Below are positions 1-64,000 of a DNA stretch of 64,000 nucleotides, piece after piece. Under the pieces are notes generated by a model. It saw only the letters and a program-made list of their open reading frames with translations, had not been told where the DNA came from and ran no database searches. Numbering within the stretch: position 1 is the stretch's first letter; the number at the start of each line of letters is the position of its first letter. Location of the stretch: assembly GCF_056712565.1 (NCBI RefSeq), contig NZ_CM160072.1; one strand, 5' to 3'. Position numbers and translations under genes: made by a program.

Positions 1-1022
1 GCTTCTGCAGTAATCACCGCGTTGCCGCCTACCGCCAGAATATTGGTCAGTTTCGACGGCAATACGGCATCCGCCGCGCCGCGTTTTTGCACCACCAGAT
101 GGCAATCGCCCATCTTCAGCAGTGCGGGTAAAGCGTCATACGATTGCAGCGGGAAGAATTGCATGTTGCGCAGTCCACGCTGTTGCGCCATTTTTTCCAG
201 TCGCGCTTTGCCGCCGCCCTGCCCGACAATGGCAAAAATCAGCGGTTCATCACGCAGGCGTTCGGCAGCTTCAATAACGTTTTCCAGCCCCTGCTTTTCA
301 CCAATATTGCCGGAGTAAAGAATGATTTTTTTGTTATCCGGCAGGCCAAGCTGGTTACGAAGGGCATCAACATCGACATCTGCGACATGCTGAAAACGGG
401 CAATTTCTGACCAGTTGGGGAAGAAGATGACGTTTTCTGCCGCCACGCCTTTTTCGATGGCTTTATTCATCATCGAACGCGAAATCGTGGAGACGTTATC
501 GACGTTATGCAGTCCGCTACGTTCGAACGCCGTTGCCAGCTGTGCCACTTTGCCGCCTTTGCCTTTTCCGGCAAGGCCCAGCCCCAGCATGGCGTCCACT
601 TCGTAATCCTGAATATGCAGCACGGTACGCGCGCCAGAGAGTTTCGCCAGCAGGCGCATTCCCGGCGTGCAAAACAGCGTTGGCACTACGCCGATAATGC
701 GATCCGGCTTCCAGCGACGTTGCGCCATCAACGGGAAAAAACTGCTGGCGGCAAAACTGCCGAGATGCAACAGGCGTTTCAGGGTGCTCGGCTGTTTTGG
801 CACGTACAGCGGGCAGCGCCACACCGTGGCGGCCCCCTCTTCTCGTTTGTACCGCCAGGCGGAATAGTTCTCGCCCACCTGCCATTGCGGGTAGTAAGGC
901 GGTGCGGTAATAACCCGCACCTCATGACCTTGTGCCGCCAGCCATTCCACCATCTCTCCGGTGTATTTGCCGATACCGGTTAACTCCGGCGAGTAGTTAA
1001 TGCCGTAGACCAGTATTTTCAT
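1..1022 (-). CDS. wcaI: Colanic acid biosynthesis glycosyltransferase WcaI, partial (N-terminal ~340 aa; 3' end lies beyond window start)
   Basis: Minus-strand frame open from ATG at 1022..1020 to window edge; hand translation begins [35 protein letters not shown]; start overlaps gmm stop (ATGA); not in ORF track because no in-window stop. Confidence 0.85.
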
Positions 1023-1501
1023 AATCCGGGTACTCCGGCACGCTTCTCAGCGAGAAAATAGGCGCGGCTGTTAGCGTGAACATTGTCACTGGCGAGCAGT
1101 GCGTCCGGGGTCAGCCAGCGGTAATCGTCATGCTGCTCATCCGGCAGTAACAGATCTTCTTCAGCGACTCTGAAGCGAAAACCGAGCACCACATAGTGAG
1201 TGGTGAAATCCGTGCCGGAGAAGTTATCGTCATAAAAGTGCTGCCAGACACCGTAAAACTGGCCTACTGTTATCGGTAGACGCAGCCCCAGTTCCGCCAT
1301 CGTCAGCCGCTCAAATGCGGCTTCCAGCATTTCGTCTTTCTGCACGCGCCCTCCCGGCACAAACCAGTAACCCTGTGCCGGGCGGTTGGTTCTTTTGCCA
1401 AGCAGAAACTCGCCGCGACTGTTCTCGACAATAAAGTCGAGAGAGACAAGCGGTGTGGAGCGCACTACCGTGGCAAAGTCTTCCTGACGTAAAAACATCA
1501 T
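1019..1501 (-). CDS. gmm: GDP-mannose mannosyl hydrolase (Nudix), WcaH; true start may be the second Met (1498)
   Basis: 160-aa [35 protein letters not shown], Nudix-like; position between fcl and wcaI. Confidence 0.9.
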
Positions 1502-2466
1502 TACCCCCGAAAGCGGTCTTGATTCTCAAGGAACCACTGGTAAGTGCTGGCAAGCCCCGCTTCCAGTGAGATTTCGTGATACCAGCCAAGCTGATGCAGG
1601 CGCGTCACATCCAGCAGTTTGCGCGGCGTACCATCCGGTTTACTGGCATCAAAAACCACCCGACCTTTGTAACCCACCACTTTGGCGATGGTTTGCGCCA
1701 GCTCGCGGATAGTGCAGTCAACGCCCGTGCCGACGTTAATGTGCGACAGCATCGGCTGGGTGTTCTCCAGCCAGACTTCGTGCGCCAGCTCCATCACATG
1801 AATGCTTGCCGCCGCCATATCATCGACATGCAGAAATTCACGCATCGGTGTACCGCTCCCCCACACCACCACGTCAGGCGCATTCTGTGCCGTCGCCTCG
1901 TGGAAGCGACGCAGCAATGCTGGGATCACATGCGAGTTACTCGGATGGAAGTTGTCGTGCGGCCCGTACAGGTTGGTCGGCATGACCGAGCGGTAATCGC
2001 GTCCGTACTGGCGGTTGTAAGATTCGCACAGTTTGATCCCGGCGATTTTGGCAATGGCATAAGGTTCGTTGGTCGGCTCCAGCGTGCCCTGCAACAACTC
2101 GCTTTCTGCCATCGGCTGTTTTGCCAGTTTCGGGTAGATGCAGGACGATCCGAGAAACAGCAGTTTGTTCACGTCGTTCTGATGCGCAGCGTGAATGATA
2201 TTGCTCTCAATCATCATGTTCTGGTAGATGAAATCCGCCGGATAGGTGTTGTTGGCAACAATGCCGCCCACTTTCGCCGCCGCCAGATAGACCTGGTCAA
2301 TACGTTCGCTGGCAAAGAAATCATGCACGGCGCGGCTGTCCAGCAGGTTCAGCTCGTCGCGGGTGCGTAATACCAGTTCCACATCACCGCGCTGTTCGAG
2401 CTGACGCCTGATGGCGGAACCAACCATCCCACGATGGCCAGCGATAAAGATTCGTTGTTTACGCAT
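1501..2466 (-). CDS. fcl: GDP-L-fucose synthase (WcaG)
   Basis: 321-aa [27 protein letters not shown]-type N-terminus; follows gmd. Confidence 0.92.
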
Positions 2467-2468
2467 GT

Positions 2469-3590
2469 TTATGACTCCAGCGCGATCGCCACGTCGTAGC
2501 CGTGAGATTTCAGCAGAGAGTGTTTTTTCGCCGCTTCGAGGTCATTAGCCACCATTTCAGACACCATCTCTCTGAGGGTGATTTCCGGTTTCCAGCCCAG
2601 TTTTTCGTGCGCTTTGGTCGGGTCGCCGAGCAGCGTTTCAACTTCTGCCGGGCGGAAGTAACGCGGGTCAACGGCGATAATCACATCGCCCGGTTTAACG
2701 CCCGGCGCATCATGCCCGGTGACGGAAACCACAATGCCCTTCTCTTCAACGCCCGTGCCTTCAAAGCGCAGTTTGATACCCAACTGTGCCGCCGCCATTT
2801 CTACGAACTGACGCACGGAGTACTGAACGCCGGTAGCAATTACGAAATCTTCCGGCTGTTCCTGTTGCAGCATCATCCACTGCATTTTTACGTAGTCTTT
2901 GGCATGGCCCCAGTCACGCAGGGAATCCATATTGCCGAGGTACAGGCACGACTCCAGCCCCTGGGCGATGTTGGCGATTGCGCGGGTGATTTTGCGGGTA
3001 ACGAAGGTTTCGCCGCGGCGCGGGGATTCATGGTTGAAGAGAATACCGTTACAGGCGTACATGCCGTAGGATTCGCGGTAGTTAACGGTGATCCAGTAGG
3101 CGTACAGTTTGGCGACCGCATACGGAGATCGCGGGTAGAACGGCGTGGTCTCTTTCTGCGGAATTTCCTGCACCAGACCGTACAGTTCAGAGGTGGAAGC
3201 CTGATAGAAACGGGTTTTCTTTTCCAGACCGAGGAAGCGGATCGCCTCCAGCAGGCGTAGCGTACCCATCGCATCGACGTCTGCGGTATATTCCGGTGAC
3301 TCAAAAGAAACCGCAACGTGGCTCATTGCGCCCAGGTTGTACACTTCATCCGGCTGCACTTCACGCAAAATACGCGTCAGGTTGGAGGTATCACTCAGGT
3401 CGCCATAATGCAGATGGAATTTCGGGTTGCAGGTGTGCGGATCCTGATAAATGTGATCCACGCGCTCGGTGTTGAATGACGATGCACGACGCTTAATACC
3501 ATGCACCTCGTAACCTTTTTCCAGCAGAAACTCTGCCAGGTAAGAACCGTCTTGTCCGGTTACACCGGTGATGAGAGCAACTTTTGACAT
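2469..3590 (-). CDS. gmd: GDP-mannose 4,6-dehydratase
   Basis: 373-aa [34 protein letters not shown], classic Gmd N-terminus. Confidence 0.95.
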
Positions 3591-3616
3591 GTCTTATTCC
3601 TCTGTATTTTTTGAAT

Positions 3617-4165
3617 TTATTCAGTTTCAACGCGTTCGCGTATCACCACTGCGGGATTCCCCCGGCAAACCACATTTGCCGGAAGCGATTTAAAAACACT
3701 GCTTCGCGCACCCACGACGGTGCCGTCGCCGATCGTGACGCCAGGGGCAACAAAAACATCTGTCGCCAGCCAGCATTTCTCGCCAATCACAATAGGCGTG
3801 GCGTTAATGGTGAAATGTTGACTTGCATGGTCGTGGCTCCCGGTGCATAAATAACTTTTTTGCGATATCACCGAATGTGCGCCAATGGTTATTTCACCGA
3901 GGGTATATAAATTGACGTCATCGCCGACCCACGCGTAATCACCTAAGGTTAATTTCCACGGATAGGTAATTTTTACTGACGGACGAATAACTACGTTTTT
4001 TCCTATTTTTGCGCCGAATAAACGTAATAAAAATGCCCGCCAGCGATACAATACTTGTGGCGACCAGGCAAATATTGTTGCCTGTACTGCCCACCACAAT
4101 TGCACTTTAATAGCGTTGCCACCCCGGAACCCTTTCGGCACCGAGAATCCACTTAAATCCTGCAT
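3617..4165 (-). CDS. wcaF: Colanic acid acetyltransferase WcaF (hexapeptide-repeat)
   Basis: 182-aa ORF; cluster position. Confidence 0.85.
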   Translation of the reverse strand: MQDLSGFSVPKGFRGGNAIKVQLWWAVQATIFAWSPQVLYRWRAFLLRLFGAKIGKNVVIRPSVKITYPWKLTLGDYAWVGDDVNLYTLGEITIGAHSVISQKSYLCTGSHDHASQHFTINATPIVIGEKCWLATDVFVAPGVTIGDGTVVGARSSVFKSLPANVVCRGNPAVVIRERVETE

Positions 4166-4180
4166 CGTTTTCCCTTATAT

Positions 4181-4936
4181 TCAGCTTTTGTTATATAAGG
4201 CTTTCGTCTTTGAGGTAGTACGTTGGCGTAAATGCCAGGATAATTCAGCCCAAAAGCCAGGCACGTGCAATATCTGCCGTTGGACTTTTTTGGCGTCAGC
4301 ACACAATTCCATATTATTGGTGGTAGATACCCCACCCATGGAAAATTCAGACACCAGACCATTGAGTTTTTTAAATGCATAACCGGCTTTATACATTTTG
4401 GCCGCCAGCGCGTAGTCGGACGAAACTTTATATTCCAGGTCATAACGCCATTTTTTCAAGCCGGATACCGGGAAAAATATCGCCTGATGACTGGCGGGCA
4501 GGCTGTGATAAATATACCAGCCCGGTTTGGCGCTACGTTTAATTTTATGCCCGTCGCCAAAATCCAGCAGCGCATCGCCAGTGATCATCACGTTATCTTT
4601 TTGTACTTTTAACTTACGGACAAAATTTGCGGCATCCTGATGAAAAATATCACCTGAGTTGAGAAACAACGCGAACTTGCCTTGTGCCATCGCAATGCCT
4701 TTGTTCATGGCGTCGTAGATACCGTTATCTGGCTCGCTGACAAAGCGTAGGTTATAGATACCCTTGAGATTTTCCAGGTACTCACAGGTGCCGTCATTGG
4801 AACCGCCATCGACAACAATCCATTCGAAGCTGATATCGTCCGCCTGCGCCAGATGCGCCAGATGCGCCAGCGAGGCGTGTGTTTTGACTATCCCTGCGAG
4901 GTTACGAAACGCGACAGTGATTATGCTAAGCAACAT
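4181..4936 (-). CDS. wcaE: Colanic acid glycosyltransferase WcaE (GT2)
   Basis: 251-aa [15 protein letters not shown]...DGGSNDGT; cluster position. Confidence 0.85.
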
Positions 4937-4946
4937 GTTCTTATTC

Positions 4947-6164
4947 TTACCTCGTAATATTTAACGCTTTTCGCAAAATAAACGGACAGACGATTAAAAA
5001 TGCATATTCCGGGCTAAATATCGAACCGGTAAAAAACAGCGATACCGGAGTAAAAAGATATAATTGCACGCGAAAATTGCGGTTATCACCAAAAGCGTTG
5101 ATCATCATTTTTATCACTTTCCCCATGTACCACAGCGATAAAAACACTGCGAACCAGGAAAAATAAATAATCAGCAGATACAAACCATTGTCTATGGTTT
5201 TTCCGACATCCGCACCGTTAAATATTCCGAATGATGCGACATATTCATAAAGTGAGCCAAATCTGACTACACCGTCAATATGGGTCAAAGAATAACCGAC
5301 CATCACCAGCGGACCGACAATACGATAATACGATGACGATCCTTCCGTGCCTAAATCACCCAGACGGGTGGAAATATAAGGAAATGCAATTACCACACCA
5401 ACCAGGAATACAGCCAGAGAAATCAATGCTAACGGTAACTTTTTCTTAATCGCCTCTTTATTCAGATATTGAAATGCCCACTCCAGCAAATAAAACAGGA
5501 TAAAGGTCATAACCCCTGAAAACGATCCGGATAATATTATCCCTGCGAGAATCATAGCATCGGTTTTAGGCGTTTTGATACCAAACTGTTTGATGCTGAG
5601 CCAAATTGAGATTAATGCCAGAGCGAAAAATGCCGGTTCGAAATAAAGTGCTGTCGTGCGCTTGCCGCCGAATTTGATGAAATTCAGCACATAGCTGTTG
5701 CTGTAAATCAGATATTTCGAAATCGATTCCATAATACTGCTGCCGCCGGTGAGGATAATTTGCGCCATCTCCACCGCCGCCAGCGCCACCACCAACCCGA
5801 CCACCAGATAAAAAAAGCGTAATATCTTGCGGTGGTTGTGGGGCGAAATCGTTTTAAAGCGAATACTCCACACCATGCCAATAATGATCACAATATAGAC
5901 AAACAGCATGGTTGAAGTGACGTATTTACTGGCATCCAACGACTGACCAAACAGGTAGTTAAACGCCGTGAGTCCCGCGCCAATCCCCAGGGCAATCATT
6001 AATTTTTTAACGCTGATGCGCTCTAAAAACAGCAGTAACAAGACAGGTAAAAAAGTGACGATGGTGATGGGGAAACTTTCACCAAGCTGGGCGATTTTGA
6101 CGTTAACCAGCAGGTAGATCAGCGGCAGCAGCAGGTAGCTACAGATTCTGATAGAAGTTGACAT
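4947..6164 (-). CDS. wcaD: Colanic acid polymerase WcaD (multi-pass membrane protein)
   Basis: ORF 4947..6236; start trimmed to internal Met ([15 protein letters not shown]) to give ~405 aa and relieve overlap with wcaC; many TM segments. Confidence 0.8.
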
Positions 6165-7356
6165 ACTCCTCCAGCATCTGTTGTCCACTGTAGGCGGCAC
6201 GGCTGCGCTGGCTGAACTCAGCCAGCGTGGTACCAAATACCGCCTGCGCGATTTCCGGTTTGCTTAACTGGACCAGTTGCAGCACGTCTTCTTCACTGAC
6301 GGTTTTACCGCCGGATTTTTGCAGCACTTCCCGCGCCGCGTCGCTATGGGTGGCAATCACCGGCACGCCAATCGATAGCGCCTCACACAAAATTAGCGGG
6401 TAGTTATCGACGCGAGAACTGAATACCAGCGCATCCATCTGATTGAGCGCGCTCATCAACTTGCGCTTGTCAGTTTCAAAGCCGTGATTAACCACGTTGC
6501 CAGCGGTGAACGGCGAGAACTTACCAAAGGTATGCAGTTCGATTTTGTCGCCCAGCGCCATCATCTCGCGTACCAGTTGCTGGTTAGTTTTGCCGTCGTA
6601 ACGCAGGTCATGCGCTACCACCGCGATTTTCGGCTTGCCCTGAGTTTCGCGCACCGGAGGCAAGTCCGCCAGAATCGCTTCGGTTGCCATATCAATGCCA
6701 TTATTGATAATCCGGCAACGCCCTGGACCGTACAGACTATTGAAAGCATCAGCCACATGCTGGCTGGGGGAAATAAACTGACAGCCCAGCGCCAGCATCT
6801 CACGGAATAACTGGCGTTTGCCCGCCACCAGCTGGTGTGCGCGATCAATCTTCACCGGCGGATAATTATTTAAGGTCGGGCATTTCTGGCAGCCCGTTTT
6901 CCAGCCTTCGCAACCGTCGGTAAAGGCGCAGCGTCCGGTAACGCTCCAGTGATCGTGCAGCGTCCAGACCAGAGTGACATCCGGTTTGTGGTTTTTCACC
7001 TTTTCGCAAAAGCGCACCACGCTCTTAAGATTTAGCCAGTAGCTGTGCAGCACATGAAAATGCAGAACCACCGGGCCCGGTGTGCGAGTAATGGTGCGAT
7101 ATAACTCATTGAAATTGCCAAACAGATCGCGATTAAACAGACGAAACAGGGCAATGTTCGCCATCGCGGTCATCTGCGGCGTATGTTTGATGACCTGCGG
7201 ATAGTTTTGATTGCTGACGCTCTCTTTGCCGCCTTTGCCGTAGCCGTAGACAAAATGTGACGCCAGCCCCTGTTGCAGCGCACGCTGGTGGAGATCTAAC
7301 GCCACACCTGCCGCCCCGCCTTCCGCCAGTCGCACATTAAATTGCAAAATATTCAT
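6139..7356 (-). CDS. wcaC: Colanic acid glycosyltransferase WcaC (GT1/GT4-like)
   Basis: 405-aa ORF MNILQFNVRLAEGGAAGVALDLH; cluster position. Confidence 0.85.
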   Translation of the reverse strand: MNILQFNVRLAEGGAAGVALDLHQRALQQGLASHFVYGYGKGGKESVSNQNYPQVIKHTPQMTAMANIALFRLFNRDLFGNFNELYRTITRTPGPVVLHFHVLHSYWLNLKSVVRFCEKVKNHKPDVTLVWTLHDHWSVTGRCAFTDGCEGWKTGCQKCPTLNNYPPVKIDRAHQLVAGKRQLFREMLALGCQFISPSQHVADAFNSLYGPGRCRIINNGIDMATEAILADLPPVRETQGKPKIAVVAHDLRYDGKTNQQLVREMMALGDKIELHTFGKFSPFTAGNVVNHGFETDKRKLMSALNQMDALVFSSRVDNYPLILCEALSIGVPVIATHSDAAREVLQKSGGKTVSEEDVLQLVQLSKPEIAQAVFGTTLAEFSQRSRAAYSGQQMLEEYVNFYQNL

Positions 7357-7841
7357 TTAATTACCTTCACTCGCGCTTTTTCTCCCACCACCAGCGCGTT
7401 GTCCGGGACAGAGTCGAGCACCACGCTGCCCGCGCCCACGGTGACGTTGTTACCAATCGTGATATCACCAAGAATAATGACGTTGGCACCGAGTTCGACA
7501 CCGTTACCAATGTGTGGACATGCCATGTTATCGGCCCCCCGATTGCCGATAGTGACGCCGTGGCGAATGGTGAAATCATCCCCCGCTACCACGTTTTTAT
7601 TGATCACTACGGCGTAACCGTGATGGATAGTGAAACGGCGGCCAATGGTCGCAGCGGCCTGGATTTCATAACCGAAAAAGCCTTCGGTGATAATGCGATA
7701 CAGCACCAGCAGCGGAGCCGCCCACAGATTGTTGAGAACGTTCTTTTTGCGCCACACTGAACAAAAATGGGCGACGCGATAGGCAAGCACCATGCAGCAC
7801 GGGCGTAAACTCCAGCTGTTGGCGCGCAGATCTTCCAGCAT
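7353..7841 (-). CDS. wcaB: Colanic acid acetyltransferase WcaB (serine acetyltransferase-like)
   Basis: 162-aa ORF with hexapeptide repeats; 4-nt overlap with wcaC. Confidence 0.85.
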   Translation of the reverse strand: MLEDLRANSWSLRPCCMVLAYRVAHFCSVWRKKNVLNNLWAAPLLVLYRIITEGFFGYEIQAAATIGRRFTIHHGYAVVINKNVVAGDDFTIRHGVTIGNRGADNMACPHIGNGVELGANVIILGDITIGNNVTVGAGSVVLDSVPDNALVVGEKARVKVIK

Positions 7842-7843
7842 CC

Positions 7844-8683
7844 TTAACGCCCCCGTATTCCTTCAGCCAGACGTTTGCCGTTACGCACCGATAGCAGCGT
7901 CAACAACGTCCGCCAGGTCATGCGTTTATTGCGGATCTGGTAGAGGGTAAACAGCTGATATTTTTTGCTGGCACGGTCGAATTTGTCTTTGTGCTTGCGG
8001 TAAAAGTGGAAGTATCCGGAGAATTTTTTCGGTGACGAGGTGATCTGCATTTCACCGTGATTGATATGCAGGATCTGCGTCGCCTCTTCCACTTTCCACG
8101 GTTCGCCGTACTCCACCACCATCCGCAGGAAAATGTCGTAATCCTGTGCCGCTTTCAGTTCGGTATCGAACAAACACTCTTTGAAACGCCACGCCCAGGT
8201 AAAGACCTGATTGCCAATGATATTGCGTTTGTAGAACAGGCGGCGTGAATACGGCGATTTGGGATACAGCGGCAAACTTGCCGGTTGGGAATAGACTTCG
8301 CCCTGGCAAACGTAGTCGTTAGCGTACAAAAAGGCGTGTGTGACCAGTTGCTGTTTATGGGCGAGGAAGACGCTCAGGCGGTTGGGTGTCCATTCATCAT
8401 CATCATCGATCCCGGTGATGTATTCCCCTTGCGCCAGCATAATCGCCTGGTTACGTACCGCGCACGCCCCGCTGTTAATGTCGTTGTGAATGTAGGTAAT
8501 ACGCGGGTCGTTGAGGGCTGTAACGTACTGTTGCAGCTGTTCCCAGGAGGTGGAGCAATCATCCACGATGATCATCTCCCAGTTACTGTAGTCCTGGCGC
8601 AGGACCGATTTTATCGCCCGAATCGCCAGTTGTTGGCGGTTCCAGGTCGGCATATAGATTGAGATCAGCGGATTGTCTTTCAT
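7844..8683 (-). CDS. wcaA: Colanic acid glycosyltransferase WcaA (GT2)
   Basis: 279-aa ORF MKDNPLISIYMPTWNRQQLAIRAIKSVLRQDY. Confidence 0.85.
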   Translation of the reverse strand: MKDNPLISIYMPTWNRQQLAIRAIKSVLRQDYSNWEMIIVDDCSTSWEQLQQYVTALNDPRITYIHNDINSGACAVRNQAIMLAQGEYITGIDDDDEWTPNRLSVFLAHKQQLVTHAFLYANDYVCQGEVYSQPASLPLYPKSPYSRRLFYKRNIIGNQVFTWAWRFKECLFDTELKAAQDYDIFLRMVVEYGEPWKVEEATQILHINHGEMQITSSPKKFSGYFHFYRKHKDKFDRASKKYQLFTLYQIRNKRMTWRTLLTLLSVRNGKRLAEGIRGR

Positions 8684-8811
8684 AGGTTGTTCTCCCGGAG
8701 TGTCGAGATGTTCTGCCGGTTTATAAGCTTGTTTACGGCTTCTGTTGCCGGATGCGGCGCGAACGGAGGTCGGATAAGATGCGTCAGCATCGCATCCGAC
8801 AGCGGATCTCG

Positions 8812-10974
8812 TTATTTCGCGTCCGACTTATATTCGTATTCGTAATAGCCATAATCCTGATACGCGCTGGCGCGGCGGAAGATGGAGTTCAGAATCACCC
8901 CTTTCACCGGAATACCGTTTTGCTCAAAGCGGCTCAGACTGGTTTCCACTTCTTTCAATGTGTTGACCGCATAACGCGCCACCATTAACGTGGTTCCGAC
9001 ATGACGACCAACAATTGCGGCATCGGTCACTGCCAGAATCGGCGGCGTATCAATCAACACCAGGTCGTAGTTTTTACTCGCCCAGTTCACCAGTTCGGCA
9101 AAGCGTTCGCTCATCAACAGTTCAGAAGGATTTGGCGGTACCTGACCGCGCGGGATCAGGTCAAATTTGGCAATAGAGGTCGGTTTAGCCGCGGTAGTAA
9201 TATCGCCCTGACCAATCAGAATTTCCGACAGGCCATTAACGTTATTGGTGCCCAACAGCTCGTGGGTATAACCTTTGCGCATATCGCAGTCGATCAACAA
9301 CACCCGTTTATTGGTCTGACTGATCACCGCCGCCAGGTTGGCGCAGACAAAGGTTTTACCGATTGACGGGCTAACCCCGGTCATCATCAACACATTGTTC
9401 TGCGCCTGCATCATCGCGAAGTGCAGACTGGTACGCAGACTGCGGATGGCTTCAATCGCCAGATCGGTTGGATTCCCCACCGCCAGTAGCTGGCTCTGTT
9501 TATAGCGTTTAATCCCTTTGATGGTTTTGACGCTATCGCGCGCTTTCTGCCATTCCGACAACGGGATGCTGGCATAGACGCTGATACCGTGTTCTTCCAG
9601 CACCTGCGGGCTTTCGATGCCACGATTAAACAACGAGCGCAGCAGTACACCCACGATAGAGAGCATCAGGCCAAGGATAATCGCGCCGAGGATAATCAGC
9701 CCTTTCTTCGGTTTCAGTACACCTGGCTGGGTGATTGCCGGGTCAACAATGCGCACATCGCCGACGGTGCTGGCTTCGGTGATTTTCAGCTCCTGCTCTT
9801 TATTCAGCAGCTGCATATAGACCTGCTGACCAGACTCGACATCGCGGGTCAGACGGACAATCTCCTGCTGGGTTTTCGGCATCGCCGTTACGCGACCATT
9901 AAGTTTGGCTTTTTCGTCTTCCAGCGCCTGCCGTTTCTCCAGCAGCGTGCGATACGCCGGGTGAACTTTGGTGTACAGCTTGGAGATTTCCGCTTCTTTA
10001 AAGGTCAGTTCGTTCAATTGTGCGTCGATGTTCACCATCGAATCGAGCACCGCTTTCGCTTCCAGCGGCAGATCAACAGAATCTTTATCCTGACGGAAGG
10101 CATTCAATTTATTTTCGGCAACATCAAGGCGGCTACGTACTTCCGGTAACTGTTGCGCGAGGAAGGCGAGGCTTTTCGACGCTTCCGCGGATTTGCGCTC
10201 AATATTTTGTTCCTGATAGTTACGGGCGATGCTGTTAAGAATGTCGCGGATCTGTTCGCGATCTTCACCGGTATAAGTCAGGCTCAGTACGCCTGCGTCT
10301 TTGCCGTTCTCCGTTACCGTCAGGCTGTTTTGCAGTTGATTGATCATCCCCAGCGTGGAGTATTTGGTGACGGTAAACTCACTGCCCGGGCGGGCGTGAA
10401 TGGCTTCAACCATCAGCGTGACGCCTTCTTTTTTCAGCATCTGGCCCGCTTGCCCACGGGCGCTAAAGCCGCCATCGCTGCTCAGAGTGTAGTTTTTATC
10501 GTCCAGCACATTAAGCGTAAACACCTGATCCGCCATCTCTTTCGGGCGGTTAAAGGTGGTCACTTTTACCGTCTCGTTCTGGCGTCCCATCAGGCGATCC
10601 CAGCCCGCACCGAAAATCGGGAACGTGTTTTTGCTCACTGCAATATCGAGGTCGAGATCGTCCACCGTTTTACCAAGCACCAGACGCGAACGAATCAACT
10701 GGATCTCGGCGTCCGATGCTGGCGGTTTGTTGGCTAATGCCGAACCAATGTCCTGCACTAACGAATTGCCGCTGTTTTGCTCGATTTGTACCAGTGCGTC
10801 GGCACTATAAATCGGCGTGGCGAAGAAGGTGTAAACCACGGCACAGAGGGCAAATACGGCGGTGATGCCAATTACCCACCAGCGCGCTTCAATGACGGTG
10901 CCGACCAGGCGACCAATATCGATTTCATCACTGCCCGTTACCGGAGCGGCATGTTGTTTTACTTTTTCTGTCAT
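8812..10974 (-). CDS. wzc: Tyrosine autokinase / polysaccharide co-polymerase Wzc
   Basis: ORF 8812..11010; start set at MTEKVKQHAAPVTGSDEIDIGRL (~720 aa); Walker A GVSPSIGKT; C-terminal Tyr-rich tail YQDYGYYEYEYKSDAK. Confidence 0.9.
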   Translation of the reverse strand: MTEKVKQHAAPVTGSDEIDIGRLVGTVIEARWWVIGITAVFALCAVVYTFFATPIYSADALVQIEQNSGNSLVQDIGSALANKPPASDAEIQLIRSRLVLGKTVDDLDLDIAVSKNTFPIFGAGWDRLMGRQNETVKVTTFNRPKEMADQVFTLNVLDDKNYTLSSDGGFSARGQAGQMLKKEGVTLMVEAIHARPGSEFTVTKYSTLGMINQLQNSLTVTENGKDAGVLSLTYTGEDREQIRDILNSIARNYQEQNIERKSAEASKSLAFLAQQLPEVRSRLDVAENKLNAFRQDKDSVDLPLEAKAVLDSMVNIDAQLNELTFKEAEISKLYTKVHPAYRTLLEKRQALEDEKAKLNGRVTAMPKTQQEIVRLTRDVESGQQVYMQLLNKEQELKITEASTVGDVRIVDPAITQPGVLKPKKGLIILGAIILGLMLSIVGVLLRSLFNRGIESPQVLEEHGISVYASIPLSEWQKARDSVKTIKGIKRYKQSQLLAVGNPTDLAIEAIRSLRTSLHFAMMQAQNNVLMMTGVSPSIGKTFVCANLAAVISQTNKRVLLIDCDMRKGYTHELLGTNNVNGLSEILIGQGDITTAAKPTSIAKFDLIPRGQVPPNPSELLMSERFAELVNWASKNYDLVLIDTPPILAVTDAAIVGRHVGTTLMVARYAVNTLKEVETSLSRFEQNGIPVKGVILNSIFRRASAYQDYGYYEYEYKSDAK

Positions 10975-10976
10975 TC

Positions 10977-11420
10977 TTATACCTGCTCTGCGTTCAATGC
11001 CTGCGCCCACTGGCGGGCAGACCGTTCAAGTAATGTGTACACCGCTGCAAACGTTTCCCGGCTTTTGCGATACGGATCGGGGATTTCACATTCGTTATCC
11101 CAGTGACCAAACAGCATCACTTTGCCGCGCATCTCGGGTGCCATCTCGCATAAGCGTTCGATATGGCGATTTTCCATGGTCAAAATCAGGTCGTAGTTGC
11201 GACACAGACGGCGGCTGATTTGCCGTGCACAGTGACCTTCCAGAGACAGTTGATGTTCTGCGGCGACGCTGATAGCAGTAGGGTCAGCGCCCTTACCGAC
11301 CAGCGCGCCGAGTCCAGCGGACTCCACTTTCAGCTCCGGGTGATAACGTTGCAGTAAGCGTTCCGCCGTCGGGGAGCGGCAAATATTGCCGACACAGACA
11401 ACTAAGATGTTGTTAAACAT
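10977..11420 (-). CDS. wzb: Low-molecular-weight protein-tyrosine phosphatase Wzb
   Basis: 147-aa ORF with CVGNICRSP P-loop motif. Confidence 0.92.
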   Translation of the reverse strand: MFNNILVVCVGNICRSPTAERLLQRYHPELKVESAGLGALVGKGADPTAISVAAEHQLSLEGHCARQISRRLCRNYDLILTMENRHIERLCEMAPEMRGKVMLFGHWDNECEIPDPYRKSRETFAAVYTLLERSARQWAQALNAEQV

Positions 11421-11425
11421 GACGA

Positions 11426-12565
11426 TTACCAGTTATGAATGTCGCTGGCTGTATCCGTCATGTAACGGACACCGCTAATAGTTGGCAGCAACTGATTGAT
11501 CAGACGGTTCCAGCGGGAAACCGGGGCGGTGGTGACATACACCACGTCATAAGGTTGCAGGCGGAATTCTGTCGCCATCACCAGCGACGTGGCATCGGAC
11601 ATATCCAGCTGGTAGATATTGGCAATCTTGCCATTACGCCCGCCCTCGCCTTTCAGCGGACGAATGACAAAGATGCCGCTGGCGTTGGAGGTGGTCATGT
11701 CGATGCCTTCAGCATTGCCCAGGGCTTCAGTCAGGGTCATGCCGCTAAAGTCCATTTTCAGGGTGCTCTGTTTCTTCACTTCACCCATCACAAATACTTT
11801 CAGATCATCATTACGCGGCACGTAAAGAATATCGCCGGGGTAAAGCAGTCGGTTCTGATTGAGGTCGCCGTTTTGCATCAGCGCCTGCAAAGAAATGCGC
11901 TCTTCACGACCATTGTGTGTTAGCACCACGTTGCGCCAGTCAGCGGTATCAGTCAGGCCACCCGCGGCGTTGATGGCATCGAGAATGGTCAGTGGCACGT
12001 TGGTGATCGCCTGTTGGCCGGATTTATTCACCTGTCCGGAGATATAGGCCTTTTGTGAGCGGAAGGCGGCGATATTAACGTCCACCTGCGGGTCAGCGAT
12101 GTACGTCGCTAAGCGCCCGGTAATATCACTGCGGATTTCAGCGAGCGTTTTCCCCACGACGTGAACCTTGCCGATATACGGGTAGAACATGGTGCCGTCA
12201 GGCTGTACCCAGTTGCCGGTGTCGCTGGAGCTGCGGTACTGACCAGCTGGCGTGGTGAGTTCCGGGTGATCCCAGACGGTGACATTAAGAACGTCCCCCG
12301 GCCCGACGCGATACTGATAATTCGCGATCTCACTTTCCAGCGTCATATTGGGGCGCGCTACGTTGGGGCGTGGGCGTAATTGATCAATCAGGCGCGGGGT
12401 CAGCGGATAAACATTCACCATTTTGTCGAGATCGAAATCAGCGTCCTGCTGTTTGATGACGTCTTTCCCCATCGTCGACATATTGCTGCCCGGAAGTACT
12501 GTGCAACCGCTTATCAAGGTTACTGACACCAATAATGGCATCAATTTCATTTTGGATTTCATCAT
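11426..12565 (-). CDS. wza: Outer-membrane polysaccharide export lipoprotein Wza
   Basis: 379-aa ORF; lipoprotein signal LISGC; first gene of the capsule operon. Confidence 0.92.
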
Positions 12566-12743
12566 TGTTTATTTATCACTTTGGCAGAGTAATTATCCTG
12601 TGCACTATTAATAGCAATGTCGCCATGCACATTTACCTTGCAGTTAATTGAATAAAAATTTAACTGGCATCAGTCCTAAAAAAATTGATTTCATCCGCAG
12701 GCTATTGACAGAATAATTCAGACTGGTCTTTCAGGCATCCAGA

Positions 12744-12755
12744 CACGCTACCGCC
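12744..12755 (-). promoter_or_regulatory. ops element (GGCGGTAGCGTG) within JUMPstart, RfaH-dependent antitermination site in the wza leader
   Basis: Plus strand reads cacgctaccgcc at 12744..12755, i.e. GGCGGTAGCGTG on the wza strand, ~180 nt upstream of the wza start. Confidence 0.75.
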
Positions 12756-12968
12756 CCTGGCTTTTTAGCTACCAATACACTGATTTAGCTTAATTTTTAA
12801 AACCCTCTCAACATACAGTCGTTGATGAGAAAGGGTTATTGCGGAAATTAACTTCCGAATATAAGGTGACATTATGGTAATTGAATATTGGCTCTCCAAT
12901 AATGCAGGAGGAAGTGTTACAGCTAACGGAATAGCAGGCAAGGTAACAATTCGGCAATTGGCTATTTT

Positions 12969-12982
12969 TAAGAATTATATTA
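12969..12982. promoter_or_regulatory. Possible RcsAB-box-like sequence upstream of wza (taagaattatatta)
   Basis: Loose resemblance to the RcsAB box consensus as I recall it; location in capsule promoter region. Confidence 0.25.
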
Positions 12983-13223
12983 AGTGTCATTCAATATGGT
13001 TTTTAGGAGTTTCTTTAGGTTGACAATATTTAATATAGTGTCTCCACATGCGATATTTCTTAAATAATGTTTTATTATTACCACTTTTAATTCAGGGATA
13101 ATGTGAGGTTATTACCCTCAAATAATATGAGATAAATAGTGCTGCAACATTGCATTTTTGCCCCGATTTATCCATGATCGAATTGTGACATTTGTCATAC
13201 AACGAATAGGTTTTGTACTTACT

Positions 13224-14807
13224 ATGGAATGGATTGCCGATCCGTCTATCTGGGCCGGGTTAATCACGCTGATTGTGATCGAACTGGTCCTCGGCATTGA
13301 TAACCTGGTCTTTATTGCCATCCTCGCCGAAAAACTACCGCCGAAGCAGCGCGACCGCGCACGGGTTACCGGGCTGCTGCTGGCGATGTTAATGCGCCTG
13401 TTACTGCTGGCGTCAATCTCCTGGCTGGTCACCCTGACTCAACCGCTGTTCAGCTTCCGCTCGTTTACCTTTAGCGCCCGCGATTTAATCATGCTGTTTG
13501 GTGGTTTCTTCCTGCTGTTCAAAGCCACGATGGAGCTGAACGAACGGCTGGAGGGGAAAGACAGCAATAACCCCACACAACGCAAAGGTGCGAAGTTCTG
13601 GGGGGTGGTGACACAAATTGTGGTACTGGACGCCATCTTCTCACTCGACTCGGTGATTACCGCCGTCGGGATGGTCGACCATTTACTGGTCATGATGGCC
13701 GCCGTCGTTATCGCTATCAGCCTGATGTTGATGGCCAGCAAGCCATTAACGCAATTTGTTAACAGTCACCCGACGATCGTTATTCTCTGCTTAAGCTTCC
13801 TGTTGATGATTGGCTTTAGCCTGGTGGCAGAAGGTTTCGGCTTCGTCATTCCGAAAGGCTACCTGTACGCTGCTATTGGTTTCTCGGTGATGATCGAGGC
13901 GCTCAATCAGTTGGCTATCTTTAACCGGCGACGTTTTCTTTCCGCTAACCAGACGCTGCGCCAGCGGACTACCGAAGCGGTAATGCGCCTGCTTAGCGGG
14001 CAAAAAGAAGATGCGGAACTGGACGCCGAAACCGCGTCTATGCTGGTGGATCATGGTAACCAGCAAATCTTTAATCCGCAGGAACGGCGGATGATTGAGC
14101 GGGTACTTAATCTTAACCAGCGCACCGTCAGCAGCATTATGACGTCGCGCCACGATATTGAGCATATCGATCTCAACGCACCGGAAGAAGAAATCCGCCA
14201 GTTGCTGGAGCGAAATCAGCATACGCGGCTGGTGGTTACCGACGGTGATGACGCAGAAGATTTGCTCGGTGTTGTTCACGTTATCGACCTGCTACAACAG
14301 TCTCTGCGCGGCGAACCGCTCAACCTGCGGGTGTTGATTCGCCAGCCGCTGGTGTTCCCGGAAACCTTGCCGTTGTTACCTGCCCTGGAGCAGTTCCGTA
14401 ATGCCCGCACGCACTTTGCTTTTGTAGTGGATGAGTTTGGCTCGGTGGAAGGAATTGTGACATTAAGTGACGTCACTGAAACCATTGCCGGTAACTTACC
14501 GAACGAAGTGGAAGAGATCGACGCCCGCCATGATATTCAGAAAAATGCGGACGGTTCCTGGACGGCGAATGGTCATATGCCGCTGGAGGATCTGGTGCAA
14601 TATGTGCCGCTGCCGCTGGATGAAAAACGTGAATATCACACCATTGCCGGGCTATTGATGGAATATTTGCAGCGTATTCCAAAACCTGGCGAAGAAGTTC
14701 AGGTGGGGGATTATTTGCTTAAAACGTTGCAGGTGGAAAGCCATCGCGTGCAGAAGGTGCAAATTATTCCGCTACGTAAGGATGGCGAGATGGAGTACGA
14801 AGTGTGA
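13224..14807 (+). CDS. yegH: Inner-membrane TerC-family / CBS-CorC-domain protein YegH
   Basis: ORF 13158..14807; start set at [34 protein letters not shown]; TM N-terminus, CBS-like C-terminus. Confidence 0.85.
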
Positions 14808-14881
14808 TAAAACATCAAATGCGCAGGTTCAAACTGCGCATTTGATTTATACAAAATTTAGTATAATCTAAGGATGGAGTA

Positions 14882-15220
14882 ATGAGAAAAAAGCTGGCTT
14901 TTCTTGATACCAGTCTTGACGATTTACGCGCATTTCCAGAATCGTCTCGACAGGAAATTGGCTATCAACTCGACAGGATCCAACAAGGGTTAAACCCATA
15001 CGACTGGAAACCTTTTTCAACTATCGGCCCTGGTGTGCGAGAGATTCGTACTCGCGATGCTGATGGGATCTATCGCGTCATGTATATCGCAAAATTTGAA
15101 GAAGCGGTTTACGTATTGCATTGTTTTCAAAAGAAAACACAGACTACCAGTCAATCGGATATTGATTTAGACAAACGACGCTATAAAGAACTTGTTCAGG
15201 AGCGGAAAAATGAAAATTGA
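14882..15220 (+). CDS. Type II toxin, RelE/ParE superfamily (HigB / Gp49-like)
   Basis: 112-aa ORF with ...GIYRVMYIAKFEEAVYVLHCFQKKTQTTSQSDIDLDKRRYKEL, typical of Gp49-like RelE/HigB toxins; immediately followed by an HTH antitoxin gene. Confidence 0.7.
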   Translation: MRKKLAFLDTSLDDLRAFPESSRQEIGYQLDRIQQGLNPYDWKPFSTIGPGVREIRTRDADGIYRVMYIAKFEEAVYVLHCFQKKTQTTSQSDIDLDKRRYKELVQERKNEN

Positions 15221-15500
15221 AACCTTTGATAGTGTGTGGGATGCGGTGAGTGACACCCCTGAACAAGCGGAAAATATGCGGATCCGTGCCGAACTTGTAA
15301 CGATCATTAATAACTGGATTGAACAACAAGGGTTTAGCCAGGCTCAGGCAGCGTCTGCTTTAGGGGTCACTCAACCTCGCATATCTGAACTTGCCAGAGG
15401 TAAGATCCAGATCTTTAGTATCGATAAATTGATCACCATGATGGCTCATGCAGGATTGCATATTCAACGTATTGAAATTCAATATCCACATGCTGCTTAG
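15210..15500 (+). CDS. XRE-family HTH antitoxin (HigA-like)
   Basis: Start chosen at MKIETFDSVWDAVSDTPEQAENMRIRAEL with GGAG Shine-Dalgarno; HTH motif QAQAASALGVTQPRISELARGK; overlaps toxin 3' end by 11 nt. Confidence 0.7.
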   Translation: MKIETFDSVWDAVSDTPEQAENMRIRAELVTIINNWIEQQGFSQAQAASALGVTQPRISELARGKIQIFSIDKLITMMAHAGLHIQRIEIQYPHAA

Positions 15501-15552
15501 TGCTATAAATACAGATGGCGACAAATTGACGCCGCCATCTGCATAACTTGTC

Positions 15553-17406
15553 TTACATCTTCTCCAGCAACTTCTTCACATCTTTGCCATTGCGGGAATC
15601 TTTATTCCGCTCGGCCCAGTCATTCAGGCGACGTTTCGCTTCGTCCTGTAGATGTTTGCGCAGTAACTGATCCACTTGCAGGCTGTAATTGAGTTGCTGC
15701 CAGTTGCCATAAACCCGCAGCGGTACTGGCGTTTCTTTGAGGAAATCAATCAGTTTGCTTTCTCCGTTCCAGCCACCAATCACACGAATGTCAAACTGGG
15801 TGTCGCAGGTTTGATCTGCCAGATTCAACATGCCTTCCCCTGTCAGCGCCAGCACTGGCGATTGACCTTGCATGTCGTTTAACGTCACGACGCCATCCTT
15901 CAACGTCAAATCGGTGGTAAAGCGGTCAAGACGCGTCACGTTATCAAAGTTTTCAGCGGCCTTCACATCACCACCATTACGTTCTACCGCTTGCTGAATC
16001 ATCTGCTGGAAGTTCATCCCTTCCATGCGTGTGTCGGTCATTTCGACATGTGCCTGTCCTTGCCAGTTGTGGCGGAATGCGTCGGCATCTATGTCAGCAC
16101 CGGAGAAATCACCAGCCAGTGACATCTTTCCGGTCAACGAAATCGGATAGTTAAACGCCTTCAGAATGGTACCAATCTCAACGTTTTCCAGCCGTGGCTG
16201 GAAGTTTATCCGCGGATTTATTGATGTCGCGTCCAGCGTGCCCGGCAGCGAAACCTGTCCACCGTTAAGCTTGCCCTGCAGTTGAGTAATTTCCAGCAAA
16301 CCCGACTTGTTGGTCATTTGCGTGGCAACGTCTGTAAAATTCATTCCGCGCCAGCGCACGTTACTGGCCTGCAACAAAATATCAGCCGTAAAGCCATGCA
16401 ATCCCTGATAGGCCGGTTCATCAATACGCGAAGAAATGACCGGGCGCGGCAACGTGGATTGGCTCTGCCCTTGCTGCGCGGCACCGTTTTCACCGTTCGC
16501 TGTTTCTTTAAGCGGGATGAGGTTGTCAAGATTCAGTTGCGGGAATTGCAGTCTCAGCTGCCATTCCGGTTTCTCTGTCAACGTGACCTGTGCTTGCCCG
16601 CTCAGCGTACTGTCATTGGCGGTCAAACTAATTTGGTTAAATGAAAGGCGTTTATGTGACTCCTGCCACTGGGCCTGGAAACTCCCCTGCCCCTGAATAC
16701 CTTGTTTTGGTAAATCGGCACCCTGCAACTGCCAGTTAATTTGTTCAATAGCCGCCGTTAAATCATGCGGATAATCAGAAGCATCTACCGTACCGTTAAG
16801 GGATATCGTGAGGTCGCGCTGATCGCGATTAACCCGCCCGGAGAACTCAAATGAGCCACGATGTTGGGGATCTTGTTCCATTTGCAGGCGGATATTGCGG
16901 ATTGTCACCTGCTCGTCATCTTCATGCTGGAACACCAGCACGCTGTCCGCCATCTTAAGACTGGATATATCAAACGACCATCCGCGATCGTCTGACAGAT
17001 CCGGCAAGGTATTGTCGCGCGGTGCAACCGGAGCGTCTTCACTGCGCACCGCTTCCGTCTGCGGCGTCAGTTGGATCACAGCCCCTTTTAGCATCACCTG
17101 CTTAACGCTCAGTTGATGACTCAGTAGTGGTAAAAGCGCCACGTCCAGACGCATGTTGTCGGCGCGAACCAGTGGCTGGCTCGCGCCCTGGGCGGTGAGA
17201 GACATTCGCCCGGAGAGGATACTAAGCTGCGGCCAGACGTGCCAACGCAGTGGCCCGTCGAGCTGCAATTGATAACCGCTACGTGCAGCAACTTGCTTGA
17301 CCATATAGTCGCGGAAATCATTCGGATTCACCAGCAACACTAACGCAGATAACCCGGCCACCAGCACGACCAGGAGTATCATCAGCGTCGTCAGAAATCG
17401 TCTCAT
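15553..17406 (-). CDS. asmA: Outer-membrane assembly protein AsmA
   Basis: 617-aa ORF MRRFLTTLMILLVVLVAGLSALVLLVNPNDFRDYMVKQ. Confidence 0.9.
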   Translation of the reverse strand: MRRFLTTLMILLVVLVAGLSALVLLVNPNDFRDYMVKQVAARSGYQLQLDGPLRWHVWPQLSILSGRMSLTAQGASQPLVRADNMRLDVALLPLLSHQLSVKQVMLKGAVIQLTPQTEAVRSEDAPVAPRDNTLPDLSDDRGWSFDISSLKMADSVLVFQHEDDEQVTIRNIRLQMEQDPQHRGSFEFSGRVNRDQRDLTISLNGTVDASDYPHDLTAAIEQINWQLQGADLPKQGIQGQGSFQAQWQESHKRLSFNQISLTANDSTLSGQAQVTLTEKPEWQLRLQFPQLNLDNLIPLKETANGENGAAQQGQSQSTLPRPVISSRIDEPAYQGLHGFTADILLQASNVRWRGMNFTDVATQMTNKSGLLEITQLQGKLNGGQVSLPGTLDATSINPRINFQPRLENVEIGTILKAFNYPISLTGKMSLAGDFSGADIDADAFRHNWQGQAHVEMTDTRMEGMNFQQMIQQAVERNGGDVKAAENFDNVTRLDRFTTDLTLKDGVVTLNDMQGQSPVLALTGEGMLNLADQTCDTQFDIRVIGGWNGESKLIDFLKETPVPLRVYGNWQQLNYSLQVDQLLRKHLQDEAKRRLNDWAERNKDSRNGKDVKKLLEKM

Positions 17407-17427
17407 GGTATCCTCAATGGGCCTGAA

Positions 17428-18009
17428 TTAGTCTTTATCGATTCGGCTAGCTACCGCGCCCTGCTGGTTGCGATATTTCGCATCTTCACGGCGGTTGTAA
17501 GGTCGCGCCGCCGGGCCGGAAAGCGGCTCAAAGCTCAGCGCACCAATTAACATGCCCGGACGCAGCGCCAGCGGCAGCTTACCGGAGTTGTAGAACTCCA
17601 GCACAATGCAGCCAGACCAGCCCGGATCGATGCGGTGCGCGGTGACGTGCACCATCAGCCCCAGACGCGCCAGTGAAGAACGCCCGTCCAGCCAGCCCAC
17701 CAGATCGGCTGGCAGCGTCACCGACTCCAGCGTCACCGCCAGCGCCAGCTCTCCTGGGTGAAGATAGAACGCCTCGCTTTCATCGAGAACGATCTCATCG
17801 CTCATCACGCGGTCAAGCGCGGCGCTCACTTCATCTTTGGGACCGCTCAGATCGATAAACGCTGCCGTGTGACCACGGAAGGTACGAAATTTATTGCCCA
17901 GGCGCACATCCACCGTCGCGCCGTTAATACGCTCCACTGGCGGACGTGGGTTGATCGACAAACGGCCTTCATCAAGCCAGGCTTCAATATCTCGGTCACA
18001 CAGACGCAT
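17428..18009 (-). CDS. dcd: dCTP deaminase
   Basis: 193-aa [26 protein letters not shown]. Confidence 0.95.
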
Positions 18010-18100
18010 GGCATTTTCTCCTTTCGCGCATCACTCCCTTAACGCCAATTACGTCAAGGGCATACCAGGTTATCACTGAACGGTACACAATTTATCAAGC

Positions 18101-18742
18101 TTATTCAAAGAACTGACTTATTTTCGCTTTCAATATATCGATGGCGATGCGGTTTTTCCCGCCGCGCGGCACGATAATGTCCGCATATTGTTTAGAAGGC
18201 TCAATGAATTGCAGAAACATCGGGCGCACGGTTTTTTGATATTGCGCCATCACTGAATCCATTGAACGCCCACGCTCGTTAACGTCACGCTTGATGCGGC
18301 GCATCAGGCAGATATCCAGCGGGGTATCAACGAAAATTGAGAAGTTAAGTTCGTCACGCAAACGCGCATCCGTTAGCAGCAAAATGCCTTCGAGAATGAT
18401 GACTTTCTTCGGCTCAACCGTCACCGTTTCTTTCATACGCGTATGTTCAACATAGCTGTAAACCGGCAGGTCAATTGCCGAGCCGCGTTTCAATGCTTGT
18501 AAATGCTCAAGCAGCAGGCTGTGATCCATCGCGCTGGGATGGTCGTAGTTGGTCTTAACGCGTTCTTCCATCGACAGATGGCTTTGATCTTTGTAATAGC
18601 AGTCTTCGGGAATTACGCCGATGTGTTCATCACCGACTTGCTCACGTAATTCACGATAAAGGGTACTGGCAATAAGACTCTTGCCGGAAGCCGATGCGCC
18701 AGCGATACCGATAATGACGCACTGATGAGACTGATCAGTCAT
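18101..18742 (-). CDS. udk: Uridine/cytidine kinase
   Basis: ORF 18101..18805; start set at [23 protein letters not shown] (P-loop). Confidence 0.93.
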
Positions 18743-19059
18743 ATATTTAGCGACCTGATTAACCTGGATGTTAGGAAGGGGGCGACGAAGCGCCAAACGC
18801 GGCAATTATAGGGATTTCATCCGCCTGATACCAGTCGAATAGCGTTGCCGCGCGCTCAGAGTTAATTGTTGACGAAGAATTCCCGGTGGCAAATTACGTT
18901 GATCAGTTTTATACAAGGTAAAAATTGTTATACACAGTTGCGCAAATTATCCGCCTTTACGTCACTTTATGAGCAATTCGCATATAAAATGTAAAACTTT
19001 TGTACTAGCATAAACACAGAAACGAATACTGGCGACCTGGTCTTGCGGATAAAGCGGTA

Positions 19060-22000
19060 ATGAGCAAACAATCACAGCATGTATTAATTGCCCTGCCCCA
19101 CCCGCTGCTTCACCTGGTCAGTTTAGGTTTAGTCTCGTTTATCTTCACCCTTTTCTCACTTGAGCTTTCGCAGTTTGGCACCCAACTCGCCCCACTGTGG
19201 TTCCCGACGTCCATCATGATGGTGGCGTTTTATCGCCATGCCGGGCGCATGTGGCCGGGGATTGCGCTGAGCTGCTCGCTGGGAAATATCGCCGCATCCA
19301 TCCTGCTTTTTTCCACCAGCTCGCTGAACATGACCTGGACGACCATCAATATTGTTGAAGCCGTGGTCGGGGCAGTGCTACTGCGTAAATTGCTGCCGTG
19401 GTATAACCCATTGCAAAATCTGGCTGACTGGCTGCGTCTAGCACTCGGCAGCGCCATTGTTCCACCTCTGTTAGGGGGTGTTCTGGTTATCCTGCTGACG
19501 CCCGGAGACGATCCTCTCAGGGCATTTTTGATATGGGTACTGTCAGAATCCATCGGCGCACTGGCACTGGTGCCGCTGGGATTGTTATTTAAACCACACT
19601 ATCTGCTGCGCCATCGCAACCCACGGTTGCTTTTTGAGTCGCTGCTCACGTTAGCCATCACACTGACGTTAAGCTGGCTTTCGATGCTGTATCTGCCGTG
19701 GCCTTTTACTTTCATTATTGTGCTGTTGATGTGGAGCGCCGTGCGCCTGCCACGAATGGAAGCCTTTTTGATCTTCCTTACCACGGTGATGATGGTGTCA
19801 CTGATGATGGCCGCTGATCCCTCCCTGCTTGCTACGCCGCGTACATACCTGATGAGCCATATGCCGTGGCTACCGTTTTTGCTGATCCTGCTGCCCGCCA
19901 ACATCATGACCATGGTGATGTATGCCTTTCGTGCGGAACGCAAACACATTTCCGAAAGCGAAACCCGTTTTCGTAACGCCATGGAATATTCCGCCATCGG
20001 CATGGCATTAGTGGGCACCGAGGGGCAATGGCTGCAATCCAACAAAGCACTCTGCCAGTTTCTCGGTTACAGTCAGGAAGAGCTGCGCGGACTCACCTTT
20101 CAGCAACTGACCTGGCCGGAGGATCTCAATAAAGATCTCCAACAGGTTGAAAAGCTGATCAGCGGTGAAATAAACACCTATTCAATGGAAAAACGCTACT
20201 ACAACCGCAATGGCGATGTTGTCTGGGCGTTGCTTGCCGTCTCACTGGTGCGCCACACGGATGGCACGCCGCTCTATTTTATCGCTCAGATTGAAGACAT
20301 TAACGAGCTAAAACGCACCGAACAGGTGAATCAGCAACTGATGGAGCGCATCACGCTGGCTAACGAAGCGGGCGGGATTGGCATCTGGGAGTGGGAGCTG
20401 AAGCCGAATATTTTTAGCTGGGATAAGCGGATGTTCGAGCTGTATGAAATTCCTCCGCATATCAAACCGAACTGGCAGGTGTGGTACGAGTGCGTGCTGC
20501 CGGAAGATCGCCAACACGCCGAAAAAGTGATTCGTGATTCGTTGCAATCACGCTCGCCCTTTAAACTGGAATTTCGCATTACCGTGAAAGACGGCATTCG
20601 CCATATCCGCGCCCTCGCTAACCGGGTACTGAATAAAGAAGGCGAAGTCGAACGCCTGCTCGGCATTAATATGGATATGACCGAAGTGAAACAGCTTAAC
20701 GAGGCATTGTTTCAGGAAAAAGAGCGCCTGCACATAACGCTGGATTCCATCGGCGAAGCCGTGGTCTGTATTGATATGGCAATGAAAATTACCTTTATGA
20801 ATCCGGTGGCGGAGAAGATGAGCGGCTGGACGCAGGAAGAAGCGTTAGGTGTTCCGCTCCTGACGGTGTTGCATATTACTTTTGGCGACAACGGACCATT
20901 AATGGAGAACATTTACAGTGCCGACACCTCACGTTCCGCGATTGAACAAGATGTGGTGTTGCACTGCCGAAGCGGCGGCAGCTACGACGTGCATTACAGT
21001 ATTACGCCGTTAAGTACTCTGGACGGCAGCAATATAGGCTCGGTTCTGGTGATTCAGGACGTCACCGAATCACGCAAAATGCTGCGCCAGCTGAGCTACA
21101 GCGCCTCCCATGATGCACTGACGCATCTCGCCAATCGCGCCAGTTTTGAGAAGCAACTACGCATCCTGCTGCAAACGGTAAACAGTACGCATCAGCGACA
21201 TGCCCTGGTGTTTATCGATCTTGATCGCTTTAAAGCGGTGAATGACAGCGCCGGGCATGCGGCGGGCGACGCTTTACTGCGCGAACTGGCGTCGTTGATG
21301 CTGAGTATGCTGCGCTCCAGCGACGTGCTGGCGCGACTCGGTGGCGATGAATTTGGTCTGCTGCTGCCAGATTGTAATGTCGAAAGTGCGCGTTTTATCG
21401 CTACACGCATTATCAGCGCCGTGAATGACTATCACTTTATCTGGGAAGGACGTGTACATCGGGTAGGTGCCAGTGCCGGGATTACCTTGATTGATGACAA
21501 CAATCATCAGGCGGCTGAAGTGATGTCGCAGGCTGATATCGCCTGTTATGCCTCCAAAAATGGTGGACGGGGCCGGGTGACGGTTTACGAACCGCAGCAA
21601 GCTGCCGCACATAGCGAACGGGCGGCGATATCGCTTGATGAACAGAGGCGGATGATTAAAGAGAATCAGTTGATGATGATCGCCCACGGTGTCGCTTCGC
21701 CGCGGATCCCGCAAGCGCGTAATTTGTGGCTGATTTCACTTAAGCTCTGGAGTTGCGAAGGCGAGATTATTGATGAACAAACATTTCGTCGTAGCTTCAG
21801 CGATCCGGCACTTAGCCATGCTCTTGACCGACGGGTATTCCACGATTTTTTCCAGCAGGCCGCAAAAGCGATTGCCAGTAAAGGCTTAAGCATCGCCCTC
21901 CCCCTTTCCGTTGCCGGTTTGAGTAGCGCCACGCTGGTGAATGAACTAATTGAGCAGCTGGAAAATAGCCCTCTACCACCACGGTTATTACATCTGATTA

Positions 22001-22377
22001 TTCCGGCAGACGCGATTTTAGATCACGCAGCAAGCGTGCAAAAACTGCGGCTGGCGGGATGTCGGATCGTATTCAGTCAGGTGGGCCGCGATCTGCAAAT
22101 CTTCAACTCGCTGAAAGCAAATATGGCAGATTACCTGCTACTTGATGGTGAGTTATGCGCCAGCGTGCAGGGTAATTTGATGGATGAGATGCTGATTACG
22201 ATTATTCAGGGGCATGCTCAGCGACTCGGGATGAAAACCATCGCCGGGCCAGTCGTTTTACCCTTAGTGATGGATACGCTTTCGGGCATCGGCGTCGATC
22301 TGATTTATGGCGATGTGATTGTCGATGCCCAACCGCTGGATTTGCTGGTGAATAGCAGTTATTTCGCGATTAACTGA
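19060..22377 (+). CDS. dgcE: Diguanylate cyclase DgcE (YegE): membrane sensor N-terminus, PAS repeats, GGDEF, C-terminal EAL-like region
   Basis: 1105-aa ORF; hydrophobic N-terminus; RLGGDEFGLLL GGDEF motif. Confidence 0.9.
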   Translation: MSKQSQHVLIALPHPLLHLVSLGLVSFIFTLFSLELSQFGTQLAPLWFPTSIMMVAFYRHAGRMWPGIALSCSLGNIAASILLFSTSSLNMTWTTINIVEAVVGAVLLRKLLPWYNPLQNLADWLRLALGSAIVPPLLGGVLVILLTPGDDPLRAFLIWVLSESIGALALVPLGLLFKPHYLLRHRNPRLLFESLLTLAITLTLSWLSMLYLPWPFTFIIVLLMWSAVRLPRMEAFLIFLTTVMMVSLMMAADPSLLATPRTYLMSHMPWLPFLLILLPANIMTMVMYAFRAERKHISESETRFRNAMEYSAIGMALVGTEGQWLQSNKALCQFLGYSQEELRGLTFQQLTWPEDLNKDLQQVEKLISGEINTYSMEKRYYNRNGDVVWALLAVSLVRHTDGTPLYFIAQIEDINELKRTEQVNQQLMERITLANEAGGIGIWEWELKPNIFSWDKRMFELYEIPPHIKPNWQVWYECVLPEDRQHAEKVIRDSLQSRSPFKLEFRITVKDGIRHIRALANRVLNKEGEVERLLGINMDMTEVKQLNEALFQEKERLHITLDSIGEAVVCIDMAMKITFMNPVAEKMSGWTQEEALGVPLLTVLHITFGDNGPLMENIYSADTSRSAIEQDVVLHCRSGGSYDVHYSITPLSTLDGSNIGSVLVIQDVTESRKMLRQLSYSASHDALTHLANRASFEKQLRILLQTVNSTHQRHALVFIDLDRFKAVNDSAGHAAGDALLRELASLMLSMLRSSDVLARLGGDEFGLLLPDCNVESARFIATRIISAVNDYHFIWEGRVHRVGASAGITLIDDNNHQAAEVMSQADIACYASKNGGRGRVTVYEPQQAAAHSERAAISLDEQRRMIKENQLMMIAHGVASPRIPQARNLWLISLKLWSCEGEIIDEQTFRRSFSDPALSHALDRRVFHDFFQQAAKAIASKGLSIALPLSVAGLSSATLVNELIEQLENSPLPPRLLHLIIPADAILDHAASVQKLRLAGCRIVFSQVGRDLQIFNSLKANMADYLLLDGELCASVQGNLMDEMLITIIQGHAQRLGMKTIAGPVVLPLVMDTLSGIGVDLIYGDVIVDAQPLDLLVNSSYFAIN

Positions 22378-22487
22378 GGGAGCGTTTGCCCCATTGCCTG
22401 ATGCGACGCTAACGCGTCTTATCATGCCTACAAATCGCTCATTCCCCAGGCCGGATAAGGCGCTCGCACCGCATCCGGCGACCAACG

Positions 22488-23336
22488 TCATGCTTCGTCT
22501 GGTTGCCAGCCTTCCGTATACCAGATATGCAACAACGCATAAGAACGCCAAGGTTTCCAGCGCTCGGCATAACGGCGGATTTGTGCCGGTGTCATTCCCG
22601 GAAATCGCTGTTTAATCAGATAATCATCCGGCAGAAAAACATCTTTCGCCTGCCAGCCGCGCAAGGCGAAATAATTCGCCGTCCAGCGCCCGATCCCCGG
22701 AAAAGTTTGCAGTTTTTTCATCGCTTGTTCTACGTCGCCCGGTATTGTCATTGGTAAGGTGCCCTCCAGCGCCGCATTTGCCAGATGAATCAGTGCCTCT
22801 GCCCGTTTCAACGGCATACCTAACGCTTTTAATGCCTGCGGGTCGGCTGCAGCCAGCCGCTGAGGCGTGGGGAAGCAGACATAATCCGGAAAATCATCCA
22901 GCCGTTCGCCATAAAGCTGTGCCACTCTGGCGGTCAATTTTGCCGCCATCGCCACGCTCACCAGTTGGCCTAAAATCGCCCGCACGCCCTGCTCAAAAGC
23001 ATCAACACTGCCGGGTAAACGCAATCCGGGCCGCGCCGCGCCTAACTTGCCCAACGCACCGTTAACAATCTGCGGGTTACATTGCAGATCAAACAGGCAG
23101 CTCATTTTCGCCAGACACTCAGCGGCAACAGGTTCTAAACCTGCACTTAAATTTATGTGCAGAGTATGGCGGGCTATATCCGGAATAGCAGTCACCACGC
23201 CGCGATATTCGCCTACCGCCAGACTACAGGCATAATAACTGTCCGCGCCCGTTTCCACGCTGCTCACCGCACGGGCGGCGAGAAATCCCAACATCCACGA
23301 CCAGTCATACGGCGGCTGCCAGTTCAGGGTATACAT
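22488..23336 (-). CDS. alkA: 3-methyladenine DNA glycosylase II
   Basis: 282-aa ORF MYTLNWQPPYDWSWMLGFLAARAVSSVE. Confidence 0.9.
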   Translation of the reverse strand: MYTLNWQPPYDWSWMLGFLAARAVSSVETGADSYYACSLAVGEYRGVVTAIPDIARHTLHINLSAGLEPVAAECLAKMSCLFDLQCNPQIVNGALGKLGAARPGLRLPGSVDAFEQGVRAILGQLVSVAMAAKLTARVAQLYGERLDDFPDYVCFPTPQRLAAADPQALKALGMPLKRAEALIHLANAALEGTLPMTIPGDVEQAMKKLQTFPGIGRWTANYFALRGWQAKDVFLPDDYLIKQRFPGMTPAQIRRYAERWKPWRSYALLHIWYTEGWQPDEA

Positions 23337-23469
23337 CGCATCTCCTTGTTAATCCGCTTTCAGCATAAACGTTATTCAGACGCTGCGCTTTGCTTTCATA
23401 TTCCGGTTGTCGCGACGGCAACATTTCGCTAAAGTCACGCCCCTTCTTCACCGGCATGGGGATTATTTC

Positions 23470-24822
23470 GTGTTTATTGGTTTTGATTACGGTACAGCAA
23501 ACTGTTCAGTGGCGGTCATGCGCGACGGTAAACCGCATTTGCTAAAAATGGAAAACGACAGCACGCTGCTGCCTTCAATGCTTTGCGCGCCAACGCGTGA
23601 AGCGGTAAGCGAATGGCTGTACCGCCATCATGACGTTCCGGCAGACGACGATGAAACGCAGGCGCTGCTGCGTCGGGCGATTCGTTATAACCGCGAAGAA
23701 GATATCGATGTTACGGCGAAAAGCGTGCAGTTCGGTCTTTCCTCACTGGCACAGTACATTGATGATCCAGAAGAGGTGTGGTTTGTGAAATCACCAAAAT
23801 CGTTCCTCGGTGCCAGCGGCTTAAAACCGCAGCAGGTAGCGCTGTTTGAGGATCTGGTCTGCGCAATGATGTTGCACATTCGCCAGCAGGCGCAGGCTCA
23901 ACTGCCGGAGGCAATTACTCAGGCAGTGATTGGTCGCCCGATCAACTTCCAGGGGCTGGGCAGCGATGAAGCAAACACCCAGGCGCAAGGGATTCTGGAA
24001 CGCGCGGCGAAGCGTGCCGGGTTTAAGGATGTGGTATTCCAGTACGAGCCGGTCGCGGCTGGGCTGGATTACGAAGCCACCTTGCAGGAAGAAAAACGGG
24101 TGCTGGTGGTGGATATCGGCGGTGGTACGACTGACTGTTCTTTACTGCTAATGGGGCCACAGTGGCGTTCGCGCCTCGATCGTGAAGCCAGCCTGCTGGG
24201 TCACAGTGGTTGCCGTATTGGCGGTAACGATCTGGATATCGCACTGGCGTTTAAAAACCTGATGCCGTTACTGGGCATGGGTGGCGAAACCGAAAAAGGC
24301 ATCGCGCTGCCGATTCTGCCGTGGTGGAATGCGGTTGCCATCAACGACGTCCCTGCGCAAAGTGATTTCTACAGTAGTGCCAATGGTCGTCTGCTTAACG
24401 ATCTGGTACGCGATGCCCGCGAACCGGAAAAAGTGGCCCTGTTACAGAAAGTCTGGCGTCAGCGTTTAAGCTATCGCCTGGTACGTAGCGCAGAAGAGAG
24501 CAAAATTGCGCTTTCAAGCGTAGCGGAAACCCGCGCCTCACTGCCGTTTATCAGCGATGAACTGGCTACGCTGATTAGCCAGCAAGGGCTGGAAAGCGCC
24601 CTCAACCAGCCACTGGCGCGAATTCTGGAACAGGTGCAACTGGCGCTGGATAACGCCCAGGAAAAACCGGATGTCATCTATCTGACTGGTGGTAGCGCCC
24701 GATCGCCGCTGATTAAAAAAGCGCTGGCAGAACAGTTGCCGGGCATTCCGATTGCAGGCGGCGATGACTTTGGCTCCGTCACCGCCGGGCTGGCACGCTG
24801 GGCGGAAGTGGTGTTTCGTTAA
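23470..24822 (+). CDS. yegD: Hsp70/actin-fold ATPase YegD
   Basis: ORF 23407..24822; start set at GTG (VFIGFDYGTANCSVAVMRDG) to give ~450 aa. Confidence 0.85.
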   Translation: MFIGFDYGTANCSVAVMRDGKPHLLKMENDSTLLPSMLCAPTREAVSEWLYRHHDVPADDDETQALLRRAIRYNREEDIDVTAKSVQFGLSSLAQYIDDPEEVWFVKSPKSFLGASGLKPQQVALFEDLVCAMMLHIRQQAQAQLPEAITQAVIGRPINFQGLGSDEANTQAQGILERAAKRAGFKDVVFQYEPVAAGLDYEATLQEEKRVLVVDIGGGTTDCSLLLMGPQWRSRLDREASLLGHSGCRIGGNDLDIALAFKNLMPLLGMGGETEKGIALPILPWWNAVAINDVPAQSDFYSSANGRLLNDLVRDAREPEKVALLQKVWRQRLSYRLVRSAEESKIALSSVAETRASLPFISDELATLISQQGLESALNQPLARILEQVQLALDNAQEKPDVIYLTGGSARSPLIKKALAEQLPGIPIAGGDDFGSVTAGLARWAEVVFR

Positions 24823-24834
24823 TTGAAAAATGGC

Positions 24835-26784
24835 TCAGCAGCGGCTTAAATCAGCCTTCGCCTGAGCCAGTTTTTCTGCCGCCTGACGTAGCGGCTCCAT
24901 CAACGGCATGGTCCGTGCTGGAGCATGAAGGCGGAATCGCTGCAACTCTGTCGCACCGACAGTCAACGCCGATTCCAGCCGATGTCGTTTGGCGGTCATT
25001 TTCGCCATTACCGCTTGTCTGTCTGCTGGCGTTACCGCTTCATTCGGCCTGAACACAAAACGGCGTTCGCAACTCGCTTTCCAGTCGATAACCGCCTGGG
25101 TCAGATGATCACCAAAACCTTTTACTTGCTTAACGCTCCGTCGGGTAACGTCTGCCGCCGTTTCAATACCAAAGGACCGTAACGCCGCTTTACGCGCAGG
25201 GCCAACGCCGGGAATAGAGGCAACATCAATAAAAAATCCCTCCAGAAACTTCTGCTTCTGCCGTTCCCTTGCGGTGTCCTGAAGTGCTGCCAGATCGCGC
25301 TTTTCTTCTTCCGGTAACCCAAGAATTTCGTCCTTCATTTTTTCGAGCCTCGCCCGTTTGGCGATAAAACCTTCCAGCCCGCCCAACTGCTGGATCTGGC
25401 TGACTAAATGGTCATAGTCCATTTTCGCGCGATTAAACGCCTCACGGCGTTGCTGGATTTCTGCTTTGTACGCTTTGCTTGTCAGGCTGCCAATAATCCA
25501 GATAGCCGCCAGCACAGGAATCAAAATAATATAACTCGGTTCTGCCTGAAGGCCGCAAAACAACAGCGATAACGCTGACAGTGCGATCTCAATCAGAATG
25601 ATGTATTCGCGCCGTAACAGGCCTAAAGGAAGCGACCTGCCAGTCGGTTGGAAATGATCGGGTAATGGCAATTGCAATGCTGGCGGTGCTACTGATGCCA
25701 TCACCATCGCCCAGACTCTCGCCAGCACAAAATCACCGCCGGTGGTAATGACCTCTTCACCGAGATCAATAAAATAGATAACGCCTTGATTATCCAGCGC
25801 ACACCACGGGCAGTCAGTCAAATGAGCGGGGTAAACATGCATTGCCGAAACGGTACATTTCTTTAACTGTTGGCGTAGTAAATCAAGTGCCGCTACCCAC
25901 GCTTTTGCCGTCGGACGCCCGGTTGCCACGCCACTTTCCGTGAATGCCTGCTGAAACATGGCTTCAACATCGCCCGGTAACATCGACAGCGGAATCGATC
26001 GTGGCGGCGGTTTTAAACCACGTCGCTGATTATCTGAGGCGTAGGCATAACGGAAATGGGCAATATCCGTCTCCAGCGCATTACCTGCATCAGAGATAAG
26101 CGGTACACCGGAATAAGGATGCCGCCCACCAAACAAGATGTGAAATATCAGCAACGCAAGGCCAAAATTATCGTGATTTTCTGTGCGTTCAAAGCCGACA
26201 AATGATGGCATGGTTTGCAGCTCTGGCGGCGTAAAATGCGACACGCCGACTTCGCATAAATGCAGTGTACCATTGGCATTAATCTGAAAGGAGTCGCTAT
26301 CAATCAACACCACTTTGCTGTCGCGACCTACCATAAAGCTGTTCTGGTTTACGTCACCCACGACGTGCCCGTGCTCATGAACAGTAGCAAAAGATGAAGC
26401 AATATTGCGCGCAACATAGAGTAGAAAATCCCACGCACAATGAGGGTAACTCTGGCGACGATGTGCCGGGCTATAGATCATATGAATCGGTTCTTTACCA
26501 GAAACTTTTGGCATCATAAAACCGATAACTTTTCCGCCTCGTCCACCGTGAAGCGTTGCCTGCGGCCAGGCGACATAATTCAACAACTGCGCGTCAGCTG
26601 TCGCAGCCATAAAGGCAAGTTTGTCCTGTTTTAAGGCGGGTGGCGGCGTGTGATAAATCTTGGCGACGCTATCGACAAACTCCTCGATATCATAAACCGC
26701 ACCTTCGCCGCCTTTGCCCAGTTCACGGCCAGGCGTAACGCACTCACCAGTAGCAGTATATAAAGTGGGTTTCATGGTAACCAC
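24835..26784 (-). CDS. yegI: Ser/Thr protein kinase-like protein YegI
   Basis: 649-aa ORF; kinase-like N-terminal half, predicted TM segment, C-terminal helix-hairpin-helix-like region; start may be MKPTLYT. Confidence 0.85.
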   Translation of the reverse strand: MVTMKPTLYTATGECVTPGRELGKGGEGAVYDIEEFVDSVAKIYHTPPPALKQDKLAFMAATADAQLLNYVAWPQATLHGGRGGKVIGFMMPKVSGKEPIHMIYSPAHRRQSYPHCAWDFLLYVARNIASSFATVHEHGHVVGDVNQNSFMVGRDSKVVLIDSDSFQINANGTLHLCEVGVSHFTPPELQTMPSFVGFERTENHDNFGLALLIFHILFGGRHPYSGVPLISDAGNALETDIAHFRYAYASDNQRRGLKPPPRSIPLSMLPGDVEAMFQQAFTESGVATGRPTAKAWVAALDLLRQQLKKCTVSAMHVYPAHLTDCPWCALDNQGVIYFIDLGEEVITTGGDFVLARVWAMVMASVAPPALQLPLPDHFQPTGRSLPLGLLRREYIILIEIALSALSLLFCGLQAEPSYIILIPVLAAIWIIGSLTSKAYKAEIQQRREAFNRAKMDYDHLVSQIQQLGGLEGFIAKRARLEKMKDEILGLPEEEKRDLAALQDTARERQKQKFLEGFFIDVASIPGVGPARKAALRSFGIETAADVTRRSVKQVKGFGDHLTQAVIDWKASCERRFVFRPNEAVTPADRQAVMAKMTAKRHRLESALTVGATELQRFRLHAPARTMPLMEPLRQAAEKLAQAKADLSRC

Positions 26785-27533
26785 AGCGCCAGTGCCAACG
26801 TTTTATCATCATCCGTACGCTCGTTTACCGCCGGGCTGGACAAAAACTGCTTTAACAATTCAGGTAATAAATCGAGTTGTTCCTGCGTTGCTGACGCCAG
26901 TCCATTGAAAAACGGGGTAAAGAAAGGCACATGCGGAGAATTATCCAGCATATTTAACGCCAGTCGCTGAATACCATCCGTAAATGCTGCAACTTTGTGC
27001 GCACGCTCAGTGCTGGTGAAAGTTTCCAGTCTGGAAACGGCATCTTCATCGGTAATGAAGTGCGTCATATTGGTATATTCACCCACCATCGGCGTGAGCG
27101 GCAGTTGCAAACCGTGCCCCAAATCTACCACCACGCCGCCATCGCCAATCTGCATAATCAAGGTGCCATTAGCTGATGAAATCAATCCCAAAAACGTGCA
27201 GGCAAAATCGCGAACCGCTAATTCTTTGGCTTCCGCCTCGGCAAAAAGTCGCTGACGAATGGTCAGCACAATGTCCGTTGCGAGGACATCATTAAGCCCC
27301 AATTCCCCGCCCTGCATTTTTTGCGACATATAAGCCATCGCTTCATTGACGGCGAGCATCGCACCTTCGCCACCCTGCGAGACGCTGCCTGCGCCATCAG
27401 CGACAAATACCGACAATAATGGCTGCTGGTCATTTAGCCAGGCAACCTGCATCTGGCAGGCATCCTGGCAAGGCAAATCAGCGCTAATATGCGACGTTCC
27501 AACGGCTGATGCATAGACCAGTCGCCAGCTCAC
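26772..27533 (-). CDS. pphC: PP2C-family Ser/Thr phosphatase PphC (YegK)
   Basis: 253-aa [29 protein letters not shown]; overlaps yegI start and yegL stop. Confidence 0.85.
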
Positions 27534-28189
27534 ACTGACGTCCAGCCTTTTGGCGCTTCCAGCACAACTTCCGTTCCCGGCGTGGAGCGGGAAACCGAAC
27601 GCAGCGAACTGGATAACCAGCTAAACAGTTCACGGAATTGTAATCCCTGCAGAGACAAAGGCTGACGGACGCTGATTTGGGCCAGCGTCTTCATATCCGC
27701 CCCCTGAACACCGATGGTAAAGAAGGCAAACTTCTTATCTTCTTCCCCCTGAAACACTTTGTTGGCGGCAGCCTGCCACTCATCGGTTGGTGCGCCATCG
27801 GTGATCAGGAAAATCCACGGACGATAATAGGAAATACCATTGGCACGATATTCACGTTTCCGCTCCTCAACCATATCCAGGGCTTTGGTAATGGCAGCGC
27901 CCATTGGTGTATCGCCCTGGGCAAACAGGATGGGCGGGAAAAAATTAGCGGCGCTGGTAAAGGGTTGTTCCACATGCACCGGGCCGAACGTCACAATGCC
28001 GAGTTCCACTCTTTTTAAGGCCAGCGAATCGGCAAGCAGCTCATCGCGAAAGGTAACCAATCCGGTGTTAAGTTCATTAATGGGTCTGCCGCTCATCGAG
28101 CCAGAAACATCCAGCAGCAAAATGCAGGGGCAACGTGGTTCCGGGTTACTGGCAAAATCGCTGGTGGCAAACGTGATTTGTTCGCTCAT
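27530..28189 (-). CDS. yegL: von Willebrand factor A domain protein YegL
   Basis: 219-aa ORF with vWA MIDAS-like motif DVSGSMSG. Confidence 0.8.
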
Positions 28190-28362
28190 AAGAAATCCTT
28201 TCTTAGAGAATTATTGAGGTCCGGTATCATACCGATTGCAATAATGAAATAAGAGCAAACGAAGAAACTTTCAGAATTAGGCCCGGCGGCGCAGAAAATT
28301 TTGCTATTCGCCTCGCAAGAACGGAGAGCCGTCGATTGACACTAAGGGCGGAGTGACATAAT

Positions 28363-28513
28363 TTCAGGAGTGAGGGTAGAGCGGGGTTTCCCCCGCCCTG
28401 GTAGTCTTAGTAAGCTGGCCAGCTAATGACTAAGAGCACCACGATGATGAGTAGCTTCATCATGACCCTTTCCTTATTTAAGGCCCCTTCCTCGGGAGGG
28501 GCTTTCCCGTTTC
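28363..28513 (+). ncRNA. sibA: Sib antisense sRNA, copy 1 (approximate ends)
   Basis: Plus-strand transcript antisense to the ibs ORF, ending at the GC hairpin ggcccc...gggaggggc followed by a short T-run (28481..28513). Confidence 0.45.
28407..28463 (-). CDS. ibsA: Ibs-family type I toxin, 18 aa (MMKLLIIVVLLVISWPAY)
   Basis: Minus-strand ATGATGAAGCTACTCATCATCGTGGTGCTCTTAGTCATTAGCTGGCCAGCTTACTAA, read by hand; too short for the ORF track; A/B assignment is by position only. Confidence 0.7.
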   Translation of the reverse strand: MMKLLIIVVLLVISWPAY

Positions 28514-28690
28514 AGCGTCCCGCTGAAATCTTCGGCTTACCTCCTTTCGCCCTGTATGCAGTCTATCGCTGACTTGCGGATAAAATAGTTTCAAGTGTGA
28601 TTATTGCGTAACGACTCGCAAAGAATATTTGCTGGCAGGATCGCAGACTGCAAAGTCTGCGGATTGACAATTGGACCGTGAAGGCATACT

Positions 28691-28841
28691 TTCAGGAGTG
28701 AGGGTAGAGCGGGGTTTCCCCCGCCCTGGTAGTCTTAGTATGCTGGGTAGCTAATGACTAAGAGCACCACGATGATGAGTATCTTCATCATGACCCTTTC
28801 CTTATTTAAGGCCCCTTCCTCGGGAGGGGCTTTTCCGTTTC
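28691..28841 (+). ncRNA. sibB: Sib antisense sRNA, copy 2 (approximate ends)
   Basis: Second repeat unit; same hairpin terminator at 28809..28841. Confidence 0.45.
28735..28791 (-). CDS. ibsB: Ibs-family type I toxin, 18 aa (MMKILIIVVLLVISYPAY)
   Basis: Minus-strand small ORF within second repeat unit, read by hand. Confidence 0.7.
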   Translation of the reverse strand: MMKILIIVVLLVISYPAY

Positions 28842-28998
28842 AGCGTCCCGCTGAAATCGTCGGCTTATCTCCTTTCGCCATGCAAGCAGTCTATCGCTAA
28901 CGCGTAGATAAAATAGTTTCATGTGTTATTACTGGATGCGTGCTCGCAAATGTGCCCGTCATTCAGACGATTCCCGACAGTGTTTCATAATTCCTCCA

Positions 28999-29016
28999 TT
29001 TTTCTCCCTTATTGGC
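28999..29016 (+). promoter_or_regulatory. BaeR box upstream of mdtA (tttttctcccttattggc)
   Basis: Matches the BaeR consensus TTTTTCTCCATDATTGGC as I recall it, ~55 nt upstream of the mdtA start. Confidence 0.6.
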
Positions 29017-29069
29017 TGGCTACACTAGTATCATTCCGCGAAACGTTTCAGGAAGAGAAACTCTTAACG

Positions 29070-30317
29070 ATGAAAGGCAGTTATAAATCCCGTTGGGTAA
29101 TCGTAATCGTGGTGGTTATCGCCGCCATCGCCGCATTCTGGTTCTGGCAAGGCCGCAATGACTCCCAGAGTGCAGCCCCTGGGGCGACGAAACAAGCGCA
29201 GCAATCGCCAGCGGGTGGTCGCCGTGGTATGCGTGCCGGCCCATTAGCTCCGGTTCAGGCGGCGACCGCAGTAGAACAGGCTGTTCCGCGTTACCTCACC
29301 GGGCTTGGCACCATTACCGCCGCTAATACTGTTACGGTGCGCAGCCGCGTGGACGGTCAACTGATGGCGTTACATTTCCAGGAAGGCCAGCAGGTCAAAG
29401 CAGGCGATTTACTGGCAGAAATTGACCCAAGTCAGTTCAAAGTTGCATTAGCACAAGCCCAGGGCCAACTGGCAAAAGATAAAGCCACGCTCGCCAACGC
29501 CCGCCGTGACCTGTCGCGTTATCAACAACTGGCAAAAACCAATCTCGTATCTCGTCAGGAACTGGATGCCCAACAAGCGCTGGTCAGTGAAACCGAAGGT
29601 ACCATTAAGGCTGATGAAGCAAGCGTCGCCAGCGCGCAATTGCAACTCGACTGGAGCCGTATCACCGCACCAGTTGATGGTCGCGTTGGTCTCAAGCAGG
29701 TTGATGTTGGTAACCAAATCTCCAGTGGCGACACCACCGGGATTGTGGTGATCACCCAAACACATCCTATCGATCTGGTCTTTACTCTGCCGGAAAGCGA
29801 TATCGCCACCGTTGTACAGGCGCAAAAAGCCGGAAAACCGCTGGTGGTAGAAGCCTGGGATCGCACCAACTCGAAGAAGTTAAGTGAAGGCACGCTGTTA
29901 AGTCTCGATAACCAAATCGATGCCACTACCGGTACGATTAAAGTGAAAGCTCGCTTTAATAATCAGGATGATGCGCTTTTCCCTAATCAGTTTGTTAACG
30001 CTCGCATGTTAGTCGATACCGAACAAAACGCCGTGGTGATCCCCACCGCCGCACTGCAAATGGGCAACGAAGGCCATTTTGTCTGGGTACTGAATAGCGA
30101 AAACAAAGTCAGCAAACATCTGGTGACACCGGGCATTCAGGACAGTCAGAAAGTGGTGATCCGCGCAGGTATTTCTGCGGGCGATCGCGTAGTGACGGAC
30201 GGCATTGATCGCCTGACCGAAGGGGCGAAAGTGGAAGTGGTGGAAGCCCAGAGCACCACTACTCCGGAAGAGAAAGCCACCAGCCGCGAATACGCGAAAA
30301 AAGGAGCGCGCTCCTGA
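29070..30317 (+). CDS. mdtA: Multidrug efflux membrane-fusion (periplasmic adaptor) protein MdtA
   Basis: ORF 28923..30317; start set at [28 protein letters not shown]. Confidence 0.93.
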
Positions 30318-33300
30318 TGCAGGTGTTACCTCCGAGCAGCACAGGCGGCCCGTCGCGCCTGTTTATTATGCGTCCTGTCGCCACCACGCTGCTGATGGTG
30401 GCGATCTTACTCGCCGGGATTATCGGTTATCGCGCCCTGCCCGTTTCGGCACTGCCGGAAGTGGATTATCCGACCATTCAGGTGGTCACGCTCTACCCAG
30501 GTGCAAGCCCGGATGTCATGACCTCTGCCGTTACCGCGCCGCTCGAACGCCAGTTTGGGCAGATGTCCGGCCTGAAACAAATGTCGTCGCAAAGTTCCGG
30601 CGGTGCGTCAGTTATCACTTTACAGTTCCAGCTAACCTTACCGCTGGATGTCGCCGAGCAGGAAGTGCAGGCCGCGATTAACGCTGCCACTAACCTGTTG
30701 CCGAGCGATCTGCCTAACCCGCCGGTTTACAGCAAAGTGAACCCGGCAGATCCGCCGATCATGACGCTCGCCGTCACCTCAACCGCCATGCCGATGACCC
30801 AGGTGGAAGATATGGTGGAAACCCGCGTCGCGCAGAAAATCTCGCAGATTTCCGGCGTAGGGCTGGTCACGCTTTCCGGCGGCCAGCGTCCGGCTGTTCG
30901 CGTCAAACTTAACGCTCAGGCGATTGCCGCCCTCGGTCTGACCAGCGAAACCGTGCGCACCGCTATTACCGGCGCTAACGTTAACTCGGCAAAAGGGAGC
31001 CTCGACGGCCCTTCCCGCGCGGTCACGCTTTCCGCGAACGACCAGATGCAATCCGCCGAAGAGTATCGCCAGCTAATCATCGCCTACCAGAACGGCGCAC
31101 CGATTCGTCTGGGCGATGTCGCAACCGTAGAGCAAGGAGCAGAAAACAGCTGGCTCGGCGCGTGGGCGAACAAAGAACAGGCCATTGTGATGAATGTCCA
31201 GCGCCAGCCCGGTGCTAACATTATCTCCACCGCCGACAGCATCCGGCAGATGCTACCACAGCTCACCGAGAGTCTGCCGAAATCGGTGAAGGTGACGGTA
31301 CTTTCTGACCGTACCACCAATATCCGCGCATCGGTCGACGATACCCAGTTTGAGCTGATGATGGCTATCGCGCTGGTAGTCATGATTATCTACCTGTTTT
31401 TGCGCAATATTCCGGCGACCATCATTCCCGGCGTCGCAGTGCCGCTGTCGTTAATCGGCACCTTCGCGGTCATGGTGTTTCTCGATTTTTCAATCAATAA
31501 CCTGACGCTGATGGCGTTAACTATCGCCACCGGATTTGTGGTCGATGACGCCATCGTGGTGATCGAAAACATTTCCCGCTATATCGAAAAAGGCGAAAAA
31601 CCGCTGGCGGCGGCGCTCAAGGGCGCGGGTGAAATCGGCTTTACCATTATCTCGCTGACCTTCTCGCTGATTGCGGTGTTGATCCCCCTGCTGTTTATGG
31701 GCGATATCGTCGGGCGACTGTTCCGCGAATTTGCTATTACCCTGGCAGTCGCGATTTTGATCTCAGCGGTGGTGTCGCTAACCCTGACACCGATGATGTG
31801 CGCACGGATGCTCAGCCAGGAGTCGCTGCGTAAACAGAACCGCTTCTCCCGTGCCTCGGAGAAAATGTTCGACAGGATAATCGCCGCCTATGGTCGTGGA
31901 CTGGCGAAAGTGCTGAATCATCCGTGGCTGACCTTAAGCGTGGCGCTCAGCACGCTGCTGCTTAGCGTGCTGCTGTGGGTGTTCATTCCGAAAGGTTTCT
32001 TCCCGGTGCAGGACAACGGCATTATTCAGGGCACTTTGCAGGCACCGCAATCCAGCTCCTTTGCCAATATGGCCCAGCGGCAACGCCAGGTCGCGGACGT
32101 GATTTTGCAGGATCCGGCAGTGCAAAGTTTGACCTCATTTGTTGGCGTTGATGGCACTAACCCGTCGCTGAACAGTGCGCGTTTACAGATCAATCTCAAA
32201 CCACTGGATGAACGAGATGACCGGGTGCAAAAAGTCATCGCCCGTCTGCAAACGGCGGTGGATAAAGTGCCGGGCGTCGATCTCTTCCTGCAACCAACGC
32301 AGGACCTGACTATTGATACTCAGGTCAGCCGCACCCAGTACCAGTTTACCTTGCAGGCCACGTCACTGGATGCGCTCAGTACCTGGGTGCCACAGTTGAT
32401 GGAAAAACTCCAGCAGCTGCCACAGCTTTCTGATGTCTCCAGCGACTGGCAGGACAAAGGGCTGGTGGCGTATGTCAATGTCGACAGGGACAGCGCCAGC
32501 CGTCTGGGGATCAGCATGGCGGATGTCGATAACGCCCTGTACAACGCGTTTGGTCAGCGACTGATTTCCACTATTTATACTCAGGCTAACCAGTATCGCG
32601 TGGTACTGGAACACAACACCGAAAATACCCCAGGCCTCGCGGCGCTGGATACCATTCGCCTGACCAGCAGCGACGGTGGCGTGGTGCCGTTAAGCTCAAT
32701 TGCCAAAATTGAGCAGCGTTTTGCGCCGCTTTCCATCAACCATCTGGATCAGTTCCCGGTAACGACTATCTCCTTTAACGTGCCGGATAACTATTCGCTG
32801 GGCGATGCGGTGCAAGCGATTATGGACACAGAGAAGACGCTGAATCTGCCGGTGGATATCACCACGCAGTTCCAGGGCAGCACCCTCGCCTTCCAGTCAG
32901 CGCTGGGCAGCACTGTCTGGCTGATTGTCGCGGCGGTGGTGGCGATGTATATCGTGCTCGGCATTCTGTACGAGAGCTTTATTCACCCGATCACCATTCT
33001 CTCGACGCTACCCACCGCAGGGGTCGGCGCGCTGCTGGCGTTAATGATTGCCGGTAGCGAACTGGATGTGATTGCCATTATCGGCATTATTTTGCTGATC
33101 GGTATCGTGAAGAAGAACGCCATCATGATGATCGACTTCGCGCTGGCTGCTGAGCGCGAGCAAGGCATGTCGCCGCGCGAAGCTATTTACCAGGCTTGTC
33201 TGTTGCGTTTTCGTCCGATCCTGATGACCACTCTGGCGGCTCTGCTTGGTGCGCTGCCGCTGATGTTGAGTACCGGGGTCGGCGCGGAACTGCGTCGTCC

Positions 33301-33439
33301 GTTAGGTATCGGCATGGTCGGCGGTCTGATTGTCAGCCAGGTGCTGACGCTGTTTACCACGCCGGTGATTTATCTGCTGTTCGACCGTCTGGCATTGTGG
33401 ACCAAAAGCCGCTTTGCCCGTCATGAAGAGGAGGCGTAA
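30317..33439 (+). CDS. mdtB: RND multidrug efflux transporter MdtB
   Basis: 1040-aa ORF with 12-TM RND architecture. Confidence 0.95.
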
Positions 33440-36400
33440 GTGAAGTTTTTTGCCCTCTTCATTTACCGCCCGGTGGCGACGATTTTACTGTCGGTCGCCA
33501 TTACCCTGTGCGGCATACTGGGTTTCCGTATGCTGCCAGTCGCCCCGCTGCCGCAGGTCGATTTTCCGGTGATCATGGTCAGCGCCTCGCTGCCCGGTGC
33601 GTCACCAGAAACAATGGCGTCTTCCGTTGCCACGCCGCTGGAGCGCTCACTTGGGCGCATTGCCGGAGTCAGCGAAATGACCTCCAGCAGTTCGCTCGGC
33701 AGCACGCGCATTATTTTGCAGTTTGATTTTGACCGGGATATCAACGGCGCAGCGCGCGATGTGCAGGCGGCGATCAACGCCGCGCAAAGTCTGCTACCCA
33801 GCGGGATGCCCAGCCGTCCGACCTATCGCAAAGCGAACCCGTCGGATGCGCCAATTATGATCCTCACGCTGACATCCGATACTTATTCGCAGGGTGAACT
33901 GTACGATTTCGCCTCGACACAGCTGGCTCCGACGATTTCGCAAATCGACGGTGTCGGTGATGTCGATGTTGGCGGCAGCTCGCTGCCCGCCGTACGCGTC
34001 GGGCTGAATCCGCAGGCGCTGTTTAATCAGGGCGTCTCGCTGGACGACGTACGCACCGCCATCAGCAATGCCAACGTGCGTAAACCGCAGGGGGCGCTGG
34101 AAGATGGTACTCACCGCTGGCAGATCCAGACTAACGATGAACTGAAAACCGCCGCTGAATATCAGCCACTGATTATTCATTACAACAACGGCGGCGCGGT
34201 TCGTCTGGGCGATGTGGCGACGGTGACCGACTCAGTACAGGATGTGCGCAACGCCGGGATGACCAACGCCAAACCGGCTATTTTGCTGATGATCCGCAAG
34301 CTGCCGGAAGCCAACATTATCCAGACGGTAGACAGCATCCGCGCCCGTCTGCCGGAATTACAATCCACCATCCCGGCAGCAATTGATCTGCAAATTGCCC
34401 AGGATCGCTCCCCTACTATCCGCGCGTCGCTGGAAGAGGTTGAGCAGACGCTGATTATCTCGGTGGCGCTGGTGATTCTGGTGGTGTTTTTGTTCCTGCG
34501 TTCGGGTCGCGCCACCATTATTCCCGCCGTTGCGGTGCCGGTTTCGCTGATTGGTACGTTTGCGGCGATGTACCTGTGTGGTTTCAGTCTCAATAATCTT
34601 TCGTTAATGGCGCTCACCATCGCCACTGGCTTTGTGGTGGATGACGCCATCGTGGTGCTGGAAAACATTGCCCGTCATCTGGAGGCGGGGATGAAACCGC
34701 TACAGGCCGCGCTGCAAGGTACTCGCGAAGTCGGCTTTACGGTGCTGTCGATGAGTCTGTCACTGGTGGCGGTGTTCCTGCCGCTGCTGTTGATGGGCGG
34801 ATTGCCGGGTCGCCTGTTACGCGAGTTTGCCGTGACGCTTTCTGTCGCCATTGGTATTTCGCTGCTGGTTTCCCTGACGTTAACGCCGATGATGTGCGGC
34901 TGGATGCTAAAAGCCAGCAAGCCGCGCGAGCAAAAGCGACTGCGTGGCTTTGGTCGCATGTTGGTAGCCCTGCAACAAGGCTATGGCAAGTCGCTGAAAT
35001 GGGTGCTCAATCATACCCGTCTGGTGGGCGTGGTGCTGCTTGGCACCATTGCGCTGAATATCTGGCTGTATATCTCGATCCCGAAAACCTTCTTCCCGGA
35101 GCAGGACACCGGCGTACTGATGGGCGGGATACAGGCTGACCAGAGTATTTCGTTTCAGGCGATGCGCGGTAAGTTGCAGGACTTCATGAAAATTATCCGT
35201 GACGATCCGGCGGTGGATAATGTCACCGGCTTTACCGGCGGTTCACGGGTGAACAGTGGAATGATGTTTATCACCCTTAAACCACGCGGCGAGCGGAGCG
35301 AAACGGCCCAACAGATTATCGATCGCTTGCGTAAAAAACTGGCGAAAGAACCGGGAGCGAATCTGTTCCTGATGGCGGTACAGGATATTCGCGTTGGCGG
35401 ACGTCAGGCTAACGCCAGTTACCAGTACACGTTGTTATCCGACGACCTGGCGGCACTGCGCGAATGGGAGCCGAAAATCCGCAAAAAACTGGCGACATTG
35501 CCAGAGCTGGCTGATGTTAACTCCGATCAGGAAGATAATGGCGCGGAGATGAACCTTATTTACGATCGCGACACCATGGCGCGATTGGGAATTGACGTGC
35601 AAGCCGCCAACAGCCTGTTAAATAACGCCTTCGGTCAGCGGCAAATCTCGACCATTTACCAGCCGATGAACCAGTACAAAGTGGTGATGGAAGTTGATCC
35701 GCGCTATACCCAGGACATCAGTGCACTGGAAAAAATGTTCGTTATCAATAACGAAGGAAAAGCGATCCCGCTGTCGTATTTCGCTAAATGGCAACCGGCG
35801 AACGCTCCACTGTCGGTGAATCATCAGGGATTATCGGCGGCCTCGACCATTTCGTTCAACCTGCCGACCGGGAAATCGCTCTCGGACGCCAGTGCGGCGA
35901 TCGATCGCGCAATGACCCAGCTTGGTGTGCCTTCGACGGTGCGCGGCAGTTTTGCCGGAACAGCGCAAGTGTTCCAGGAGACGATGAACTCACAGGTGAT
36001 CCTGATTATCGCCGCCATCGCCACGGTATATATCGTACTGGGTATCCTTTACGAGAGTTATGTGCATCCACTGACGATTCTCTCCACCCTACCCTCGGCG
36101 GGCGTCGGAGCGCTGTTGGCGCTGCAGCTGTTCAATGCCCCGTTCAGCCTAATTGCGCTGATAGGGATCATGTTATTAATCGGCATCGTGAAGAAAAACG
36201 CCATTATGATGGTCTATTTTGCGCTTGAAGCCCAACGGCACGGTAACCTGACGCCGCAGGAAGCTATTTTCCAGGCCTGTCTGCTGCGTTTTCGCCCGAT
36301 TATGATGACTACCCTGGCGGCGCTGTTTGGTGCGCTGCCGCTGGTATTGTCGGGCGGTGACGGCTCGGAGTTGCGGCAACCATTGGGGATCACCATTGTC

Positions 36401-36517
36401 GGCGGTCTGGTCATGAGCCAGCTTCTGACGCTGTATACCACGCCGGTGGTGTATCTCTTTTTCGACCGTCTGCGGCTGCGTTTTTCGCGTAAACCTAAAC
36501 AAGCGGTAACCGAGTAA
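33440..36517 (+). CDS. mdtC: RND multidrug efflux transporter MdtC
   Basis: 1025-aa [32 protein letters not shown]. Confidence 0.95.
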
Positions 36518-37933
36518 ATGACAGATCTTCCCGACAGCACCCGCTGGCAATTGTGGATTGTGGCTTTCGGCTTCTTTATGCAGTCGCTGGACACCACCAT
36601 CGTTAACACCGCGCTTCCCTCAATGGCGCAAAGCCTCGGGGAAAGTCCGTTGCATATGCACATGGTCATTGTCTCTTATGTACTGACCGTGGCGGTGATG
36701 CTGCCCGCCAGCGGCTGGCTGGCGGACAAAGTCGGCGTGCGCAATATTTTCTTTACCGCCATCGTGCTGTTTACTCTCGGTTCACTGTTTTGCGCGCTTT
36801 CCGGCACGCTGAACGAACTGTTGCTGGCACGCGCGCTACAGGGCGTTGGCGGCGCGATGATGGTGCCGGTCGGCAGGTTGACGGTGATGAAAATCGTACC
36901 ACGCGAGCAATATATGGCGGCGATGACCTTTGTCACGCTGCCCGGTCAGGTCGGGCCGCTGCTTGGCCCGGCGCTCGGAGGTCTGCTGGTGGAGTACGCA
37001 TCGTGGCACTGGATCTTTTTGATCAACATTCCGGTGGGGATTATTGGCGCGATCGCCACACTGATGTTAATGCCGAACTACACCATGCAGACGCGGCGCT
37101 TTGATCTCTCCGGCTTTCTGTTGCTGGCGGTTGGCATGGCAGTCTTAACCCTGGCGCTGGACGGCAGTAAAGGTACAGGTTTCTCGCCGCTGGCGATTGC
37201 TGGCCTGGTCGCAGTTGGCGTGGTAGCACTGGTGCTTTATCTGCTGCACGCCCAAAATAACAACCGCGCCCTGTTCAGTCTGAAACTGTTCCGCACTCGT
37301 ACCTTTTCGCTGGGCCTGGCGGGGAGCTTTGCCGGACGTATTGGCAGTGGCATGTTGCCCTTTATGACACCGGTTTTCCTGCAAATTGGTCTCGGTTTCT
37401 CGCCGTTTCATGCCGGACTGATGATGATCCCGATGGTACTCGGCAGCATGGGAATGAAGCGAATTGTGGTACAGGTAGTGAATCGCTTTGGTTATCGTCG
37501 GGTACTGGTGGCGACCACGCTGGGCCTGTCGCTGGTCACCCTGTTGTTTATGACTACCGCTCTGCTGGGCTGGTACTACGTTTTGCCGTTCGTCCTGTTT
37601 TTACAAGGAATGGTCAACTCGACGCGTTTCTCCTCCATGAACACCCTGACGCTGAAAGATCTCCCGGACAACCTGGCGAGCAGCGGCAACAGTCTGCTGT
37701 CGATGATTATGCAATTGTCGATGAGTATTGGCGTCACCATCGCCGGGCTGTTGCTGGGACTTTTTGGTTCGCAGCATGTCAGCGTCGACAGCGGCACCAC
37801 ACAAACCGTCTTTATGTACACCTGGCTTAGCATGGCGTTTATCATCGCCCTTCCGGCGTTTGTCTTTGCCAGAGTGCCGAGCGATACGCATCAAAATGTG
37901 GCTATTTCACGGCGAAAAAGGAGCGCGCAATGA
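36518..37933 (+). CDS. mdtD: MFS transporter MdtD
   Basis: 471-aa ORF with 14-TM MFS pattern. Confidence 0.93.
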
Positions 37934-39333
37934 AGTTCTGGCGACCCGGTATTACCGGCAAACTGTTTCTGGCGATTTTCGCCACCTGCATTGTCTTATT
38001 GATCACGATGCACTGGGCGGTACGTATCAGTTTTGAGCGCGGCTTTATCGATTACATCAAGCATGGTAATGAACAACGGCTGCAAATGCTCGGCGATGCG
38101 CTTGGTGAGCAGTACGCCCAGCACGGGAACTGGCGCTTCCTGCGTAATAACGATCGCTTTGTATTTCAGATCCTACGTTCACTGGAGCATGATAACAACG
38201 AAGATAAGCCCGGCCCCGGTATGCCACCACACGGCTGGCGCACGCAATTTTGGGTGGTTGATCAAAATAATAAAGTGCTGGTTGGCCCGCGAGCACCGGT
38301 TCCACCCGACGGCACACGGCGGCCCATTATGGTCAATGGTGCGGAAGTTGGCGCGGTGATCGCCTCCCCTGTTGAACGACTGACCCGTAATACTGATATC
38401 AATTTTGACAGACAACAGCGGCAAACCAGTTGGCTGATTGTGGCTTTATCTACCTTATTAGCGGCGCTGGCGACATTCCCACTGGCGCGCGGTTTGCTGG
38501 CTCCGGTAAAACGACTGGTGGATGGCACGCACAAACTGGCAGCGGGTGATTTCACTACTCGCGTAGCCCCCACCAGCGAAGATGAGTTGGGCAGACTGGC
38601 AGAGGATTTCAATCAACTCGCCAGCACACTGGAGAAAAACCAGCAGATGCGCCGCGATTTTATGGCCGATATTTCTCATGAACTGCGCACGCCTTTAGCA
38701 GTACTGCGCGGCGAACTGGAAGCCATTCAGGATGGTGTGCGTAAATTCACGCCGGAGACGCTGGCTTCTTTACAGGCAGAAGTCGGAACACTGACAAAAC
38801 TGGTTGACGATCTCCATCAATTGTCTATGTCTGATGAAGGCGCTCTCGCCTATCAAAAAGCACCGGTAGATTTGATCCCACTGCTGGAAGTGGCGGGAGG
38901 CGCATTTCGCGAACGATTCGCCAGCCGTGGCCTGAAATTGCAATTTTCCCTGCCAGACAGTATTACCGTATTTGGCGATCGCGATCGTTTAATGCAGTTG
39001 TTCAATAACTTACTGGAAAACAGCCTGCGCTACACTGACAGCGGCGGCAGCCTGAAAATCTCTGCCGAACAGCACGACAAAACGGTGCGCCTGACCTTTG
39101 CCGACAGTGCGCCGGGTGTCAGTGACGATCAGCTACAAAAATTGTTTGAACGTTTTTATCGCACCGAAGGTTCCCGCAACCGCGCCAGCGGTGGTTCCGG
39201 GCTGGGGCTGGCGATTTGCCTGAACATTGTTGAAGCACATAACGGCCGCATTATTGCCGCCCATTCGCCTTTTGGCGGGCTTAGCATTACAGTAGAGTTA
39301 CCGCTGGAACGGGATTTACAGAGAGAAGTATGA
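37930..39333 (+). CDS. baeS: Envelope-stress sensor histidine kinase BaeS
   Basis: 467-aa ORF; H-box ISHELRTPL; HAMP and ATPase motifs. Confidence 0.93.
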
Positions 39334-40052
39334 CCGAGTTACCAATCGACGAAAACACACCGCGTATTTTGATCGTGGAAGATGAACCGAAGCTGGGGCA
39401 GTTGCTCATTGATTATCTGCGTGCTGCGAGCTATGCGCCAACGTTGATTAGCCACGGCGATCAGGTACTGCCATATGTGCGCCAGACACCACCGGATCTG
39501 ATCCTGTTGGATCTGATGCTCCCTGGCACCGATGGCCTGACGCTGTGCCGGGAAATTCGTCGTTTTTCTGACATTCCGATCGTGATGGTGACGGCAAAAA
39601 TCGAAGAGATCGACCGCCTGCTGGGGTTGGAGATTGGCGCAGATGACTATATCTGCAAGCCGTACAGCCCACGGGAAGTGGTAGCGCGCGTCAAAACCAT
39701 TTTGCGCCGTTGCAAACCGCAGCGTGAGTTGCAGCAACAGGATGCTGAAAGCCCGTTGATTATCGACGAAGGTCGTTTTCAGGCTTCCTGGCGCGGTAAA
39801 ATGCTTGACCTGACGCCTGCAGAATTTCGTCTGCTGAAAACGCTCTCTCATGAACCAGGAAAAGTGTTCTCCCGCGAGCAGTTGCTGAACCATCTTTATG
39901 ACGACTACCGCGTGGTAACCGACCGTACCATCGACAGCCACATTAAAAACCTGCGCCGCAAGCTGGAATCTCTCGACGCCGAACAGTCATTTATCCGCGC
40001 CGTTTACGGCGTCGGTTACCGCTGGGAAGCCGACGCCTGCCGCATCGTTTAA
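39330..40052 (+). CDS. baeR: OmpR-family response regulator BaeR
   Basis: 240-aa ORF; receiver domain and winged-helix C-terminus. Confidence 0.95.
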
Positions 40053-40231
40053 CATTTTTACCTGCCGGAGATGGCCTTCAGACCAGATCCGGCAACATTA
40101 TCCCACGCATGGTCAGCAAACTGACATTATCTCTCCGCCCTGGCAGGCACCAGAAAATCGCTCATACTTTAATTGGCAAACAGTACCTTTAGATGCTGTT
40201 TTCGATACGCAATTTCAATCAAGGAGTCATT

Positions 40232-40564
40232 ATGGCTGGTTGGTTTGAACTCAGTAAGAGCAGTGATAATCAGTTCCGGTTTGTGCTAAAAGCGGGCAAT
40301 GGTGAGACTATCCTCACCAGCGAGCTGTATACCTCAAAAGCCTCTGCGGAAAAGGGCATCGCGTCGGTGCGTAGCAACAGCCCGCAAGAAGAACGCTATG
40401 AGAAAAAAACGGCAAGCAATGGCAAATTCTATTTCAATCTGAAAGCCGCCAATCATCAAATTATCGGCTCCAGCCAGATGTATGCCACCGCGCAATCTCG
40501 TGAAACCGGAATTGCCTCCGTTAAAGTAAATGGCACAAGCCAGACGGTGAAAGACAATACGTAA
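40232..40564 (+). CDS. yegP: YegP (UPF0339 / DUF1508 tandem-repeat small protein)
   Basis: ORF 40193..40564; start set at MAGWFELSKSSDNQFRFVLKAGNGE with AAGGAG Shine-Dalgarno; internally repeated motif. Confidence 0.85.
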   Translation: MAGWFELSKSSDNQFRFVLKAGNGETILTSELYTSKASAEKGIASVRSNSPQEERYEKKTASNGKFYFNLKAANHQIIGSSQMYATAQSRETGIASVKVNGTSQTVKDNT

Positions 40565-40571
40565 TTACGAT

Positions 40572-40606
40572 GCCGGGCGTAGGTTGTTGGCGTCCGGCTT
40601 TATATC
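40572..40606 (+). terminator. Putative intrinsic terminator after yegP
   Basis: Imperfect GC hairpin gccgggcg...cgtccggc followed by tttatatc. Confidence 0.4.
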
Positions 40607-40688
40607 AAAATAACGCTTATTTATTGATAATTAAGATTAACCTCCGTCATTAAAATAATGAGTAAATAAGTTTCAGTATCAGAATTTA

Positions 40689-41303
40689 TCACGCCCCACA
40701 ATCACCAATCTGATCCACCACCGTCAGATACCAGTCACTGTCATAACTGTAAAGTTGACTTAAATAAAATACCAGTCCATCGTTACTCTCTTCTGGCGCA
40801 GCGACCACACGCACGGCCCCGTATTCCATTCGACGCGCTGCGGCAATCTGCGCATCAGAAATAGTATTTTGCGGTGAACCAAACATCTGCGTGAAGACCA
40901 AACTACGGCTGACTTTATGGTGAACATCGCTATTGCTAATAAAATACCCCTGCTTATTCCAGCCACGTTCGCAGTTAAATTTCGGGATAGCTTTCTTATT
41001 AAATTCGTCATCTCGCGGAACATGTTCCCCTGCCGAGGGCCATGGGAAATACTCGGGAACAGGTTGCCTGAAATTAATTTGCTTAAGATTTTCAACATCC
41101 ATCGAAGCACCACGGTGGAAAAGAACATACAAACCCGTTTTTTTATCAATTAACGAGTTGATTAATTGGGCATCTTCTTGCTGAAAGCCCATAATCACCT
41201 TTCTGGCTGTTTCCTCCAGCGTACACCCGGCATTGGCGGGTAAAGAAAAGAATATCAGCCCCACCAGCATCATTCCTTTTTTTAACATCAGCATTGTTTG
41301 CAT
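40689..41303 (-). CDS. Accessory island gene A: secreted/periplasmic protein of unknown function (signal peptide, AXA-type cleavage site ANA-G)
   Basis: 204-aa ORF MQTMLMLKKGMMLVGLIFFSLPANAGC; last gene of a four-gene minus-strand operon; no family recognised. Confidence 0.55.
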   Translation of the reverse strand: MQTMLMLKKGMMLVGLIFFSLPANAGCTLEETARKVIMGFQQEDAQLINSLIDKKTGLYVLFHRGASMDVENLKQINFRQPVPEYFPWPSAGEHVPRDDEFNKKAIPKFNCERGWNKQGYFISNSDVHHKVSRSLVFTQMFGSPQNTISDAQIAAARRMEYGAVRVVAAPEESNDGLVFYLSQLYSYDSDWYLTVVDQIGDCGA

Positions 41304-41354
41304 CTTCTCATCATGGGGCTCATATTACACATTTAACAATTTTCAGGATAAACC

Positions 41355-43463
41355 TTACACCATACTGTTAACCTGGCCGGGTAATTCGCTAGCTGGAATA
41401 CGAAAGGTATACCAGGCATAACGACAGCGTTTCCACAGGCTGGAGAAATGGAGATGATAAAGGCAATCTGCAATAATTTCGTTATCTGGATATAAAGACT
41501 CGGCAAAATGTGTCCAGCGCGCACTGAGTTTCATGTTAAACAGTTTTTCATCTTCTTTGTTACCATACAGGCGCGACAAAGTAATCATTGCTTCGAGCGT
41601 ACCTTTATTCGCTTCTTCTTGTACCTGTTGGAGGTGCAAATGAGCAAGTGAGAGTTCTTTCACCTCAAAGATATTAAGTAAAAAAAGCCCCCATGCTTTT
41701 TCATGTCCAGCTTCATGAGCCAGAAATAAATTGTCAAGGAGATTTTTTTCATAAATAGCCCGTGTTTCTTTAGAAATTTCTTGTTTATTTAGTGCCTGGT
41801 AGCAGATAGCAATGCTAAAATAAATATTTTGTAGATCTTGTTGATGTTCGCTATAACCATAATTTTTTACCAGTGGATAAGATACCGAGCTATGGAAATT
41901 TAGGTCATCTTGAAGTATTTTAAGTGCCCGTCGAAAATACTCCAAAGCTGTAGATGGTTCATAAGGTAATTTTGTATTGTCTTCCTTATCCAAATATTCA
42001 AGAGCAACTAAATTTAATGCGGCAGGAATATTTCTTTGCTTACCAATTGTCGCAAGCGGAATGAAATAATCAGAAAGGTCAAACCAACTCAAATCTTTTA
42101 TTGCCGACCGCCAATTATGATTGTATTTAATGTCACTAGCTTTTTCCAGCCAAGCATCGCCCTGCCCTTCATCTTTTTCAAAACCCAAAATACCCTCTCG
42201 CTGGAAAAACCCCCTATAAATAACAGGTGTAGCATAAGTTGTATTCTGTGAATTTTGGCAGATAAAATTATATATCCAGAATGAATCTGGATAATAACTT
42301 AATGCAAATTTTATCGCGTACGCAGTGTAATAATTATTGAGCTTCATGTCTTCCATCACCGCTCGCTGTATACAGCACCACAACTTATCGTGATCGTTCT
42401 GCTTGTTATAGCAGGCAAGTAACCACTCTAGGGCATTATGGCGACATTCCTGAAATTGTGCGTACTGAGCAATATTCTCTGCTAAGTCGATTGCATATTG
42501 TTGCTCCTCGGGCGCAATGTCCTCAATGCTGACATCTCGGTAATCATCCCACCAAAGTAAGAGATCCATATAGTCATGTTCTTCGGTAGATAAGTGCTTA
42601 CAGGTTACTGAATCCAGCAATTCGGAAATTTCTTTATGCGACCCTCCCCAGCGTGGCATTCGAAATGGTATATATTCAACAAAAGGATAAAAAGTGTGAG
42701 GAAAAATAGTCAGGCAAACAGAAAGCCAATATTTTTGCCCACCATCATCATCATACTCAGGAAGTATATTGGGGCGAGGCAAAACGGGGCATATTGCATG
42801 CTCAAACGAAAGTCCGGAATACGCCATCAACGCTTCCACTTCTTGCGGGGAGCGGCGGTGATAATTTTTCAGTGCGATCATTAATGGTATTCCTGCGACA
42901 CTATCACCGTTAAGGTGTGCCGCCAGCCAGGCTGGCTGACCAAATACTTTTGAGTTGGTGCTGGTAAGTAATGCAGCCATCCATTGTCGTGGGTCACAAT
43001 CAATTGCTTTAAGTGTAGCGATGACCATTTGTTCATTACATGCACCAGCACAAAGCCACATTGCATGTGTGGTATCATTTGCCCAGCCATAACTGCGATA
43101 TAACCATGCACGGTGATTCCAGTATTGTGCTTCGGCAAGCCAGGCATGTGTAGAATGAGGTCTTGCTTGCTGCCAGGTTTTAATGAGTCTTAAACCTTCT
43201 GTTCCGGCATCAACTAGCGTGTTCATATCATAAAAATAGTTGCACATTTGGGTCCAGGATAAAAAATAGCGCTTTTCAGCCTGACGAGAAGTGAAACTCT
43301 CCTGTAATACCTGGTTATAAATTTCATCTAGTTCCTGATAACGTTTTTCTTGTAACATATAAGGAATATTTGCGATTTGCCATTTTCTCTCAAGAGTATT
43401 AAGTGGCATTTTTTGGTCACACATCTTTTGCATTGCACTGAGTAAACGAGCATCCTGTTCCAT
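41355..43463 (-). CDS. Accessory island gene B: large (~700 aa) Trp/Tyr-rich cytoplasmic protein of unknown function, possibly helical-repeat
   Basis: ORF 41355..43502; start set at MEQDARLLSAMQKM, which has an AAGGA Shine-Dalgarno and leaves a 10-nt gap after gene C; no family confidently recognised. Confidence 0.55.
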   Translation of the reverse strand: MEQDARLLSAMQKMCDQKMPLNTLERKWQIANIPYMLQEKRYQELDEIYNQVLQESFTSRQAEKRYFLSWTQMCNYFYDMNTLVDAGTEGLRLIKTWQQARPHSTHAWLAEAQYWNHRAWLYRSYGWANDTTHAMWLCAGACNEQMVIATLKAIDCDPRQWMAALLTSTNSKVFGQPAWLAAHLNGDSVAGIPLMIALKNYHRRSPQEVEALMAYSGLSFEHAICPVLPRPNILPEYDDDGGQKYWLSVCLTIFPHTFYPFVEYIPFRMPRWGGSHKEISELLDSVTCKHLSTEEHDYMDLLLWWDDYRDVSIEDIAPEEQQYAIDLAENIAQYAQFQECRHNALEWLLACYNKQNDHDKLWCCIQRAVMEDMKLNNYYTAYAIKFALSYYPDSFWIYNFICQNSQNTTYATPVIYRGFFQREGILGFEKDEGQGDAWLEKASDIKYNHNWRSAIKDLSWFDLSDYFIPLATIGKQRNIPAALNLVALEYLDKEDNTKLPYEPSTALEYFRRALKILQDDLNFHSSVSYPLVKNYGYSEHQQDLQNIYFSIAICYQALNKQEISKETRAIYEKNLLDNLFLAHEAGHEKAWGLFLLNIFEVKELSLAHLHLQQVQEEANKGTLEAMITLSRLYGNKEDEKLFNMKLSARWTHFAESLYPDNEIIADCLYHLHFSSLWKRCRYAWYTFRIPASELPGQVNSMV

Positions 43464-43473
43464 AGATATCCTT

Positions 43474-44190
43474 TTAATTAGGTTCAAAAATTTTAAATTC
43501 ATTCCACGGCAATTTTTTCCAGTTACTGGATGGATCTTTCAACCATGCAGTGACTTCCTTTAAATCACGGTTCGCAGTGGCGACGGGGGTATCGTATATC
43601 ATTAACCATTTTTGTCGGGCGCGAACATAAGCACTGGCATAATCTTCCCATGAAGCGAAACAATCTTGTGCTCTTTGAGCATTCAGTAATAACACTATCC
43701 AGGCCTGGTTTTCATCGCACCAGCCTAAACCGGCGATGCAACGAGTTAAAAAAGCAGTGCGCATACAGTCAAACGCCAGCCCATCCAGAACCTGGCCTTG
43801 TGCTGCCAGTTGTTCGTAAAAATCATGTGGAGAATTACCAAGCCCTGTAGCCCAGCGCTGTAATATAACGCCAATTTGTTGACGGAAATCTTCGTTGCTT
43901 TGGTAAGTTTCTGTTCCTAGCTCTTGTTTAACCTGTAGTGCAAGTTGTTGACGCTTATCATCAGTCAACTTTAAATCTAACGTGAAGCCATTTACTGACA
44001 GTCCATTACGACGAGCAACTATATCACCAATTGCTAATGCCCACTTACGTCTCTTTGTTGCTCGTCTTTTGTCCTTGATTAGATCCTTTTCTTTTTCTTT
44101 AGCAATAAAAGCATCGATTTGTGGTTTGTTTTTTTTGTATCTATAGATAAAAATAAATATTGCGACCAGGAGAACAATGATAAGACTCAT
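43474..44190 (-). CDS. Accessory island gene C: single-pass membrane-anchored protein of unknown function (possibly DUF1266-like, unverified)
   Basis: 238-aa ORF; N-terminal TM helix MSLIIVLLVAIFIFIY then soluble domain; start ATG shares one base with gene D stop (TAATG). Confidence 0.55.
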   Translation of the reverse strand: MSLIIVLLVAIFIFIYRYKKNKPQIDAFIAKEKEKDLIKDKRRATKRRKWALAIGDIVARRNGLSVNGFTLDLKLTDDKRQQLALQVKQELGTETYQSNEDFRQQIGVILQRWATGLGNSPHDFYEQLAAQGQVLDGLAFDCMRTAFLTRCIAGLGWCDENQAWIVLLLNAQRAQDCFASWEDYASAYVRARQKWLMIYDTPVATANRDLKEVTAWLKDPSSNWKKLPWNEFKIFEPN

Positions 44191-45404
44191 TATTTTTCAA
44201 CCTCTGACAGGGGTAAGTAATGAGATGTCTGTAATGTCAAACTCTCTATCTCAAAGGAAATGTTGCTGATATTTTGACCTGCAAATTGCGGATGCCACTC
44301 AGCGCCAGGGAATAACATTTCCGCAGAAGTAGCAACTATAGGGTCAATAGCATTAAGATAATGTAACTTATCAGGTGCGCTGTGTAACAGTAACCACTGC
44401 AACTCCACTGAAGGATTTGTAAAATGTTCTAATAAATGAAAGTTATTATGTAGTACGCTTAGTAAAAAACTGGTTTCGTATACTTCCGTTACATATTTCC
44501 ACCCCTGATATTCAGGTGTATTTTCATAAACAATACCCATACCTTCACAATCACTATGTCGAACTGCTTGTGGTGATAATAGTTGCAAAAGAGACAAAAC
44601 ATCGTCCGCATATTTTTTAACTGGATGACGATTTTGCTTACCTTTTATTTGATCAATTTCAAGTGAATCACCAACAACATTGAGAGCAATAGTAACATGA
44701 GGAATATTATTATTATCACGCAAACTGAATAACCGTAATTTATGTTGCTCAATTTGATTTGCATAATACTCACCATAACCACCGGTAAGATTTTTTCGAT
44801 CATCAAACTGGCCTACGCAATGTTGCATATGCCATGATTCATAAGCCATTTCACGACGAAGGTTCGAATGACTGGCATCAAACTCAACAATTTTTCCGTC
44901 TGGCACATCAAGTATTGACTTTACAGTATTTTGTTCACTCGGCTGCCACCCTTTCTCGCGTCGTTGAAGCATCTTTTCATGCTCTTCTTCACGCATTCTG
45001 AACGCAACGTAGCAGGTTATGCGCTGTAGTTTTGATTCCAGACGGGTACCACATTTCCTGGAAAGAAATTCCACCAACTCCCGTTCTTTGGTTAATATTT
45101 GTTGATGATCGGTTTCGATATAATAAAGTGTCGCAGTTGATACTGAGGCAGTATTAAACTTCGATACCAGCCATTCCGGGATTACATCATCATTTTTATT
45201 AAACAGTGAATATTCTGCAAGCGAGTTAATTTGTTGCACCATTGGAAAGTCACTAATTAGCCATCGATAAAAATGGTTGAGTAACCATTTTTGGATGGTC
45301 TCATTATCCTGGCGAAACAGACTTCTTTGCAAAATTGCTGTTTTTACTTCCGGGGCATTAATTACATCCCTTGCATTATAATTCTGGTGAATATTTCCAG
45401 TCAT
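44190..45404 (-). CDS. Accessory island gene D: 404-aa cytoplasmic protein of unknown function (possible PcfJ-like domain around WHMQHCVGQ; unverified)
   Basis: First gene of the operon; AT-rich codon usage; motif ESWHMQHCVGQFDDRKNLTGGYGEYYANQ. Confidence 0.55.
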   Translation of the reverse strand: MTGNIHQNYNARDVINAPEVKTAILQRSLFRQDNETIQKWLLNHFYRWLISDFPMVQQINSLAEYSLFNKNDDVIPEWLVSKFNTASVSTATLYYIETDHQQILTKERELVEFLSRKCGTRLESKLQRITCYVAFRMREEEHEKMLQRREKGWQPSEQNTVKSILDVPDGKIVEFDASHSNLRREMAYESWHMQHCVGQFDDRKNLTGGYGEYYANQIEQHKLRLFSLRDNNNIPHVTIALNVVGDSLEIDQIKGKQNRHPVKKYADDVLSLLQLLSPQAVRHSDCEGMGIVYENTPEYQGWKYVTEVYETSFLLSVLHNNFHLLEHFTNPSVELQWLLLHSAPDKLHYLNAIDPIVATSAEMLFPGAEWHPQFAGQNISNISFEIESLTLQTSHYLPLSEVEK

Positions 45405-45891
45405 AACATCCGCCCGTGTTTATTATATCACTCAAAGCAATAATTGTTGACTATAGATTTTTTATCTAAATCAGCATGGTTGCAGGTACATACTCAAGTA
45501 AGCCACTCAAGAAAATAACGTAAACTCAATAGTGGCAGCGTCACAAACTTTGGAAATTATGTCTTATATTTGCAGTTTATTTTAGTGAATAATTGAGATA
45601 AATGACATTATTTTACATCCTCAATAATTCAGGCTGTAAGAGGACGGCAAATACATTCATAATTATCAGGGGATGAACATTCAGGAAAGTAGTCAGTATC
45701 GTCAACTTTTTCTTTTATCACTACATGAAGATTTCGTGTAGATACTCCCATCTCTGCCACTTCTCCCCTCACATTTACACTGGAGCTAAACCCGCCGATT
45801 GCGCTACAATGCCCGCCCTTAAAGTGGGGGCACTCCCCTAACCGCTTCATCAGGTGAAGCGGCTCTGACCTGTCATCAGAACGAGAGAATT

Positions 45892-47253
45892 ATGTTTAAA
45901 CCGGAACTCCTTTCCCCGGCGGGAACGCTGAAAAATATGCGTTACGCTTTCGCTTATGGCGCAGATGCTGTTTATGCGGGCCAGCCGCGTTACTCCCTGC
46001 GTGTACGCAACAACGAATTCAACCACGAAAATCTTCAGCTCGGCATCAATGAAGCCCACGCGCTGGGGAAAAAGTTTTATGTCGTGGTCAACATTGCACC
46101 GCACAACGCCAAGCTGAAAACCTTTATCCGTGACCTGAAACCGGTGGTGGAAATGGGGCCGGATGCGCTGATTATGTCCGATCCAGGGCTGATTATGCTG
46201 GTGCGTGAACACTTCCCGGAAATGCCAATCCACCTCTCGGTACAGGCTAACGCCGTAAACTGGGCGACGGTGAAATTCTGGCAGCAAATGGGTCTGACCC
46301 GCGTGATCCTCTCTCGCGAACTGTCACTGGAAGAGATTGAAGAGATCCGCAATCAGGTGCCGGATATGGAGATCGAAATCTTCGTTCACGGCGCGCTGTG
46401 CATGGCCTACTCCGGTCGCTGCCTGCTCTCTGGCTATATCAACAAGCGCGACCCGAACCAGGGCACCTGCACCAACGCCTGCCGCTGGGAGTACAATGTC
46501 CAGGAAGGGAAAGAAGATGACGTCGGCAACATCGTACACAAGTACGAGCCGATTCCGGTGCAAAATGTTGAGCCGACGCTGGGTATCGGCGCGCCAACCG
46601 ACAAAGTGTTTATGATCGAAGAAGCCCAGCGTCCGGGCGAGTATATGACCGCGTTTGAAGATGAGCACGGCACTTACATCATGAACTCGAAAGATCTGCG
46701 CGCCATCGCCCATGTTGAACGCCTGACCAAAATGGGCGTGCATTCGCTGAAAATCGAAGGCCGTACCAAATCTTTCTACTATTGCGCACGCACCGCGCAG
46801 GTTTACCGTAAAGCTATCGATGACGCCGCTGCGGGCAAACCGTTCGATACCAGCCTGCTGGAAACGCTGGAAGGTCTGGCGCATCGTGGCTATACCGAAG
46901 GTTTCCTGCGTCGTCATACCCACGACGATTATCAGAACTACGAATACGGTTATTCGGTTTCTGACCGCCAGCAGTTTGTTGGTGAGTTTACCGGTGAGCG
47001 CAAGGGGGAGCTCGCGGCGGTAGCGGTGAAAAATAAATTCTCCGTTGGCGACAGCCTTGAGCTGATGACGCCGCAAGGCAACATTAACTTTACCCTTGAG
47101 CATATGGAAAACGCCAAAGGTGAAGCGATGCCGGTCGCACCAGGCGATGGTTATACTGTGTGGCTCCCGGTGCCGCAGGATCTTGAGCTAAATTACGCGC
47201 TGCTGATGCGTAATTTCTCCGGGGAAACCACGCGTAACCCCCACGGTAAGTGA
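45892..47253 (+). CDS. yegQ: Peptidase U32-family protein YegQ
   Basis: 453-aa ORF MFKPELLSPAGTLKNMRYAFAYGADAVYAGQPRYSLR. Confidence 0.9.
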   Translation: MFKPELLSPAGTLKNMRYAFAYGADAVYAGQPRYSLRVRNNEFNHENLQLGINEAHALGKKFYVVVNIAPHNAKLKTFIRDLKPVVEMGPDALIMSDPGLIMLVREHFPEMPIHLSVQANAVNWATVKFWQQMGLTRVILSRELSLEEIEEIRNQVPDMEIEIFVHGALCMAYSGRCLLSGYINKRDPNQGTCTNACRWEYNVQEGKEDDVGNIVHKYEPIPVQNVEPTLGIGAPTDKVFMIEEAQRPGEYMTAFEDEHGTYIMNSKDLRAIAHVERLTKMGVHSLKIEGRTKSFYYCARTAQVYRKAIDDAAAGKPFDTSLLETLEGLAHRGYTEGFLRRHTHDDYQNYEYGYSVSDRQQFVGEFTGERKGELAAVAVKNKFSVGDSLELMTPQGNINFTLEHMENAKGEAMPVAPGDGYTVWLPVPQDLELNYALLMRNFSGETTRNPHGK

Positions 47254-47397
47254 TTAATTTCGATTATTTTTCCCGGATGGAAAATTCTTAGAAACCGATC
47301 ACATACAGCTGCATTTATTAAGGTTATCATCCGTTTCGCTGAAAAACATAACCCATAAAATGCTAGCTGTACCAGGAACCACCTCCTTAGCCTGTGT

Positions 47398-47424
47398 AAT
47401 CTCCCTTACGCAGGCTTATTTTTT
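47398..47424. mobile_element. Probable P2-type att core at the prophage/host junction
   Basis: Reverse complement aaaaaataagcctgcgtaagggagatt matches the P2 att core as I recall it at 25 of 27 positions; lies between yegQ and ogr. Confidence 0.4.
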
Positions 47425-47487
47425 ACGCGTAACACAATGAAATAAAAGGATTTATTTCTGGTCACGTCCACACATTGACCACATCGA

Positions 47488-47520
47488 CAAAAAAGCCCCT
47501 CGACTGAGGGGCTTCCTGTT
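47488..47520 (-). terminator. Intrinsic terminator downstream of ogr
   Basis: Hairpin gcccctc-gact-gaggggc with a T-run on the minus strand (aaaaaa on plus at 47488..47494). Confidence 0.5.
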
Positions 47521-47525
47521 TGTAA

Positions 47526-47744
47526 TTACATCCACATAATTTGCTGCCCTGACGGCAACGGGTGCGGTCTTACGGCGTGGACTTCTCCCGGCTTCACGAT
47601 GTATCGCTGTACCGACTCATAAGTGATGAATGTGGCGCTGCAATTCACGTTCTGACACTGGTGATAACGCTCTTTTGTCGTGTCAGTGATATAGCGGCTT
47701 GTACGCGCATGTGCGGCATGCTGGCATAAAGGACAATGAAACAT
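47526..47744 (-). CDS. ogr: P2 Ogr-like zinc-finger late transcription activator
   Basis: ORF 47526..47807; start set at MFHCPLCQHAAHARTSRYITDTTKERYHQCQNVNCSATF (~72 aa, Cys4 motif). Confidence 0.85.
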   Translation of the reverse strand: MFHCPLCQHAAHARTSRYITDTTKERYHQCQNVNCSATFITYESVQRYIVKPGEVHAVRPHPLPSGQQIMWM

Positions 47745-47825
47745 CGCGAGCACCTCTTCCGGTTTTGTTGATGGTGCTATTTTAGTTAATTTATCCTTAT
47801 AAAACAAATAGATAAAATAAAAACA

Positions 47826-48989
47826 TCACTCATCATCTTCTGTTTCGTACTCCACATCAGAAAGCCTGACCTCAAGCTCCAAGGACGTCGTGAAGCCGCT
47901 ATTATTCAGAAAATGTGTCACCTTAGTGATTGTCCAGTCCTGCTCGTCTATGACGCGCTTAAAGCCTGACACTTTAACCGGTGTTTCCGTGTAAATATCT
48001 GCCCGACCGGTAGCCAGGCTGATGGAGAACTCCGCAACGCCCCGTTGCAGCTTATCCCACTTCGCCTGAGCGGCGCGCATGGCCTGCGCTTTCGTGGCAT
48101 ATACCGCGGTCAGGGCAAAAACATTGTCAGCCTCACCTGCCATGTATTCACCTTCGCGCGCTTCCGGTACTTTTGGCGCTTTCTTCTGCGTGACTGGTTT
48201 CGCTTTCGGGTGCTCCAGTGCGCGCAGGTGTTTCTCTTTCTTTTTGCGTTTCAGTTTTACCTTCTGCTTTTGTGGCTTCGGGTCTTTGGTGTGTAACCAC
48301 TTTGCCGTTACGCCGGTATAGGCTCCACGGTCAGCAATCGCAAAATGATGGCGGTCGCCGTCGCTGCGGGTGATGGTAATCTGCGGGATTTTTTTACCGC
48401 TGGCCGTCACCCCCTGCCCCGCCTTGAGAAACAACAGTTTTCCCATTTTTACCGACACCTCACCGCCGTTGCGTTCAGCAAGGCGGGTCAGGAATTTTGC
48501 ATCAGACTCCTGCGACTGGTCGATGTGCGGGATTTTAATTCCGGCCAGTGACGGAGCGACACTGGCTTCCAGCCTGTTACGGGAGGCTATCGCTTCAACA
48601 ATCGCACCGAGCGTGGTGTCATGCCAGGAGCCTTCACGGCGGGAATTGAGCGTCCCGCGAAAATCTGCACTCCGGGCGCGGATGGTGACCACATCCGGTG
48701 CGCCCCGGTGTTCAACCTCATCAACGGTAAATTTCCCTTTGCATACCAGGGCAAAACCTTTCCAGCCGATATACACCGTCAGGACAGCGCCACGAACCGG
48801 CAGCCCGACCTGCCCGTCGGCATCGTTCAGTTCAATATCAAGCTGGTCAGCCTCAAAGCCCCGGTTATCCGTCAGGGTCATGCTCATCAGACGGTCGCTG
48901 ATATTGCCGGTAATATCCCTGTTGTCGAGCATCAGCATGTAATCCGGCGTCAGCGTACTGCCTGCATCAAATGTCAGTGCATCCAGCAT
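47826..48989 (-). CDS. D: P2 gpD-like late control / tail protein
   Basis: 387-aa ORF MLDALTFDAGSTLTPDYMLMLDNRDITGNISDRL. Confidence 0.9.
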   Translation of the reverse strand: MLDALTFDAGSTLTPDYMLMLDNRDITGNISDRLMSMTLTDNRGFEADQLDIELNDADGQVGLPVRGAVLTVYIGWKGFALVCKGKFTVDEVEHRGAPDVVTIRARSADFRGTLNSRREGSWHDTTLGAIVEAIASRNRLEASVAPSLAGIKIPHIDQSQESDAKFLTRLAERNGGEVSVKMGKLLFLKAGQGVTASGKKIPQITITRSDGDRHHFAIADRGAYTGVTAKWLHTKDPKPQKQKVKLKRKKKEKHLRALEHPKAKPVTQKKAPKVPEAREGEYMAGEADNVFALTAVYATKAQAMRAAQAKWDKLQRGVAEFSISLATGRADIYTETPVKVSGFKRVIDEQDWTITKVTHFLNNSGFTTSLELEVRLSDVEYETEDDE

Positions 48990-49468
48990 TATCCCGCCCC
49001 CGTCATATCCGTGAATTTAGTCGCCATACTGCCAGCCTTACCGATGAGCGATTCTGCCTGTTTACCGATATCGCCATAAAGCGCGGCCAGTGATTCATCA
49101 ACGCGGGTGAGCGACAGCGTAAAATCAATTTTCCGGGGTGTGCCGTCTGCAAAGAAAATACTCCCTGTTTCACTCACCCTGCTGATGACATACATGCCGT
49201 AAATCATGCCGGTGCCATCCAGCAACGGCCACGCCCGGCCTTCCTCAGCCATCAGCCTGAGCGTGGTCATCGTCAGCTTGCCGCCGGTCAGTTCGGGATA
49301 AAGCACACCGGCAAGCGTGATATTTTCCTCGCCAACACCGAGAAACTGAAAGGCATCCCGTTTGCCGATACGGGAATTTGACGCCCAGCGATAATCTGAT
49401 TCACGCTGCATGGTCTGGTGTGGCAGCGTCTGGCGCATAAAAACAAACATACCTAACGCGAGCATCAT
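48989..49468 (-). CDS. U: P2 gpU-like tail protein
   Basis: 159-aa ORF MMLALGMFVFMRQTLPHQTMQRESDYRWASNSRIGKRDAFQF. Confidence 0.9.
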   Translation of the reverse strand: MMLALGMFVFMRQTLPHQTMQRESDYRWASNSRIGKRDAFQFLGVGEENITLAGVLYPELTGGKLTMTTLRLMAEEGRAWPLLDGTGMIYGMYVISRVSETGSIFFADGTPRKIDFTLSLTRVDESLAALYGDIGKQAESLIGKAGSMATKFTDMTGAG

Positions 49469-49482
49469 TTTTCGTCACCTCC

Positions 49483-51930
49483 TTAACCGTCATGCATCAT
49501 GCTGGCACGGGCGCGCGCACGTTTATCCCGCTCGTATTTTTCGAGCGCATCCTGTAACTGGCGGTCAAGCTGTGTCCCCGGCGCAGTACCACCCGTCAGG
49601 CTGATGTGATATTCGTTTTTACTCTGGTCCACATAAGAGCGGCCAGCCGGTGCCGTGACCGGCTGATAAGCCTGATAGCCTGCATAAGAGCTGGTCGCCG
49701 GAATATAACCACCGGTGCCATACGTGGCGGCATGAGTTCTGGCGGCGGTCTGGTCAAGTGTGTCTGACTCTTTGTTGATAACACCGAGTTTTTCCAGTAC
49801 CCAGTCAATACCGCTGCGCAGTTTGTTGAACGCATTAAGCGGCAGCATCAGCGCGTCAGCCAGTGCCTGCCCGAACATGACGCCCGTGTCACGGCAACGG
49901 TTCAGGGTGTCCCGGGTGGCTTTAACCGGAGCAATCAGGTTTGTAAACCACTGCCACGCGGCCTGTAACTTTTCGCCCAGCCAGTCAAACACCGGCTTAA
50001 GTGGCGTGAACAGCTCCCCCACCGGCGCAAATGCCGCTTTCAGCCCTTCAACCACACCGCCAAAGAATGCGCTGACAGGCTCCCAGTATTTACGGATAAG
50101 CAACGCCCCGGCGACAATGGCAGCCACCACGGCCACAACCGGCCAGCTAATCGCCCCGATGGCCGTCATAACAGCACTGCCAACCGTCGTGAAGATTGCC
50201 CCCATTGCGCCTGCTGCCGCGATAATAGCATTGATGCCGGTGATAACCGGCCAGGCTACGAGGCCAATGGCACCAATGATGCCAGTCAGCGCCAGTGCAC
50301 CACCGGCAATTAGGCCAATGGTTAACGCCAGTGATTTGTTTTTCTGGATCCAGCCGTCGAGTTTTAACACATACTTTGTGGCCGTCTGCGTGAGCTTACG
50401 CAGTGCGCCTTCCTGCTGGTCAAACAGGTCAGTCCCCACCGCCTCATAAGCGGACTGAAACTCCTTAAAGTCACCGCCGAGGTTGTCCTGCATGATATTT
50501 ACCAGTTCTGCGGTCTTTCCGTCTGAGGCTTTAAACGCAGCGGTCAGTTTGTCCAGCTTTCCGGTTGAGGCGGCAGTCATCAGCACGGCGGCGGCTGAAC
50601 TGGCCTCCTCCCCGAAAATGGTTTTCATGTATTCAGCCTGCTGGGCAGTACCGAGCCGGTTTTTCTCAAAACTGGCCTGCATTTCTTTCAGAATGGTAAA
50701 TACTGGTCGGGTGTTTCCCTTACTGTCTGAGGTTTTCACACCAAGCTCTTTGAGTGCATCCCATGCTTTTCCCGTCGGTGCCTGCAGGCGGCTTAACACG
50801 GCACGGCTTCCCGTTCCCGCCATTGAACCGGTAATTTTTGCATCATGCAGCGCCCCGACCATTGCGGCTGTTTCTTCAATGCTGACACCGGCATTTTTTG
50901 CCACAGGTGCGGCATAGGTCAGCGCATCGCTCATACCGTCAAAATCGGCGGCGGTTTTGTTCATCGTCATGGAGAGAACATCCCCGATATGAGCGACCTT
51001 ATCGTTTGAAAGCTGAAAGGCGGATTTCATCCCCATCAGCAGGGCGGCGTTTTCTTCCATCGTGCGGCGGTTCGCCAGCGCCATATTCAGCGTGACCGGC
51101 GTTGCCGCCTGAATGGCATCAACATCCCCACCGGCTTTCGCAATGATAATCTGCGCACCGGCAGCATCATCCGCCGAGGCGGCTGTGTTGTCGCCGAGCT
51201 GGCGCGCCTGTTTGCGTAGCGCGGCCATTTCGGCAGAATCTTTTGCCACACCGAGCACGGCCTGTAATTCTGAGTTTTTCTGCGCAAACTCATAACCGGG
51301 CATCAGCAGCTTAACACCGGCCATCGTTCCCGCCGCCGCAATCCCCACACCGGCAGCGCCCACTGAGGCCATATTTCCGGCCAGTTCCTTTCCGGCCTGA
51401 TAACGCTGTTTGACTGCGTTAAGTTTTGCCTGTTGCGCACTGACACGCGCCAGCGCGTCACGCTGCCGGTTAAGCTGGGCGGTGGTTTCACTGATACGGT
51501 TTTTCAGTCCCTGCTCATCATGTGCAAGATTGCGGGTATTAATTCCCACAGCGGCCAGTTCCCGCTGCTGGCGTTTAACGGAATCTGTCAGGCGGTTATA
51601 TTTCGCCTGTAAGTCCTCCGCCGCACGCTTTGCGGATTCCAGCACTTTCGCCTGAGCACGGGTCGGGCGTTCGGTGTTTTTAAACTGTGTGGCAAGGGCT
51701 TCGGCCTGCTGCCGTGCCTTTTCAAGTGCATGACCAGTCACGGCGAGCTGTGCACTGGTCTTGCGGAATCCCTCAATACGGGATGCGTGACCGTTCAGCT
51801 CGCGCAGTGATTTTTGTGTTTCCCGGATATCCCCCGACAGCAACTTACTCGCTGTGCGGATGGATTTAAACGGGCGGGACGCCTGGTCAACAGCCCTGAG
51901 CAATACCTGTAATTTTACATTGTTACTCAT
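49483..51930 (-). CDS. T: P2 gpT-like tail tape measure protein
   Basis: 815-aa ORF, coiled-coil N-terminal half, Gly/Ala-rich hydrophobic segment. Confidence 0.9.
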   Translation of the reverse strand: MSNNVKLQVLLRAVDQASRPFKSIRTASKLLSGDIRETQKSLRELNGHASRIEGFRKTSAQLAVTGHALEKARQQAEALATQFKNTERPTRAQAKVLESAKRAAEDLQAKYNRLTDSVKRQQRELAAVGINTRNLAHDEQGLKNRISETTAQLNRQRDALARVSAQQAKLNAVKQRYQAGKELAGNMASVGAAGVGIAAAGTMAGVKLLMPGYEFAQKNSELQAVLGVAKDSAEMAALRKQARQLGDNTAASADDAAGAQIIIAKAGGDVDAIQAATPVTLNMALANRRTMEENAALLMGMKSAFQLSNDKVAHIGDVLSMTMNKTAADFDGMSDALTYAAPVAKNAGVSIEETAAMVGALHDAKITGSMAGTGSRAVLSRLQAPTGKAWDALKELGVKTSDSKGNTRPVFTILKEMQASFEKNRLGTAQQAEYMKTIFGEEASSAAAVLMTAASTGKLDKLTAAFKASDGKTAELVNIMQDNLGGDFKEFQSAYEAVGTDLFDQQEGALRKLTQTATKYVLKLDGWIQKNKSLALTIGLIAGGALALTGIIGAIGLVAWPVITGINAIIAAAGAMGAIFTTVGSAVMTAIGAISWPVVAVVAAIVAGALLIRKYWEPVSAFFGGVVEGLKAAFAPVGELFTPLKPVFDWLGEKLQAAWQWFTNLIAPVKATRDTLNRCRDTGVMFGQALADALMLPLNAFNKLRSGIDWVLEKLGVINKESDTLDQTAARTHAATYGTGGYIPATSSYAGYQAYQPVTAPAGRSYVDQSKNEYHISLTGGTAPGTQLDRQLQDALEKYERDKRARARASMMHDG

Positions 51931-52350
51931 TCGTGTTTCCGCTTCGCCTGAGCGCCTTTTCGCGCCATGTGATGAGTTCGGTCAGGCTCATGGGATACAG
52001 TTCTGATGGCGGCCAGTGAAATATCACTGCCACATCCGCCATCAGGTCATCGACCGACAGATTTTTCGGAAGCGTCACTGCACCGAGTTCGGCGACAAAA
52101 AACCGACCACCTTACCGGCCAGCGCCACAAGGTCAGGCAGTTCCAGCGCGGCGACTTCCTGCTCGGTCAGCATCGGTGCCGTCATGCGCGGCAGCACCTT
52201 AATCAGTGCATCGACTTCGGAGTTCGCGACCGCAGCCAGACTGACACCGCGCAGCGTCCCGGCATTAGGTTTCATCAGCGTGACCTGTTCGATAACCTGC
52301 TCACCACGCTTGACCGGATTGTCCAGGGTAATCACATTTTCTTTGTTCAT
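51923..52350 (-). CDS. E': P2 gpE+E' fusion made by programmed -1 frameshift at TTTTTTG (52102..52096)
   Basis: The -1 frame stays open for 58 codons past the slippery site (VAELGAVTLPKNL...SGNTNE) and stops at a TAA overlapping the T start (ATGAGTAA). Confidence 0.6.
52075..52350 (-). CDS. E: P2 gpE-like tail assembly chaperone
   Basis: 91-aa ORF MNKENVITLDNPVKRGEQVIEQV; ends just after a TTTTTTG slippery run. Confidence 0.85.
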   Translation of the reverse strand: MNKENVITLDNPVKRGEQVIEQVTLMKPNAGTLRGVSLAAVANSEVDALIKVLPRMTAPMLTEQEVAALELPDLVALAGKVVGFLSPNSVQ

Positions 52351-52406
52351 GGTTTTCTCACTTCTGAATCGGGGTTAACCGGTCAGCCAGGCTGACCGGA
52401 TGAAAA

Positions 52407-52925
52407 TCACAGGCCGATATTGCGGCGGTGTTGCTCCAGCCGGTCGACGCCGTTCACCTTCTCAATCATGTTGATGGTGTCGATTTCGACCAGCTCCTTA
52501 CCGTCCATCGTCAGCCGGAAATAGGTGCAGACCACGGAGATTTTCGACTCGGTGTCTTCTCCCTGTTTGCCCTCGCCGGTGTCGATTTCTTTCTGACGTC
52601 CACGCATGACCACCTCGACGGCCACCGTTTCGCCGGTATCGTCGCGCTGGTAAGAGCCTGCAAAACGAATCGGTACGGAATCCACACCGGTTGCGGCGTA
52701 AAGCTCCCAGATAACCGAATCCGGGAAGCCACCGAGCGACCACTCCATTGACAGCGCATCGTCATCAAGGCCGAGGTCTACCGGTGCGCTGCCGTTCATC
52801 CCCGCACCGCGATAGTTTTCGAGCTTACGGGTCAGTTTTGGTAGCGTGACGGACTTCGCGACGCCCTGATAGCTGTAGCCGTTCAGAAAGACGTTCATTA
52901 ACTTGAGTTTGCGCGGCATTGCCAT
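52407..52925 (-). CDS. FII: P2 gpFII-like tail tube protein
   Basis: 172-aa ORF MAMPRKLKLMNVFLNGYSYQGVAKSV. Confidence 0.9.
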   Translation of the reverse strand: MAMPRKLKLMNVFLNGYSYQGVAKSVTLPKLTRKLENYRGAGMNGSAPVDLGLDDDALSMEWSLGGFPDSVIWELYAATGVDSVPIRFAGSYQRDDTGETVAVEVVMRGRQKEIDTGEGKQGEDTESKISVVCTYFRLTMDGKELVEIDTINMIEKVNGVDRLEQHRRNIGL

Positions 52926-54130
52926 CGGTCAGGCTCCTTATAATTGCTGTTAACCGAGGTGACCAGATTTGCCAGGTATTTATCGGTAATACGCTGGCGC
53001 AGGGTCAGGTTTTCAAGAGGAGGCACCGGTGTATAGTCGTAGTCGATATACAGTTTTCCGGCCTTGAGGGTTTCCGCATCGTTGGATTCTTCGCTGAACC
53101 AGCAGGTCGCATCCACGATATAGCCGTTTGTTTTCAGCTCACGGAATTTGGCATTGATGCCGTCAACGATGTCGCGAATCAGCGTTGCGGTGATGGGCTT
53201 GTCCACCGCCCACATGTGCGCCTCAGCCATCGTGTCAGCCAGTACCTGCGCGGTGCGGGTGTAGTTTTCAAAGAGGAACAGCGGGTCATCAGAGCAGGTA
53301 CGGTTACCCCAGAATCGGAAACCGTCGCGGCGAATCAGCGTAGTGACGCCTGACTCGTTAAGCAGGTCAGCATCGGTGCCGGACTCCTGCAAATCCCAGA
53401 ATACAGATGCGCTGATGCCGGTAACACCGTTTACCCCGACGTTGGACAGCGTTTTATGCCAGCCCTGCTCCTGGTCGATTTTAGCGCGCAGACCCAGCGC
53501 ACGGGCGGTGGCATACGCGGTAGCGGTGGTACTGGTGACCGTATCCCATGCGAGGAAATCCGGCCAGATGACCATCAGCTCACGCTGGCTGAAATTCTGG
53601 CGGTAGGCTTTCACCTCGGAAATGGTCTTACAGCCCCATGCGCTGATATATCCGAAAGCGCGCAGCTTCTGACAGACGGATGCCAGTGCAACAGCCACCT
53701 CTTTGGTATCCAGTCCCGGCACACCGAGAATACGCGGTTTAACACCGGTTACCGACTCCGCCGCCAGCAGGGCTTTTAGTCCGGTGTACTGACCGTTTTC
53801 GTCGGTGGTGCCGATGATATTGGAAACGGTCTGCGCGAGTTTCGTTTCCTCGTCATCACCGGTGCAGTCTTCCACGCGCACGACAACGGTGACCGGTTTT
53901 GACTGGTCAGCGATGGCCTGCAACGATGCCGCCAGCGTGCCTTTTTTACCGGCCTTTGCAATTGCGCTTTGCACATTGGTAATCAGCACCGGTTTATTGA
54001 GGGGGAAGGTTTCCGCATCCGCATCGCTGGCCGTGCAGACCATGCCGACAATGGCAGTGGATACGGTGGAAATGACGCGGGTGCCGTCGTTAATCTCCAG
54101 CACCTGCACGCCATGATGATAGTCACTCAT
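52898..54130 (-). CDS. FI: P2 gpFI-like tail sheath protein
   Basis: 410-aa ORF MSDYHHGVQVLEINDGTRVISTVSTAIVGMV. Confidence 0.9.
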   Translation of the reverse strand: MSDYHHGVQVLEINDGTRVISTVSTAIVGMVCTASDADAETFPLNKPVLITNVQSAIAKAGKKGTLAASLQAIADQSKPVTVVVRVEDCTGDDEETKLAQTVSNIIGTTDENGQYTGLKALLAAESVTGVKPRILGVPGLDTKEVAVALASVCQKLRAFGYISAWGCKTISEVKAYRQNFSQRELMVIWPDFLAWDTVTSTTATAYATARALGLRAKIDQEQGWHKTLSNVGVNGVTGISASVFWDLQESGTDADLLNESGVTTLIRRDGFRFWGNRTCSDDPLFLFENYTRTAQVLADTMAEAHMWAVDKPITATLIRDIVDGINAKFRELKTNGYIVDATCWFSEESNDAETLKAGKLYIDYDYTPVPPLENLTLRQRITDKYLANLVTSVNSNYKEPDRWQCRANSS

Positions 54131-54220
54131 CCGTTTAACTCCGTGGTTAATGGGTACAACTATTTTCTGTTGTGCAGAGCATAAGACGCTATTTGACCTG
54201 GCTGGTCAGTGGATGAAACA

Positions 54221-54253
54221 ACAGATAAAGAAAAGGCGGGCAATTCGCCCGCC
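54221..54253 (-). terminator. Intrinsic terminator on the minus strand, upstream of the FI promoter region
   Basis: Hairpin ggcgggc-aatt-cgcccgcc with a T-rich tract on the minus strand (ttttctttatctg). Confidence 0.55.
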
Positions 54254-54316
54254 TGTCCTGATTTGTACTCACTCATTTTCCGCCTGACAATTTACATAGC
54301 CCAAATGCTATCAAAC

Positions 54317-54334
54317 CTGACAGTCTGCTTTGAG
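54317..54334 (+). repeat. Copy 1 of ~16-bp motif CTGACAGTCTGSTYTG (ctgacagtctgctttgag)
   Basis: Shares a 13-mer with copy 3 and an 11-mer with copy 2. Confidence 0.7.
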
Positions 54335-54460
54335 CGAAAAGTGGACATTAGAGTTACAAAAGCAAGTTTAAATCATCCAAAATATTACAATGTCCTTATC
54401 TATCTGATATCGTTATGATAAAAAGCTCCTGAATATAATCGATAGTAGGTGGTTATTTCC

Positions 54461-54838
54461 ATGAAATCAATTTTAGAGGTCTTTACTCAAGGAAATACTA
54501 AAGAAAAACTGGCTGTTATCGCCGATCTCACAACCATTGCGGGAATATCGATTGCAACTATTATTGCTGGTTTGTTAACCCTAGTTGCAAAAACAGATAA
54601 ACTAGATGTTGGAAATCTGTTTGGAGTTGTCATAATATCTCTGCTCGGATTGGCTGGTGTTTGCTGTTTTGTGGCCTTATTTATTTGGGTTATAACCCAA
54701 ATGTCTAAACCATGGGGAACACCTCGGGGGGTTCAGCCCTTAGTTAAGTGTGCTATTTCCCTTATCTTTATCTGTATGTTTTTGCTGGCTGTCTTTACAT
54801 TTTATGAGTTTATTTCTTCGATGAGCATACGCTATTGA
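54461..54838 (+). CDS. Small three-TM-helix membrane protein of unknown function (prophage cargo)
   Basis: ORF 54449..54838; ATG at 54461 (MKSILEVFTQGN); three hydrophobic helices; AT-rich; convergent with the recombinase gene. Confidence 0.5.
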   Translation: MKSILEVFTQGNTKEKLAVIADLTTIAGISIATIIAGLLTLVAKTDKLDVGNLFGVVIISLLGLAGVCCFVALFIWVITQMSKPWGTPRGVQPLVKCAISLIFICMFLLAVFTFYEFISSMSIRY

Positions 54839-54860
54839 ATATAAAATCAGCCCCCATAAC

Positions 54861-55547
54861 TTAAAAGAGACCTTCTATATCGACTTCAATGCCCAAATAA
54901 CGGACTGTGCTTTCCAGTTTCTTATGGCCCAACAGAAGTTGGATCACCCGGAGACTCTTGGTTTTCTTGTAGATTAAGTAAGGTTTTGTTCTTCTCATGG
55001 AATGTGTGCTGTACAGCGAATCTTCGAGACCAAGCTTTTCTACCCACCCATGAAAAATTCGGTTGTATTGCCGGGTTGATATATGGTGGTTAGTTCCGAC
55101 CCGAGAGCGGAACAGGAAGCCTTTACTATGCCAGTTGCCGAGCTTTATCAATGCAGTAACCGCTTCCCTTGTCCCTTTGGTTATCTCAAATTGGACAGGG
55201 CTGCCGGTTTTCTGTTGCAACACCGTTGCTCTGCTTGAGACAGAACTGCCATATGCAGCATCTGATACTTTGAGTTTGACCAAATCACAGCCCCGTAGCT
55301 TAGTGTCCAAAGCCATGTTGAACAGAGCTAGATCGCGTGTTTTACCTTCCAACTCAAGTCTAATCCGGATCCCCCAGATATGAAATATCTGAAGTGGCCT
55401 TTTTTGACCGATGGTACGGTCTTTATTCCACGGTGACGTTTTCATATTCAAATCTCCTGCAATGTGGGAGATTTGAGTATGGTTGTCTCTCAAGAGCGAA
55501 AATAAGTCAACTATCACTAGTTGTTGCGCATGTACGTATTCTGTCAA
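54861..55547 (-). CDS. Short tyrosine-type site-specific recombinase (catalytic domain with only ~50-aa N-terminal extension)
   Basis: 228-aa ORF with the tyrosine-recombinase motif series: R in DTKLRGCDL, HSMRRT (H-x-x-R), LLGH, Y in TVRYLG; starts 4 nt after the stop of the upstream 280-aa gene. Confidence 0.6.
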   Translation of the reverse strand: MTEYVHAQQLVIVDLFSLLRDNHTQISHIAGDLNMKTSPWNKDRTIGQKRPLQIFHIWGIRIRLELEGKTRDLALFNMALDTKLRGCDLVKLKVSDAAYGSSVSSRATVLQQKTGSPVQFEITKGTREAVTALIKLGNWHSKGFLFRSRVGTNHHISTRQYNRIFHGWVEKLGLEDSLYSTHSMRRTKPYLIYKKTKSLRVIQLLLGHKKLESTVRYLGIEVDIEGLF

Positions 55548-56291
55548 TTAATTATTGACAATCATCAATTCTGGAATGATCAAAATCATCATATCGAATT
55601 ATAGTCTGGTTGACTGTATCTATTGTTGGTGTCATTTCTGTTATAATATCCTGATAACCTAAAGAGTTAAATACATTTACTAAGGCCTCACACCGAAGGG
55701 CCGTAGCAATTACAAAATTATAAATTGCCAGCCGTTTATTTTCTTGTTTAACTGCAAGAATGAATTCGATAGCAGTATTTTCATCACTTTGGATTGCATT
55801 ATATAGAGATACTATATTTACCATATCATCAGAGAATGTATGTATTGAATCACAAAGGGGAACGTAATGGGCATGATAGTGTGTTTCCCAGCCAATTAAT
55901 TCAAAAAGTCTTCTGGTTCCTGGATATTCAGGTGTATTTGGCCACAATCTATTAAATAGATCAGTTAGTTCTTTTCCCATGCGAATCCTTTCATTTGCTG
56001 CTGGATTAGTCATTCCTTTGGATTTTAAACACTCCAGCCACCGTTTTCCATTACTATGAACTAATTTCTTACTAGCCTTGAGTAATGCTTGTGCATTTTC
56101 GCCATCATCTATTGCTATATAAAATTGATTGGCAGCCTGTTCTATTATAACCCTAGCTAATACTTCCGATGCTGAAAAGGCTCCTATATTCAAAGAAGAG
56201 ATAGCCTGATTACTAAGTTCATTCAGTACATTAAAGTACTGTAAGACCATCAATTTTTGTTCCACACCCTTTAGGTTGTCTGGATTTGCCC

Positions 56292-57197
56292 CTATATTTC
56301 CAGACACCTGTTATCACTTAACCCATTACTGGCTTGCTGCCGTAGATATTCCCGTGGCGAGCGATAACCCAGTGCACTATGCGGATGCCATTCGTTATAA
56401 TGCTCGAACGCCTCTGCAAGGTTCTTTGCTGCCGTTAACCCGTCTGGTTTGGGCATGACACTGATGTAGTCACGCTTTATCGTTTTCACGAAGCTCTCTG
56501 CTATGCCGTTACTCTCCGGACTCCGCACCGCCGTGCTCTTCGGTTCAAGCCCCAACATCCGGGCAAACTGCCGTGTTTCATTAGCCCGGTAGCATGAACC
56601 ATTATCCGTCAGCCACTCTACTGGAGACGCCGGAAGCTCGTTGCCGAAGCGGCGTTCCACCGCTCCCAGCATGACGTCCTGTACTGTTTCACTGTTGAAG
56701 CCGCCCGTAGTGACCGCCCAGTGCAGTGCCTCACGGTCACAGCAGTCCAGCGCGAACGTGACTCGCAGTTTTTCTCCGTTATCACAGCGGAACTCGAACC
56801 CGTCAGAGCACCATCGCTGATTACTTTCTTTCACAGCCACTCTGCCTGTATGTGCCCGTTTCGATGGCGGTACAGCAGGTTTTCGCTCAAGCAACAGCGC
56901 ATTCTGGCGCATGATCCGGTAAACACGTTTGGCATTGATCGCAGGCATACCATCAAGTTCTGCCTGTCTGCGAAGCAGCGCCCATACCCGACGATAACCA
57001 TACGTGGGCAGCTCTCCGATAACATGGTGTATACGGAGAAGCACATCCGTATCATCAGTGTGACGACTGCGGCGGCCATCCATCCAGTCATCGGTTCGTC
57101 TGAGAATGACGTGCAACTGCGCACGCGACACCCGGAGACAACGGCTGACTAAGCTTACTCCCCATCCCCGGGCAATAAGGGCGCGTGCGCTATCCAC
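56292..57197 (-). CDS. insD: IS2 transposase OrfB (InsD, DDE catalytic domain)
   Basis: 301-aa [41 protein letters not shown]. Confidence 0.9.
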
Positions 57198-57520
57198 TTT
57201 TTTGCCCGTCCATATTCAACGGCTTCTTTGAGGAGTTCATTTTCCATCGTTTTCTTGCCGAGCAGGCGCTGGAGTTCTTTAATCTGCTTCATGGCGGCAG
57301 CAAGTTCAGAGGCAGGAACAACCTGTTCTCCGGCGGCGACAGCAGTAAGACTTCCTTCCTGGTATTGCTTACGCCAGAGAAATAACTGGCTGGCTGCTAC
57401 ACCATGTTGCCGGGCAACGAGGGAGACCGTCATCCCTGGTTCAAAGCTCTGCTGAACAATTGCGATCTTTTCCTGTGTGGTACGCCGTCTGCGTTTCTCC
57501 GGTCCTAAGACATCAATCAT
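57155..57520 (-). CDS. insC: IS2 OrfA (InsC, HTH); fused to OrfB by -1 frameshift in the 57155..57197 overlap
   Basis: ORF 57155..57565; start set at [26 protein letters not shown]. Confidence 0.85.
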
Positions 57521-57768
57521 CTGCTCTCCAATGACTAGTCTAAAAACTAGTATTAAGACTATCACTTAAATAAGTGATATTGGTTGTCTGGAGATTCAGG
57601 GGGCCAGTCTATTGTCTATTTTATTTTTATGCTCCTCAAATTTTGCATGGATATATTTATTTATCGCGGCTATTTTTTTTACATCTTCGTCAAGATCAAA
57701 CGGGCAACGTCCAAACAATTCTTTTTTCATATATTTCTCCTGTTGTACAAGCTTCCATAAGTTGGCAG

Positions 57769-57774
57769 ATTATA
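57769..57774 (-). promoter_or_regulatory. Candidate sigma70 -10 hexamer (TATAAT) ~40 nt upstream of the 280-aa gene start
   Basis: Plus-strand attata at 57769..57774; no clear -35 identified. Confidence 0.3.
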
Positions 57775-57962
57775 CACTGAAGATTACCTATAAATAGCTG
57801 TGCGGGATAGCAGATCAGTGCAAGAAGTACAACCAAGTGAACTGTGCGTATTCAGATACCTGGCCTAACGTTCGCGATAGCCGTCCCCTGCACGAAGCCA
57901 TATATTAGATGTATTAGCTCAGACCTTATCTGACAGGTTGAGTAGGTAGAATCTAATCAAAG

Positions 57963-57980
57963 CTGACAGTCTGGTTTGGA
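57963..57980 (+). repeat. Copy 2 of the motif (ctgacagtctggtttgga), same orientation as copy 1
   Basis: Direct repeat of copy 1; together they bracket the whole cargo module. Confidence 0.7.
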
Positions 57981-58080
57981 CTGTGAGTTCAACCGATGGA
58001 TGCAACACACAGCGATCTACGGACATTACTAGCATAGCTGTGTATTAATCATCGGGAAGCAGGTCAGTCCGCTCCTAGCA

Positions 58081-58096
58081 CAGAGCAGACTGTCAG
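58081..58096 (-). repeat. Copy 3 of the motif, inverted (minus strand reads ctgacagtctgctctg)
   Basis: Inverted relative to copies 1 and 2; 102 bp from copy 2; sits in the loop of a 10-bp perfect stem (58076..58085 with 58108..58117). Confidence 0.7.
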
Positions 58097-58151
58097 ATTA
58101 GGCTTTACTCTGTGCTATAGATACGTTAGCTCACTCCAGAGATCATACAAC

Positions 58152-58679
58152 TTATTGCGGCATTTCCGGCCATTCAGGATTTGCAGGATCCACACGGCTG
58201 ACCAGAACACTGTAGCGTTCCCATGCTTCCAGTCGGCTACGCTCCTCATCTGTTGCCATATTCAGTCTGACAGAGCGTTCCAGTGGCTGAATGATAGTTT
58301 CAGCTTCGGAAAGCAAAGCTGACTTCTGTAATTCCGCCAGTTGCAGCTGTTCGTCTGCCGTATAAATCCGCTTAATCACGGCACCATCCTTAAACATCCA
58401 TTTACCTGAGTCATCAGCACGTCGGTTGGCGGTAATATCAGGAACCTCGACAACGCTAAAACCTTCAGGGTTGAGCGTTGAAGCATCTCTGGTGATGCCG
58501 ACAATTATATTATTCTCATCGTAAACAATCTTTATCGTGTCTTCCTGAAAATTACTTACTTCCTCATACCAGTTTTTTCCCTCTTCGGACCATAACCAGA
58601 TAACATCAAAATTTTTTGTCAGTTGATATTGGGCAACAGTTTTTGGATTACCCGCAGTAATATTTTTTAAATGCTGCAT
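58152..58679 (-). CDS. G: P2 gpG-like tail fibre assembly protein
   Basis: 175-aa ORF immediately downstream of the tail fibre gene. Confidence 0.85.
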
Positions 58680-58682
58680 AAA

Positions 58683-61412
58683 TTACACCTGTGCGACGTT
58701 ATACCATGTGCCATTGATGTATTTTTGTATTGGTCTGAATACTGCGGGGTCATCACCATCGACTTCACCGACAATACCAAGCCCGGTAATTACGTGCCCT
58801 GCTTTCTCATACATCACCCCTTTCTGCATGGTCTGGACAACACGTGTGCCAAGTCTGACATCTCTCACATAGCGGGAATCAAAGTTACCGTAATCCGAGG
58901 GATTAACACGCCCCGTAATATTTATGGTTTTATTACTTTGAACGCTTCCGGAGACAAAGCGCATAACATGGACGCTATTAGCATAAACATCCAGATTACC
59001 ATCACCATTTTGTTTAAAGCCCGTGTCATTATCACCCAAAACAATCGAATTACCGCCAAGAGCACTGGATGTTCCTATACCCAGAGCACCATTCAATTGA
59101 CCACCAGATAACGGCAGTGCACCGACATCTCCCGCTGTAGGTTTTCGCGTTGTGGTATAAAACTCAGACCAGTCAGCCTCGAATCCGTAACCGTCACGAG
59201 CAGAACGATAAAAAATACCACCGTTCTTATAATTAACGCGAAACTGGGCGGCGGGACAACTTCCTTCCCCGATATTAAAATGAAGAATTAACGTTGATGC
59301 CCCACCAATAGTTGCGTTATAGGCTCCGCTACTCCAGTTCCATCCAACGGCTTTATCATTCGCAACGGTGTCTCCTGTTTTTCCTGAAGCAAATGCACCA
59401 ATATTTTTCGGCGTCAGGTTAATATCTGATGTTCCATCAAACGAAACGTTATTAATTTTACGGGCTGTTTTCAGCTTTGTTGCTGTCGCCGCATTGCCGG
59501 ACAGTTCACCAGAAAGGCCAGCACTGAATGTCTGTTTCGCGCCCCATGTCTGGGCTTCGTCGATAATTGGCACACGTCTTGTCGTGATCGTGCGGCTTCC
59601 CGGATTTCCTGAAATACGCACCATAAAAAAGCGGTAGTTGGCTTTACTTACAGTGCTGCGCCATACATGCATTGAGCGTCCCGAACCAGAATCATCACTC
59701 GGACCGACTGAGATGTTTATCAGGTTGCCATCAATGACGCCCCAGTCCATACCGTCGGGAATATTGGTCATGTTATCCAGCCGAACGGTTATCAGACTGC
59801 CCGGCACAAAATCGTATGTCTGCCAGTCCAGGCTGGTGAGTTTTGCCACTGCGCCACCGATACCCAACTCTAACGGCAAAGAGTTTGAGTTATAAATCTG
59901 TCGCCACTCCCCCCACGCGTTAAATGAGCCACCAAGAAACACTCGCTCATATAAACGGTCTTTTGTAGCTGCGCTGGTTCCTGTGGTCGTGTAACGTTGC
60001 AAAACATAGACACCATCCTTGCGCCTGATGACTTCCAGAAAACCAGACTGCCCCTGGATTGGGGTGTGGGTCGCTTTGCCTGTCACACTGTAAATACCTG
60101 GAGACATCAAATCATCCAGGTCATCCTCATAGAAGGTACTACTGGTCTGATAACCAATTTGGATCCAGTCTTCCCACTGTGGATTTTCTGCATCCCATTT
60201 GGCTGTCAGGCCGCGAATATACATAGTCCCGTTACGGGTTGTATAACGCTGTGTGCGTCCATATAGCCCACCTTCGAAAATTTCCAGAATGCCCTGCGCG
60301 TCTCCTCCCTGCTCGGGGTAATGTCGTTCAAAAGAAGCTATTGCTGAACTGCTGTTTCTCCATAGACCTAAATGTTCTGCGCCACCGAGAGAGTTAAGGT
60401 CAATGGTCGTACTTAGAGCTCGCGTTACAGCCTGAACATGGCGCCATGCTCCCCATGGTCCATCATTACCATTCCATGTTCCAATGAGTTTGCGGATATA
60501 CAAATTTCCGTCACGTGTGGTATAGCGTTGCGTGCCTGCAAAATTGCCGCCAGTAAAAACCTCAAGCACACCGACAGCATTATCTTCAGGGAAGTTTTTC
60601 TCCAGTGTTGCGTTGGTGGACGTTGCTTTAGACCAGATACCTGAATAAGCCTTAACAGAACCAAACGTATTCAGATCAGCATCAACCGGCATTTCGCCAT
60701 TGTTTTTCATAAACGTCAGGCTGGTAACGCCAACATTGTCCAGAAAAGCTGATTTATCCTGGATATCTGCACCATTCTGATTTTTCGCCAGACGTGAATT
60801 TGCGTTGTCATTTGCTGCCTTGACCGCTTTTGGCGTTGCTGCCAATGACTCACTGGTGCTGTTTGTTGCACTGCTTAACTGAGTAAAACCTTTTTCTGTC
60901 AGCGTGGCGTCAGGATGGCGGCGGGACTGCTCATGCTCTGCGATTTTGTCATCGACGTAATCCTGCGTCGCCATCACTGTGCTGGCATCAATACTCAGCT
61001 CAACGGACGCCACGTTACTGACAATAATAACCATGCGGCAGGTCTGCGCACGCCCGGAGCCTTCAGCCAGTTCTGGCTTATAGCTTTCAGCCATGTTGGA
61101 TACCGCAATCAGTGTTCCGGCATCGTCATACAGACCAAGCTCACGCATCCAGAAGCCGCCCACTTCGGGCGGTACAACCAGTTCAGCCACGATATAGTTT
61201 TTATTCTTGTTATCCACGCTGACTTTATTCAGAGCGTGACGCCAGACCTCATGCACCAGTTTCGTCTGACCGGCATCCGGCACCGGCAATTTGCCATTAC
61301 CGTCACCCACGGCCATTGCAGACAGGGTTACTTTTTTCCCGCCGGGGACAGTGGCGGCTGCCAGCTTTGCGGCTCCGGCAGTAGTGATAACGGTTTTAAA
61401 TTTCGTGCTCAT
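58683..61412 (-). CDS. H: P2 gpH-like tail fibre protein (long variant, 909 aa)
   Basis: N-terminus MSTKFKTVITTAGAAKLAAATVPGGKKVTLSAMAVGDGNG is P2 H-like; extended Gly/Thr/Ser-rich distal region. Confidence 0.85.
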   Translation of the reverse strand: MSTKFKTVITTAGAAKLAAATVPGGKKVTLSAMAVGDGNGKLPVPDAGQTKLVHEVWRHALNKVSVDNKNKNYIVAELVVPPEVGGFWMRELGLYDDAGTLIAVSNMAESYKPELAEGSGRAQTCRMVIIVSNVASVELSIDASTVMATQDYVDDKIAEHEQSRRHPDATLTEKGFTQLSSATNSTSESLAATPKAVKAANDNANSRLAKNQNGADIQDKSAFLDNVGVTSLTFMKNNGEMPVDADLNTFGSVKAYSGIWSKATSTNATLEKNFPEDNAVGVLEVFTGGNFAGTQRYTTRDGNLYIRKLIGTWNGNDGPWGAWRHVQAVTRALSTTIDLNSLGGAEHLGLWRNSSSAIASFERHYPEQGGDAQGILEIFEGGLYGRTQRYTTRNGTMYIRGLTAKWDAENPQWEDWIQIGYQTSSTFYEDDLDDLMSPGIYSVTGKATHTPIQGQSGFLEVIRRKDGVYVLQRYTTTGTSAATKDRLYERVFLGGSFNAWGEWRQIYNSNSLPLELGIGGAVAKLTSLDWQTYDFVPGSLITVRLDNMTNIPDGMDWGVIDGNLINISVGPSDDSGSGRSMHVWRSTVSKANYRFFMVRISGNPGSRTITTRRVPIIDEAQTWGAKQTFSAGLSGELSGNAATATKLKTARKINNVSFDGTSDINLTPKNIGAFASGKTGDTVANDKAVGWNWSSGAYNATIGGASTLILHFNIGEGSCPAAQFRVNYKNGGIFYRSARDGYGFEADWSEFYTTTRKPTAGDVGALPLSGGQLNGALGIGTSSALGGNSIVLGDNDTGFKQNGDGNLDVYANSVHVMRFVSGSVQSNKTINITGRVNPSDYGNFDSRYVRDVRLGTRVVQTMQKGVMYEKAGHVITGLGIVGEVDGDDPAVFRPIQKYINGTWYNVAQV

Positions 61413-61422
61413 TGTTTCTCAC

Positions 61423-61953
61423 TTATCCGGGATAAACAGTAATAACATCACCATCACAGACCACACCGCCTGTATACAGACAGCCGGGAATGTCCTGGAT
61501 AATGTTCAGACCGATAAGGTGGCGACTTGCGGGTTTGGCATCGGCAATAAGCCGTTCCATTTCCAGATACATCTCCTCCGTGATGCCGCTTTCCAGCACA
61601 CCGATATCAAGGCGAAAGGTTCCGGGCGGGTCGTTTGTCTCCCACCATTCCTTTACGTTAATGAGATAGCCGAGCGGCTCCACCACACGCCGGATTGCGC
61701 CTATAGTGCCCTTATGGCAGTGAATGAAATACGCATCGCGGATAACGGCGCGTTTTGTTGCTTCCGGCCACTTTTCATCCCACCTGTCAACAGAAAACGC
61801 CCACGCCAGCCACGGCAGCAGATTTGCCGGACAGGTGTCCGGGTTCCACAGCTCACGAATACTGACCGGCGTTTTTTCAATTTCCGCACAGGCTTTTGCG
61901 GCGGCAACTTCAAGCGGTGATGAGCCGGTCGGCAGCAGGCGCGAATCACTCAT
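61423..61953 (-). CDS. I: P2 gpI-like baseplate protein
   Basis: 176-aa ORF; position between J and H. Confidence 0.88.
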   Translation of the reverse strand: MSDSRLLPTGSSPLEVAAAKACAEIEKTPVSIRELWNPDTCPANLLPWLAWAFSVDRWDEKWPEATKRAVIRDAYFIHCHKGTIGAIRRVVEPLGYLINVKEWWETNDPPGTFRLDIGVLESGITEEMYLEMERLIADAKPASRHLIGLNIIQDIPGCLYTGGVVCDGDVITVYPG

Positions 61954-62854
61954 CAGAGCCTCCGGTCACGACGCGGTATTCGGTACAGAAAGACGCCTGC
62001 GTACTGTTGAGCACGATGTCGGCCAGCGGTGCAGTCAGTTCGACACGCTGCACGCCTTCCACATGCAAAGCGGCATAAATGGCAGACAGACGGATGTCGC
62101 GCCCCAGCCGGTGCTGTGCCGTGATATACGCTTCCAGTTTTTTTACTGCGGCCGCGCGGATGGGTTCGCTTTCGGGACCAGGGTAAAGGTAAAGCGTGGC
62201 GTTTATCTGGTATTCAACGATGGCGGCAGACTGCACGGTCACGCGGTCAGCCACCGGCCTGACATCCTCGCCATTAAGGGCGTTACGTACCACCGCCAGC
62301 AGGTCTTCGGATGCCACACCGTTATTCTCACGTGACAGCACAGAGATGGTGACGCAGGCCGGAGACGGACTGGTGACAGAGATATCCGCGACACGCCCGT
62401 CGGCACTGCGGCCATGATACTGATAGGCACCCACCGACCCGGCGACGCTTAAGCCTTCAAACGCCTGCTGAATACGCAGCCGGTAATCGGTGTCAGACTC
62501 CATCACTGCCGGTGTCGGCGGGATAGTCGAATCATCTGCCGGGGTGATAATCAGGCGCGTGGTGTTGTAATTGGCACCAATCACATCAAGGTCATTACCG
62601 GCAGCACAGGCCAGCATCACCGCCCGTGCGGCCTCATTCACACGCTGACGCCAGATAAGTTCACGATAAGCATTTTCCTCCAGCAGTTTGACGAGAGGCT
62701 CGGATTCCAGCGTCAGGGTACGGGCGACCGCCTCCTGCTGGTCTTCCGGGTAAAGGGAAATCAGTGTCGCCTTGCGTTCGGCAAGAATGGTTTCAAAGTC
62801 CAGCTCCTCGACCACATCCGGTGCGGGTAGCTGGTTCAGGTCGATAATCGGCAT
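61946..62854 (-). CDS. J: P2 gpJ-like baseplate protein
   Basis: 302-aa ORF MPIIDLNQLPAPDVVEELDFETILAERKA. Confidence 0.9.
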   Translation of the reverse strand: MPIIDLNQLPAPDVVEELDFETILAERKATLISLYPEDQQEAVARTLTLESEPLVKLLEENAYRELIWRQRVNEAARAVMLACAAGNDLDVIGANYNTTRLIITPADDSTIPPTPAVMESDTDYRLRIQQAFEGLSVAGSVGAYQYHGRSADGRVADISVTSPSPACVTISVLSRENNGVASEDLLAVVRNALNGEDVRPVADRVTVQSAAIVEYQINATLYLYPGPESEPIRAAAVKKLEAYITAQHRLGRDIRLSAIYAALHVEGVQRVELTAPLADIVLNSTQASFCTEYRVVTGGSDE

Positions 62855-62858
62855 GGTT

Positions 62859-63206
62859 TCAACTCACAGGGATGGTTAACGAAAGTGGCTGGCCGGTGTC
62901 GTTGTGCTGACCGGTTAACGTGACCGTCATTCGCCCGTCAAAACTGCGCTCAGTGGTGACGGATGACAGGGTGACGCGGGGTTCCCATTTCAGCACCGCC
63001 ATGTAACAGGCGACCTTAATCTGCAACTCAAGCGCCGGAGTCTGCGGCTGGTCAATCATTGACGCCAGCAACGAGCCGTAATCACGACGCATCACCCGCG
63101 AGCCGACCGGTGTGCGCAGGATATCGCCGATACTCTGGCTGATATGCTCAAGGTCAGTGACAGTCAGGCCATCACTGCGATTCATTCCGAGATAACGCGC
63201 AGTCAT
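62859..63206 (-). CDS. W: P2 gpW-like baseplate wedge protein
   Basis: 115-aa ORF MTARYLGMNRSDGLTVTDLEHISQSIGDIL. Confidence 0.9.
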   Translation of the reverse strand: MTARYLGMNRSDGLTVTDLEHISQSIGDILRTPVGSRVMRRDYGSLLASMIDQPQTPALELQIKVACYMAVLKWEPRVTLSSVTTERSFDGRMTVTLTGQHNDTGQPLSLTIPVS

Positions 63207-63838
63207 AGAGGTCCTCCGGTTGTGCCGCCGCTGTCGCCGGGGTGTTTATGGGTATGCAGTACCTTACCGTTTGATGAGAGTTCACCGCCGGTGTGTTCAA
63301 TGTTGCCGCGCATCGTCCCGCCCTTCTGCACTTCCAGCGTGCCGGTAATCAGCCTGTTGGTGCAGACCACCTCCGGTGTGTCCAGGGTGACGCGGGTTGA
63401 TGCTTTCACCATGACCACCGGCACCGTGGCAGTAACAGAATCAGAAGCCGTCACGCTGGCCGTTTTAATTCCGCTTGCCGTGAGCGCACTGGTTTCGGGT
63501 TCATACTCAATCACCGCCCCGTCAGGGAAACGGATGTACAGGGCATCCGCCGACGCAGACGGCGCGGGGTTATCACCGGAATAAATCCCCGGCAGAACGA
63601 ACGCCGTGTCGAGTTCACCGCCCACGGCCAGAATCAGCACCTGTTCCCCCTCGGAAGGTGCCCACCACGTGCGCGAACGTCCGGCGCGATGGGTCAGCCA
63701 CTGAAGCCAGTCGGTGCACATGCCGCCGGTCTGCACACGGCAGCGACCGGCGTTAAGGTCGGTTTCGACGATAATGCCGGTGCGGATCATGTTGCGCAGT
63801 GCGCGCGCGAGTTCCTGAATATTTGCGAGAGTGTTCAT
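63203..63838 (-). CDS. V: P2 gpV-like baseplate spike/assembly protein
   Basis: 211-aa ORF MNTLANIQELARALRNMIRTGIIVETDLNAGRCRVQ. Confidence 0.9.
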   Translation of the reverse strand: MNTLANIQELARALRNMIRTGIIVETDLNAGRCRVQTGGMCTDWLQWLTHRAGRSRTWWAPSEGEQVLILAVGGELDTAFVLPGIYSGDNPAPSASADALYIRFPDGAVIEYEPETSALTASGIKTASVTASDSVTATVPVVMVKASTRVTLDTPEVVCTNRLITGTLEVQKGGTMRGNIEHTGGELSSNGKVLHTHKHPGDSGGTTGGPL

Positions 63839-63904
63839 AACGGGAAGGATGCCGTCGGGTCATACCGGCGGCAATGTGACGATGAGGTGTCGGGAATGGC
63901 ACAA

Positions 63905-64000
63905 CTAACGGTCGAGGTGAGCCAGGATAATCTCTTCAATCATCTGCACATCCTCACCGGTAAAGCCGAGCAGAGGACGCGCCGGATAATCAATTTTCTT
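63905..64000 (-). CDS. Partial CDS, 3' end only (31 codons + TAG); possibly the P2 S-like tail completion gene
   Basis: Minus-strand frame open from the window edge (KKIDYPARPLLGFTGEDVQMIEEIILAHLDR stop); identity inferred only from P2 gene order. Confidence 0.35.
   Translation of the reverse strand, partial: KKIDYPARPLLGFTGEDVQMIEEIILAHLDR

Follow-up and report, generated by a model that had tools for sequence, protein, structure and literature searches.

The 12-nt sequence GGCGGTAGCGTG at positions 12744-12755 (minus strand) of the window, which is the whole 64-kb (64,000 nt) stretch of DNA analysed here, is very probably the ops element of the JUMPstart sequence that precedes the E. coli colanic-acid operon (wza-wcaM), where it would load the elongation factor RfaH for transcription to the end of the operon. 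The wza ops is already known, having been described in K-12, and binding of RfaH to it has been shown in CFT073. Our assignment draws on the motif, its strand and non-coding position, the JUMPstart match, identity to studied strains and conservation across genera; RfaH occupancy at the wza ops and the general mechanism of RfaH are taken from the literature.

A single ops element on the sense strand of wza

The element and the genes that follow it are placed in the window as listed below.

12744-12755, minus strand: ops element GGCGGTAGCGTG (exact unique match; cross-genus conservation; CFT073 RfaH-ChIP site at the same -190 position)
11426-12565, minus strand: wza, first gene of the operon, outer-membrane polysaccharide export protein (379-aa ORF; PRK15078; RefSeq)
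10977-11420, minus strand: wzb, tyrosine phosphatase of the export machinery (NCBIfam equivalog Wzb, 327 bits; RefSeq)
8812-10974, minus strand: wzc, tyrosine kinase of the export machinery (NCBIfam equivalog Wzc, 1519 bits; RefSeq)
1-8683, minus strand: distal part of the operon, wcaA to gmm and part of wcaI (by mapping from the ATCC 11775 annotation)

The sequence-only reading had proposed an exact ops on the wza strand, and this was borne out. Across the whole window GGCGGTAGCGTG was found as a single exact copy on the minus strand, which also carries wza-wzb-wzc, so that the motif reads on the sense (non-template) strand of wza; its 5' base precedes the ATG of wza by 190 nt. No exact copy appeared in any of 100 dinucleotide-preserving shuffles. 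The 12-mer agrees with the 12-nt ops consensus GGCGGTAGnnTG, which has no second match in the 64 kb, and it is the sole match to the relaxed consensus GGCGGTAGNNTG, for which 0.06 matches were expected per window. A position inside a coding region on re-annotation had been named beforehand as the outcome that would speak against the element. No ORF of at least 20 aa overlaps the 12-mer, nor does any annotated CDS in the RefSeq annotation of 100%-identical records, and the ops finding therefore stands. The element also serves, as the same reading had anticipated, as an internal check which fixes the strand and the start of the colanic-acid operon in the window.

That the 12-mer is a functionless chance occurrence has a negligible probability in our estimate. 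Such a view could point to the ops core GGCGGTAG, which is present six times in the window against 1.25 expected, that is, five times besides the ops.

25-36, 13331-13342 and 23209-23220, minus strand; 47016-47027 and 53599-53610, plus strand: extra copies of GGCGGTAG (window scan)

The hosts of the five extra copies are wcaI, yegH (antisense), alkA, yegQ and a prophage tail-sheath gene (antisense). None of these copies was accepted as an ops, because all lie in coding sequence and are without T11 and G12, and two are antisense; they are likely codon-usage by-products. The exact 12-mer, on the other hand, has a chance expectation of about zero in the window, is embedded in a full JUMPstart match and is kept across genera, and the conservation and covariance-model results described below refute the chance explanation.

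The complete JUMPstart and its relatives

The ops 12-mer forms the 3' end of a longer element.

12744-12782, minus strand: complete 39-nt JUMPstart CAGTGTATTGGTAGCTAAAAAGCCAGGGGCGGTAGCGTG (Rfam RF01707)

Alignment with characterised JUMPstart sequences, which had been suggested as a check, gave the expected result: a whole-window Rfam scan matched model positions 1-38 of RF01707 (JUMPstart) at 57.3 bits (gathering threshold, 35 bits), and the leader does not differ from its counterparts in K-12 MG1655 and CFT073. Over the 217 nt that begin with the JUMPstart and end at the wza ATG, all three strains agree in every base; the -190 spacing and the operon are shared as well, and we are dealing with the same element in another strain. 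The entire wza-yegH spacer (~690 nt) is 99% identical to both K-12 MG1655 and CFT073. Over the aligned ~690 nt the window differs from K-12 at nine positions, and the differences from the two strains are in the ~30 nt immediately upstream of the JUMPstart, with a few bases further up. The wza and wzb genes are intact in the window but are shown as pseudogenes in the CFT073 RefSeq record.

A second JUMPstart is found in the same region of the chromosome, outside the window, in the galF-rfbB spacer ahead of the rfb (O-antigen) genes. The 39-nt module recurs there with its ops unchanged (60 bits against the Rfam model) and, like the wza JUMPstart, heads a long polysaccharide operon. The JUMPstart is all that the rfb and wza leaders have in common. 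Since their similarity starts and stops at its borders, the JUMPstart can be regarded as a discrete module. The two operons differ in that rfb is constitutively transcribed and RfaH-bound in the wild type, whereas wza is cryptic (PMC9765446). The group 1 capsule clusters (K30 and Klebsiella cps) also carry a JUMPstart/ops before a wza-wzb-wzc export module, which they share with the wza operon, and in these clusters a stem-loop follows wzc and RfaH is necessary for the genes beyond it. The group 1 JUMPstart, however, is located between galF and wzi and is constitutive, while the colanic-acid operon has no wzi, has yegH as its neighbour and has an Rcs-dependent promoter.

Conservation of the leader across genera

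Within the species, the leader (12566-12860) was found in 4824 of 5426 complete E. coli genomes. For comparison beyond E. coli, bacterial contigs, with one genome per species, were scanned independently of the ops with the 20-nt block TTCTGTCAATAGCCTGCGGA (12694-12713), which lies 42 nt downstream of it. This query excludes the ops, so that the presence of an ops at the loci recovered is a genuine test. The scan returned 20 loci, 19 of them in Enterobacteriaceae of at least six genera: Escherichia, including E. whittamii, Salmonella enterica subsp. diarizonae, Citrobacter amalonaticus, Kluyvera, Pseudocitrobacter, Superficieibacter and one unclassified Enterobacteriaceae isolate. Each of these 19 loci has GGCGGTAGC(G/A)TG 41-42 nt upstream of the TTCTGTCAATAGCCTGCGGA block, and a wza orthologue (82-100% amino-acid identity) was located 140-267 nt downstream in the 18 loci with enough downstream sequence. 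The remaining locus, from Epilithonimonas, has neither ops nor wza and was taken as a chance match to TTCTGTCAATAGCCTGCGGA.

In the 20-sequence alignment, 11 of the 12 columns of the ops are invariant, compared with 16/27 in the 5' half of the JUMPstart and 2/76 upstream of it. The Rfam JUMPstart threshold was exceeded in each of the seven orthologous leaders scanned. Near-invariance of the ops across genera while its flanks diverge argues for selection acting on the ops sequence.

In this set, the leader of the soil isolate E. coli MEI4BO-21 is only ~76% identical to that of the window but identical to the leader of Kluyvera genomosp. 3, and its homology to the normal E. coli leader starts exactly at the JUMPstart. 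The head of the cluster may thus have been replaced by horizontal transfer. In Citrobacter amalonaticus, an insertion of ~119 nt separates conserved leader blocks (alignment A4, columns 225-343).

Is the JUMPstart conserved as an RNA structure?

In Rfam the JUMPstart is treated as a cis-regulatory RNA, and its model includes a 5-bp stem in which UUGGU (12771-12775) pairs with GCCAG (12757-12761), and this stem is pairable in all 20 leaders. It could be argued that the JUMPstart is conserved mainly as an RNA structure, in which its hairpin, or pairings over a longer range with sequence just ahead of the start codon, would act on mRNA stability or translation, with RfaH loading being secondary; to this interpretation we give very little probability. 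RNAalifold does propose long-range pairings, of UUGGUAG in the JUMPstart with CUGCCAA and of UUAUUCUGU with ACAGGAUAA near the ATG. Nevertheless, two-sided covariation was absent from the stem in the 20 leaders: four of its five pairs are invariant and the fifth varies one-sidedly (U-G, U-A, C-G), and for this reason the alignment speaks neither for nor against the hairpin. The 31 RNAalifold pairs likewise contain no two-sided changes, and pairs are broken in two sequences; the long-range helices link invariant blocks with zero covariation. The leader as a whole folds no more stably than its shuffles (z = -0.09). With a fold no better than shuffles, no two-sided covariation and helices devoid of covariation, the structured-RNA interpretation is unsupported. 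Moreover, the most conserved part of the element is the single-stranded ops 12-mer, and ChIP places RfaH loading at the wza ops in CFT073.

The leader downstream of the ops

The same alignment revealed further conserved sequence between the ops and wza.

12566-12743, minus strand: rest of the leader, from ops to ATG (cross-genus alignment A4 and column statistics)
12694-12713, minus strand: wza-specific block TTCTGTCAATAGCCTGCGGA (alignment A4)
12660-12684, minus strand: wza-specific block TTTTTTTAGGACTGATGCCAGTTAA (alignment A4)
12566-12605, minus strand: pre-ATG block of 40 nt (35/40 columns invariant)

Because TTCTGTCAATAGCCTGCGGA was the search pattern, the invariance of that block is by construction. 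TTCTGTCAATAGCCTGCGGATGAA, TTTTTT.GGA...ATGCCAGTTA and the 40-nt pre-ATG stretch hardly vary from Escherichia to Kluyvera and Superficieibacter, and the downstream blocks are also kept in Salmonella diarizonae, Citrobacter and Pseudocitrobacter; in the leader alignment they are absent from the rfb leader. No canonical Shine-Dalgarno sequence was found at the usual distance before the wza ATG. On the strength of this conservation it is conceivable, although rather unlikely, that the three blocks form an undescribed cis-regulatory module. Such a module might act as a platform for RfaH-coupled, Shine-Dalgarno-independent initiation of wza translation, or as a site for an unknown protein or sRNA. 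That the blocks are both real and new as a regulatory or translation-initiation module is unlikely.

The colanic-acid operon and its strain background

The wza ORF matches NCBIfam PRK15078 at 729 bits, covering residues 1-379 of 380. According to the annotation of ATCC 11775, the operon wza-wzb-wzc-wcaA…wcaM comprises 20 genes over ~22.7 kb, and the ops heads this long operon for colanic-acid synthesis and export. The window includes its first 12.5 kb, with the edge falling inside wcaI and wcaM lying beyond it. The part of the window checked against ATCC 11775, positions 12400-13300, is 100% identical, and we infer collinearity for the remainder. This region is also 100% identical to S88, APEC O1 and others, where RefSeq annotates wza, a hypothetical protein and yegH. 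ATCC 11775, S88, APEC O1 and the other identical strains are, we take it, members of phylogroup B2, and the window is an E. coli chromosome of phylogroup-B2 type.

The earlier claim of RfaH-dependent antitermination of a long capsule operon needs qualification. Its JUMPstart-RfaH part is supported by ChIP in CFT073, by leader identity and by the literature, but the word capsule does not fit, as colanic acid, the M antigen, is an exopolysaccharide of the slime type and not a serotype capsule.

Two further features of the operon and its upstream spacer deserve comment.

12874-13023, plus strand: hypothetical protein WP_162829205.1, 49 aa (PGAP; the only annotated CDS in the wza-yegH spacer)
8684-8811, minus strand: wzc-wcaA spacer with a REP-like palindrome (…tgtcggatgcgatgctgacgcatcttatccgacc…) (direct sequence reading)

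The WP_162829205.1 CDS is 119 nt from the ops, divergent from wza, and overlaps a promoter-like site described below; none of the NCBIfam families matched it, and the gene call is probably spurious. As for the sites downstream that RfaH may override, we infer by analogy that the REP-like palindrome is a candidate internal polarity or termination point, which RfaH-modified polymerase would read through. The analogy is with the wzc-wbaP stem-loop, an attenuator at the corresponding place in group 1 capsule clusters, together with the need for RfaH downstream of wzc described in the literature. In the terminator scan the palindrome was not scored as an intrinsic terminator. The operon holds no excess of intrinsic terminators (18 against 15.7 expected), and hence the scan identified no specific target of antitermination. 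As a separate observation, the Rfam algC RNA motif (RF02929) was matched within the colanic-acid operon, outside the window, at 78 bits against a gathering threshold of 33.8 (locus L005, 14889-14938); the match lies in the cpsB-cpsG spacer, upstream of the phosphomannomutase gene cpsG.

Promoter candidates and the position of the ops in the transcript

The spacer upstream of the JUMPstart was inspected for a promoter and for Rcs boxes.

12871-12898, minus strand: sigma-70-like match TGGAGA-16-CATAAT (consensus scan; candidate only)

The consensus scan gave no other sigma-70-like match on this strand of the wza-yegH spacer. With one found against 3.6 expected in shuffles, a promoter-like match is not evidence alone. 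Transcription starting from it would put the ops at about +110 of the transcript. A second promoter reading, TTGAGA-17-CTAAAT, ends just before the JUMPstart and is weaker in K-12 (CTGAGA). Both candidates are upstream of the ops, and with either one the ops would be in the transcript. The ops presumably lies downstream of the transcription start in the window's strain, for which the RfaH ChIP signal and the sigma-70 peak upstream of wza at the identical CFT073 leader are indirect support. Our use of the word leader rests on this deduction together with the CFT073 ChIP data. The transcription start of the wza operon has reportedly been mapped (Stout 1996).

For the idealised RcsAB consensus TAAGAATATTCCTA, no match at up to three mismatches was found in the wza-yegH spacer. 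Copies of the degenerate RcsB box TNRGANNNNTCYNA are about as frequent as chance predicts (45 against 57 expected), and its two one-mismatch matches in the spacer upstream of the JUMPstart (12969-12982 and 13049-13062) consequently carry no weight.

Just upstream of the JUMPstart there is a hairpin (12798-12838, minus strand; -13 to -16 kcal/mol, z -2 to -3.4), which is shared by the window, K-12 and CFT073. Five of the nine differences from K-12 fall in the ~30 nt that separate the hairpin from the JUMPstart (12783-12812). In the window's strain TTTTAAAAATT comes after the hairpin, and the sequence of the region is TTGAGA-17-CTAAAT, whereas K-12 has CTGAGA…. The hairpin and the 12783-12812 region could constitute a strain-variable promoter or attenuator.

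RfaH at the wza ops in studied strains

Direct evidence for RfaH at this element comes from CFT073. Data set S2 of Hustmyer 2022 (PMC9765446) lists the wza ops of this strain as GGCGGTAGCGTG at 2424955-2424966, in a UTR on the non-template strand, 190 nt from the start of the first gene (2424776), with an RfaH signal (Y) extending to wcaL. The RefSeq coordinates of CFT073 agree with this entry. In a delta-hns delta-stpA background, ChIP-seq detected RfaH on wza-wcaM, with the signal gone in delta-rfaH, and a sigma-70 peak was present upstream of wza (PMC9765446). Binding of RfaH at CFT073 wza was seen only in that background; wild-type CFT073 in rich medium gave no RNAP signal at wza, and the operon was described as "likely cryptic", with H-NS silencing at initiation (PMC9765446). 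In K-12 under laboratory conditions, RfaH is reported at only two operons (PMC9765446, introduction). Other papers, among them reviews, place the wca operon under JUMPstart-RfaH antitermination, and RfaH is stated to be necessary for the genes downstream of wzc.

Given that H-NS silences the operon at initiation in the wild type in rich medium, RfaH matters only after the promoter fires. It might be proposed that the ops is genuine and binds RfaH, but has little effect on colanic-acid output because RcsAB, H-NS and DsrA govern initiation. The silencing by H-NS at the promoter (PMC9765446) and the lack of an excess of intrinsic terminators in the operon are compatible with this proposal, and a 2013 paper still worded RfaH control as "presumably cps". 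We nonetheless judge it highly unlikely. The near-invariance of the ops across genera with diverged flanks argues for selection, and the stated necessity of RfaH beyond wzc likewise counts against it. So does Navasa 2014, reported to be a direct test of this control, whose title reports RfaH transcriptional control of colanic-acid synthesis. RfaH in K-12 was reportedly also surveyed by ChIP-chip (Belogurov 2009). Loading of RfaH at the ops, with consequences for expression of the operon, is our favoured interpretation.

Other features of the window

Several further features were recorded in the window. Between yegH and asmA (14882-15500, plus strand), identical B2-type records show a RelE/ParE-family toxin gene and a helix-turn-helix (antitoxin-like) gene. 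Between mdtA and yegL are two Sib antitoxin RNAs (28336-28478 and 28664-28806, plus strand; RF00113, 141 and 139 bits), both opposite annotated Ibs type I toxin genes. The CyaR sRNA (RF00112, 100 bits; 47336-47421, plus strand) adjoins ogrK, and from 47526 up to the window edge at 64000 there is a P2-like prophage with tail, baseplate and lysis genes and gpD. Four genes between yegP and yegQ (40689-45404, minus strand) encode PcfJ-domain, DUF1266, DUF4034 and hypothetical proteins. As yegP and yegQ are adjacent in K-12, this segment may be a small accessory island.

A model for RfaH recruitment at the head of the operon

The observations can be placed in a sequence of events built on the general mechanism of RfaH (pausing at ops, exclusion of NusG, recruitment of ribosomes), as summarised in PMC9765446. 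RNA polymerase would start at the Rcs-activated upstream promoter, enter the leader and pause at the ops, where the non-template GGCGGTAGCGTG would be exposed. RfaH would then bind the exposed DNA and the polymerase at about position 12745 and remain through ~22 kb. There it would keep NusG off, limiting Rho-dependent polarity, and suppress pausing and termination. It would also help ribosomes to reach an mRNA that offers no obvious Shine-Dalgarno sequence at its first gene, and the lack of this sequence before wza is consistent with RfaH-assisted recruitment of ribosomes. The outcome would be transcription of the ~22.7-kb, 20-gene operon to its end.

To a specialist the wza ops is unsurprising and raises no new question. 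For the biology of E. coli, it would mark the point at which RfaH takes over a 20-gene operon for a slime polysaccharide after the Rcs stress response has fired the promoter.

Follow-up and report, generated by a model that had tools for sequence, protein, structure and literature searches.

We assess the DNA between yegH and asmA in this Escherichia coli chromosome to be, with a probability of about 0.85, a chromosomal type II toxin–antitoxin (TA) module of the gp49/Tad-Ata kind with a HigBA-like gene order, and to represent one allele of a variable yegH–asmA segment. The window referred to throughout is the whole stretch of DNA that was analysed, 64,000 nucleotides of contig NZ_CM160072.1 (RefSeq assembly GCF_056712565.1), and positions are given in its coordinates. 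The features at the locus are as follows.

14808–15552, + strand: allelic cassette of 745 bp, spanning the entire interval between the stop codons of yegH and asmA
14814–14846, no strand assigned: terminator-like hairpin with a 13-bp stem, just 3' of the yegH stop
14847–14866, no strand assigned: 20-bp palindrome TTATACAAAATTTAGTATAA, which the HTH antitoxin is predicted to use as its operator
14862–14867, + strand: consensus −10 hexamer TATAAT, identified from sequence
14876–14879, + strand: predicted Shine-Dalgarno-like GGAG of the toxin gene, 2 nt before the ATG
14882–15220, + strand: toxin gene, 112 aa, with ATG at 14882 and a TGA stop ending at 15220
14946 and 14969 (14946–14978), + strand: two 10-bp direct repeats CTCGACAGGA, 23 bp apart, in the toxin gene
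15198–15202, + strand: predicted Shine-Dalgarno motif AGGAG of the antitoxin gene, within the toxin gene and 7 nt 5' of the ATG at 15210
15210–15500, + strand: antitoxin gene, 96 aa, with ATG at 15210 and a TAG stop ending at 15500
15512–15541, no strand assigned: hairpin with a 9-bp stem (CAGATGGCG/CGCCATCTG) and a 12-nt loop, in the gap separating the stop codons of the antitoxin gene and asmA

Locus organization

The cassette is bounded by the end of yegH at 14807 and by the end of asmA, on the opposite strand, at 15553, and the sequence at the locus is 100% identical to that of E. coli ATCC 11775. The two reading frames overlap by 11 nt (15210–15220). A TTG at 15192 is a possible upstream start that would give a 102-aa antitoxin; RefSeq and all homologues begin with MKI. 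The hairpin that follows yegH probably insulates the module against yegH transcription, and the hairpin beyond the antitoxin gene is probably a terminator serving both of the convergent genes. The terminator scan made no call at the latter because its loop exceeds 8 nt. An Rfam search of the cassette returned no match.

The neighbouring genes are yegH, asmA, dcd and udk, with no defence island, and no transposase, resolvase or res site lies near the locus. Elsewhere in the window, the stretch at 12500–13200 between wza and yegH has a GC content of only 30–41% and carries a 49-aa hypothetical protein in the RefSeq annotation of other strains.

The toxin and its predicted active site

The toxin belongs to the gp49/Tad family within the RelE/ParE superfamily. 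It matches Pfam Gp49 (PF05973) over profile positions 1–90 of 90 (E 2.8e-28, 98.2 bits, cut-off 23.9) and phrog_2523 in PHROGs (E 6.6e-35), and a search of a large protein database yielded 6707 homologues at E≤1e-5, many of which are 55–70% identical across Proteobacteria. Among the homologues listed, the source names are confined to RelE/ParE-family or addiction-module toxin, 'phage-related protein', Gp49 and hypothetical protein. The canonical HigB models of Pfam (PF05015 and PF09907) gave no match to the toxin at E≤0.01, nor did the Pfam models for RelE and ParE (PF05016). NCBIfam TIGR02683 (upstrm_HI1419 RelE/ParE toxin) scored 23.3 bits, below its cut-off of 62.85, and PADLOC-DB 2.0 gave only a marginal score of 14.9 bits to NsnC.

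The sequence-only reading had described a 112-aa Gp49/RelE-superfamily toxin overlapped by 11 nt by an XRE-type HTH antitoxin, and the reading frames, the profile matches (98.2 bits for PF05973 and, as detailed below, 78.1 bits for HTH_37) and the RelE-like predicted fold bear this out on both counts; both profile scores greatly exceed what chance would give. Its further description of the pair as HigBA-type holds for the toxin-first layout, but not for membership of the HigB family in the strict sense, as no HigB model matches and the HigA equivalog TIGR02607 gives the antitoxin 16.3 bits, below its 47.7 cut-off.

An AF2 model of the toxin built from 30 homologues (pLDDT 83) shows a RelE-like fold, in which one strand and two helices precede three strands and a long C-terminal helix (residues 91–111). 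The top Foldseek match in the PDB is M. tuberculosis HigB1 on the ribosome (7nbu, TM 0.65), and the next good alignments are V. cholerae HigB2 (TM 0.63) and S. pneumoniae HigB (about 0.6). Searches of the PDB with the single toxin sequence gave marginal matches only (E 0.095); in a profile search, the sole sequence match was S. pneumoniae HigB (E 0.0016, residues 65–104), and this alignment pairs R65, F82 and K84 of the toxin with R73, F90 and K92 of the pneumococcal protein. The pneumococcal R73 and K92 correspond in turn to R77 and K95 of M. tuberculosis HigB1 and to R61 and R81 of RelE, and F90 has been equated with M. tuberculosis F93 (PMC9098466). By spacing alone, E54-x-R56 and Q87 would match E66, R68 and Q98 of M. 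tuberculosis HigB1. E54, R56, R65, F82 and K84 are invariant in an alignment of 30 diverse homologues. The C-terminal helix is rich in lysine and arginine (K98, R99, R100, K102, R108 and K109), and in this respect it resembles that of the toxic M. tuberculosis HigB1, whereas the corresponding helices of HigB2 and HigB3, which are non-toxic, are negatively charged. From the family assignment and the match to ribosome-bound HigB1, we predict that the toxin is a ribosome-dependent mRNA endonuclease.

The allele in the window differs from the common E. coli toxin at two positions, with I69 in place of the common valine and D97 in place of the common alanine. Position 97 (codon at 15169–15171) lies at the start of the C-terminal helix and is alanine in at least 90% of the family, so that Asp97 is the derived state, and this substitution could weaken the toxin. 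The exact toxin sequence of the window was found in about 4 of 30 evenly sampled carrier genomes.

The antitoxin and the toxin–antitoxin pair

The antitoxin matches Pfam HTH_37 (PF13744; E 4.4e-22, 78.1 bits, cut-off 27), phrog_2339 in PHROGs (E 5.4e-27) and, in the PDB, entry 2a6c (E 3e-14), and its score in PADLOC-DB 2.0 is marginal (21.2 bits to candidate PDC-M64C). It is composed of an N-terminal segment containing a conserved FxSVWDA motif (residues 6–12) and the C-terminal HTH_37 DNA-binding domain.

To model the pair, each toxin was joined to its own antitoxin by a Gly-Ser linker and 30 such pairs were aligned. The resulting model has a mean pLDDT of 89.7 and a pTM of 0.85, all five models reach at least 85.8, and the confidence of the toxin rises from 83 alone to about 95 in the fused pair. 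The antitoxin forms a strand at residues 3–6 and a short helix at 9–13, followed by a long helix and the HTH domain; within the N-terminal segment, S8-V9-W10-D11-A12 is nearly invariant. Residues 42–44 of the toxin form a short strand in the pair model only. We read the model as placing the antitoxin N-terminus, folded, onto the toxin.

The pairing of the two genes is also strictly conserved. In a scan of species-representative genomes, the toxin gene is followed immediately, on the same strand, by an antitoxin homologue at all 80 other-species loci among the matches listed, and 70 of 86 toxin–antitoxin pairs have a 4-nt gene overlap. The matches listed from these genomes include no other Escherichia species.

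Promoter and predicted operator

The right arm of the palindrome upstream of the toxin gene overlaps most of the −10 hexamer, and the palindrome is likely to be the operator of the antitoxin. The hexamer itself points to a plus-strand promoter with a perfect −10 at 14862–14867. The sole TTG upstream, TTGATT at 14842–14847, would be separated from it by a spacer of 14 nt, so any −35 element would be weak or atypical; a strict sigma-70 promoter scan called no plus-strand promoter here.

The palindrome is identical at 20 of 20 positions, and at an equal distance from the start codon, in the copies carried by Salmonella plasmids. These copies have unrelated flanks and saturated synonymous sites (dN/dS against these plasmid homologues is not computable at such saturation). 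Identity of the palindrome despite saturated synonymous sites argues that the predicted operator is under constraint. The wider family retains the motif at a fixed position upstream of the toxin gene: TATAC-N8-GTATA, with at least 8 of 10 positions matching, occurs at 68 of the 80 other-species loci among the matches listed, compared with about 3.9 expected from shuffled sequences. The strikingly conserved putative operator is TATACA-N6-TGTATA, and the consensus aligned on the motif reads cTTGcc, 5–6 nt, TATACAAAATnTTGTATA, nT. In the predicted family promoter, the palindrome occupies the 17-nt spacer between −35 and −10, and the −10 hexamer is made up of its last four bases and the next two.

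At 43 of these 68 loci (again among the matches listed), the start codon lies 8–9 nt past the palindrome, a spacing that would place the beginning of transcription at or next to the start codon and yield a leaderless mRNA. The toxin mRNA is probably leaderless in most members of the family. The E. coli copy departs from this design (window positions 14839–14881 were compared), with 16 nt and the GGAG between the palindrome and the ATG. No paper containing the operator sequences was found in a literature search, and the putative promoter design, with the operator in the 17-nt spacer and forming part of the −10 and the toxin start at the transcription start, appears to be absent from the literature searched.

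Relationship to known systems

The combination of a COG4679 (DUF891, gp49) toxin with a COG5606 HTH protein was named Tad-Ata; such systems were first found on plasmid pAMI2 and also occur in phage N15 and SXT, and Makarova et al. linked the Tad toxin to the RelE RNases (PMC2701414). A 2025 survey lists gp49/PF05973 as one of 13 RelE/ParE families, with about 22,000 entries under the names gp49, tad, HigB1 and HigB3, and assigns to it ribosome-dependent mRNA degradation and a toxin-first gene order (PMC11980606). The Tad-Ata systems of pAMI2 (Paracoccus aminophilus), N15 (gp49/gp48) and SXT (s045/s044) likewise have a PF05973 toxin first, followed by an HTH antitoxin, which belongs to COG5606 or COG1396. 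The toxin described here is 32% identical to N15 gp49 (E 6e-16), whereas its antitoxin has no BLASTP similarity to N15 gp48, which makes the N15 partner an HTH protein of another type. The E. coli copy also occupies a fixed chromosomal site, in contrast to the plasmid, phage or ICE location of these examples. Exactly the same PF05973 and PF13744 pair, toxin first, is found in Tn3-family transposons (Tn4662a, TnPosp1 and others; PMC7157771); unlike those Gp49–HTH_37 modules, the E. coli locus has no nearby transposase, resolvase or res site.

Among structurally characterized proteins, the best match is M. tuberculosis HigB1, the toxin of the TAC system (Rv1955; 7nbu/7awk). Both proteins have the long C-terminal helix and share the residue spacing of E66/R68/R77/F93/K95/Q98 in HigB1 and E54/R56/R65/F82/K84/Q87 in the E. 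coli toxin. They differ in that identity is only about 17% and that TAC needs a SecB-like chaperone, of which there is none at the E. coli locus. The HigBA systems of S. pneumoniae (6af3/6af4) and A. baumannii, like the present pair, combine gp49-domain toxins with HTH antitoxins, and the A. baumannii pair has demonstrated RNase activity and represses its own expression (PMC5906591). Only the C-terminal half of the toxin shows similarity to these systems, and this similarity is weak; the operators are not known to be related. Canonical HigBA (Proteus vulgaris Rts1, K-12 ygjN–ygjM and V. cholerae HigBA-1) has the same toxin-first order and pairs a ribosome-dependent RNase of RelE fold with an XRE-type HTH antitoxin, but belongs to the Pfam families PF05015/PF09907, which are unmatched here, and to an antitoxin model, TIGR02607, that falls below its cut-off here.

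The closest relatives outside Escherichia are 75–80% identical and reside on Salmonella conjugative and IncFII plasmids; a search of PLSDB for these variants found no near match. On a Salmonella diarizonae plasmid contig, a second, divergent Gp49 and HTH pair (L007, 5913–6504) lies about 1.5 kb from the close homologue and adjoins TraX/TraW-like transfer genes. Prophages of Mycobacterium abscessus encode a toxin that shares 57% identity with that of E. coli, together with a matching antitoxin, which is unusually close for a comparison across phyla, and Mycobacterium phage phiGD20-1 (L022, 1489–2069) has a related upstream palindrome, TATATC-N6-GATATA. A literature search by gene names, protein accessions and locus tags found no experiment on the E. 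coli locus.

Distribution and alleles of the yegH–asmA segment

Among 5426 complete E. coli genomes, 792 have a full-length locus, in some cases with a frameshifted toxin, and its position is invariably between yegH and asmA. About one in six E. coli genomes has the module at this site. Carriers include O157:H7, APEC O2:K1:H7, LY180 and ST540. In K-12, yegH and asmA are adjacent, there is no trace of the pair, and the intergenic segment is an unrelated 273 bp with a REP element at its end. The segment as a whole has at least four alleles of unrelated length: 67 bp (comparison locus L003, 1609–1675), 273 bp (L001, 1609–1881), 451 bp (L002, 1609–2059) and 745 bp (window 14808–15552). The 451-bp allele is the 273-bp allele with a 178-bp insert, and the 67-bp allele contains little beyond a REP element. 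An Rfam search of the K-12-type alleles gave only sub-threshold REP-like (naRNA4) and TwoAYGGAY matches, so these alternative alleles encode no known RNA.

The break points between alleles are the two stop codons. The cassette bears no similarity to the K-12-type intergenic alleles: the match to K-12 and the other alleles breaks off at 14808 and resumes at 15554, and no target-site duplication was seen on reading the junctions. The exchange thus looks like replacement of a segment instead of a simple insertion. The module is 97.6–99.4% identical between distant strains, and its flanking genes are 97.2–98.5% identical; the toxin taken separately is 99.1–99.4% identical across distant lineages. 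The similar identity of module and flanks indicates that the module is either old in the species or has moved together with its flanks by homologous recombination. Three records labelled as plasmids, at 97–98% identity, were considered as possible plasmid-borne E. coli copies. Inspection of two of them showed chromosomal segments flanked by yegH and asmA, so on the strength of two of the three the E. coli locus is chromosomal only.

These data also bear on what had been proposed from the window's letters. The K-12 arrangement had been stated correctly, and the cassette is indeed AT-rich, with 41.9% GC compared with 52.8% in yegH and 52.5% in asmA. The survey of presence and absence at the junction that had been suggested as a check reveals a variable site, with the full-length locus in 792 of 5426 genomes and K-12 lacking the pair. 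The same counts contradict the description of the pair as strain-specific, and a further 117 genomes carry decayed copies. Of the proposed accessory insertion, the accessory part stands, but a clean insertion does not, given that the whole segment differs and no target-site duplication was seen.

Decay of the locus

The 117 further genomes have a 5'-truncated toxin gene beside an intact antitoxin gene. In this allele, K-12-type sequence joins the toxin gene at window position 15051, with loss of the promoter and the first 56 codons; in one example an IS110-family element is found further to the left. This element, described as an IS110-family 'RNA-guided transposase', interrupts the 178-bp insert that the K-12-type sequence contains in the O157:H16-type hybrid allele (L004, about 405–1785, CDS 489–1514), with ...AGGGAT on one side and GTTACC... 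on the other. A different form arises from a 23-bp deletion between the CTCGACAGGA repeats, which frameshifts the toxin and leaves the antitoxin intact (alignment of the window with L005); it was counted in 59 records by matching the identity band. These repeats are the site of a frameshift deletion found in a recurrent lineage. In a scar allele, seen in one genome, the last 62 bp of the cassette remain alone.

Two further records show other irregularities. In E. coli NDM2, a chromosomal-type segment recorded as 'plasmid unnamed3' (L013, 2335–2953) encodes a toxin with W42C at an invariant tryptophan and an antitoxin whose frame breaks after residue 54, which may represent decay of both genes or an assembly error. 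In E. coli G3/10 (NZ_CP060075.1), only the last 96 bases of a 300-bp hybrid-junction query match, in two places; the match corresponds to the toxin from about window position 15105 onward and suggests another form of truncation.

A full-length antitoxin is retained by 908 of the 909 carrier genomes. The toxin, by comparison, has full-length coverage in 790, about 730 of which are free of the 23-bp deletion, and in roughly 170 genomes a broken toxin has an intact antitoxin next to it. Where gross damage is present, it affects the toxin in most genomes. Such a bias fits an active toxin because the antitoxin cannot then be lost first. The asymmetry comprises two or three independent events that have spread clonally, and it counts gross damage; toxin-first decay on this small number of events would be in line with an active toxin.

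Proposed mechanism and alternative explanations

Our proposal starts from what is observed at the locus, namely the family, the predicted fold, the residues at catalytic positions, the strict pairing of the genes, the conservation of the palindrome, and the distribution and decay in E. coli. Both genes would be expressed as one transcript from the promoter whose −10 hexamer (14862–14867) lies in the right arm of the palindrome. The HTH_37 domain of the antitoxin would bind the palindrome, presumably as a dimer and probably aided by bound toxin, and the antitoxin would thereby repress its own operon. The conserved N-terminal segment of the antitoxin would fold onto the toxin and block it. When the supply of the antitoxin, which we infer to be labile, falls, free toxin would enter the ribosomal A site and cut mRNA, and its presumed RNase activity and toxicity would bring translation and growth to a stop; any benefit to the cell is likewise presumed.

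A gyrase poison of the ParE type would fit the general fold, which is common to RelE and ParE, and ParE2 (5cw7) is indeed among the Foldseek matches (E 7.8e-4). However, the TM score to ParE2 is 0.42 compared with 0.65 to HigB1, there is no Pfam ParE match, the Arg, Lys and Phe of the RNase members and the long C-terminal helix of gp49-type HigB toxins are all present, and the gp49 family is listed as acting by ribosome-dependent mRNA degradation (PMC11980606), so that we consider gyrase poisoning very improbable. That the locus is a dead or tamed remnant, in which a harmless toxin accompanies an HTH protein kept as a small regulator or by inertia, is better founded and still unlikely. None of the mapped catalytic residues has been lost, the C-terminal helix is still positively charged, and the toxin, at 99.1–99.4% identity, is at least as conserved as the flanks (97.2–98.5%). 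Neutral decay of two genes of similar size would not predict that gross damage falls mostly in the toxin. These points have to be set against the non-toxic HigB2 and HigB3 of M. tuberculosis, which belong to the same Pfam family (PMC9098466), the D97 of the window allele at a nearly invariant alanine, the breakage of the toxin in about a fifth of carrier genomes, and the fixed chromosomal site with no mobile-element context.

The function of the module may lie in selfish persistence, a stress response, defence or immunity to related plasmid modules, and stabilisation of neighbouring DNA had also been suggested from the sequence. Two of these ideas can be set out more fully, and we regard each as a minority possibility. 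If the main role were abortive infection, shut-off of host transcription by a phage would deplete the antitoxin and free the toxin. Some TA modules of the RelE/ParE superfamily have been linked to defence (PMC11980606) and homologues are common in phages and prophages (phrog_2523, E 6.6e-35; N15 gp49; the M. abscessus prophages at 57%), but the PADLOC matches are at noise level, the best being 21 bits for the antitoxin, and the locus, among yegH, asmA, dcd and udk, lies outside any defence island; phage defence as the main role is accordingly doubtful. In a further scenario, which we put forward tentatively and with low expectation, the chromosomal locus, most of all where it retains an orphan antitoxin, would confer anti-addiction immunity against incoming plasmids or phages carrying gp49-type modules. 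The antitoxins of the Salmonella plasmid copies are closely similar in sequence to the chromosomal antitoxin and the operator is identical, so the chromosomal antitoxin could repress and neutralise a plasmid module; the idea is weakened by the rarity of these Salmonella plasmid variants, judging from PLSDB. The reading that we prefer thus remains that of a chromosomal type II gp49/Tad-Ata module.

Implications

The novelty of the pair as such is low, as the family is well described and the pair is already labelled in RefSeq, one gene as a RelE/ParE-family toxin and the other as an HTH protein. The yegH–asmA site nevertheless provides a natural allele series (intact, frameshifted toxin, 5'-truncated toxin, 62-bp scar and none), and this series is suited to the study of how chromosomal TA modules are lost. 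As K-12 is without the locus, it offers a clean background in which the toxin, with its natural pair of A97 and D97 alleles, could readily be studied. For the family as a whole, a strikingly conserved putative operator that supplies part of its own −10 hexamer leads to a model of autoregulation that is open to test and would apply to some 22,000 Pfam entries.

Follow-up and report, generated by a model that had tools for sequence, protein, structure and literature searches.

Genes and proteins of the locus

The window is a 64,000-nucleotide stretch of contig NZ_CM160072.1 (assembly GCF_056712565.1). It derives from E. coli; in a 100%-identical E. coli genome, RefSeq annotates the genes as yegD, yegI, pphC (yegK), and yegL. 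The four open reading frames lie at the positions that an earlier note on this DNA had read (Table 1), the RefSeq names agree, and Pfam matches three of the products (HSP70, PP2C_2, and VWA). The same note described the kinase, phosphatase, and von Willebrand A (vWA) genes as a single overlapping minus-strand set, and this too is borne out: yegL overlaps pphC by 4 nt (ATGA), and pphC overlaps yegI by another 4-nt ATGA when yegI is counted from ATG 26775, or by 13 nt from GTG 26784, with the ATG being the likely start because homologues begin there. The orientation given for yegD needs correction. It is not divergent from the operon but convergent with yegI, tail to tail, with the stop codons 12 nt apart, and therefore co-transcription of the two is ruled out; alkA is the gene that lies divergent to yegD. 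With query coverage of at least 80%, the locus occurs in 5403 of 5426 complete E. coli genomes (99.6%), at one fixed site.

Table 1. Features of the yegD-yegL locus (positions in the window).
Feature	Position	Strand	Description
yegD	23470..24822	+	GTG start, 450 aa; NCBIfam NF008673 7e-244 over 1-450/450
yegI	24835..26784	-	Ser/Thr kinase; ORF from GTG 26784, likely true start ATG 26775 (646 aa)
pphC (yegK)	26772..27533	-	253-aa PP2C-type Ser/Thr phosphatase; Pfam PP2C_2 1.7e-51
yegL	27530..28189	-	219-aa von Willebrand A protein of the TerY family; its gene opens the triad; Pfam VWA 2e-10
Escherichia-specific insertion	24823..28309		Triad plus ~120 nt of upstream sequence; homology breaks relative to Salmonella and Citrobacter

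YegD is an ATPase of the Hsp70/actin fold that consists of the nucleotide-binding domain only. Its Pfam HSP70 match (1.6e-24) covers positions 2-205 of the 599-position model, and its PDB matches are limited to the nucleotide-binding domain regions of DnaK and BiP. A canonical Hsp70 joins this domain to a substrate-binding domain, which YegD does not have, making it Hsp70-like in fold.

YegL carries a MIDAS whose residues D27, S29, S31, T94, and D131 are invariant in an alignment of 30 homologues, followed by a conserved, serine-rich C-terminal tail. Searches with phmmer match it to TerY1, TerY2, and TerY3 from the IncHI2 ter cluster of plasmid pVet6 (E = 2e-21, 4e-16, and 7e-18, respectively), where the alignment is full-length and shares the DxSxS, T, and D residues as well as a W-x-S-x-S tail, while tblastn places YegL at 28-36% identity to annotated TerY proteins. 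Megaplasmids in Cupriavidus, Ralstonia, Pseudomonas, and rhizobia carry relatives at 62-73% identity. A simple scan upstream of yegL found no promoter.

PphC matches positions 1-204 of the 209-position PP2C_2 model and has the PP2C/PPM fold with its metal-binding aspartates, its acidic residues D24, D46, D131, D186, D242, and D243 being invariant among 30 homologues. The protein is an Mn-dependent phosphatase that dephosphorylates YegI, and it lacks two of the eight canonical residues (10.1101/303594).

YegI is a divergent Hanks-type kinase, as judged from its predicted structure. The AlphaFold2 model (pLDDT 89.4) finds the kinase domains of PknA, PknB, Aurora, and BRAF as its top Foldseek matches (target TM 0.6-0.73, ~15% identity, probability 1.00), and G25, G26, E27, K42, D144, D162, D164, E188, D205, and R290 are invariant, with altered catalytic-loop and DFG motifs (VGDxxQxS and DSD). 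The earlier assignment of YegI as a kinase thus stands by its structure model and by published biochemistry, but not by Pfam, which returns no Pkinase match; searches of the PDB with the single sequence or with the profile match no chain. In ORF numbering, the kinase domain (~1-305) is followed by a CHCC zinc-like knuckle of invariant residues (C310, H316, C325, and C328, including a CPWC), two hydrophobic helices (~393-436), a coiled coil, two helix-hairpin-helix (HhH) motifs (~524-568), and a long C-terminal helix. The hydrophobic hairpin recurs in 26 of 30 homologues, the Pfam HHH_5 match (2.8e-4) lies under the gathering score, and there is no TerY_C match at E<=0.01. Kinase activity and a two-pass membrane topology have been published (10.1101/819920). 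In the work of others, YegI is an inner-membrane-anchored protein whose two termini face the cytoplasm; in vitro it autophosphorylates with second-order kinetics at serines of the activation loop, and it can phosphorylate PphC, which removes the phosphates from YegI. The locus, the kinase activity of YegI, and its dephosphorylation by PphC are in this sense already known.

A TerY-P-type cassette and its possible role

The earlier note saw in these genes something reminiscent of eukaryote-like signalling, and a co-transcribed Ser/Thr signalling unit of kinase, phosphatase, and vWA protein is supported. A more precise classification is available: yegL-pphC-yegI is a TerY-P-type triad (triad of Anantharaman, Iyer & Aravind 2012; definition taken from PMC11090510 and PMC4978471). 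Its first gene encodes a TerY-like, MIDAS-bearing vWA protein, and the adjacent PP2C and Ser/Thr kinase genes keep a conserved order, with yegL-pphC-yegI lying on the same strand and abutting in 42 of the 52 non-Escherichia loci that carry a YegI relative. These triads span Proteobacteria, Acidobacteria, Planctomycetes, Cyanobacteria, Actinobacteria, and Verrucomicrobia, and the ATGA overlap of the first two genes is often retained. No conserved neighbouring gene family was found around them.

In Salmonella and Citrobacter the order is alkA-yegD-ibs-mdtABC and the site of the triad is empty; therefore, the triad is a 3.5-kb Escherichia-specific insertion, flanked by the stop codon of yegD and the promoter region of sib/ibs. 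By BLAST, homology to both genera ends at 24822 and restarts at 28353, while by eye the GCCTCGCAAG...ATTGACA motif that follows the Salmonella yegD stop reappears from position 28310 of the window. The "conserved backbone" to which the genes had been assigned is consequently valid within Escherichia, but not beyond it, as the triad is absent from Salmonella and Citrobacter while yegD there is syntenic and 88-91% identical. The closest non-Escherichia relatives of the triad, in Klebsiella spallanzanii and Betaproteobacteria, are only 59-62% identical (for YegI, 62% in K. spallanzanii, then 59% in Piscinibacter). The Serratia triad adjoins two integrases and an IS66 transposase, and that of Chromobacterium adjoins Tn7-like genes. 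We consider it probable, as one joint proposal, that an ancestor of Escherichia acquired the triad horizontally as a 3.5-kb cassette beside a resident yegD, and that yegL-pphC-yegI is an autonomous phosphorylation switch of the TerY-P kind to which yegD is a bystander.

The way in which such a switch might operate can be outlined. In resting cells, YegI would be held off by PphC, until a trigger concentrates or dimerises the kinase. This trigger would likely arrive through the YegI HhH pair binding nucleic acid near the membrane, through the YegL MIDAS capturing a ligand, or both. Active YegI would then phosphorylate its targets, and the YegL tail, serine-rich and invariant, suggests itself most readily as the first of them. 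The outcome would most likely be a response to conflict or to DNA-linked stress, directed against phages or mobile elements, as opposed to routine housekeeping signalling. The neighbours of related triads include GmrSD, SymE, and type I R-M in Klebsiella, an SLFN-like helicase, an McrA-like protein, BrxR, and JetB in Piscinibacter, and AbiH and a KAP NTPase in Chromobacterium, with HsdM nearby in two further loci; about half of the inspected non-Escherichia contexts are housekeeping or uninformative. Related TerY-P modules protect against T7-like phages and Autographiviridae, and YegL and YegI are both DNA-damage-up proteins on overproduction. Counting against a defence role is the presence of the triad in nearly all complete E. 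coli genomes at a fixed site, since defence systems are normally patchy. Common K-12 and B strains are sensitive to T7, which also counts against a role in conflict. No link of YegI to phage defence was found in the papers searched.

This near-universal, fixed position could instead mark a domesticated physiological stress-signalling module that is not immune, in which the YegL MIDAS senses a metal or ligand and YegI phosphorylates host proteins, a reading we regard as rather unlikely. It draws on the original proposal of TerY-P as a metal- or xenobiotic-sensing phospho-switch, on the kinship of YegL to the TerY of tellurite-resistance clusters, on a DUF4236 protein that stands beside ~9 triads and also occurs in the ter cluster (likewise a sign of kinship to TerY-P), and on the homologues that sit among housekeeping genes. 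Purifying selection is also in its favour, with dN/dS across Escherichia species of 0.02-0.08 for yegL, 0.11-0.15 for pphC, and 0.02-0.17 for all three genes, and the recurrent yegI mutations in long-term evolution lines imply a fitness effect without phage. However, targeted work found neither an inducing condition nor a substrate, and the preprints by Rajagopalan & Dworkin state outright that the physiological substrates are not known (10.1101/303594, 10.1101/819920), in line with the earlier note, which called them poorly defined. The distribution of the triad is moreover sporadic and HGT-like, often beside restriction, Abi, or transposon genes, and the HhH motifs and membrane anchor suggest nucleic acid as the signal in place of a soluble metal.

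A more specific proposal, which we hold to be improbable, is that yegLKI is a working, normally silent immune sensor fixed in the E. coli core genome. Here, the YegI HhH pair would detect foreign DNA at the inner membrane, and the kinase would escape PphC and phosphorylate the YegL tail and other targets, halting the invader at the price of damaged DNA or arrested growth. Were this the case, the family would constitute a distinct TM+HhH TerY-P subfamily overlooked by current defence-finding tools.

yegD as a neighbour and the state of the triad in E. coli

yegD is an older resident neighbour of the triad, probably a bystander, that evolves like a vertically inherited housekeeping gene. Its dN/dS is ~0.04, its evolutionary rate is three- to four-fold below those of yegI and pphC, and it is regulated separately via RyhB. 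The earlier note had placed yegD in the signalling set, and co-occurrence across genomes speaks against this: within 10 kb of the triad, all 52 non-Escherichia loci lack a YegD-like gene, yegD occupies the same syntenic site beside the empty one in Salmonella and Citrobacter, and E. coli strain ET5 has lost the triad by deletion and retained yegD. A four-gene module in which the Hsp70-fold ATPase YegD works with YegI, PphC, and YegL is for these reasons very unlikely, even though practically every Escherichia has the four genes side by side, with barely separated stops of yegD and yegI, yegD-yegI is listed as a pair of overlapping convergent transcripts, or excludon (PMC12288877), and overproduction in K-12 of YegJ, whose gene lies inside the K-12 form of the operon, strongly induces yegD (PMC13232886). 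The last two are the only documented links of yegD, and both are local to Escherichia. GTPase-centred conflict systems include, as separate themes, proteins made of an Hsp70 NBD only and trios of kinase, PP2C, and vWA protein (PMC7159879).

No transcription of the triad has been seen under laboratory conditions (10.1101/819920, 10.1101/303594, PMC13232886); this, like the lack of a promoter in the scan upstream of yegL, counts against the switch proposed above. That it is a silent relic, an old insertion no longer expressed and slowly decaying in E. coli, is scarcely credible: yegJ interrupts the operon in 1934 of 5426 genomes, single strains are hit by IS insertions or deletions (H11; ET5), and two draft genomes of the cryptic clades have yegI as two separate ORFs, but the pphC-yegI junction is unbroken in 3471 of 5426, the catalytic, MIDAS, and zinc-knuckle residues are all intact, the purified proteins are active (10.1101/819920, 10.1101/303594), and the dN/dS values indicate that the triad genes are functional.

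Comparison with known systems

A close counterpart is the TerY-P triad, in which the same three components (a TerY-like vWA protein, a PP2C, and a Ser/Thr kinase extended at its C-terminus) are encoded in one operon. The likeness extends to the full-length alignment of YegL with TerY1-3, including the MIDAS and serine-rich tail, tentatively to the CPWC-containing zinc-like knuckle behind the YegI kinase domain, which resembles that of TerY-C, and to the frequent neighbouring restriction or other DNA-processing genes. The two differ in the kinase, as the TerY-P kinase ends at its zinc ribbon, whereas in YegI the knuckle is followed by the membrane hairpin, coiled coil, and HhH pair. E. coli yegLKI also stands alone, without ter, McrBC/CoCoNuT, or secretion genes.

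The TerY-P anti-phage system (Gao et al. 2020; P. aeruginosa variant, 10.1101/2022.08.12.503731) is likewise a stand-alone vWA-phosphatase-kinase cassette with the kinase fused to a putative nucleic-acid-binding domain. Its validated kinases carry an OB fold, while YegI has the membrane hairpin and HhH motifs. The PADLOC HMMs do not recover the triad as this system: the TerY model matches YegL marginally (E = 0.0089) and just 3 of 30 family members, no model matches YegK, and the YegI family matches the kinase regions of PD-T4-6 (28 of 30, best 1.6e-8) and MkoA, with no TerY-P kinase model among its matches.

PknB/PstP-type pairs (PknB-PstP of M. tuberculosis, PrkC-PrpC of B. subtilis) share with YegI and PphC the kinase fold (PknA and PknB are the best structural matches of YegI), activation-loop autophosphorylation, and a cognate PP2C, encoded in the operon, that dephosphorylates the kinase. 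In contrast to these pairs, YegI has no extracellular sensor such as PASTA, has altered catalytic-loop and DFG motifs, is invisible to Pfam Pkinase, and has an obligatory vWA partner.

The archaeal ArnA/ArnB/ArnC/ArnD module of Sulfolobus combines Ser/Thr kinases and a phosphatase with a stand-alone vWA protein; the latter is itself a kinase substrate, a precedent for the YegL tail as phospho-acceptor. The Deinococcus DRA0331-0334 operon resembles yegLKI in the same pairing of a stand-alone vWA protein with Ser/Thr kinases and a phosphatase. Both modules, the Arn module being mentioned indirectly in 10.64898/2026.01.23.701218, include an FHA adaptor, regulate motility or DNA-damage responses, and differ in gene order from YegLKI, to which they show no orthology at the sequence level.

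Gene order and boundaries of the locus

The earlier note placed four genes between 23470 and 28189 of the window: the Hsp70-fold gene yegD, the Ser/Thr kinase gene yegI, the PP2C phosphatase gene pphC and the vWA gene yegL. ORF listing and family scans recover all four at these positions, within a region (23300-28400) that is 100% identical to E. coli strain ZJ3920, and the observation is real except for an error of orientation. Rather than being divergent from the yegLKI operon, yegD is convergent with yegI, with 12 nt from stop codon to stop codon, and it is alkA that is divergent from yegD. This spacing therefore places the terminator of each gene inside the coding region of the other. A longer yegD ORF, starting from a TTG at 23407, was rejected on the full-length match of the annotated 450 aa to its NCBIfam model. 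Within the triad, yegL and pphC overlap in an ATGA, while the pphC stop overlaps an ATG at 26775. Because all YegI homologues begin at this ATG, the actual yegI probably encodes 646 aa and overlaps pphC by 4 nt, not by the 13 nt that the longest ORF would give; Rajagopalan and Dworkin also give this length and overlap. A simple promoter and terminator scan returned nothing above the shuffled expectation, with no promoter found upstream of yegL. Two full-length SIB antitoxin RNAs, belonging to two copies of a sib/ibs type I toxin-antitoxin system, lie between yegL and mdtA, and in Salmonella and Citrobacter a single ibs occupies the same place, directly after yegD.

Coordinates of features in the window and in compared loci (L handles)
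Feature	Location	Strand	Remarks
yegD	23470-24822	+	GTG start, 450 aa; NCBIfam NF008673 matches 1-450/450
yegD/yegI stop spacing	24823-24834
yegI	stop at 24835	-
pphC (yegK)	26772-27533	-
yegL	27530-28189	-
Upstream flank of the four genes			dgcE, alkA
Downstream flank of the four genes			two sib/ibs copies, then mdtABC
Triad insertion	24823-28309		3.5 kb
SIB RNA, first copy	28336-28478		Rfam RF00113, 141 bits
SIB RNA, second copy	28664-28806		Rfam RF00113, 139 bits
yegJ insert, K-12-type strains	26772-26784 (window junction); L002 5982-6706		~725 nt
Triad remnants, E. coli ET5	L001 8524-8665
Split yegI, cryptic-clade drafts	L008 8671-10620; L009 4500-6450
pphC, E. coli E69	L026 2980-3738
DUF4236 genes near triads	L015 5578-6750; L022 3331-4473; L050 6746-7987; L053 7005-8330; L066 2962-4182
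DUF4236 gene, IncHI2 tellurite-resistance cluster	L069 6838-8046		by terW and terY
SNase-like genes	L005 5932-6474; L012 8155-8481; L019 760-1376; L031 7929-8471; L066 6917-7501
Triad relative, Candidatus Methylophosphatis	L025 1626-9992
Triad relative, Obscuribacterales MAG	L058 2998-9967

Position of yegD relative to the triad

A YegI-homologue profile yielded 56 loci from one-genome-per-species contigs, 4 from Escherichia and 52 from Beta- and Gammaproteobacteria, Acidobacteria, Planctomycetes, Cyanobacteria, Actinobacteria, Verrucomicrobia and others. We compared the four window proteins with all ORFs of these loci using phmmer. The genes follow the order yegL, pphC, yegI, abutting on the same strand, at 42 of the 52 non-Escherichia loci, where the exceptions are mostly contig ends. 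A YegD-like protein (E<=1e-4) was found at none of the 52, and the grouping of yegD with the triad in the earlier note does not hold. Homologues of YegD occur in Citrobacter and Salmonella with 88-91% identity, in the arrangement asmA-dcd-udk-dgcE-alkA-yegD-ibs-mdtABC, with the yegD-ibs interval empty. In BLAST of the window against these genomes, homology ends exactly at the yegD stop at 24822 and resumes at the sib promoter region, and a GCCTCGCAAG...ATTGACA motif, located by eye, stands 3′ of the yegD stop in Salmonella and again in the window from 28310. Because homology breaks at 24822 and the motif reappears from 28310, the triad is a 3.5-kb insertion, with Salmonella and Citrobacter as the true empty sites. 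E. coli ET5, which retains yegD, was rejected as an empty site, since stubs of yegI and yegL remain and point to secondary deletion of the triad. Of yegI, ~80 nt remain at the 3′ end, and of yegL, ~40 nt at the 5′ end; a second small deletion in ET5 apparently lies between two GGCAAACG repeats.

Between Escherichia species, dN/dS calculated by the Nei-Gojobori method is ~0.04 for yegD, 0.12-0.17 for yegI, 0.11-0.15 for pphC and 0.02-0.08 for yegL. Judged by these ratios, all four genes are functional, with yegD evolving unlike the kinase and phosphatase. Published links of yegD to the triad are only those local to Escherichia, namely the listing of yegD-yegI as overlapping convergent transcripts, an excludon (PMC12288877), and the induction of yegD by YegJ overproduction (PMC13232886); RyhB activates yegD translation separately (PMC4666370). 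yegD came to stand beside yegLKI by chance, through the site at which a mobile cassette inserted. Taken jointly, it is very likely that yegD is a bystander outside the functional unit and that the architecture of the triad is that of the TerY-phosphorylation (TerY-P) family.

Variation, mobility and neighbourhoods of the triad

The locus was found in 5403 of 5426 complete E. coli genomes, so that its description as conserved backbone stands for this species, but not beyond Escherichia, as the genomes of Salmonella and Citrobacter lack the triad. In K-12, the opposite-strand gene yegJ lies between pphC and yegI. This insert is present in 1934 of the 5426 genomes, which makes the limit to 'K strains' in the literature too narrow, while the junction is uninterrupted in 3471, as it is in the window. 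The inserted DNA of K-12-type strains, which in some cases contains IS1, sits exactly at the pphC/yegI junction. Two draft genomes of cryptic-clade Escherichia have yegI split into two ORFs by a stop or frameshift, which could be pseudogenisation or assembly error. The pphC of E. coli E69 has 83% amino-acid identity to the window allele and a dS of 0.86, against 0.22-0.26 for the flanking yegL and yegI, which points to recombination or exchange of the phosphatase allele. PphC of K-12 and B, 92% identical according to published work, may belong to the same pattern.

Outside Escherichia, the best YegI matches are at 62% (Klebsiella spallanzanii and K. aerogenes), followed by 59% (Piscinibacter, Chromobacterium and Serratia), and YegL relatives of 62-73% identity are carried on megaplasmids or chromids of Cupriavidus, Ralstonia, Pseudomonas, rhizobia and Deinococcus. 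A tblastn of YegI against phage genomes gave three weak partial matches only, and hence no evidence of a phage-borne triad. Its neighbourhoods vary by locus, with several of those inspected rich in defence or mobile-element genes: GmrSD, SymE, BrnA and type I R-M in K. spallanzanii; an SLFN-like helicase, MazG, an McrA-like protein, SNase, BrxR and JetB in Piscinibacter; AbiH, a KAP NTPase and Tn7-like genes in Chromobacterium; two integrases, IS66 and Rhs in Serratia; and HsdM at two further loci. The remaining contexts are housekeeping or uninformative. Clustering of 240 neighbouring ORFs from 37 triad loci returned ubiquitous two-component proteins, DUF4236 in some loci and lineage-specific genes, with no conserved fourth gene, and the triad is thus without a universal partner.

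Close upstream of the triad, several unrelated phyla encode a DUF4236 protein of ~400 aa, with a homologue within 10 kb at ~9 loci. It is absent from E. coli and may be a facultative fourth component. A group of betaproteobacterial loci has a staphylococcal-nuclease-like (SNase) gene immediately upstream of, and co-directional with, the yegL-like gene, a possible effector specific to that lineage. Two relatives are disrupted or rearranged. The yegL-like gene of Candidatus Methylophosphatis is in fragments and stands ~6.7 kb of inserted DNA away from the genes for the PP2C and the kinase, the latter also broken. The relative in an Obscuribacterales MAG has its PP2C gene upstream on the opposite strand, the kinase is short (429 aa), and a TerY-like vWA domain is found within a 974-aa protein encoded downstream.

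Protein features, proposed role and kinship to Ter systems

The locus is already known, with two of its proteins biochemically characterised, and its annotation brings nothing new. PphC, a PP2C with Mn-dependent activity, removes phosphate from YegI and can in turn be phosphorylated by it (10.1101/303594). YegI is an active Ser/Thr kinase whose catalytic-loop and DSD motifs are non-canonical; it autophosphorylates at S153, S160 and S162 with second-order kinetics and crosses the inner membrane twice, its two termini being cytoplasmic (10.1101/819920). Overproduced YegL and YegI are both classed among DNA-damage-up proteins (10.1101/354589). The literature on yegLKI reports no expression condition, substrate or phenotype, in agreement with the earlier remark that physiological substrates are poorly defined.

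YegI gave only a sub-threshold HHH_5 match in Pfam and matched no PDB chain as a single sequence, a profile or a C-terminal-domain profile. In a confident AlphaFold2 model built with 30 homologues (pLDDT 89.4), its first ~300 residues match the kinase domains of PknA, PknB, Aurora and BRAF (Foldseek probability 1.0, target TM 0.6-0.73, ~15% identity), and the Gly-rich loop, K42, D144, D162, D164, E188, D205 and R290 are invariant. An invariant C310-x5-H316-x8-C325-P-W-C328 knuckle follows, then a hydrophobic hairpin (26 of 30 homologues), a coiled coil, two G-h-G hairpins (IPGVGPARKAALRSFGIETAADV and VKGFG) and a long terminal helix. The acidic metal-binding residues of PphC are kept. TerY-P triads are described as a TerY-like vWA protein, a PP2C and a Ser/Thr kinase fused C-terminally to a zinc ribbon or other nucleic-acid-binding domain, and yegLKI very likely has this architecture. 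T7-like phages and Autographiviridae are the targets from which TerY-P-like modules give protection (PMC7699616, a summary of Gao et al. 2020; 10.1101/2022.08.12.503731). PADLOC scans with the four proteins and the 30-member YegL and YegI families gave marginal or off-target matches only, so the triad cannot be assigned to the curated TerY-P defence models.

It is established that YegI autophosphorylates, that PphC reverses this and that YegI is anchored in the membrane; the remaining steps are our proposal. PphC would keep YegI off until a trigger concentrates the kinase, most plausibly nucleic acid bound near the membrane by its helix-hairpin-helix (HhH) pair, a ligand captured at the MIDAS site of YegL, or both. 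Concentrated YegI would then trans-autophosphorylate and, once active, phosphorylate the serine tail of YegL and other targets, for which the Sulfolobus vWA protein ArnB, a kinase substrate, is a precedent. The triad probably serves a conflict or DNA-linked stress response, while a specifically anti-phage or anti-mobile-element role is a tentative reading that we hold to be somewhat doubtful. The main objection is threefold: in E. coli the triad is fixed and near-universal, it is silent in the laboratory, and it gives common laboratory strains no protection from T7.

The open question is sharpened by two results. yegD has no place in work on the triad, such that the proposed interaction tests between YegL, YegI and YegD are unlikely to yield much as far as YegD is concerned, and the TerY-P placement makes the substrate question concretely testable in E. 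coli itself. The useful product is a more precise view of the triad that can be tested and leaves yegD out. If the triad proved to be an immune or DNA-surveillance switch, it would be one of the rare instances in which a defence-type cassette has become fixed in the core genome of a species, and would reveal a blind spot in the PADLOC models tested; if not, yegLKI stays among the few E. coli Hanks-kinase/PP2C pairs without a known role.

Searches of PDB with YegL, by sequence and profile, returned generic vWA domains only. Its MIDAS residues (D27, S29, S31, T94 and D131) are all kept in 30 homologues from many phyla, where the C-terminal serine-rich segment is strongly conserved, with S193, S195 and S200 invariant. 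By tblastn, YegL weakly matched ~2,300 enterobacterial plasmids, usually three times in each of those inspected, and in one examined plasmid these matches are the vWA paralogues TerY1, TerY2 and TerY3 of the IncHI2 tellurite-resistance cluster. With phmmer, the three recover YegL at 2e-21, 4e-16 and 7e-18, respectively, in alignments that are full-length and include the serine-rich tail, and the CPWC of the YegI knuckle is also present in the TerY-C domain of TerY3. The ter cluster, like the triads with a DUF4236 neighbour, encodes a DUF4236 protein, here next to terW and terY, which is a second thread tying the triad family to Ter systems.

Follow-up and report, generated by a model that had tools for sequence, protein, structure and literature searches.

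A compact yegL-pphC-yegI operon and its yegJ-containing alternative at one Escherichia coli locus

Genes and junctions of the compact operon

The window, that is, the whole stretch of 64 kb analysed here, carries on its minus strand three open reading frames arranged head to tail, yegL, pphC and yegI, with 4-nt overlaps at both junctions (Table 1). The operon lies in the chromosomal context alkA-yegD-yegI-pphC-yegL-(ibs/sib)-mdtA, as established by tblastn of K-12 proteins and by the annotation of an identical genome. A 1-kb probe around the pphC-yegI junction matches the type strain of E. coli (DSM 30083 = ATCC 11775) with 100% identity, and the RefSeq annotation of this identical type-strain genome (NZ_CP033092) contains the same gene calls.

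Table 1. Coordinates of the operon, its junctions and the K-12 gene yegJ (window positions, or L001 positions for MG1655)
Feature	Position	Strand	Basis
yegL, vWA-domain protein, 219 aa, first gene of the triad	27530..28189	-	ORF list; Pfam VWA E=2e-10; RefSeq annotation
yegL stop/pphC GTG start, GTGA overlap, 4 nt	27530..27533	-	Minus-strand sequence
pphC, PP2C phosphatase, 253 aa	26772..27533	-	Translation; Pfam PP2C_2 E=1.7e-51; C-terminal W-x-P common to distant homologues
pphC stop/yegI start, ATGA overlap, 4 nt	26772..26775	-	Sequence and RefSeq annotation
yegI, membrane Ser/Thr kinase, 646 aa	24835..26775	-	Translation; RefSeq annotation; kinase activity from bioRxiv 10.1101/819920, 10.1101/303594
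Allele-specific segment, 49 bp (yegI codons 1-15, last two pphC codons and stop)	26732..26780	.	Pairwise and 15-sequence alignments
yegJ (b2071), DUF2314, 462 nt, 153 aa	L001 7186-7647	+ (opposite to yegI/pphC)	Annotation; Pfam

On the minus strand, the TGA of pphC occupies positions 26774-26772 and the ATG of yegI positions 26775-26773, the junction reading, on the coding strand, ...GCG CTG TGG TTA CCATGAAACCC... The longest open reading frame of yegI begins at an in-frame GTG at 26784, which gives a 13-nt overlap with pphC. The annotated start is the ATG at 26775, which matches residue 1 of YegI in all the relatives included in the alignment.

Inspection of the sequence before the yegI ATG reveals no recognisable Shine-Dalgarno motif in the compact allele. 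This fact, together with the stop/start overlaps, suggests that the translation of yegI is coupled to that of pphC. Thus, yegI would be translated by ribosomes terminating on pphC, a proposal made from sequence features only, and the kinase and its antagonist phosphatase would be produced in fixed proportion. The functional link between both proteins has an experimental basis, since YegI has been identified as a substrate of PphC (Rajagopalan et al. 2018, bioRxiv 10.1101/303594), and the kinase activity of YegI has been described by Rajagopalan and Dworkin (bioRxiv 10.1101/819920, 10.1101/303594). Robust expression of the operon was not detected under the conditions tried in those studies (bioRxiv 10.1101/303594, 10.1101/819920).

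The K-12 allele and the anatomy of the replacement

In MG1655 (NC_000913.3, locus L001), the 5' end of yegI (L001 6986) and the stop codon of pphC (L001 7712) stand 725 bp apart, and yegJ is located between them. The same position, on the other strand, has been published for both MG1655 and W3110 (bioRxiv 10.1101/303594, 10.1101/819920). The original prediction had described a compact yegL-pphC-yegI operon in which the end of pphC runs directly into yegI, leaving no room for yegJ, and had placed an oppositely oriented yegJ between these two genes in K-12. Both points are confirmed: the minus-strand reading frames and the RefSeq annotation of the window agree on the compact operon, tblastn detects no yegJ homologue in the whole 64 kb, and in MG1655 the 462-nt b2071 lies on the plus strand between two genes that do not overlap. 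Only the extent of the overlap has to be corrected, as 26772..26784 had been counted from the GTG at 26784, and the annotated ATG reduces it to 4 nt.

Pairwise and 15-sequence alignments match the 49 bp of the window at 26732-26780 with 784 bp of K-12 (L001 6937-7720). The difference between the two alleles is a replacement and not a clean insertion. In the K-12 segment, the final two codons of pphC and the first ~15-17 codons of yegI are recoded, and the segment further comprises yegJ, a hairpin and a spacer rich in AT. PphC has 253 aa in both alleles, with the C-terminus ALWLP* in the window versus ALWAE* in K-12. The N-terminus of K-12 YegI, MKTNIKVFTSTGELTTLGRELG, differs from that of the window and is recognisably homologous to YegI from other species, for instance that of Klebsiella spallanzanii (MKGHLYTSTGDAVTLGRELG). 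The boundaries of this cassette directly abut the DNA encoding conserved peptides, a 12-residue stretch in PphC and GRELGKGGEG in YegI. Three synonymous differences located to the left of the boundary (26701, 26707 and 26710) were considered as part of the imported tract and ruled out, as they vary independently of yegJ status.

The cassette bears no convincing terminal repeats, no target-site duplication or flanking direct repeats, and no transposase or integrase gene; a single weak 21-nt pair with 71% complementarity is found near its ends, and its sole open reading frame is yegJ. A search of the cassette for window sequence, including the compact junction in inverted form, gave only chance 10-13-mers.

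The GC content of the cassette is 38%, falling to 29% in the spacer of about 199 bp between yegI and yegJ, versus ~51% in the genes of the triad. Sigma-70-like sites are more numerous in the cassette (8) than in shuffled sequences (2.8 +/- 2.3), and one of them, ATGATA-17-TACAAT, has been listed as the yegJ promoter by Shimada et al. 2014 (PMC3946193), who reported an RpoD-binding, H-NS-flagged spacer with divergent yegI and yegJ promoters. The hairpin, with a perfect stem of 11 bp (L001 7674-7703), lies 8 nt beyond the pphC stop and is not followed by a T tract, and a terminator scan identified no intrinsic terminator in the cassette.

The K-12-type allele is probably derived, a 784-bp AT-rich cassette having swapped out the 49 bp at the junction. 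The cassette would have brought with it the opposite-strand yegJ, a divergent promoter spacer to which RNA polymerase and H-NS bind in vitro, the hairpin, two new final codons of pphC and a divergent 5' end of yegI. As a consequence of the exchange, yegI would be uncoupled from pphC and would be expressed from the AT-rich, H-NS-bound spacer instead.

Distribution, ancestry and origin of the two alleles

The locus was found in 5415 of the 5426 complete E. coli genomes sampled. An 80-bp junction probe (at least 93.8% identity) detected the compact junction in 3470 of the 5426 (~64%), including ST131, O157:H7, O111:H8, BL21 and the type strain, and a yegJ probe detected this gene in 1924 of the 5426 (~35%), 1156 of them with at least 99% and 768 with 95-99% identity to K-12 yegJ. 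Carriers of yegJ include the K-12 derivatives and also 042, APEC O78:H4 E123, eco-241, TUM1586 and the chicken isolate CM2. Seemingly intermediate yegJ alleles in E. coli, with 79-86% identity, proved to be frameshifted or truncated calls. K-12 and BL21 belong to phylogroup A, 042 to D, O157:H7 to E, and the type strain and ST131 to B2, so that both alleles coexist within one phylogroup and yegJ is present in several.

Six yegJ-positive alleles were compared in detail. All share identical sharp boundaries and conserve an intact yegJ; they diverge by 4-7% over the cassette as a whole and by 1-5.4% in yegJ itself, the values for the flanking genes yegD and mdtA being 0-4.5% among the same strains. 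The pphC gene of the yegJ-less window differs by 3.1% from those of the yegJ-positive strains TUM1586 and CM2, and by 8.4% from those of BL21 and O111, which also lack yegJ. The presence of yegJ is incongruent with the phylogeny of the flanking genes. Both this incongruence and the divergence inside the cassette indicate that it is approximately as old as the diversity of the locus, and that it has been reshuffled by homologous recombination. Thus, the cassette allele is not a recent K-12 event; it appears to be old and widespread, and to have moved between backgrounds through such recombination.

The state that came first was approached by scanning a PphC alignment against one genome per GTDB species, which yielded 30 loci from other species. 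In all 30, yegL, pphC and yegI are contiguous and co-oriented, yegI begins -4 to +20 nt from the end of pphC, and YegJ homologues are absent within ~5 kb of the triad. These loci belong to Escherichia spp., Klebsiella spallanzanii, many Burkholderiales, Pseudomonas, Planctomycetota, a cyanobacterium, Paenibacillus, Saccharibacillus and an acidobacterium. Inside the genus, Escherichia sp. MOD1-EC7003, Escherichia sp. E1V33, E. whittamii and strain E69, four lineages set apart from E. coli by GTDB, conserve the syntenic order alkA-yegD-yegI-pphC-yegL-mdtA in its compact form, and in these four, which were compared in this respect, the N-terminus of YegI is similar to that of the window. A fifth non-coli lineage, E. 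marmotae, shows the same synteny, with a 4-nt overlap and without yegJ. The overlap between pphC and yegI is ATGA in MOD1-EC7003, E1V33, K. spallanzanii and E. marmotae, and GTGA in E. whittamii and E69. Moreover, the C-terminal W-x-P of PphC is common to the window and to distant homologues, the yegJ alleles ending in AE* or TE* instead.

Judging from this comparison, the module was compact in its ancestral form, as supported by the 30 loci, the five non-coli Escherichia lineages and the conservation of W-x-P in the compact allele. By parsimony, the compact form would also be the ancestral state at the Escherichia locus, and the change would have proceeded from compact to cassette, although the heavy recombination observed at this locus weakens a parsimony argument based on outgroups.

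Regarding the origin of yegJ, the homologue search found the closest YegJ proteins outside E. coli (75-76% aa identity) in Superficieibacter electus and in a related metagenomic genome, and reported the gene from no further named genus of Enterobacteriaceae. In both genomes, which lack the triad, yegJ is flanked by yegD and mdtA. Nucleotide identity between Superficieibacter and K-12 is 75% for yegJ, 77-79% for yegD and 75-79% for mdtA/B, as would be expected from vertical co-divergence. Thus, the Superficieibacter gene is likely an orthologue of E. coli yegJ, which may have resided in the yegD-mdtA interval for a long time rather than being random foreign DNA. Other YegJ homologues, with 55-69% identity and from environmental bacteria, appear in unrelated contexts and never beside vWA, PP2C or kinase genes; among these contexts and the 30 loci from other species, no lineage other than E. 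coli carries yegJ within a triad. A protein search with the K-12 N-terminus for a donor of the cassette, that is, of a MKTNIKVFTSTGELTTLG-type YegI N-terminus, yielded nothing beyond E. coli fragments and artefactual reads. The insertion of yegJ into the triad through a single inversion or a Campbell-type integration was also considered and discarded by reasoning, as neither yields the gene order observed.

Taking into account all these data, the window carries the compact allele of a known two-allele E. coli locus, the K-12-type cassette allele being probably the derived one. The opposite polarity, in which yegJ was original to the yegD-mdtA interval and the compact E. coli allele is secondary, its junction having been replaced by recombination with a foreign compact triad, seems improbable to us. 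It would account well for the position of yegJ in Superficieibacter and the related metagenomic genome and for its co-divergence with the flanking genes; E. coli yegJ alleles match the species-wide divergence at the locus and are all intact, and the family consensus is matched by the K-12-type N-terminus of YegI (..TTLGRELG) no less closely than by the compact one (..VTPGRELG). However, five out of five non-coli Escherichia lineages are compact, with the window-type YegI N-terminus in the four compared, the family-wide W-x-P of PphC is found in the compact allele and non-canonical endings in the yegJ-positive ones, and yegJ is reported from no other named genus of the family. Furthermore, this scenario still requires the entry of yegJ into a module that is unsplit in the 30 loci from other species.

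A more elaborate proposal, which we regard as doubtful, is that the triad is hypervariable and defence-like, and that the presence or absence of the yegJ cassette in it is an ancient polymorphism maintained by selection. In this scenario yegJ, native to the yegD-mdtA interval, would have been captured inside the operon and would act as a switch, breaking the coupling between pphC and yegI and putting the kinase under the control of a promoter silenced by H-NS. If this were true, the two alleles would represent two regulatory states of one kinase/phosphatase system, kept by balancing selection.

Even less credit can be given to the idea that yegJ was simply inserted and that the 5' end of yegI then evolved fast in place, selected for an AT-rich, uncoupled start. 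The first codons of K-12 yegI are indeed very AT-rich and resemble the adjoining spacer, and the lack of hits outside E. coli in the search for a donor N-terminus would agree with this possibility. However, K-12 and the window differ by ~17 substitutions and a 6-nt indel in 45 nt (~60% identity), whereas the following 300 nt are identical, and the same sharp boundary is found in six out of six yegJ-positive alleles.

Finally, a recent insertion of yegJ restricted to the K-12 lineage, with all other E. coli being compact, has to be discarded despite the presence of the gene in K-12 and its derivatives, its absence from B strains, O157:H7 and ST131, and its assignment to K strains only by Gopel et al. 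2026, since 1924 of the 5426 genomes carry it, 768 of them with alleles 95-99% identical to that of K-12, the carriers include 042, APEC O78:H4 E123, TUM1586, eco-241 and CM2, and the cassettes diverge internally by 4-7%. This affects the original prediction, which had suggested that the compact operon might be ancestral and yegJ an insertion of the K-12 lineage. The first half is sustained for the module by the 30 loci, the five Escherichia lineages and W-x-P. The second half has to be abandoned: unrelated natural isolates (042, APEC O78:H4 and TUM1586 among them) carry yegJ, its alleles are up to 5.4% apart, as deep as the neighbouring core genes, the exchange of 49 bp for 784 bp includes a divergent but genuine 5' end of yegI, and a likely orthologue occupies the yegD-mdtA interval of Superficieibacter.

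The relevance of this polymorphism lies in the fact that E. coli has few eukaryotic-like Ser/Thr kinase/phosphatase pairs, of which this locus encodes one, and that nearly all the functional work has been carried out in K-12. Since K-12 has the minority allele, which would be derived and in which kinase and phosphatase would be uncoupled, results on expression or phenotype obtained in this strain may not be transferable to the ~64% of strains with the compact allele (O157:H7, ST131, B and the type strain among them), nor vice versa.

Relation to known systems

The organisation of the operon recalls that of translationally coupled ATGA/GTGA gene pairs, as its genes overlap by 4 nt at either junction and yegI has no evident Shine-Dalgarno sequence before it.

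A second likeness concerns the TerY-P triad, which, according to the account of it given in PMC11090510, consists of a TerY-like vWA protein, a PP2C phosphatase and a Ser/Thr kinase (STK) (Anantharaman et al. 2012) and has been treated as a defence system (Gao et al. 2020). In yegL-pphC-yegI, the vWA, PP2C and STK genes are adjacent and co-oriented (Pfam VWA and PP2C_2, the kinase assignment of YegI being taken from the literature), so that the same three domains appear in the same order, in one packed operon and with a sporadic distribution across phyla. However, the kinases of TerY-P systems carry a C-terminal zinc ribbon or OB fold (PMC11090510), whereas YegI has membrane segments and neither of these domains, its C-terminal part giving in Pfam only a sub-threshold HHH_5 match (residues 515-551, 21.7 bits versus a cut-off of 27). 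The TerY-P profiles of PADLOC do not recognise the operon either: YegL gives a marginal TerY match (E=0.0089) with no significant stretch, PphC gives no match, and YegI matches weakly only the MkoA and PD-T4-6 kinases. No anti-phage or tellurite-resistance phenotype has been reported for yegL-pphC-yegI in the papers on these genes cited here. Because of the lack of a PADLOC profile match and of a zinc-ribbon or OB-fold fusion, the operon is TerY-P-like in its organisation but is not a member of this group. The vWA "ternary" conflict systems (Kaur et al. 2020) were set aside, as their architecture is different.

The closest precedent is the locus itself. The dimorphism was already published in 2018-2020: Rajagopalan, Nagle and Dworkin 2018 (J Bacteriol; bioRxiv 10.1101/303594) found yegJ to separate pphC from yegI in K strains, in contrast to B strains, and Rajagopalan and Dworkin 2020 (FEBS Lett; bioRxiv 10.1101/819920) described the ATGA overlap in REL606 and O157:H7. 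The feature found here is the same, and the window adds one more strain to those with the B/O157-type allele. Those papers do not report which segment is replaced, how frequent each allele is, the states in other species or the age of the yegJ allele. Thus, the replacement of 49 bp by 784 bp, the frequencies, the depth of yegJ, the outgroup states and the orthologue in Superficieibacter are refinements and not discoveries. Both papers, as well as Gopel et al. 2026, in which yegJ is said to occur solely in E. coli K strains, treat this gene as a feature of K strains, a view that the genome counts show to be too narrow. This claim of the recent literature needs to be corrected; in all other respects, the locus presents an ordinary and known difference between strains.

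Sequence variation in pphC and at the start of yegI

Unusually high polymorphism across E. coli is found in the N-terminal two thirds of the phosphatase gene pphC (27096-27496 in the window), where nucleotide diversity amounts to 6-9% per 100-nt window. Pairwise divergence of pphC within the species reaches 8.9%, a level as high as that seen when E. coli is compared with other species of the genus, whereas the neighbouring genes yegD and mdtA differ by 0-4.5%. The pphC of strain E69, an Escherichia set apart from E. coli by GTDB, is about 19% different. The variability of pphC is suggestive of diversifying selection on this gene or of its repeated introgression.

Directly to the left of the allele-specific segment, the 5' region of yegI (26400-26700) is identical in K-12 and the window over approximately 300 nt, the remainder of the gene differing between them by 3-8% per 60 nt; diversity of this region across E. 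coli is 0.7-2.3%. A shared recombination tract, or an additional constraint, may be the cause of this identity. Just ahead of the glycine-rich loop of the kinase, at codons ~18-22, YegI reads GLELG in the yegJ-positive strains 042 and APEC E123, the otherwise conserved form being GRELG.

Degenerate alleles and variable cargo

Rare degenerate alleles of a third type have been found at pphC-yegI in two E. coli strains. In TB06051 (locus L051, 2594-4321), a deletion has eliminated the 3' portion of pphC together with the 5' portion of yegI, and both genes are annotated as pseudogenes. In BS-04 (locus L050, ~3506-3529), a few bases are missing at the ATGA junction, leading to a shift in the ends of both genes; this gap could be an assembly error.

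The spacer between yegL and mdtA contains Ibs/Sib type I toxin-antitoxin repeats, whose number depends on the strain and ranges from one to four in E. coli (two in the window and in K-12, one in 042, and four in BL21 and eco-241).

Features of the yegL-mdtA interval in the window
Feature	Position	Strand	Location
yegL-mdtA spacer	~28190-29069		
ibs toxin genes	about 28407-28463 and 28735-28791	minus	yegL-mdtA spacer

In Superficieibacter, yegJ occupies the yegD-mdtA interval (S. electus, L033, 6001-11261; a related genome, L034, 6001-7035), and one of these genomes carries an immunity-type block (SUKH, Tli3, Tle3_C and Imm52) together with yegJ where the yegL-pphC-yegI triad would sit. Across the Enterobacteriaceae, this stretch between yegD and mdtA has the appearance of a hotspot where the cargo varies.

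The N-terminus of YegJ

The YegJ alleles diverge at the end of a signal-peptide-like N-terminus (codons 15-20), TUM1586 and CM2 presenting a cysteine (TASYC), as does Superficieibacter (AAGYC), and K-12 lacking it (TAGFS). Several distant homologues contain a lipobox-like L-x-G-C motif. Judging from these sequences, the presence or absence of the cysteine, taken together with the lipobox-like homologues, indicates that the localisation of YegJ may differ from allele to allele. The K-12 protein is regarded by Gopel et al. 2026 as cytoplasmic, yet as damaging to the membrane if overproduced.

Follow-up and report, generated by a model that had tools for sequence, protein, structure and literature searches.

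In the Escherichia coli DNA analysed here, a stretch of 64,000 nucleotides called the window below, the intergenic region between yegL and mdtA carries, with a probability that we put at about 0.93, two tandem Sib/Ibs type I toxin-antitoxin modules. They lie at the site occupied in K-12 by sibA/ibsA and sibB/ibsB and are allelic variants of that pair. Neither the family, its members here nor the locus is new, and RefSeq already annotates both modules. Sib RNAs are cis-antisense antitoxins of about 140 nt that cover the whole ibs ORF and its translation initiation region, and Ibs peptides form a transmembrane helix. The assignment draws on the sequences and their ORFs, on covariance-model membership, predicted folds and synteny, and on the existing annotation.

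Over its 881 nt the intergenic region is 100% identical to that of E. coli DSM 30083 (= ATCC 11775), the type strain, and 5,419 of 5,426 complete E. coli genomes match it at lower identity. In the RefSeq record of ATCC 11775 both ORFs are labelled 'type I toxin-antitoxin system Ibs family toxin' (WP_100249772.1 and WP_012767742.1), with yegI-pphC-yegL upstream of the pair and mdtA-mdtB downstream; these flanks verify the placement between yegL and mdtA that had been proposed in a sequence-only reading of the window. That reading had also called the arrangement a known one, rightly: K-12 shares the locus and the order of its genes, with ibsA and ibsB, and the alignment with K-12 that it had called for recovers the sibA/ibsA-sibB/ibsB locus, with other alleles in the window. 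In the window yegI, pphC and yegL follow one another directly, with overlaps, on the minus strand (24835-28189), whereas in K-12 the plus-strand gene yegJ is annotated beside pphC. The kinase-phosphatase-vWA cluster seems to differ here between the strains.

A single direct repeat family with two copies spans positions 28334-28950. Each copy is 289 nt long (28334-28622 and 28662-28950), the two are 88% identical, and their starts are 328 nt apart. The unit of about 235 bp estimated earlier was thus too short. The interval first given for the pair, 28355-28925, does include the copy 2 Sib promoter (-35 at 28664), but the copy 1 promoter (-35 at 28336) begins just before it. The units contain the following features:

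28336-28364, plus strand: putative sigma-70 promoter of sib copy 1, read from the letters, with -35 TTGACA (28336-28341), a 17-nt spacer and -10 TAATTT (28359-28364), within positions 1-30 of the Rfam model.
28372-28511, plus strand: Sib copy 1 RNA of about 137-140 nt, ends predicted from the RF00113 match, the SibC alignment and the fold.
28407-28463, minus strand: ibs copy 1, 18 aa, MMKLLIIVVLLVISWPAY, from translation and the RefSeq CDS WP_100249772.1.
28480-28505, plus strand: Sib copy 1 terminator hairpin in the predicted fold, 11 pairs with the loop CUCG, followed by UCCCGUUU.
28512-28622, minus strand: remainder of unit 1 within the 289-nt repeat, the presumed ibs-1 promoter and 5' leader, with a hairpin at 28510-28528.
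28664-28692, plus strand: putative sigma-70 promoter of sib copy 2, read from the letters, with -35 TTGACA (28664-28669), a 17-nt spacer and -10 TACTTT (28687-28692), within positions 1-30 of the Rfam model.
28700-28839, plus strand: Sib copy 2 RNA, ends predicted from the RF00113 match, the SibC alignment and the fold.
28735-28791, minus strand: ibs copy 2, 18 aa, MMKILIIVVLLVISYPAY, from translation and the RefSeq CDS WP_012767742.1.
28808-28833, plus strand: Sib copy 2 terminator hairpin in the predicted fold, followed by UCCGUU; a terminator-like call falls at 28813-28829.
28840-28950, minus strand: remainder of unit 2 within the repeat, the presumed ibs-2 promoter and leader, with a hairpin at 28838-28856.

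The Rfam scan suggested in the sequence-only reading returns two plus-strand matches to the SIB_RNA family (RF00113, Rfam 15), one at 28336-28478 (141 bits, E 5.8e-30) and one at 28664-28806 (138.6 bits, E 2.2e-29). Both are full length, covering positions 1-147 of the 147 of the model, which places the two RNAs in the family, and both stand about 2.5 times above its gathering score of 56. The model runs from the -35 box of the promoter and ends before the terminator, and the matches cover both ibs ORFs, as expected for the plus-strand Sib proposed to overlap each minus-strand toxin gene. At gathering thresholds the scan found no further Sib match in the 64-kb window. It did detect the CyaR/RyeE sRNA (RF00112) at 47336-47421 on the plus strand (100.2 bits) and a JUMPstart element (RF01707) at 12744-12782 on the minus strand (57.3 bits); the latter suggests that the leader of a polysaccharide operon is nearby.

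The ends of the two RNAs were placed by alignment with SibC, with the SibC numbering anchored on C107UCCUUC113 and G49CU51 (PMC2943612) and on the K-12 sibC sequence. Sib 1 would run from G28372 to about 28508-28511 and Sib 2 from G28700 to about 28836-28839. In K-12, sibA and sibB start at a +1G and are hence not NAD-capped (PMC12956327); the G found at the aligned +1 of both copies agrees with this. The copy 1 promoter is that of K-12 sibA and has the layout of the K-12 sibC promoter, while the copy 2 promoter is 90% identical to that of K-12 sibB and 97.5% identical to the site 2 promoter of strain LF82. The predicted Sib 1 (28372-28511) spans the ibs ORF at 28407-28463 together with its Shine-Dalgarno sequence at 28471-28475, and Sib 2 does the same 328 nt further on, so that the antisense RNA extends over the coding and initiation regions of each gene.

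Both RNAs are predicted to fold stably (-60.5 kcal/mol, z -3.7 for Sib 1; -60.4 kcal/mol, z -4.1 for Sib 2, against dinucleotide shuffles) and with the same order of elements: a closing stem, a GC hairpin, a long hairpin carrying in its loop the equivalent of TRD1, a target recognition segment discussed below, a hairpin over the ibs start codons, a single-stranded UCCUUAUUUA segment and the 11-pair terminator hairpin. The GC-rich hairpins at 28480-28505 and 28808-28833 correspond to the hairpin that had been described at the end of each Sib, and the terminator hairpin is kept in 14 of the 14 units compared. A scan for consensus promoters and terminators called the copy 2 terminator (28813-28829) and missed the copy 1 terminator and both Sib promoters. 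K-12 SibC/IbsC resembles the window modules in its closing stem, TRD1 loop, start-codon hairpin, single-stranded TRD2 segment and terminator, and in an antisense overlap that covers ORF and ribosome-binding site. It differs in its locus (fau-serA), in an NAD-capped +1A where the window copies have G, in its TRD sequences and in encoding a peptide of 19 aa.

Each ibs frame is intact, with 19 codons including the stop and an ATG start, and an AAGGA Shine-Dalgarno sequence lies 7 nt before the ATG in both copies (28475-28471 on the minus strand for copy 1). The translations agree exactly with the two 18-aa minus-strand peptides reported earlier; they had indeed escaped the ORF track, whose listing starts at 20 aa. 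They also differ slightly from the K-12 peptides, as that reading had stated. K-12 IbsA is MMKHVIILVILLVISFQAY and IbsB is MMKLLIIVVLLVISFPAY; the copy 1 peptide shares 17 of 18 residues with IbsB (F15W) and the copy 2 peptide 16 of 18 (L4I and F15Y). The peptides show the traits of the Ibs family, being hydrophobic and of 18-19 aa, with an MMK/R N-terminus, a Leu near position 11 and a C-terminal aromatic-x-x-Y motif, and K3 and L11 are present in both. The assignment to the toxin family, made by likeness, rests on these 16-17 identities out of 18 to IbsB and on the RefSeq annotation. Two other kinds of ORF recur in the repeats, on the plus strand at 28426-28572 and 28754-28900 (48 aa) and on the minus strand at 28478-28594 and 28806-28922 (38 aa). 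They were rejected as genes: all are by-products of the repeat that RefSeq leaves without annotation, and the 38-aa frames are out of frame with ibs.

How such a module would work can be reasoned from relatives in K-12 and Salmonella, on which all that is said here of expression, toxicity and repression is based. Overproduction of IbsC depolarises the membrane (PMC8309996), and Salmonella IbsA binds the Fo subunits a and b of ATP synthase, whose inhibition makes ATP fall; a basic residue at position 3 and Leu11 are needed (bioRxiv 10.1101/2025.05.26.656083). By analogy, Ibs made from the minus strand would insert in the inner membrane, and membrane potential and ATP would drop. The first nucleotide of Sib would be a G some 35 nt past the ibs stop codon, and transcription would end at a Rho-independent terminator beyond the ibs ribosome-binding site; being encoded in cis, the RNA would be fully complementary to the ORF, the start codon and the Shine-Dalgarno sequence. 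First contact would be made through the TRD1 loop and the single-stranded TRD2 segment, and the pairing of Sib with ibs mRNA would then block translation and trigger RNase III-dependent decay, in keeping with repression by Sib RNAs, in which ribosome binding is blocked and RNase III is involved (PMC4147584). The alleles with W15 and Y15 are likewise presumed, from these relatives, to be toxic and to be repressed.

The two modules are so alike that they may work as one. The target recognition determinants of Sib RNAs sit in variable regions (Han et al. 2010, PMC2943612). In SibC, TRD1 (+46 to +68) is a loop that targets the ORF and TRD2 (+99 to +115) is single-stranded and targets the initiation region; either TRD alone suffices for repression, after which pairing spreads, and both must differ before specificity is lost (PMC2943612). 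The TRD1 equivalents lie at 28413-28435 and 28741-28763 in the window and the TRD2 equivalents at 28463-28482 and 28791-28810. The transcribed cores differ at 5 of 140 positions: 28413, 28419 and 28420 belong to the TRD1 loop, 28454 to the loop of the start-codon hairpin and 28506 to the terminator tail; TRD2 is free of differences. Because TRD2 is identical in the two units and either TRD sufficed in SibC, each Sib is predicted to be able to repress the ibs mRNA of the other unit as well as its own. The pair would then form one redundant system in which the deletion of a single sib is tolerated, as has been reported for sibA in K-12. The identity of the TRD2 equivalents, the near identity of the whole cores and the sufficiency of one TRD in SibC all speak for this. 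Against it, TRD2 function requires a particular structural context, and an 8-nt stretch of the TRD1 loop holds three of the mismatches and the P6 loop a fourth, both being places where Sibs discriminate. We regard the chances of such redundancy as roughly even. It refines the explanation by two tandem Sib/Ibs modules and does not compete with it.

Beyond the Sib terminators, the remainders of about 110 nt are 82% identical to each other, and conservation is higher between strains: that of unit 2 is 98-100% identical to the downstream segments of site 2 in K-12 and LF82. The consensus scan of the intergenic region called no minus-strand ibs promoter, and alignment with the ibsC promoter region (-10 TACGAT, deduced from an 18-nt overhang) gave no convincing -10 in the window; the leader of A/B-type ibs genes seems to differ from the C-type leader. 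The sole promoter-like call in the intergenic region is a sigma-70-like site at 28962-28991 on the plus strand (TTCAGA, an 18-nt spacer and CATAAT), some 80 nt ahead of the mdtA start (29070), a call that is not above shuffle expectation. Directly 3' of each Sib terminator lies a perfect 8-bp hairpin (28510-28528 and 28838-28856) of the form TTTCAGCG-TCC-CGCTGAAA, which is kept in 14 of 14 units from six strains. Its only variant, a plus-strand G->A change in O157 site 1 and MIN9 sites 1-3, would keep a G-U pair on the minus-strand RNA and leave an A-C mismatch on the plus-strand RNA, which hints that the hairpin belongs to the ibs leader.

Against the K-12 units the two copies do not line up one to one. 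K-12 sibB/ibsB shares with both the intergenic region and the unit architecture, and its core is 95-96% identical to theirs; with copy 2 it also shares a downstream flank at 98% identity. It differs from them in residue 15 (F in K-12, W in copy 1 and Y in copy 2), in residue 4 (I in copy 2) and by several synonymous changes in the TRD1 loop. Unlike K-12 sibB, the IbsB-like copy 1 occupies the sibA position behind a sibA-type promoter. Its positional counterpart is K-12 sibA/ibsA, with which the downstream flank is 91% identical and the sib promoter identical at 37 of 37 positions, as it is with the promoter of site 1, that of the IbsA unit, in O157 and MIN9. The K-12 sibA/ibsA core, in contrast, is 76% identical to that of copy 1 and differs from it by two 3-nt indels, and IbsA has 19 aa where copy 1 has 18. 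Copy 1 is thus A-type in promoter and flanks only; it lacks the IbsA-type core (19 aa, MMKHV...FQAY) of an ibsA/sibA orthologue. Both cores of the window are IbsB-like, and the IbsA-type cassette is absent from it.

By these comparisons unit 1 is a mosaic, a sibA-type promoter joined to a B-type core: the core is 76-79% identical to IbsA-type cores, 96% identical to that of K-12 IbsB and 99.3% identical (136/137) to that of the middle one of three units in O176:H45 strain MIN9, a unit that carries the copy 1 peptide. Unit 2 has flanks of the site 2 type, and its core is nearest to the site 1 core of LF82 (135/137), not to that of LF82 site 2 (126/137). Depending on the strain, the yegL-mdtA interval holds one, two or three units. 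In O157:H7 strain 2571 the third unit of a three-unit locus encodes the copy 2 peptide; the O157:H7 and O176:H45 loci keep an IbsA unit in front, whereas the window has two units without IbsA. As far as can be read from such alignments, unequal crossing-over or gene conversion between the tandem units would be the simplest explanation of the mosaic pattern, and one possible route would be a deletion that fused a middle-unit core to the promoter of site 1 within a shared TTTCAGGAGTGAGGGT stretch. Of 5,416 matching records, 311 have the site 1 allele, flank and core together, at 99% identity or more; 281 records reach this level over the whole 881-nt region. The identical arrangement occurs in several ExPEC genomes, including NU14, MS7163 and PA45B.

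Two or three units are present at yegL-mdtA in LF82, O157:H7 2571, strain 9 and O176:H45 MIN9, with an Ibs repertoire that consists of MMKWIIIVVLLVISFPAY, MMKLLIIVVLLVISYPAY, MMKILIIVVLLVISFPAY and MRKHVIILVILLEISFQAY. The last comes from MIN9 site 1; with M2R and a charged E13 within its hydrophobic core it may, to judge from these substitutions, be an inactive toxin. Seven to eight Sib-like matches were seen on plasmid-labelled E. coli records, although accounts of the family usually place it on the chromosome.

One or both units might have decayed to relics, the toxin killed by F15W or F15Y or transcription lost, leaving neutral DNA. Every Ibs peptide of K-12 has F at position 15, and the consensus scan recognised no minus-strand ibs promoter, both of which speak for relics. 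Yet the ORFs, start codons, Shine-Dalgarno sequences, Sib promoters, folds and terminators are intact in the window and the substitutions at residue 15 stay aromatic, and IbsC tolerates many substitutions as long as its hydrophobic centre and C-terminal residues are kept (PMC8309996). Peptides with W15 and Y15, moreover, recur at other sites in unrelated strains such as O176:H45, O157:H7 and LF82, and cores at least 99% identical are found in 890 complete-genome records for copy 1 and in 121 for copy 2. We therefore consider decay very unlikely. That the units are generic intergenic repeats with chance short ORFs and no toxin-antitoxin system has practically no probability left: chance short ORFs are common and each unit has its 38- and 48-aa ORFs too, but the covariance-model E values near 1e-29, the identity of the peptides to IbsB, the synteny with a characterised K-12 locus and the RefSeq annotation effectively refute it.

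With two tandem Sib/Ibs modules as the reading that stands, the distribution of variation among their relatives allows a more speculative proposal. When 11 B-type cores taken from six strains are compared, 15 columns vary, and 10 of these lie in the TRD1 and start-codon hairpin loop regions, which together make up 30 of the 140 nt (hypergeometric P about 7e-5, a value obtained from a small sample of non-independent units with a loop window defined post hoc). This loop-focused variation fits the placement of TRDs in variable regions by Han et al. The yegL-mdtA interval might then be a small cassette array in which near-invariant frames swap cores and variation is focused on the TRD1 and start-codon hairpin loops, toxin residues 4-5 and F/W/Y15 being largely by-products of selection for RNA-RNA specificity. 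We offer this as a doubtful conjecture, likelier to be wrong than right. If it were true, the pair in the window would offer a natural way to tell insulation of the modules by TRD1 differences alone from cross-protection between them.

The finding itself carries little weight, and the mosaicism and the common TRD2 are minor points. An 18-codon toxin gene and its antisense RNA were recognisable from the raw letters. The E. coli type strain has two IbsB-like cassettes and no IbsA-type core, and the apparent exchange of cores between tandem sib/ibs sites matters for how ibs genes are named and counted across strains. With an identical TRD2 and TRD1 equivalents 3 nt apart, the two units form a natural allele pair that could be used to test the published rules of Sib specificity.

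Follow-up and report, generated by a model that had tools for sequence, protein, structure and literature searches.

The mdtA promoter raises the question of how far the operator of the two-component regulator BaeR extends, and whether the published 18-bp BaeR box describes the whole of it. We addressed this question in a 64-kb stretch of DNA (64,000 nucleotides), referred to throughout as the window. The 18-bp sequence TTTTTCTCCCTTATTGGC (28999–29016, plus strand) lies 54–71 nt upstream of the mdtA ATG at 29070 and agrees at 17 of 18 positions with TTTTTCTCCATDATTGGC, the consensus of Nishino 2005 as quoted in PMC3799227 and PMC3915751; the sole mismatch is a C for an A at position 10. It is the single match with at most one mismatch on the two strands of the window, and no match of this quality was found in any of 100 dinucleotide-preserving shuffles. 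When up to three mismatches to the consensus were allowed, the mdtA box was still the only match in the window, with 0.13 expected. The sequence-only reading had proposed a close BaeR-consensus match at this position, and the letters it recorded, the 17/18 agreement and the shuffles all bear this out. We conclude that 28999–29016 is the known, already published BaeR box of the E. coli mdtA promoter. The Salmonella mdtA site is termed "well characterised" in PMC3160322.

E. coli ATCC 11775 and several other E. coli strains among the matches listed share the region around the box (28200–29400) at 100% identity, and more than 5200 complete E. coli genomes carry it. The mdtA promoter (28976–29077) is identical to that of K-12, with no indels, and among 5301 matching E. 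coli records, 5291 show 100% identity over a 53-nt segment that includes the box and the −10 region (28983–29035). The window is E. coli chromosome, with an mdtA promoter that is ordinary species backbone; the expectation of backbone regulation agrees with a promoter that is identical to K-12 and near-fixed across E. coli records. RefSeq annotation of the identical sequence places mdtA at 29070–30317 (NCBIfam NF008589, 722.6 bits against a cut-off of 391) and also includes mdtB (30317–33439); open reading frames for mdtC (33440–36517) and mdtD/iceT (36518–37933) follow, and then baeS (37930–39333; NF007837, 928.9 bits against 603) and baeR (39330–40052; NF007982, 450.5 bits against 380), the gene of the regulator that binds the box. 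All six are on the plus strand, their reading frames touch or overlap at their ends, and MdtA, BaeS and BaeR each score above their own NCBIfam equivalog cut-off. The box stands directly 5′ of the first gene of this BaeR-activated unit, mdtABCD-baeSR. A mechanically generated list of open reading frames extended the mdtA frame back to a GTG at 28923 (28923–30317, plus strand), through the BaeR box; we rejected this start as an ORF-calling artefact because mdtA is annotated from the ATG at 29070. A second box-like sequence, TTTATCTACCTTATTAGC, lies inside baeS (38445–38462, plus strand) and differs from the mdtA box at three positions (0.06 expected per window). We considered it as a BaeR box or an internal baeR promoter element and rejected it; with more than three mismatches to the published consensus and a broken CTCC core, it is probably a chance occurrence.

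On the other side of the promoter, yegI (protein kinase), pphC (Ser/Thr phosphatase) and yegL (vWA domain protein) occupy 24835–28189 on the minus strand and are transcribed away from mdtA; the RefSeq order on the identical sequence is yegI-pphC-yegL (minus), two Ibs toxin genes, mdtA and mdtB. The interval between yegL and mdtA holds tandem type I toxin-antitoxin loci, each with a Sib antitoxin RNA and an Ibs toxin, as in K-12 (sibA/ibsA, sibB/ibsB). The two SIB_RNA copies are at 28336–28478 and 28664–28806 on the plus strand (Rfam, 141 and 138.6 bits, respectively), and the two ibs coding sequences annotated by RefSeq on the identical sequence are at 28407–28463 and 28735–28791 on the minus strand. 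A G+C-rich hairpin followed by a T run, CCCTTCCTCGGGAGGGG CTTTTCCGTT (28813–28829, plus strand), lies ~170 nt upstream of the BaeR box; it probably terminates the second Sib RNA at its 3′ end, and in that role would shield the mdtA promoter from upstream transcription.

We next placed published in vivo data for BaeR on the promoter. Over 28840–29100 the window aligns collinearly with K-12 and shows no indels (window coordinate equals K-12 coordinate minus 2124946), and the ChIP-exo support described here consists of K-12 data mapped onto the window through the identical sequence. BaeR peak_5 (K-12 2153931–2153967, signal-to-noise 10.96) and peak_6 (K-12 2153972–2153998, signal-to-noise 14.99; PMC7657598, Data Set S2) map to 28985–29021 and 29026–29052, respectively, and these two mdtA peaks have the highest signal-to-noise in the BaeR table (PMC7657598). 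The whole of the BaeR box falls within peak_5, inside the experimentally bound region, and peak_6 extends over the conserved −10 block and the probable start region. RNA-seq from the study that reported these peaks shows expression of mdtA, mdtB, mdtC, iceT (mdtD) and baeS falling by log2 4.0, 3.8, 3.6, 3.4 and 4.6, respectively, when baeR is knocked out and ethanol stress applied (PMC7657598), which supports autoregulation. Hence the autoregulated control of mdtABCD-baeSR that had been suggested from the letters stands, with operon genes dropping by log2 3.4–4.6 in the knockout and the mdtA box under a BaeR peak. Phosphorylated BaeR, an OmpR/PhoB-family regulator encoded at the end of the operon, would bind the box and activate a promoter lacking a recognisable −35 element; mdtABCD-baeSR would thereby be induced under envelope stress, in a positive autoregulatory loop. 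The best explanation of the locus, to which we assign a probability of roughly 0.9, is that the 18-mer is the known BaeR box and that phosphorylated BaeR acts there; the larger operator proposed below is only somewhat more likely than not.

A scan for promoters found no −35/−10 pair for the mdtA promoter. The only σ70-like match, TTCAGA-18-CATAAT (28962–28991), occurs at shuffle-level frequency and would place the box downstream of the start; we rejected it as the main promoter because of this chance-level frequency and because a box downstream of the start does not fit activation. Three overlapping −10 candidates on the plus strand, TAmACT (29021–29026), TAGTAT (29026–29031) and TATCAT (29029–29034), lie within 29020–29035, and the choice among them is inferred; TATCAT is the best match to TATAAT, with 5/6 positions. 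With TATCAT as the −10 element and a start near 29041, the BaeR box would extend from approximately −42 to −25, overlapping the −35 position in the manner of a pho box, and the conserved repeat upstream of it (H1-H2, below) would lie at approximately −58 to −42.

To ask which parts of the promoter are conserved, we carried out a protein-guided scan with one genome per species, which yielded 80 MdtA loci (Escherichia, Citrobacter, Enterobacter, Klebsiella, Raoultella, Kluyvera, Lelliottia, Cedecea, Atlantibacter and other genera), and 79 Enterobacteriaceae promoters were scored. Two alignments, one ungapped and anchored on the −10 block (76 distinct sequences) and one made with MAFFT (78 distinct sequences), agree on a conserved block, a variable island and a second conserved block. 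The first block, TTTCATAwTTCCTCCATTTTT (28983–29003, plus strand), which ends in a T run, is near-invariant across the family in both sets of sequences. The island between this block and the −10 region (29004–29019) carries 0.1–1.0 bits per position over 29004–29016, and the T at 29017 is its sole near-invariant base. The second block, CTAmACTAGTATCATT (29020–29035), is the core promoter and is near-invariant in both alignments. Only the first five bases of the BaeR box (TTTTT) fall within the first conserved block; conservation of the other 13 of its 18 bases (29004–29016) is restricted to Escherichia and Citrobacter. The orthologous 18-mer has at least 14/18 consensus matches in 18 of the 79 promoters, and at least 12/18 in all 23 promoters of the Escherichia/Citrobacter type, which include a Raoultella-titled MAG that has exactly the C. 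braakii promoter. The remaining 56 promoters have 7–13 consensus matches, mostly through the T run.

Two further conserved stretches flank these blocks. CATTCAGACGATTCCCGACAGTG (28961–28982, plus strand), just 5′ of the first block, is moderately to highly conserved in ~78 Enterobacteriaceae mdtA promoters, and could represent further regulator sites or an UP-like element. A motif in the 5′-UTR, TTTCAGGAnGAGA (29046–29058, plus strand), is almost invariant across genera and ends ~11 nt before the ATG; its conservation exceeds what a Shine-Dalgarno sequence alone would need.

Within the first block and the box we recognised tandem direct repeats on the plus strand with a period of ~10–11 bp, beginning at 28983 (TTTCAT), 28994 (CTCCAT) and 29004 (CTCCCT), which we term H1, H2 and H3. 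H1 (28983–28988) lies 11 bp upstream of H2 and reads TTTCAT in 51 and TTCCAT, the form found in many genera, in 18 of the 79 orthologous promoters, together 69/79. H2 (28994–28999) is the most conserved element of the promoter, at ~2 bits per column, being CTCCAT in 74 of the 79 promoters and CTTCAT in the other 5; the H1-N5-H2 arrangement is kept in at least 74 of the 79 species. H3 (29004–29009) is the core of the BaeR box. It is CTCCCT in only 19/79 promoters, all carrying Escherichia or Citrobacter labels except the Raoultella-titled MAG with the C. braakii promoter, and it aligns with CTCCAT of K-12 spy and CTCCAC of K-12 acrD. The ATTGGC tail of the box (29011–29016, plus strand) is common to K-12 mdtA, spy and acrD; at mdtA it varies even inside Escherichia (ATTGAC, ATTAGC). 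H3 begins 10 bp, not 11 bp, after H2, a spacing that counts against a regular array. Peak_5 spans part of H1 and all of H2 and H3, so ChIP-exo does not distinguish which half-sites are contacted.

We then compared the mdtA promoter with the K-12 spy and acrD promoters. The 18-mers are TTTTTCTCCATAATTGGC at spy (L003 282–265, minus strand) and TTTTTCTCCACGATTGGC at acrD (L004 508–525), and the three boxes have 15 invariant positions in common, those of ATTGGC included. With respect to the Nishino box, the mdtA site agrees with that of K-12 in every respect: locus, sequence, regulator and target operon are the same, the site is bound in vivo, and the 18-mer shows no difference. Aligning the spy promoters of four genomes (E. 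coli, Salmonella and two Citrobacter) shows that TTCTTTTTTTCTyCAyAATTGGCG is kept and ATTGGC is invariant, the box being retained in 4/4 genomes from three genera; the matches to spy homologues in our search were almost only from Salmonella, Escherichia and Citrobacter. The repeat arrangement seen at mdtA recurs in the form yTyCwT-N5-CTnCAh at acrD (CTCCTT-N5-CTCCAC-GATTGGC), at the spy box (TTTCTT-N5-CTCCAT-AATTGGC) and at an upstream spy site (CTTCAT-N5-CTGCAA). A different BaeR box, TCTNCANAA, was derived from the spy promoter by Yamamoto et al. 2008. The upstream spy site, which lies under spy ChIP-exo peak_2, fits it exactly (TCTGCAAAA), and its CTnCA core is common to the mdtA site; by eye, the mdtA half-sites agree with it at 5/7 specified positions for TCTCCCTTA (29003–29011) and at 4/7 for CCTCCATTT (28993–29001). 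The spy ChIP-exo peaks (L003 178–212 and 324–344) flank the canonical spy box (265–282) without overlapping it; the upstream one falls on the CTTCAT-N5-CTGCAA repeat, and the downstream one on the core promoter. At the tnaC leader and at intF, where the BaeR ChIP-exo peaks are weaker, inspection revealed no CTCCAT-type repeat, and these peaks hence lend the half-site model no support.

Operators of the OmpR/PhoB family are as a rule direct repeats with an 11-bp period; the pho box of PhoB, in which a 4-bp A/T spacer separates two 7-bp direct repeats, has this 11-bp period and replaces the −35 element. The best non-self NCBIfam matches of the BaeR encoded in the window are PhoB and CreB, and by this score PhoB counts as one of BaeR's nearest paralogues. 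The mdtA promoter resembles the pho box in having 11-bp-phased direct repeats that end in CAT, an A/T spacer and no recognisable −35 element, and the distance from the end of the box to the −10 element is 10 bp for the pho box and 12 bp for the mdtA 18-mer, assuming that TATCAT is used. It differs from the pho box in the sequence of the repeat (yTyCAT/CTCCAT rather than CTGTCAT) and in having three units rather than two, and the mdtA geometry rests on an inferred start. Two regulators of RND efflux operons offer a second comparison: DzrR (Dickeya, Burkholderia) has been footprinted on CTCCAT-N5-CTCCAT (PMC10052836), and AdeR (A. baumannii) has been crystallised on the reverse complement of CTCCACACTT-N-CTCCACACTT (PMC5766154). 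Their operators share with mdtA direct repeats of CTCCAC or CTCCAT, the 11-bp period and the control of RND efflux operons. However, these are other regulators and the AdeR site is intercistronic, so the likeness is one of analogy and not of membership; BaeR scores 153 bits on the AdeR NCBIfam model, against a cut-off of 340.

Because 28983–29003 is conserved, because the repeats recur at spy and acrD, and because 11-bp repeats are usual in the family, we lean, on the strength of these sequence comparisons, towards an operator that is larger than the 18-mer and that would comprise all three half-sites, phased at 11 and 10 bp, together with the ATTGGC that follows them (28983–29016). BaeR would bind this array head to tail, as PhoB does on the pho box. 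H1-H2 would be the ancestral part, kept across the Enterobacteriaceae, and H3 with ATTGGC, which make up most of the 18-mer, would be a promoter-proximal extension specific to Escherichia and Citrobacter. The alignments also suggest that the Nishino consensus covers the T-rich spacer, the proximal half-site and the 3′ tail, and not the full operator. A stronger version of this proposal, to which we give slightly less than even odds, is that the 18-bp box misdescribes the operator, the ancestral BaeR site being a pho-box-like TTyCAT-N5-CTCCAT (28983–28999) and 29004–29016 a recently acquired third half-site plus ATTGGC in Escherichia and Citrobacter; if true, there has been operator extension or turnover inside an otherwise fixed promoter frame. 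The degenerate repeat pattern occurs once per window, with 0.86 expected, which is chance level, and it was derived after the sites had been seen; for both reasons it is not usable as evidence of significance.

The alternative that survives best, although we consider it unlikely, is that the 18-bp box is the complete BaeR site, that 28983–29003 serves another regulator, an UP-like element or contacts with RNA polymerase, and that genera lacking the box use a diverged BaeR specificity or a different site. The occurrence of the 18-mer, ATTGGC included, in three unrelated K-12 promoters is what this predicts, as are the conservation of the spy copy across three genera and the location of the mdtA 18-mer within peak_5. 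However, 13 of its 18 positions are unconserved in 57 of the 79 species, all of which keep an mdtA orthologue and the same flanking conserved blocks, and the conserved block shares its CTCCAT core with the box and has a partner for it 11 bp upstream. The spy BaeR peaks also speak against it, being on the upstream repeat and the core promoter, not on the 18-mer. As for another regulator, no CpxR box (GTAAA-N5-GTAAA, up to two mismatches) was found between 28623 and 29821, which includes the promoter interval 28850–29070, the nearest being at 28608–28622, and the CpxR ChIP-exo table has no peak at mdtA (PMC7657598).

A second alternative, which we regard as improbable, takes the opposite position: the H1-H2 repeat alone is the functional operator, and the resemblance that 28999–29016 bears to the boxes of spy and acrD is a by-product, specific to the lineage and of little function. 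The family-wide conservation of H1-H2, its 11-bp spacing, which is that seen at spy and acrD whereas H2 and H3 are 10 bp apart, and the variability of ATTGGC at mdtA even within Escherichia are all consistent with this. However, a 17/18 consensus match that is absent from all 100 shuffles is not chance, nearly all matching E. coli records (5291/5301) are identical over the 53 nt that run from H1 to the −10 region, and ATTGGC is invariant at spy. Finally, that 28999–29016 is a chance match with no regulatory role can be dismissed, since only the T-rich, low-complexity 5′ half of the motif speaks for it, and it is contradicted by the 0/100 shuffles at up to one mismatch, by the position of the match at the correct promoter and inside an in vivo BaeR peak, and by the ChIP-exo and expression data. 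We retain as the preferred reading the binding of phosphorylated BaeR to the 18-mer as part of a probable larger operator.

The mdtA site controls a multidrug and metal efflux pump as well as its own two-component regulator, and belongs to circuitry for envelope stress and intrinsic resistance that has been well studied in E. coli; the presence of the box in the window simply confirms a normal E. coli backbone. Our sole addition to the known picture is comparative: as judged from the aligned promoters, most of the 18-mer appears to be lineage-specific at mdtA, and the deeply conserved element appears to be the adjacent 11-bp-phased repeat. Searches for the BaeR regulon that use the 18-mer consensus outside Escherichia and Citrobacter will miss the mdtA site itself, and a direct-repeat model, yTyCAT-N5-CTnCAw, will probably transfer better across genera.
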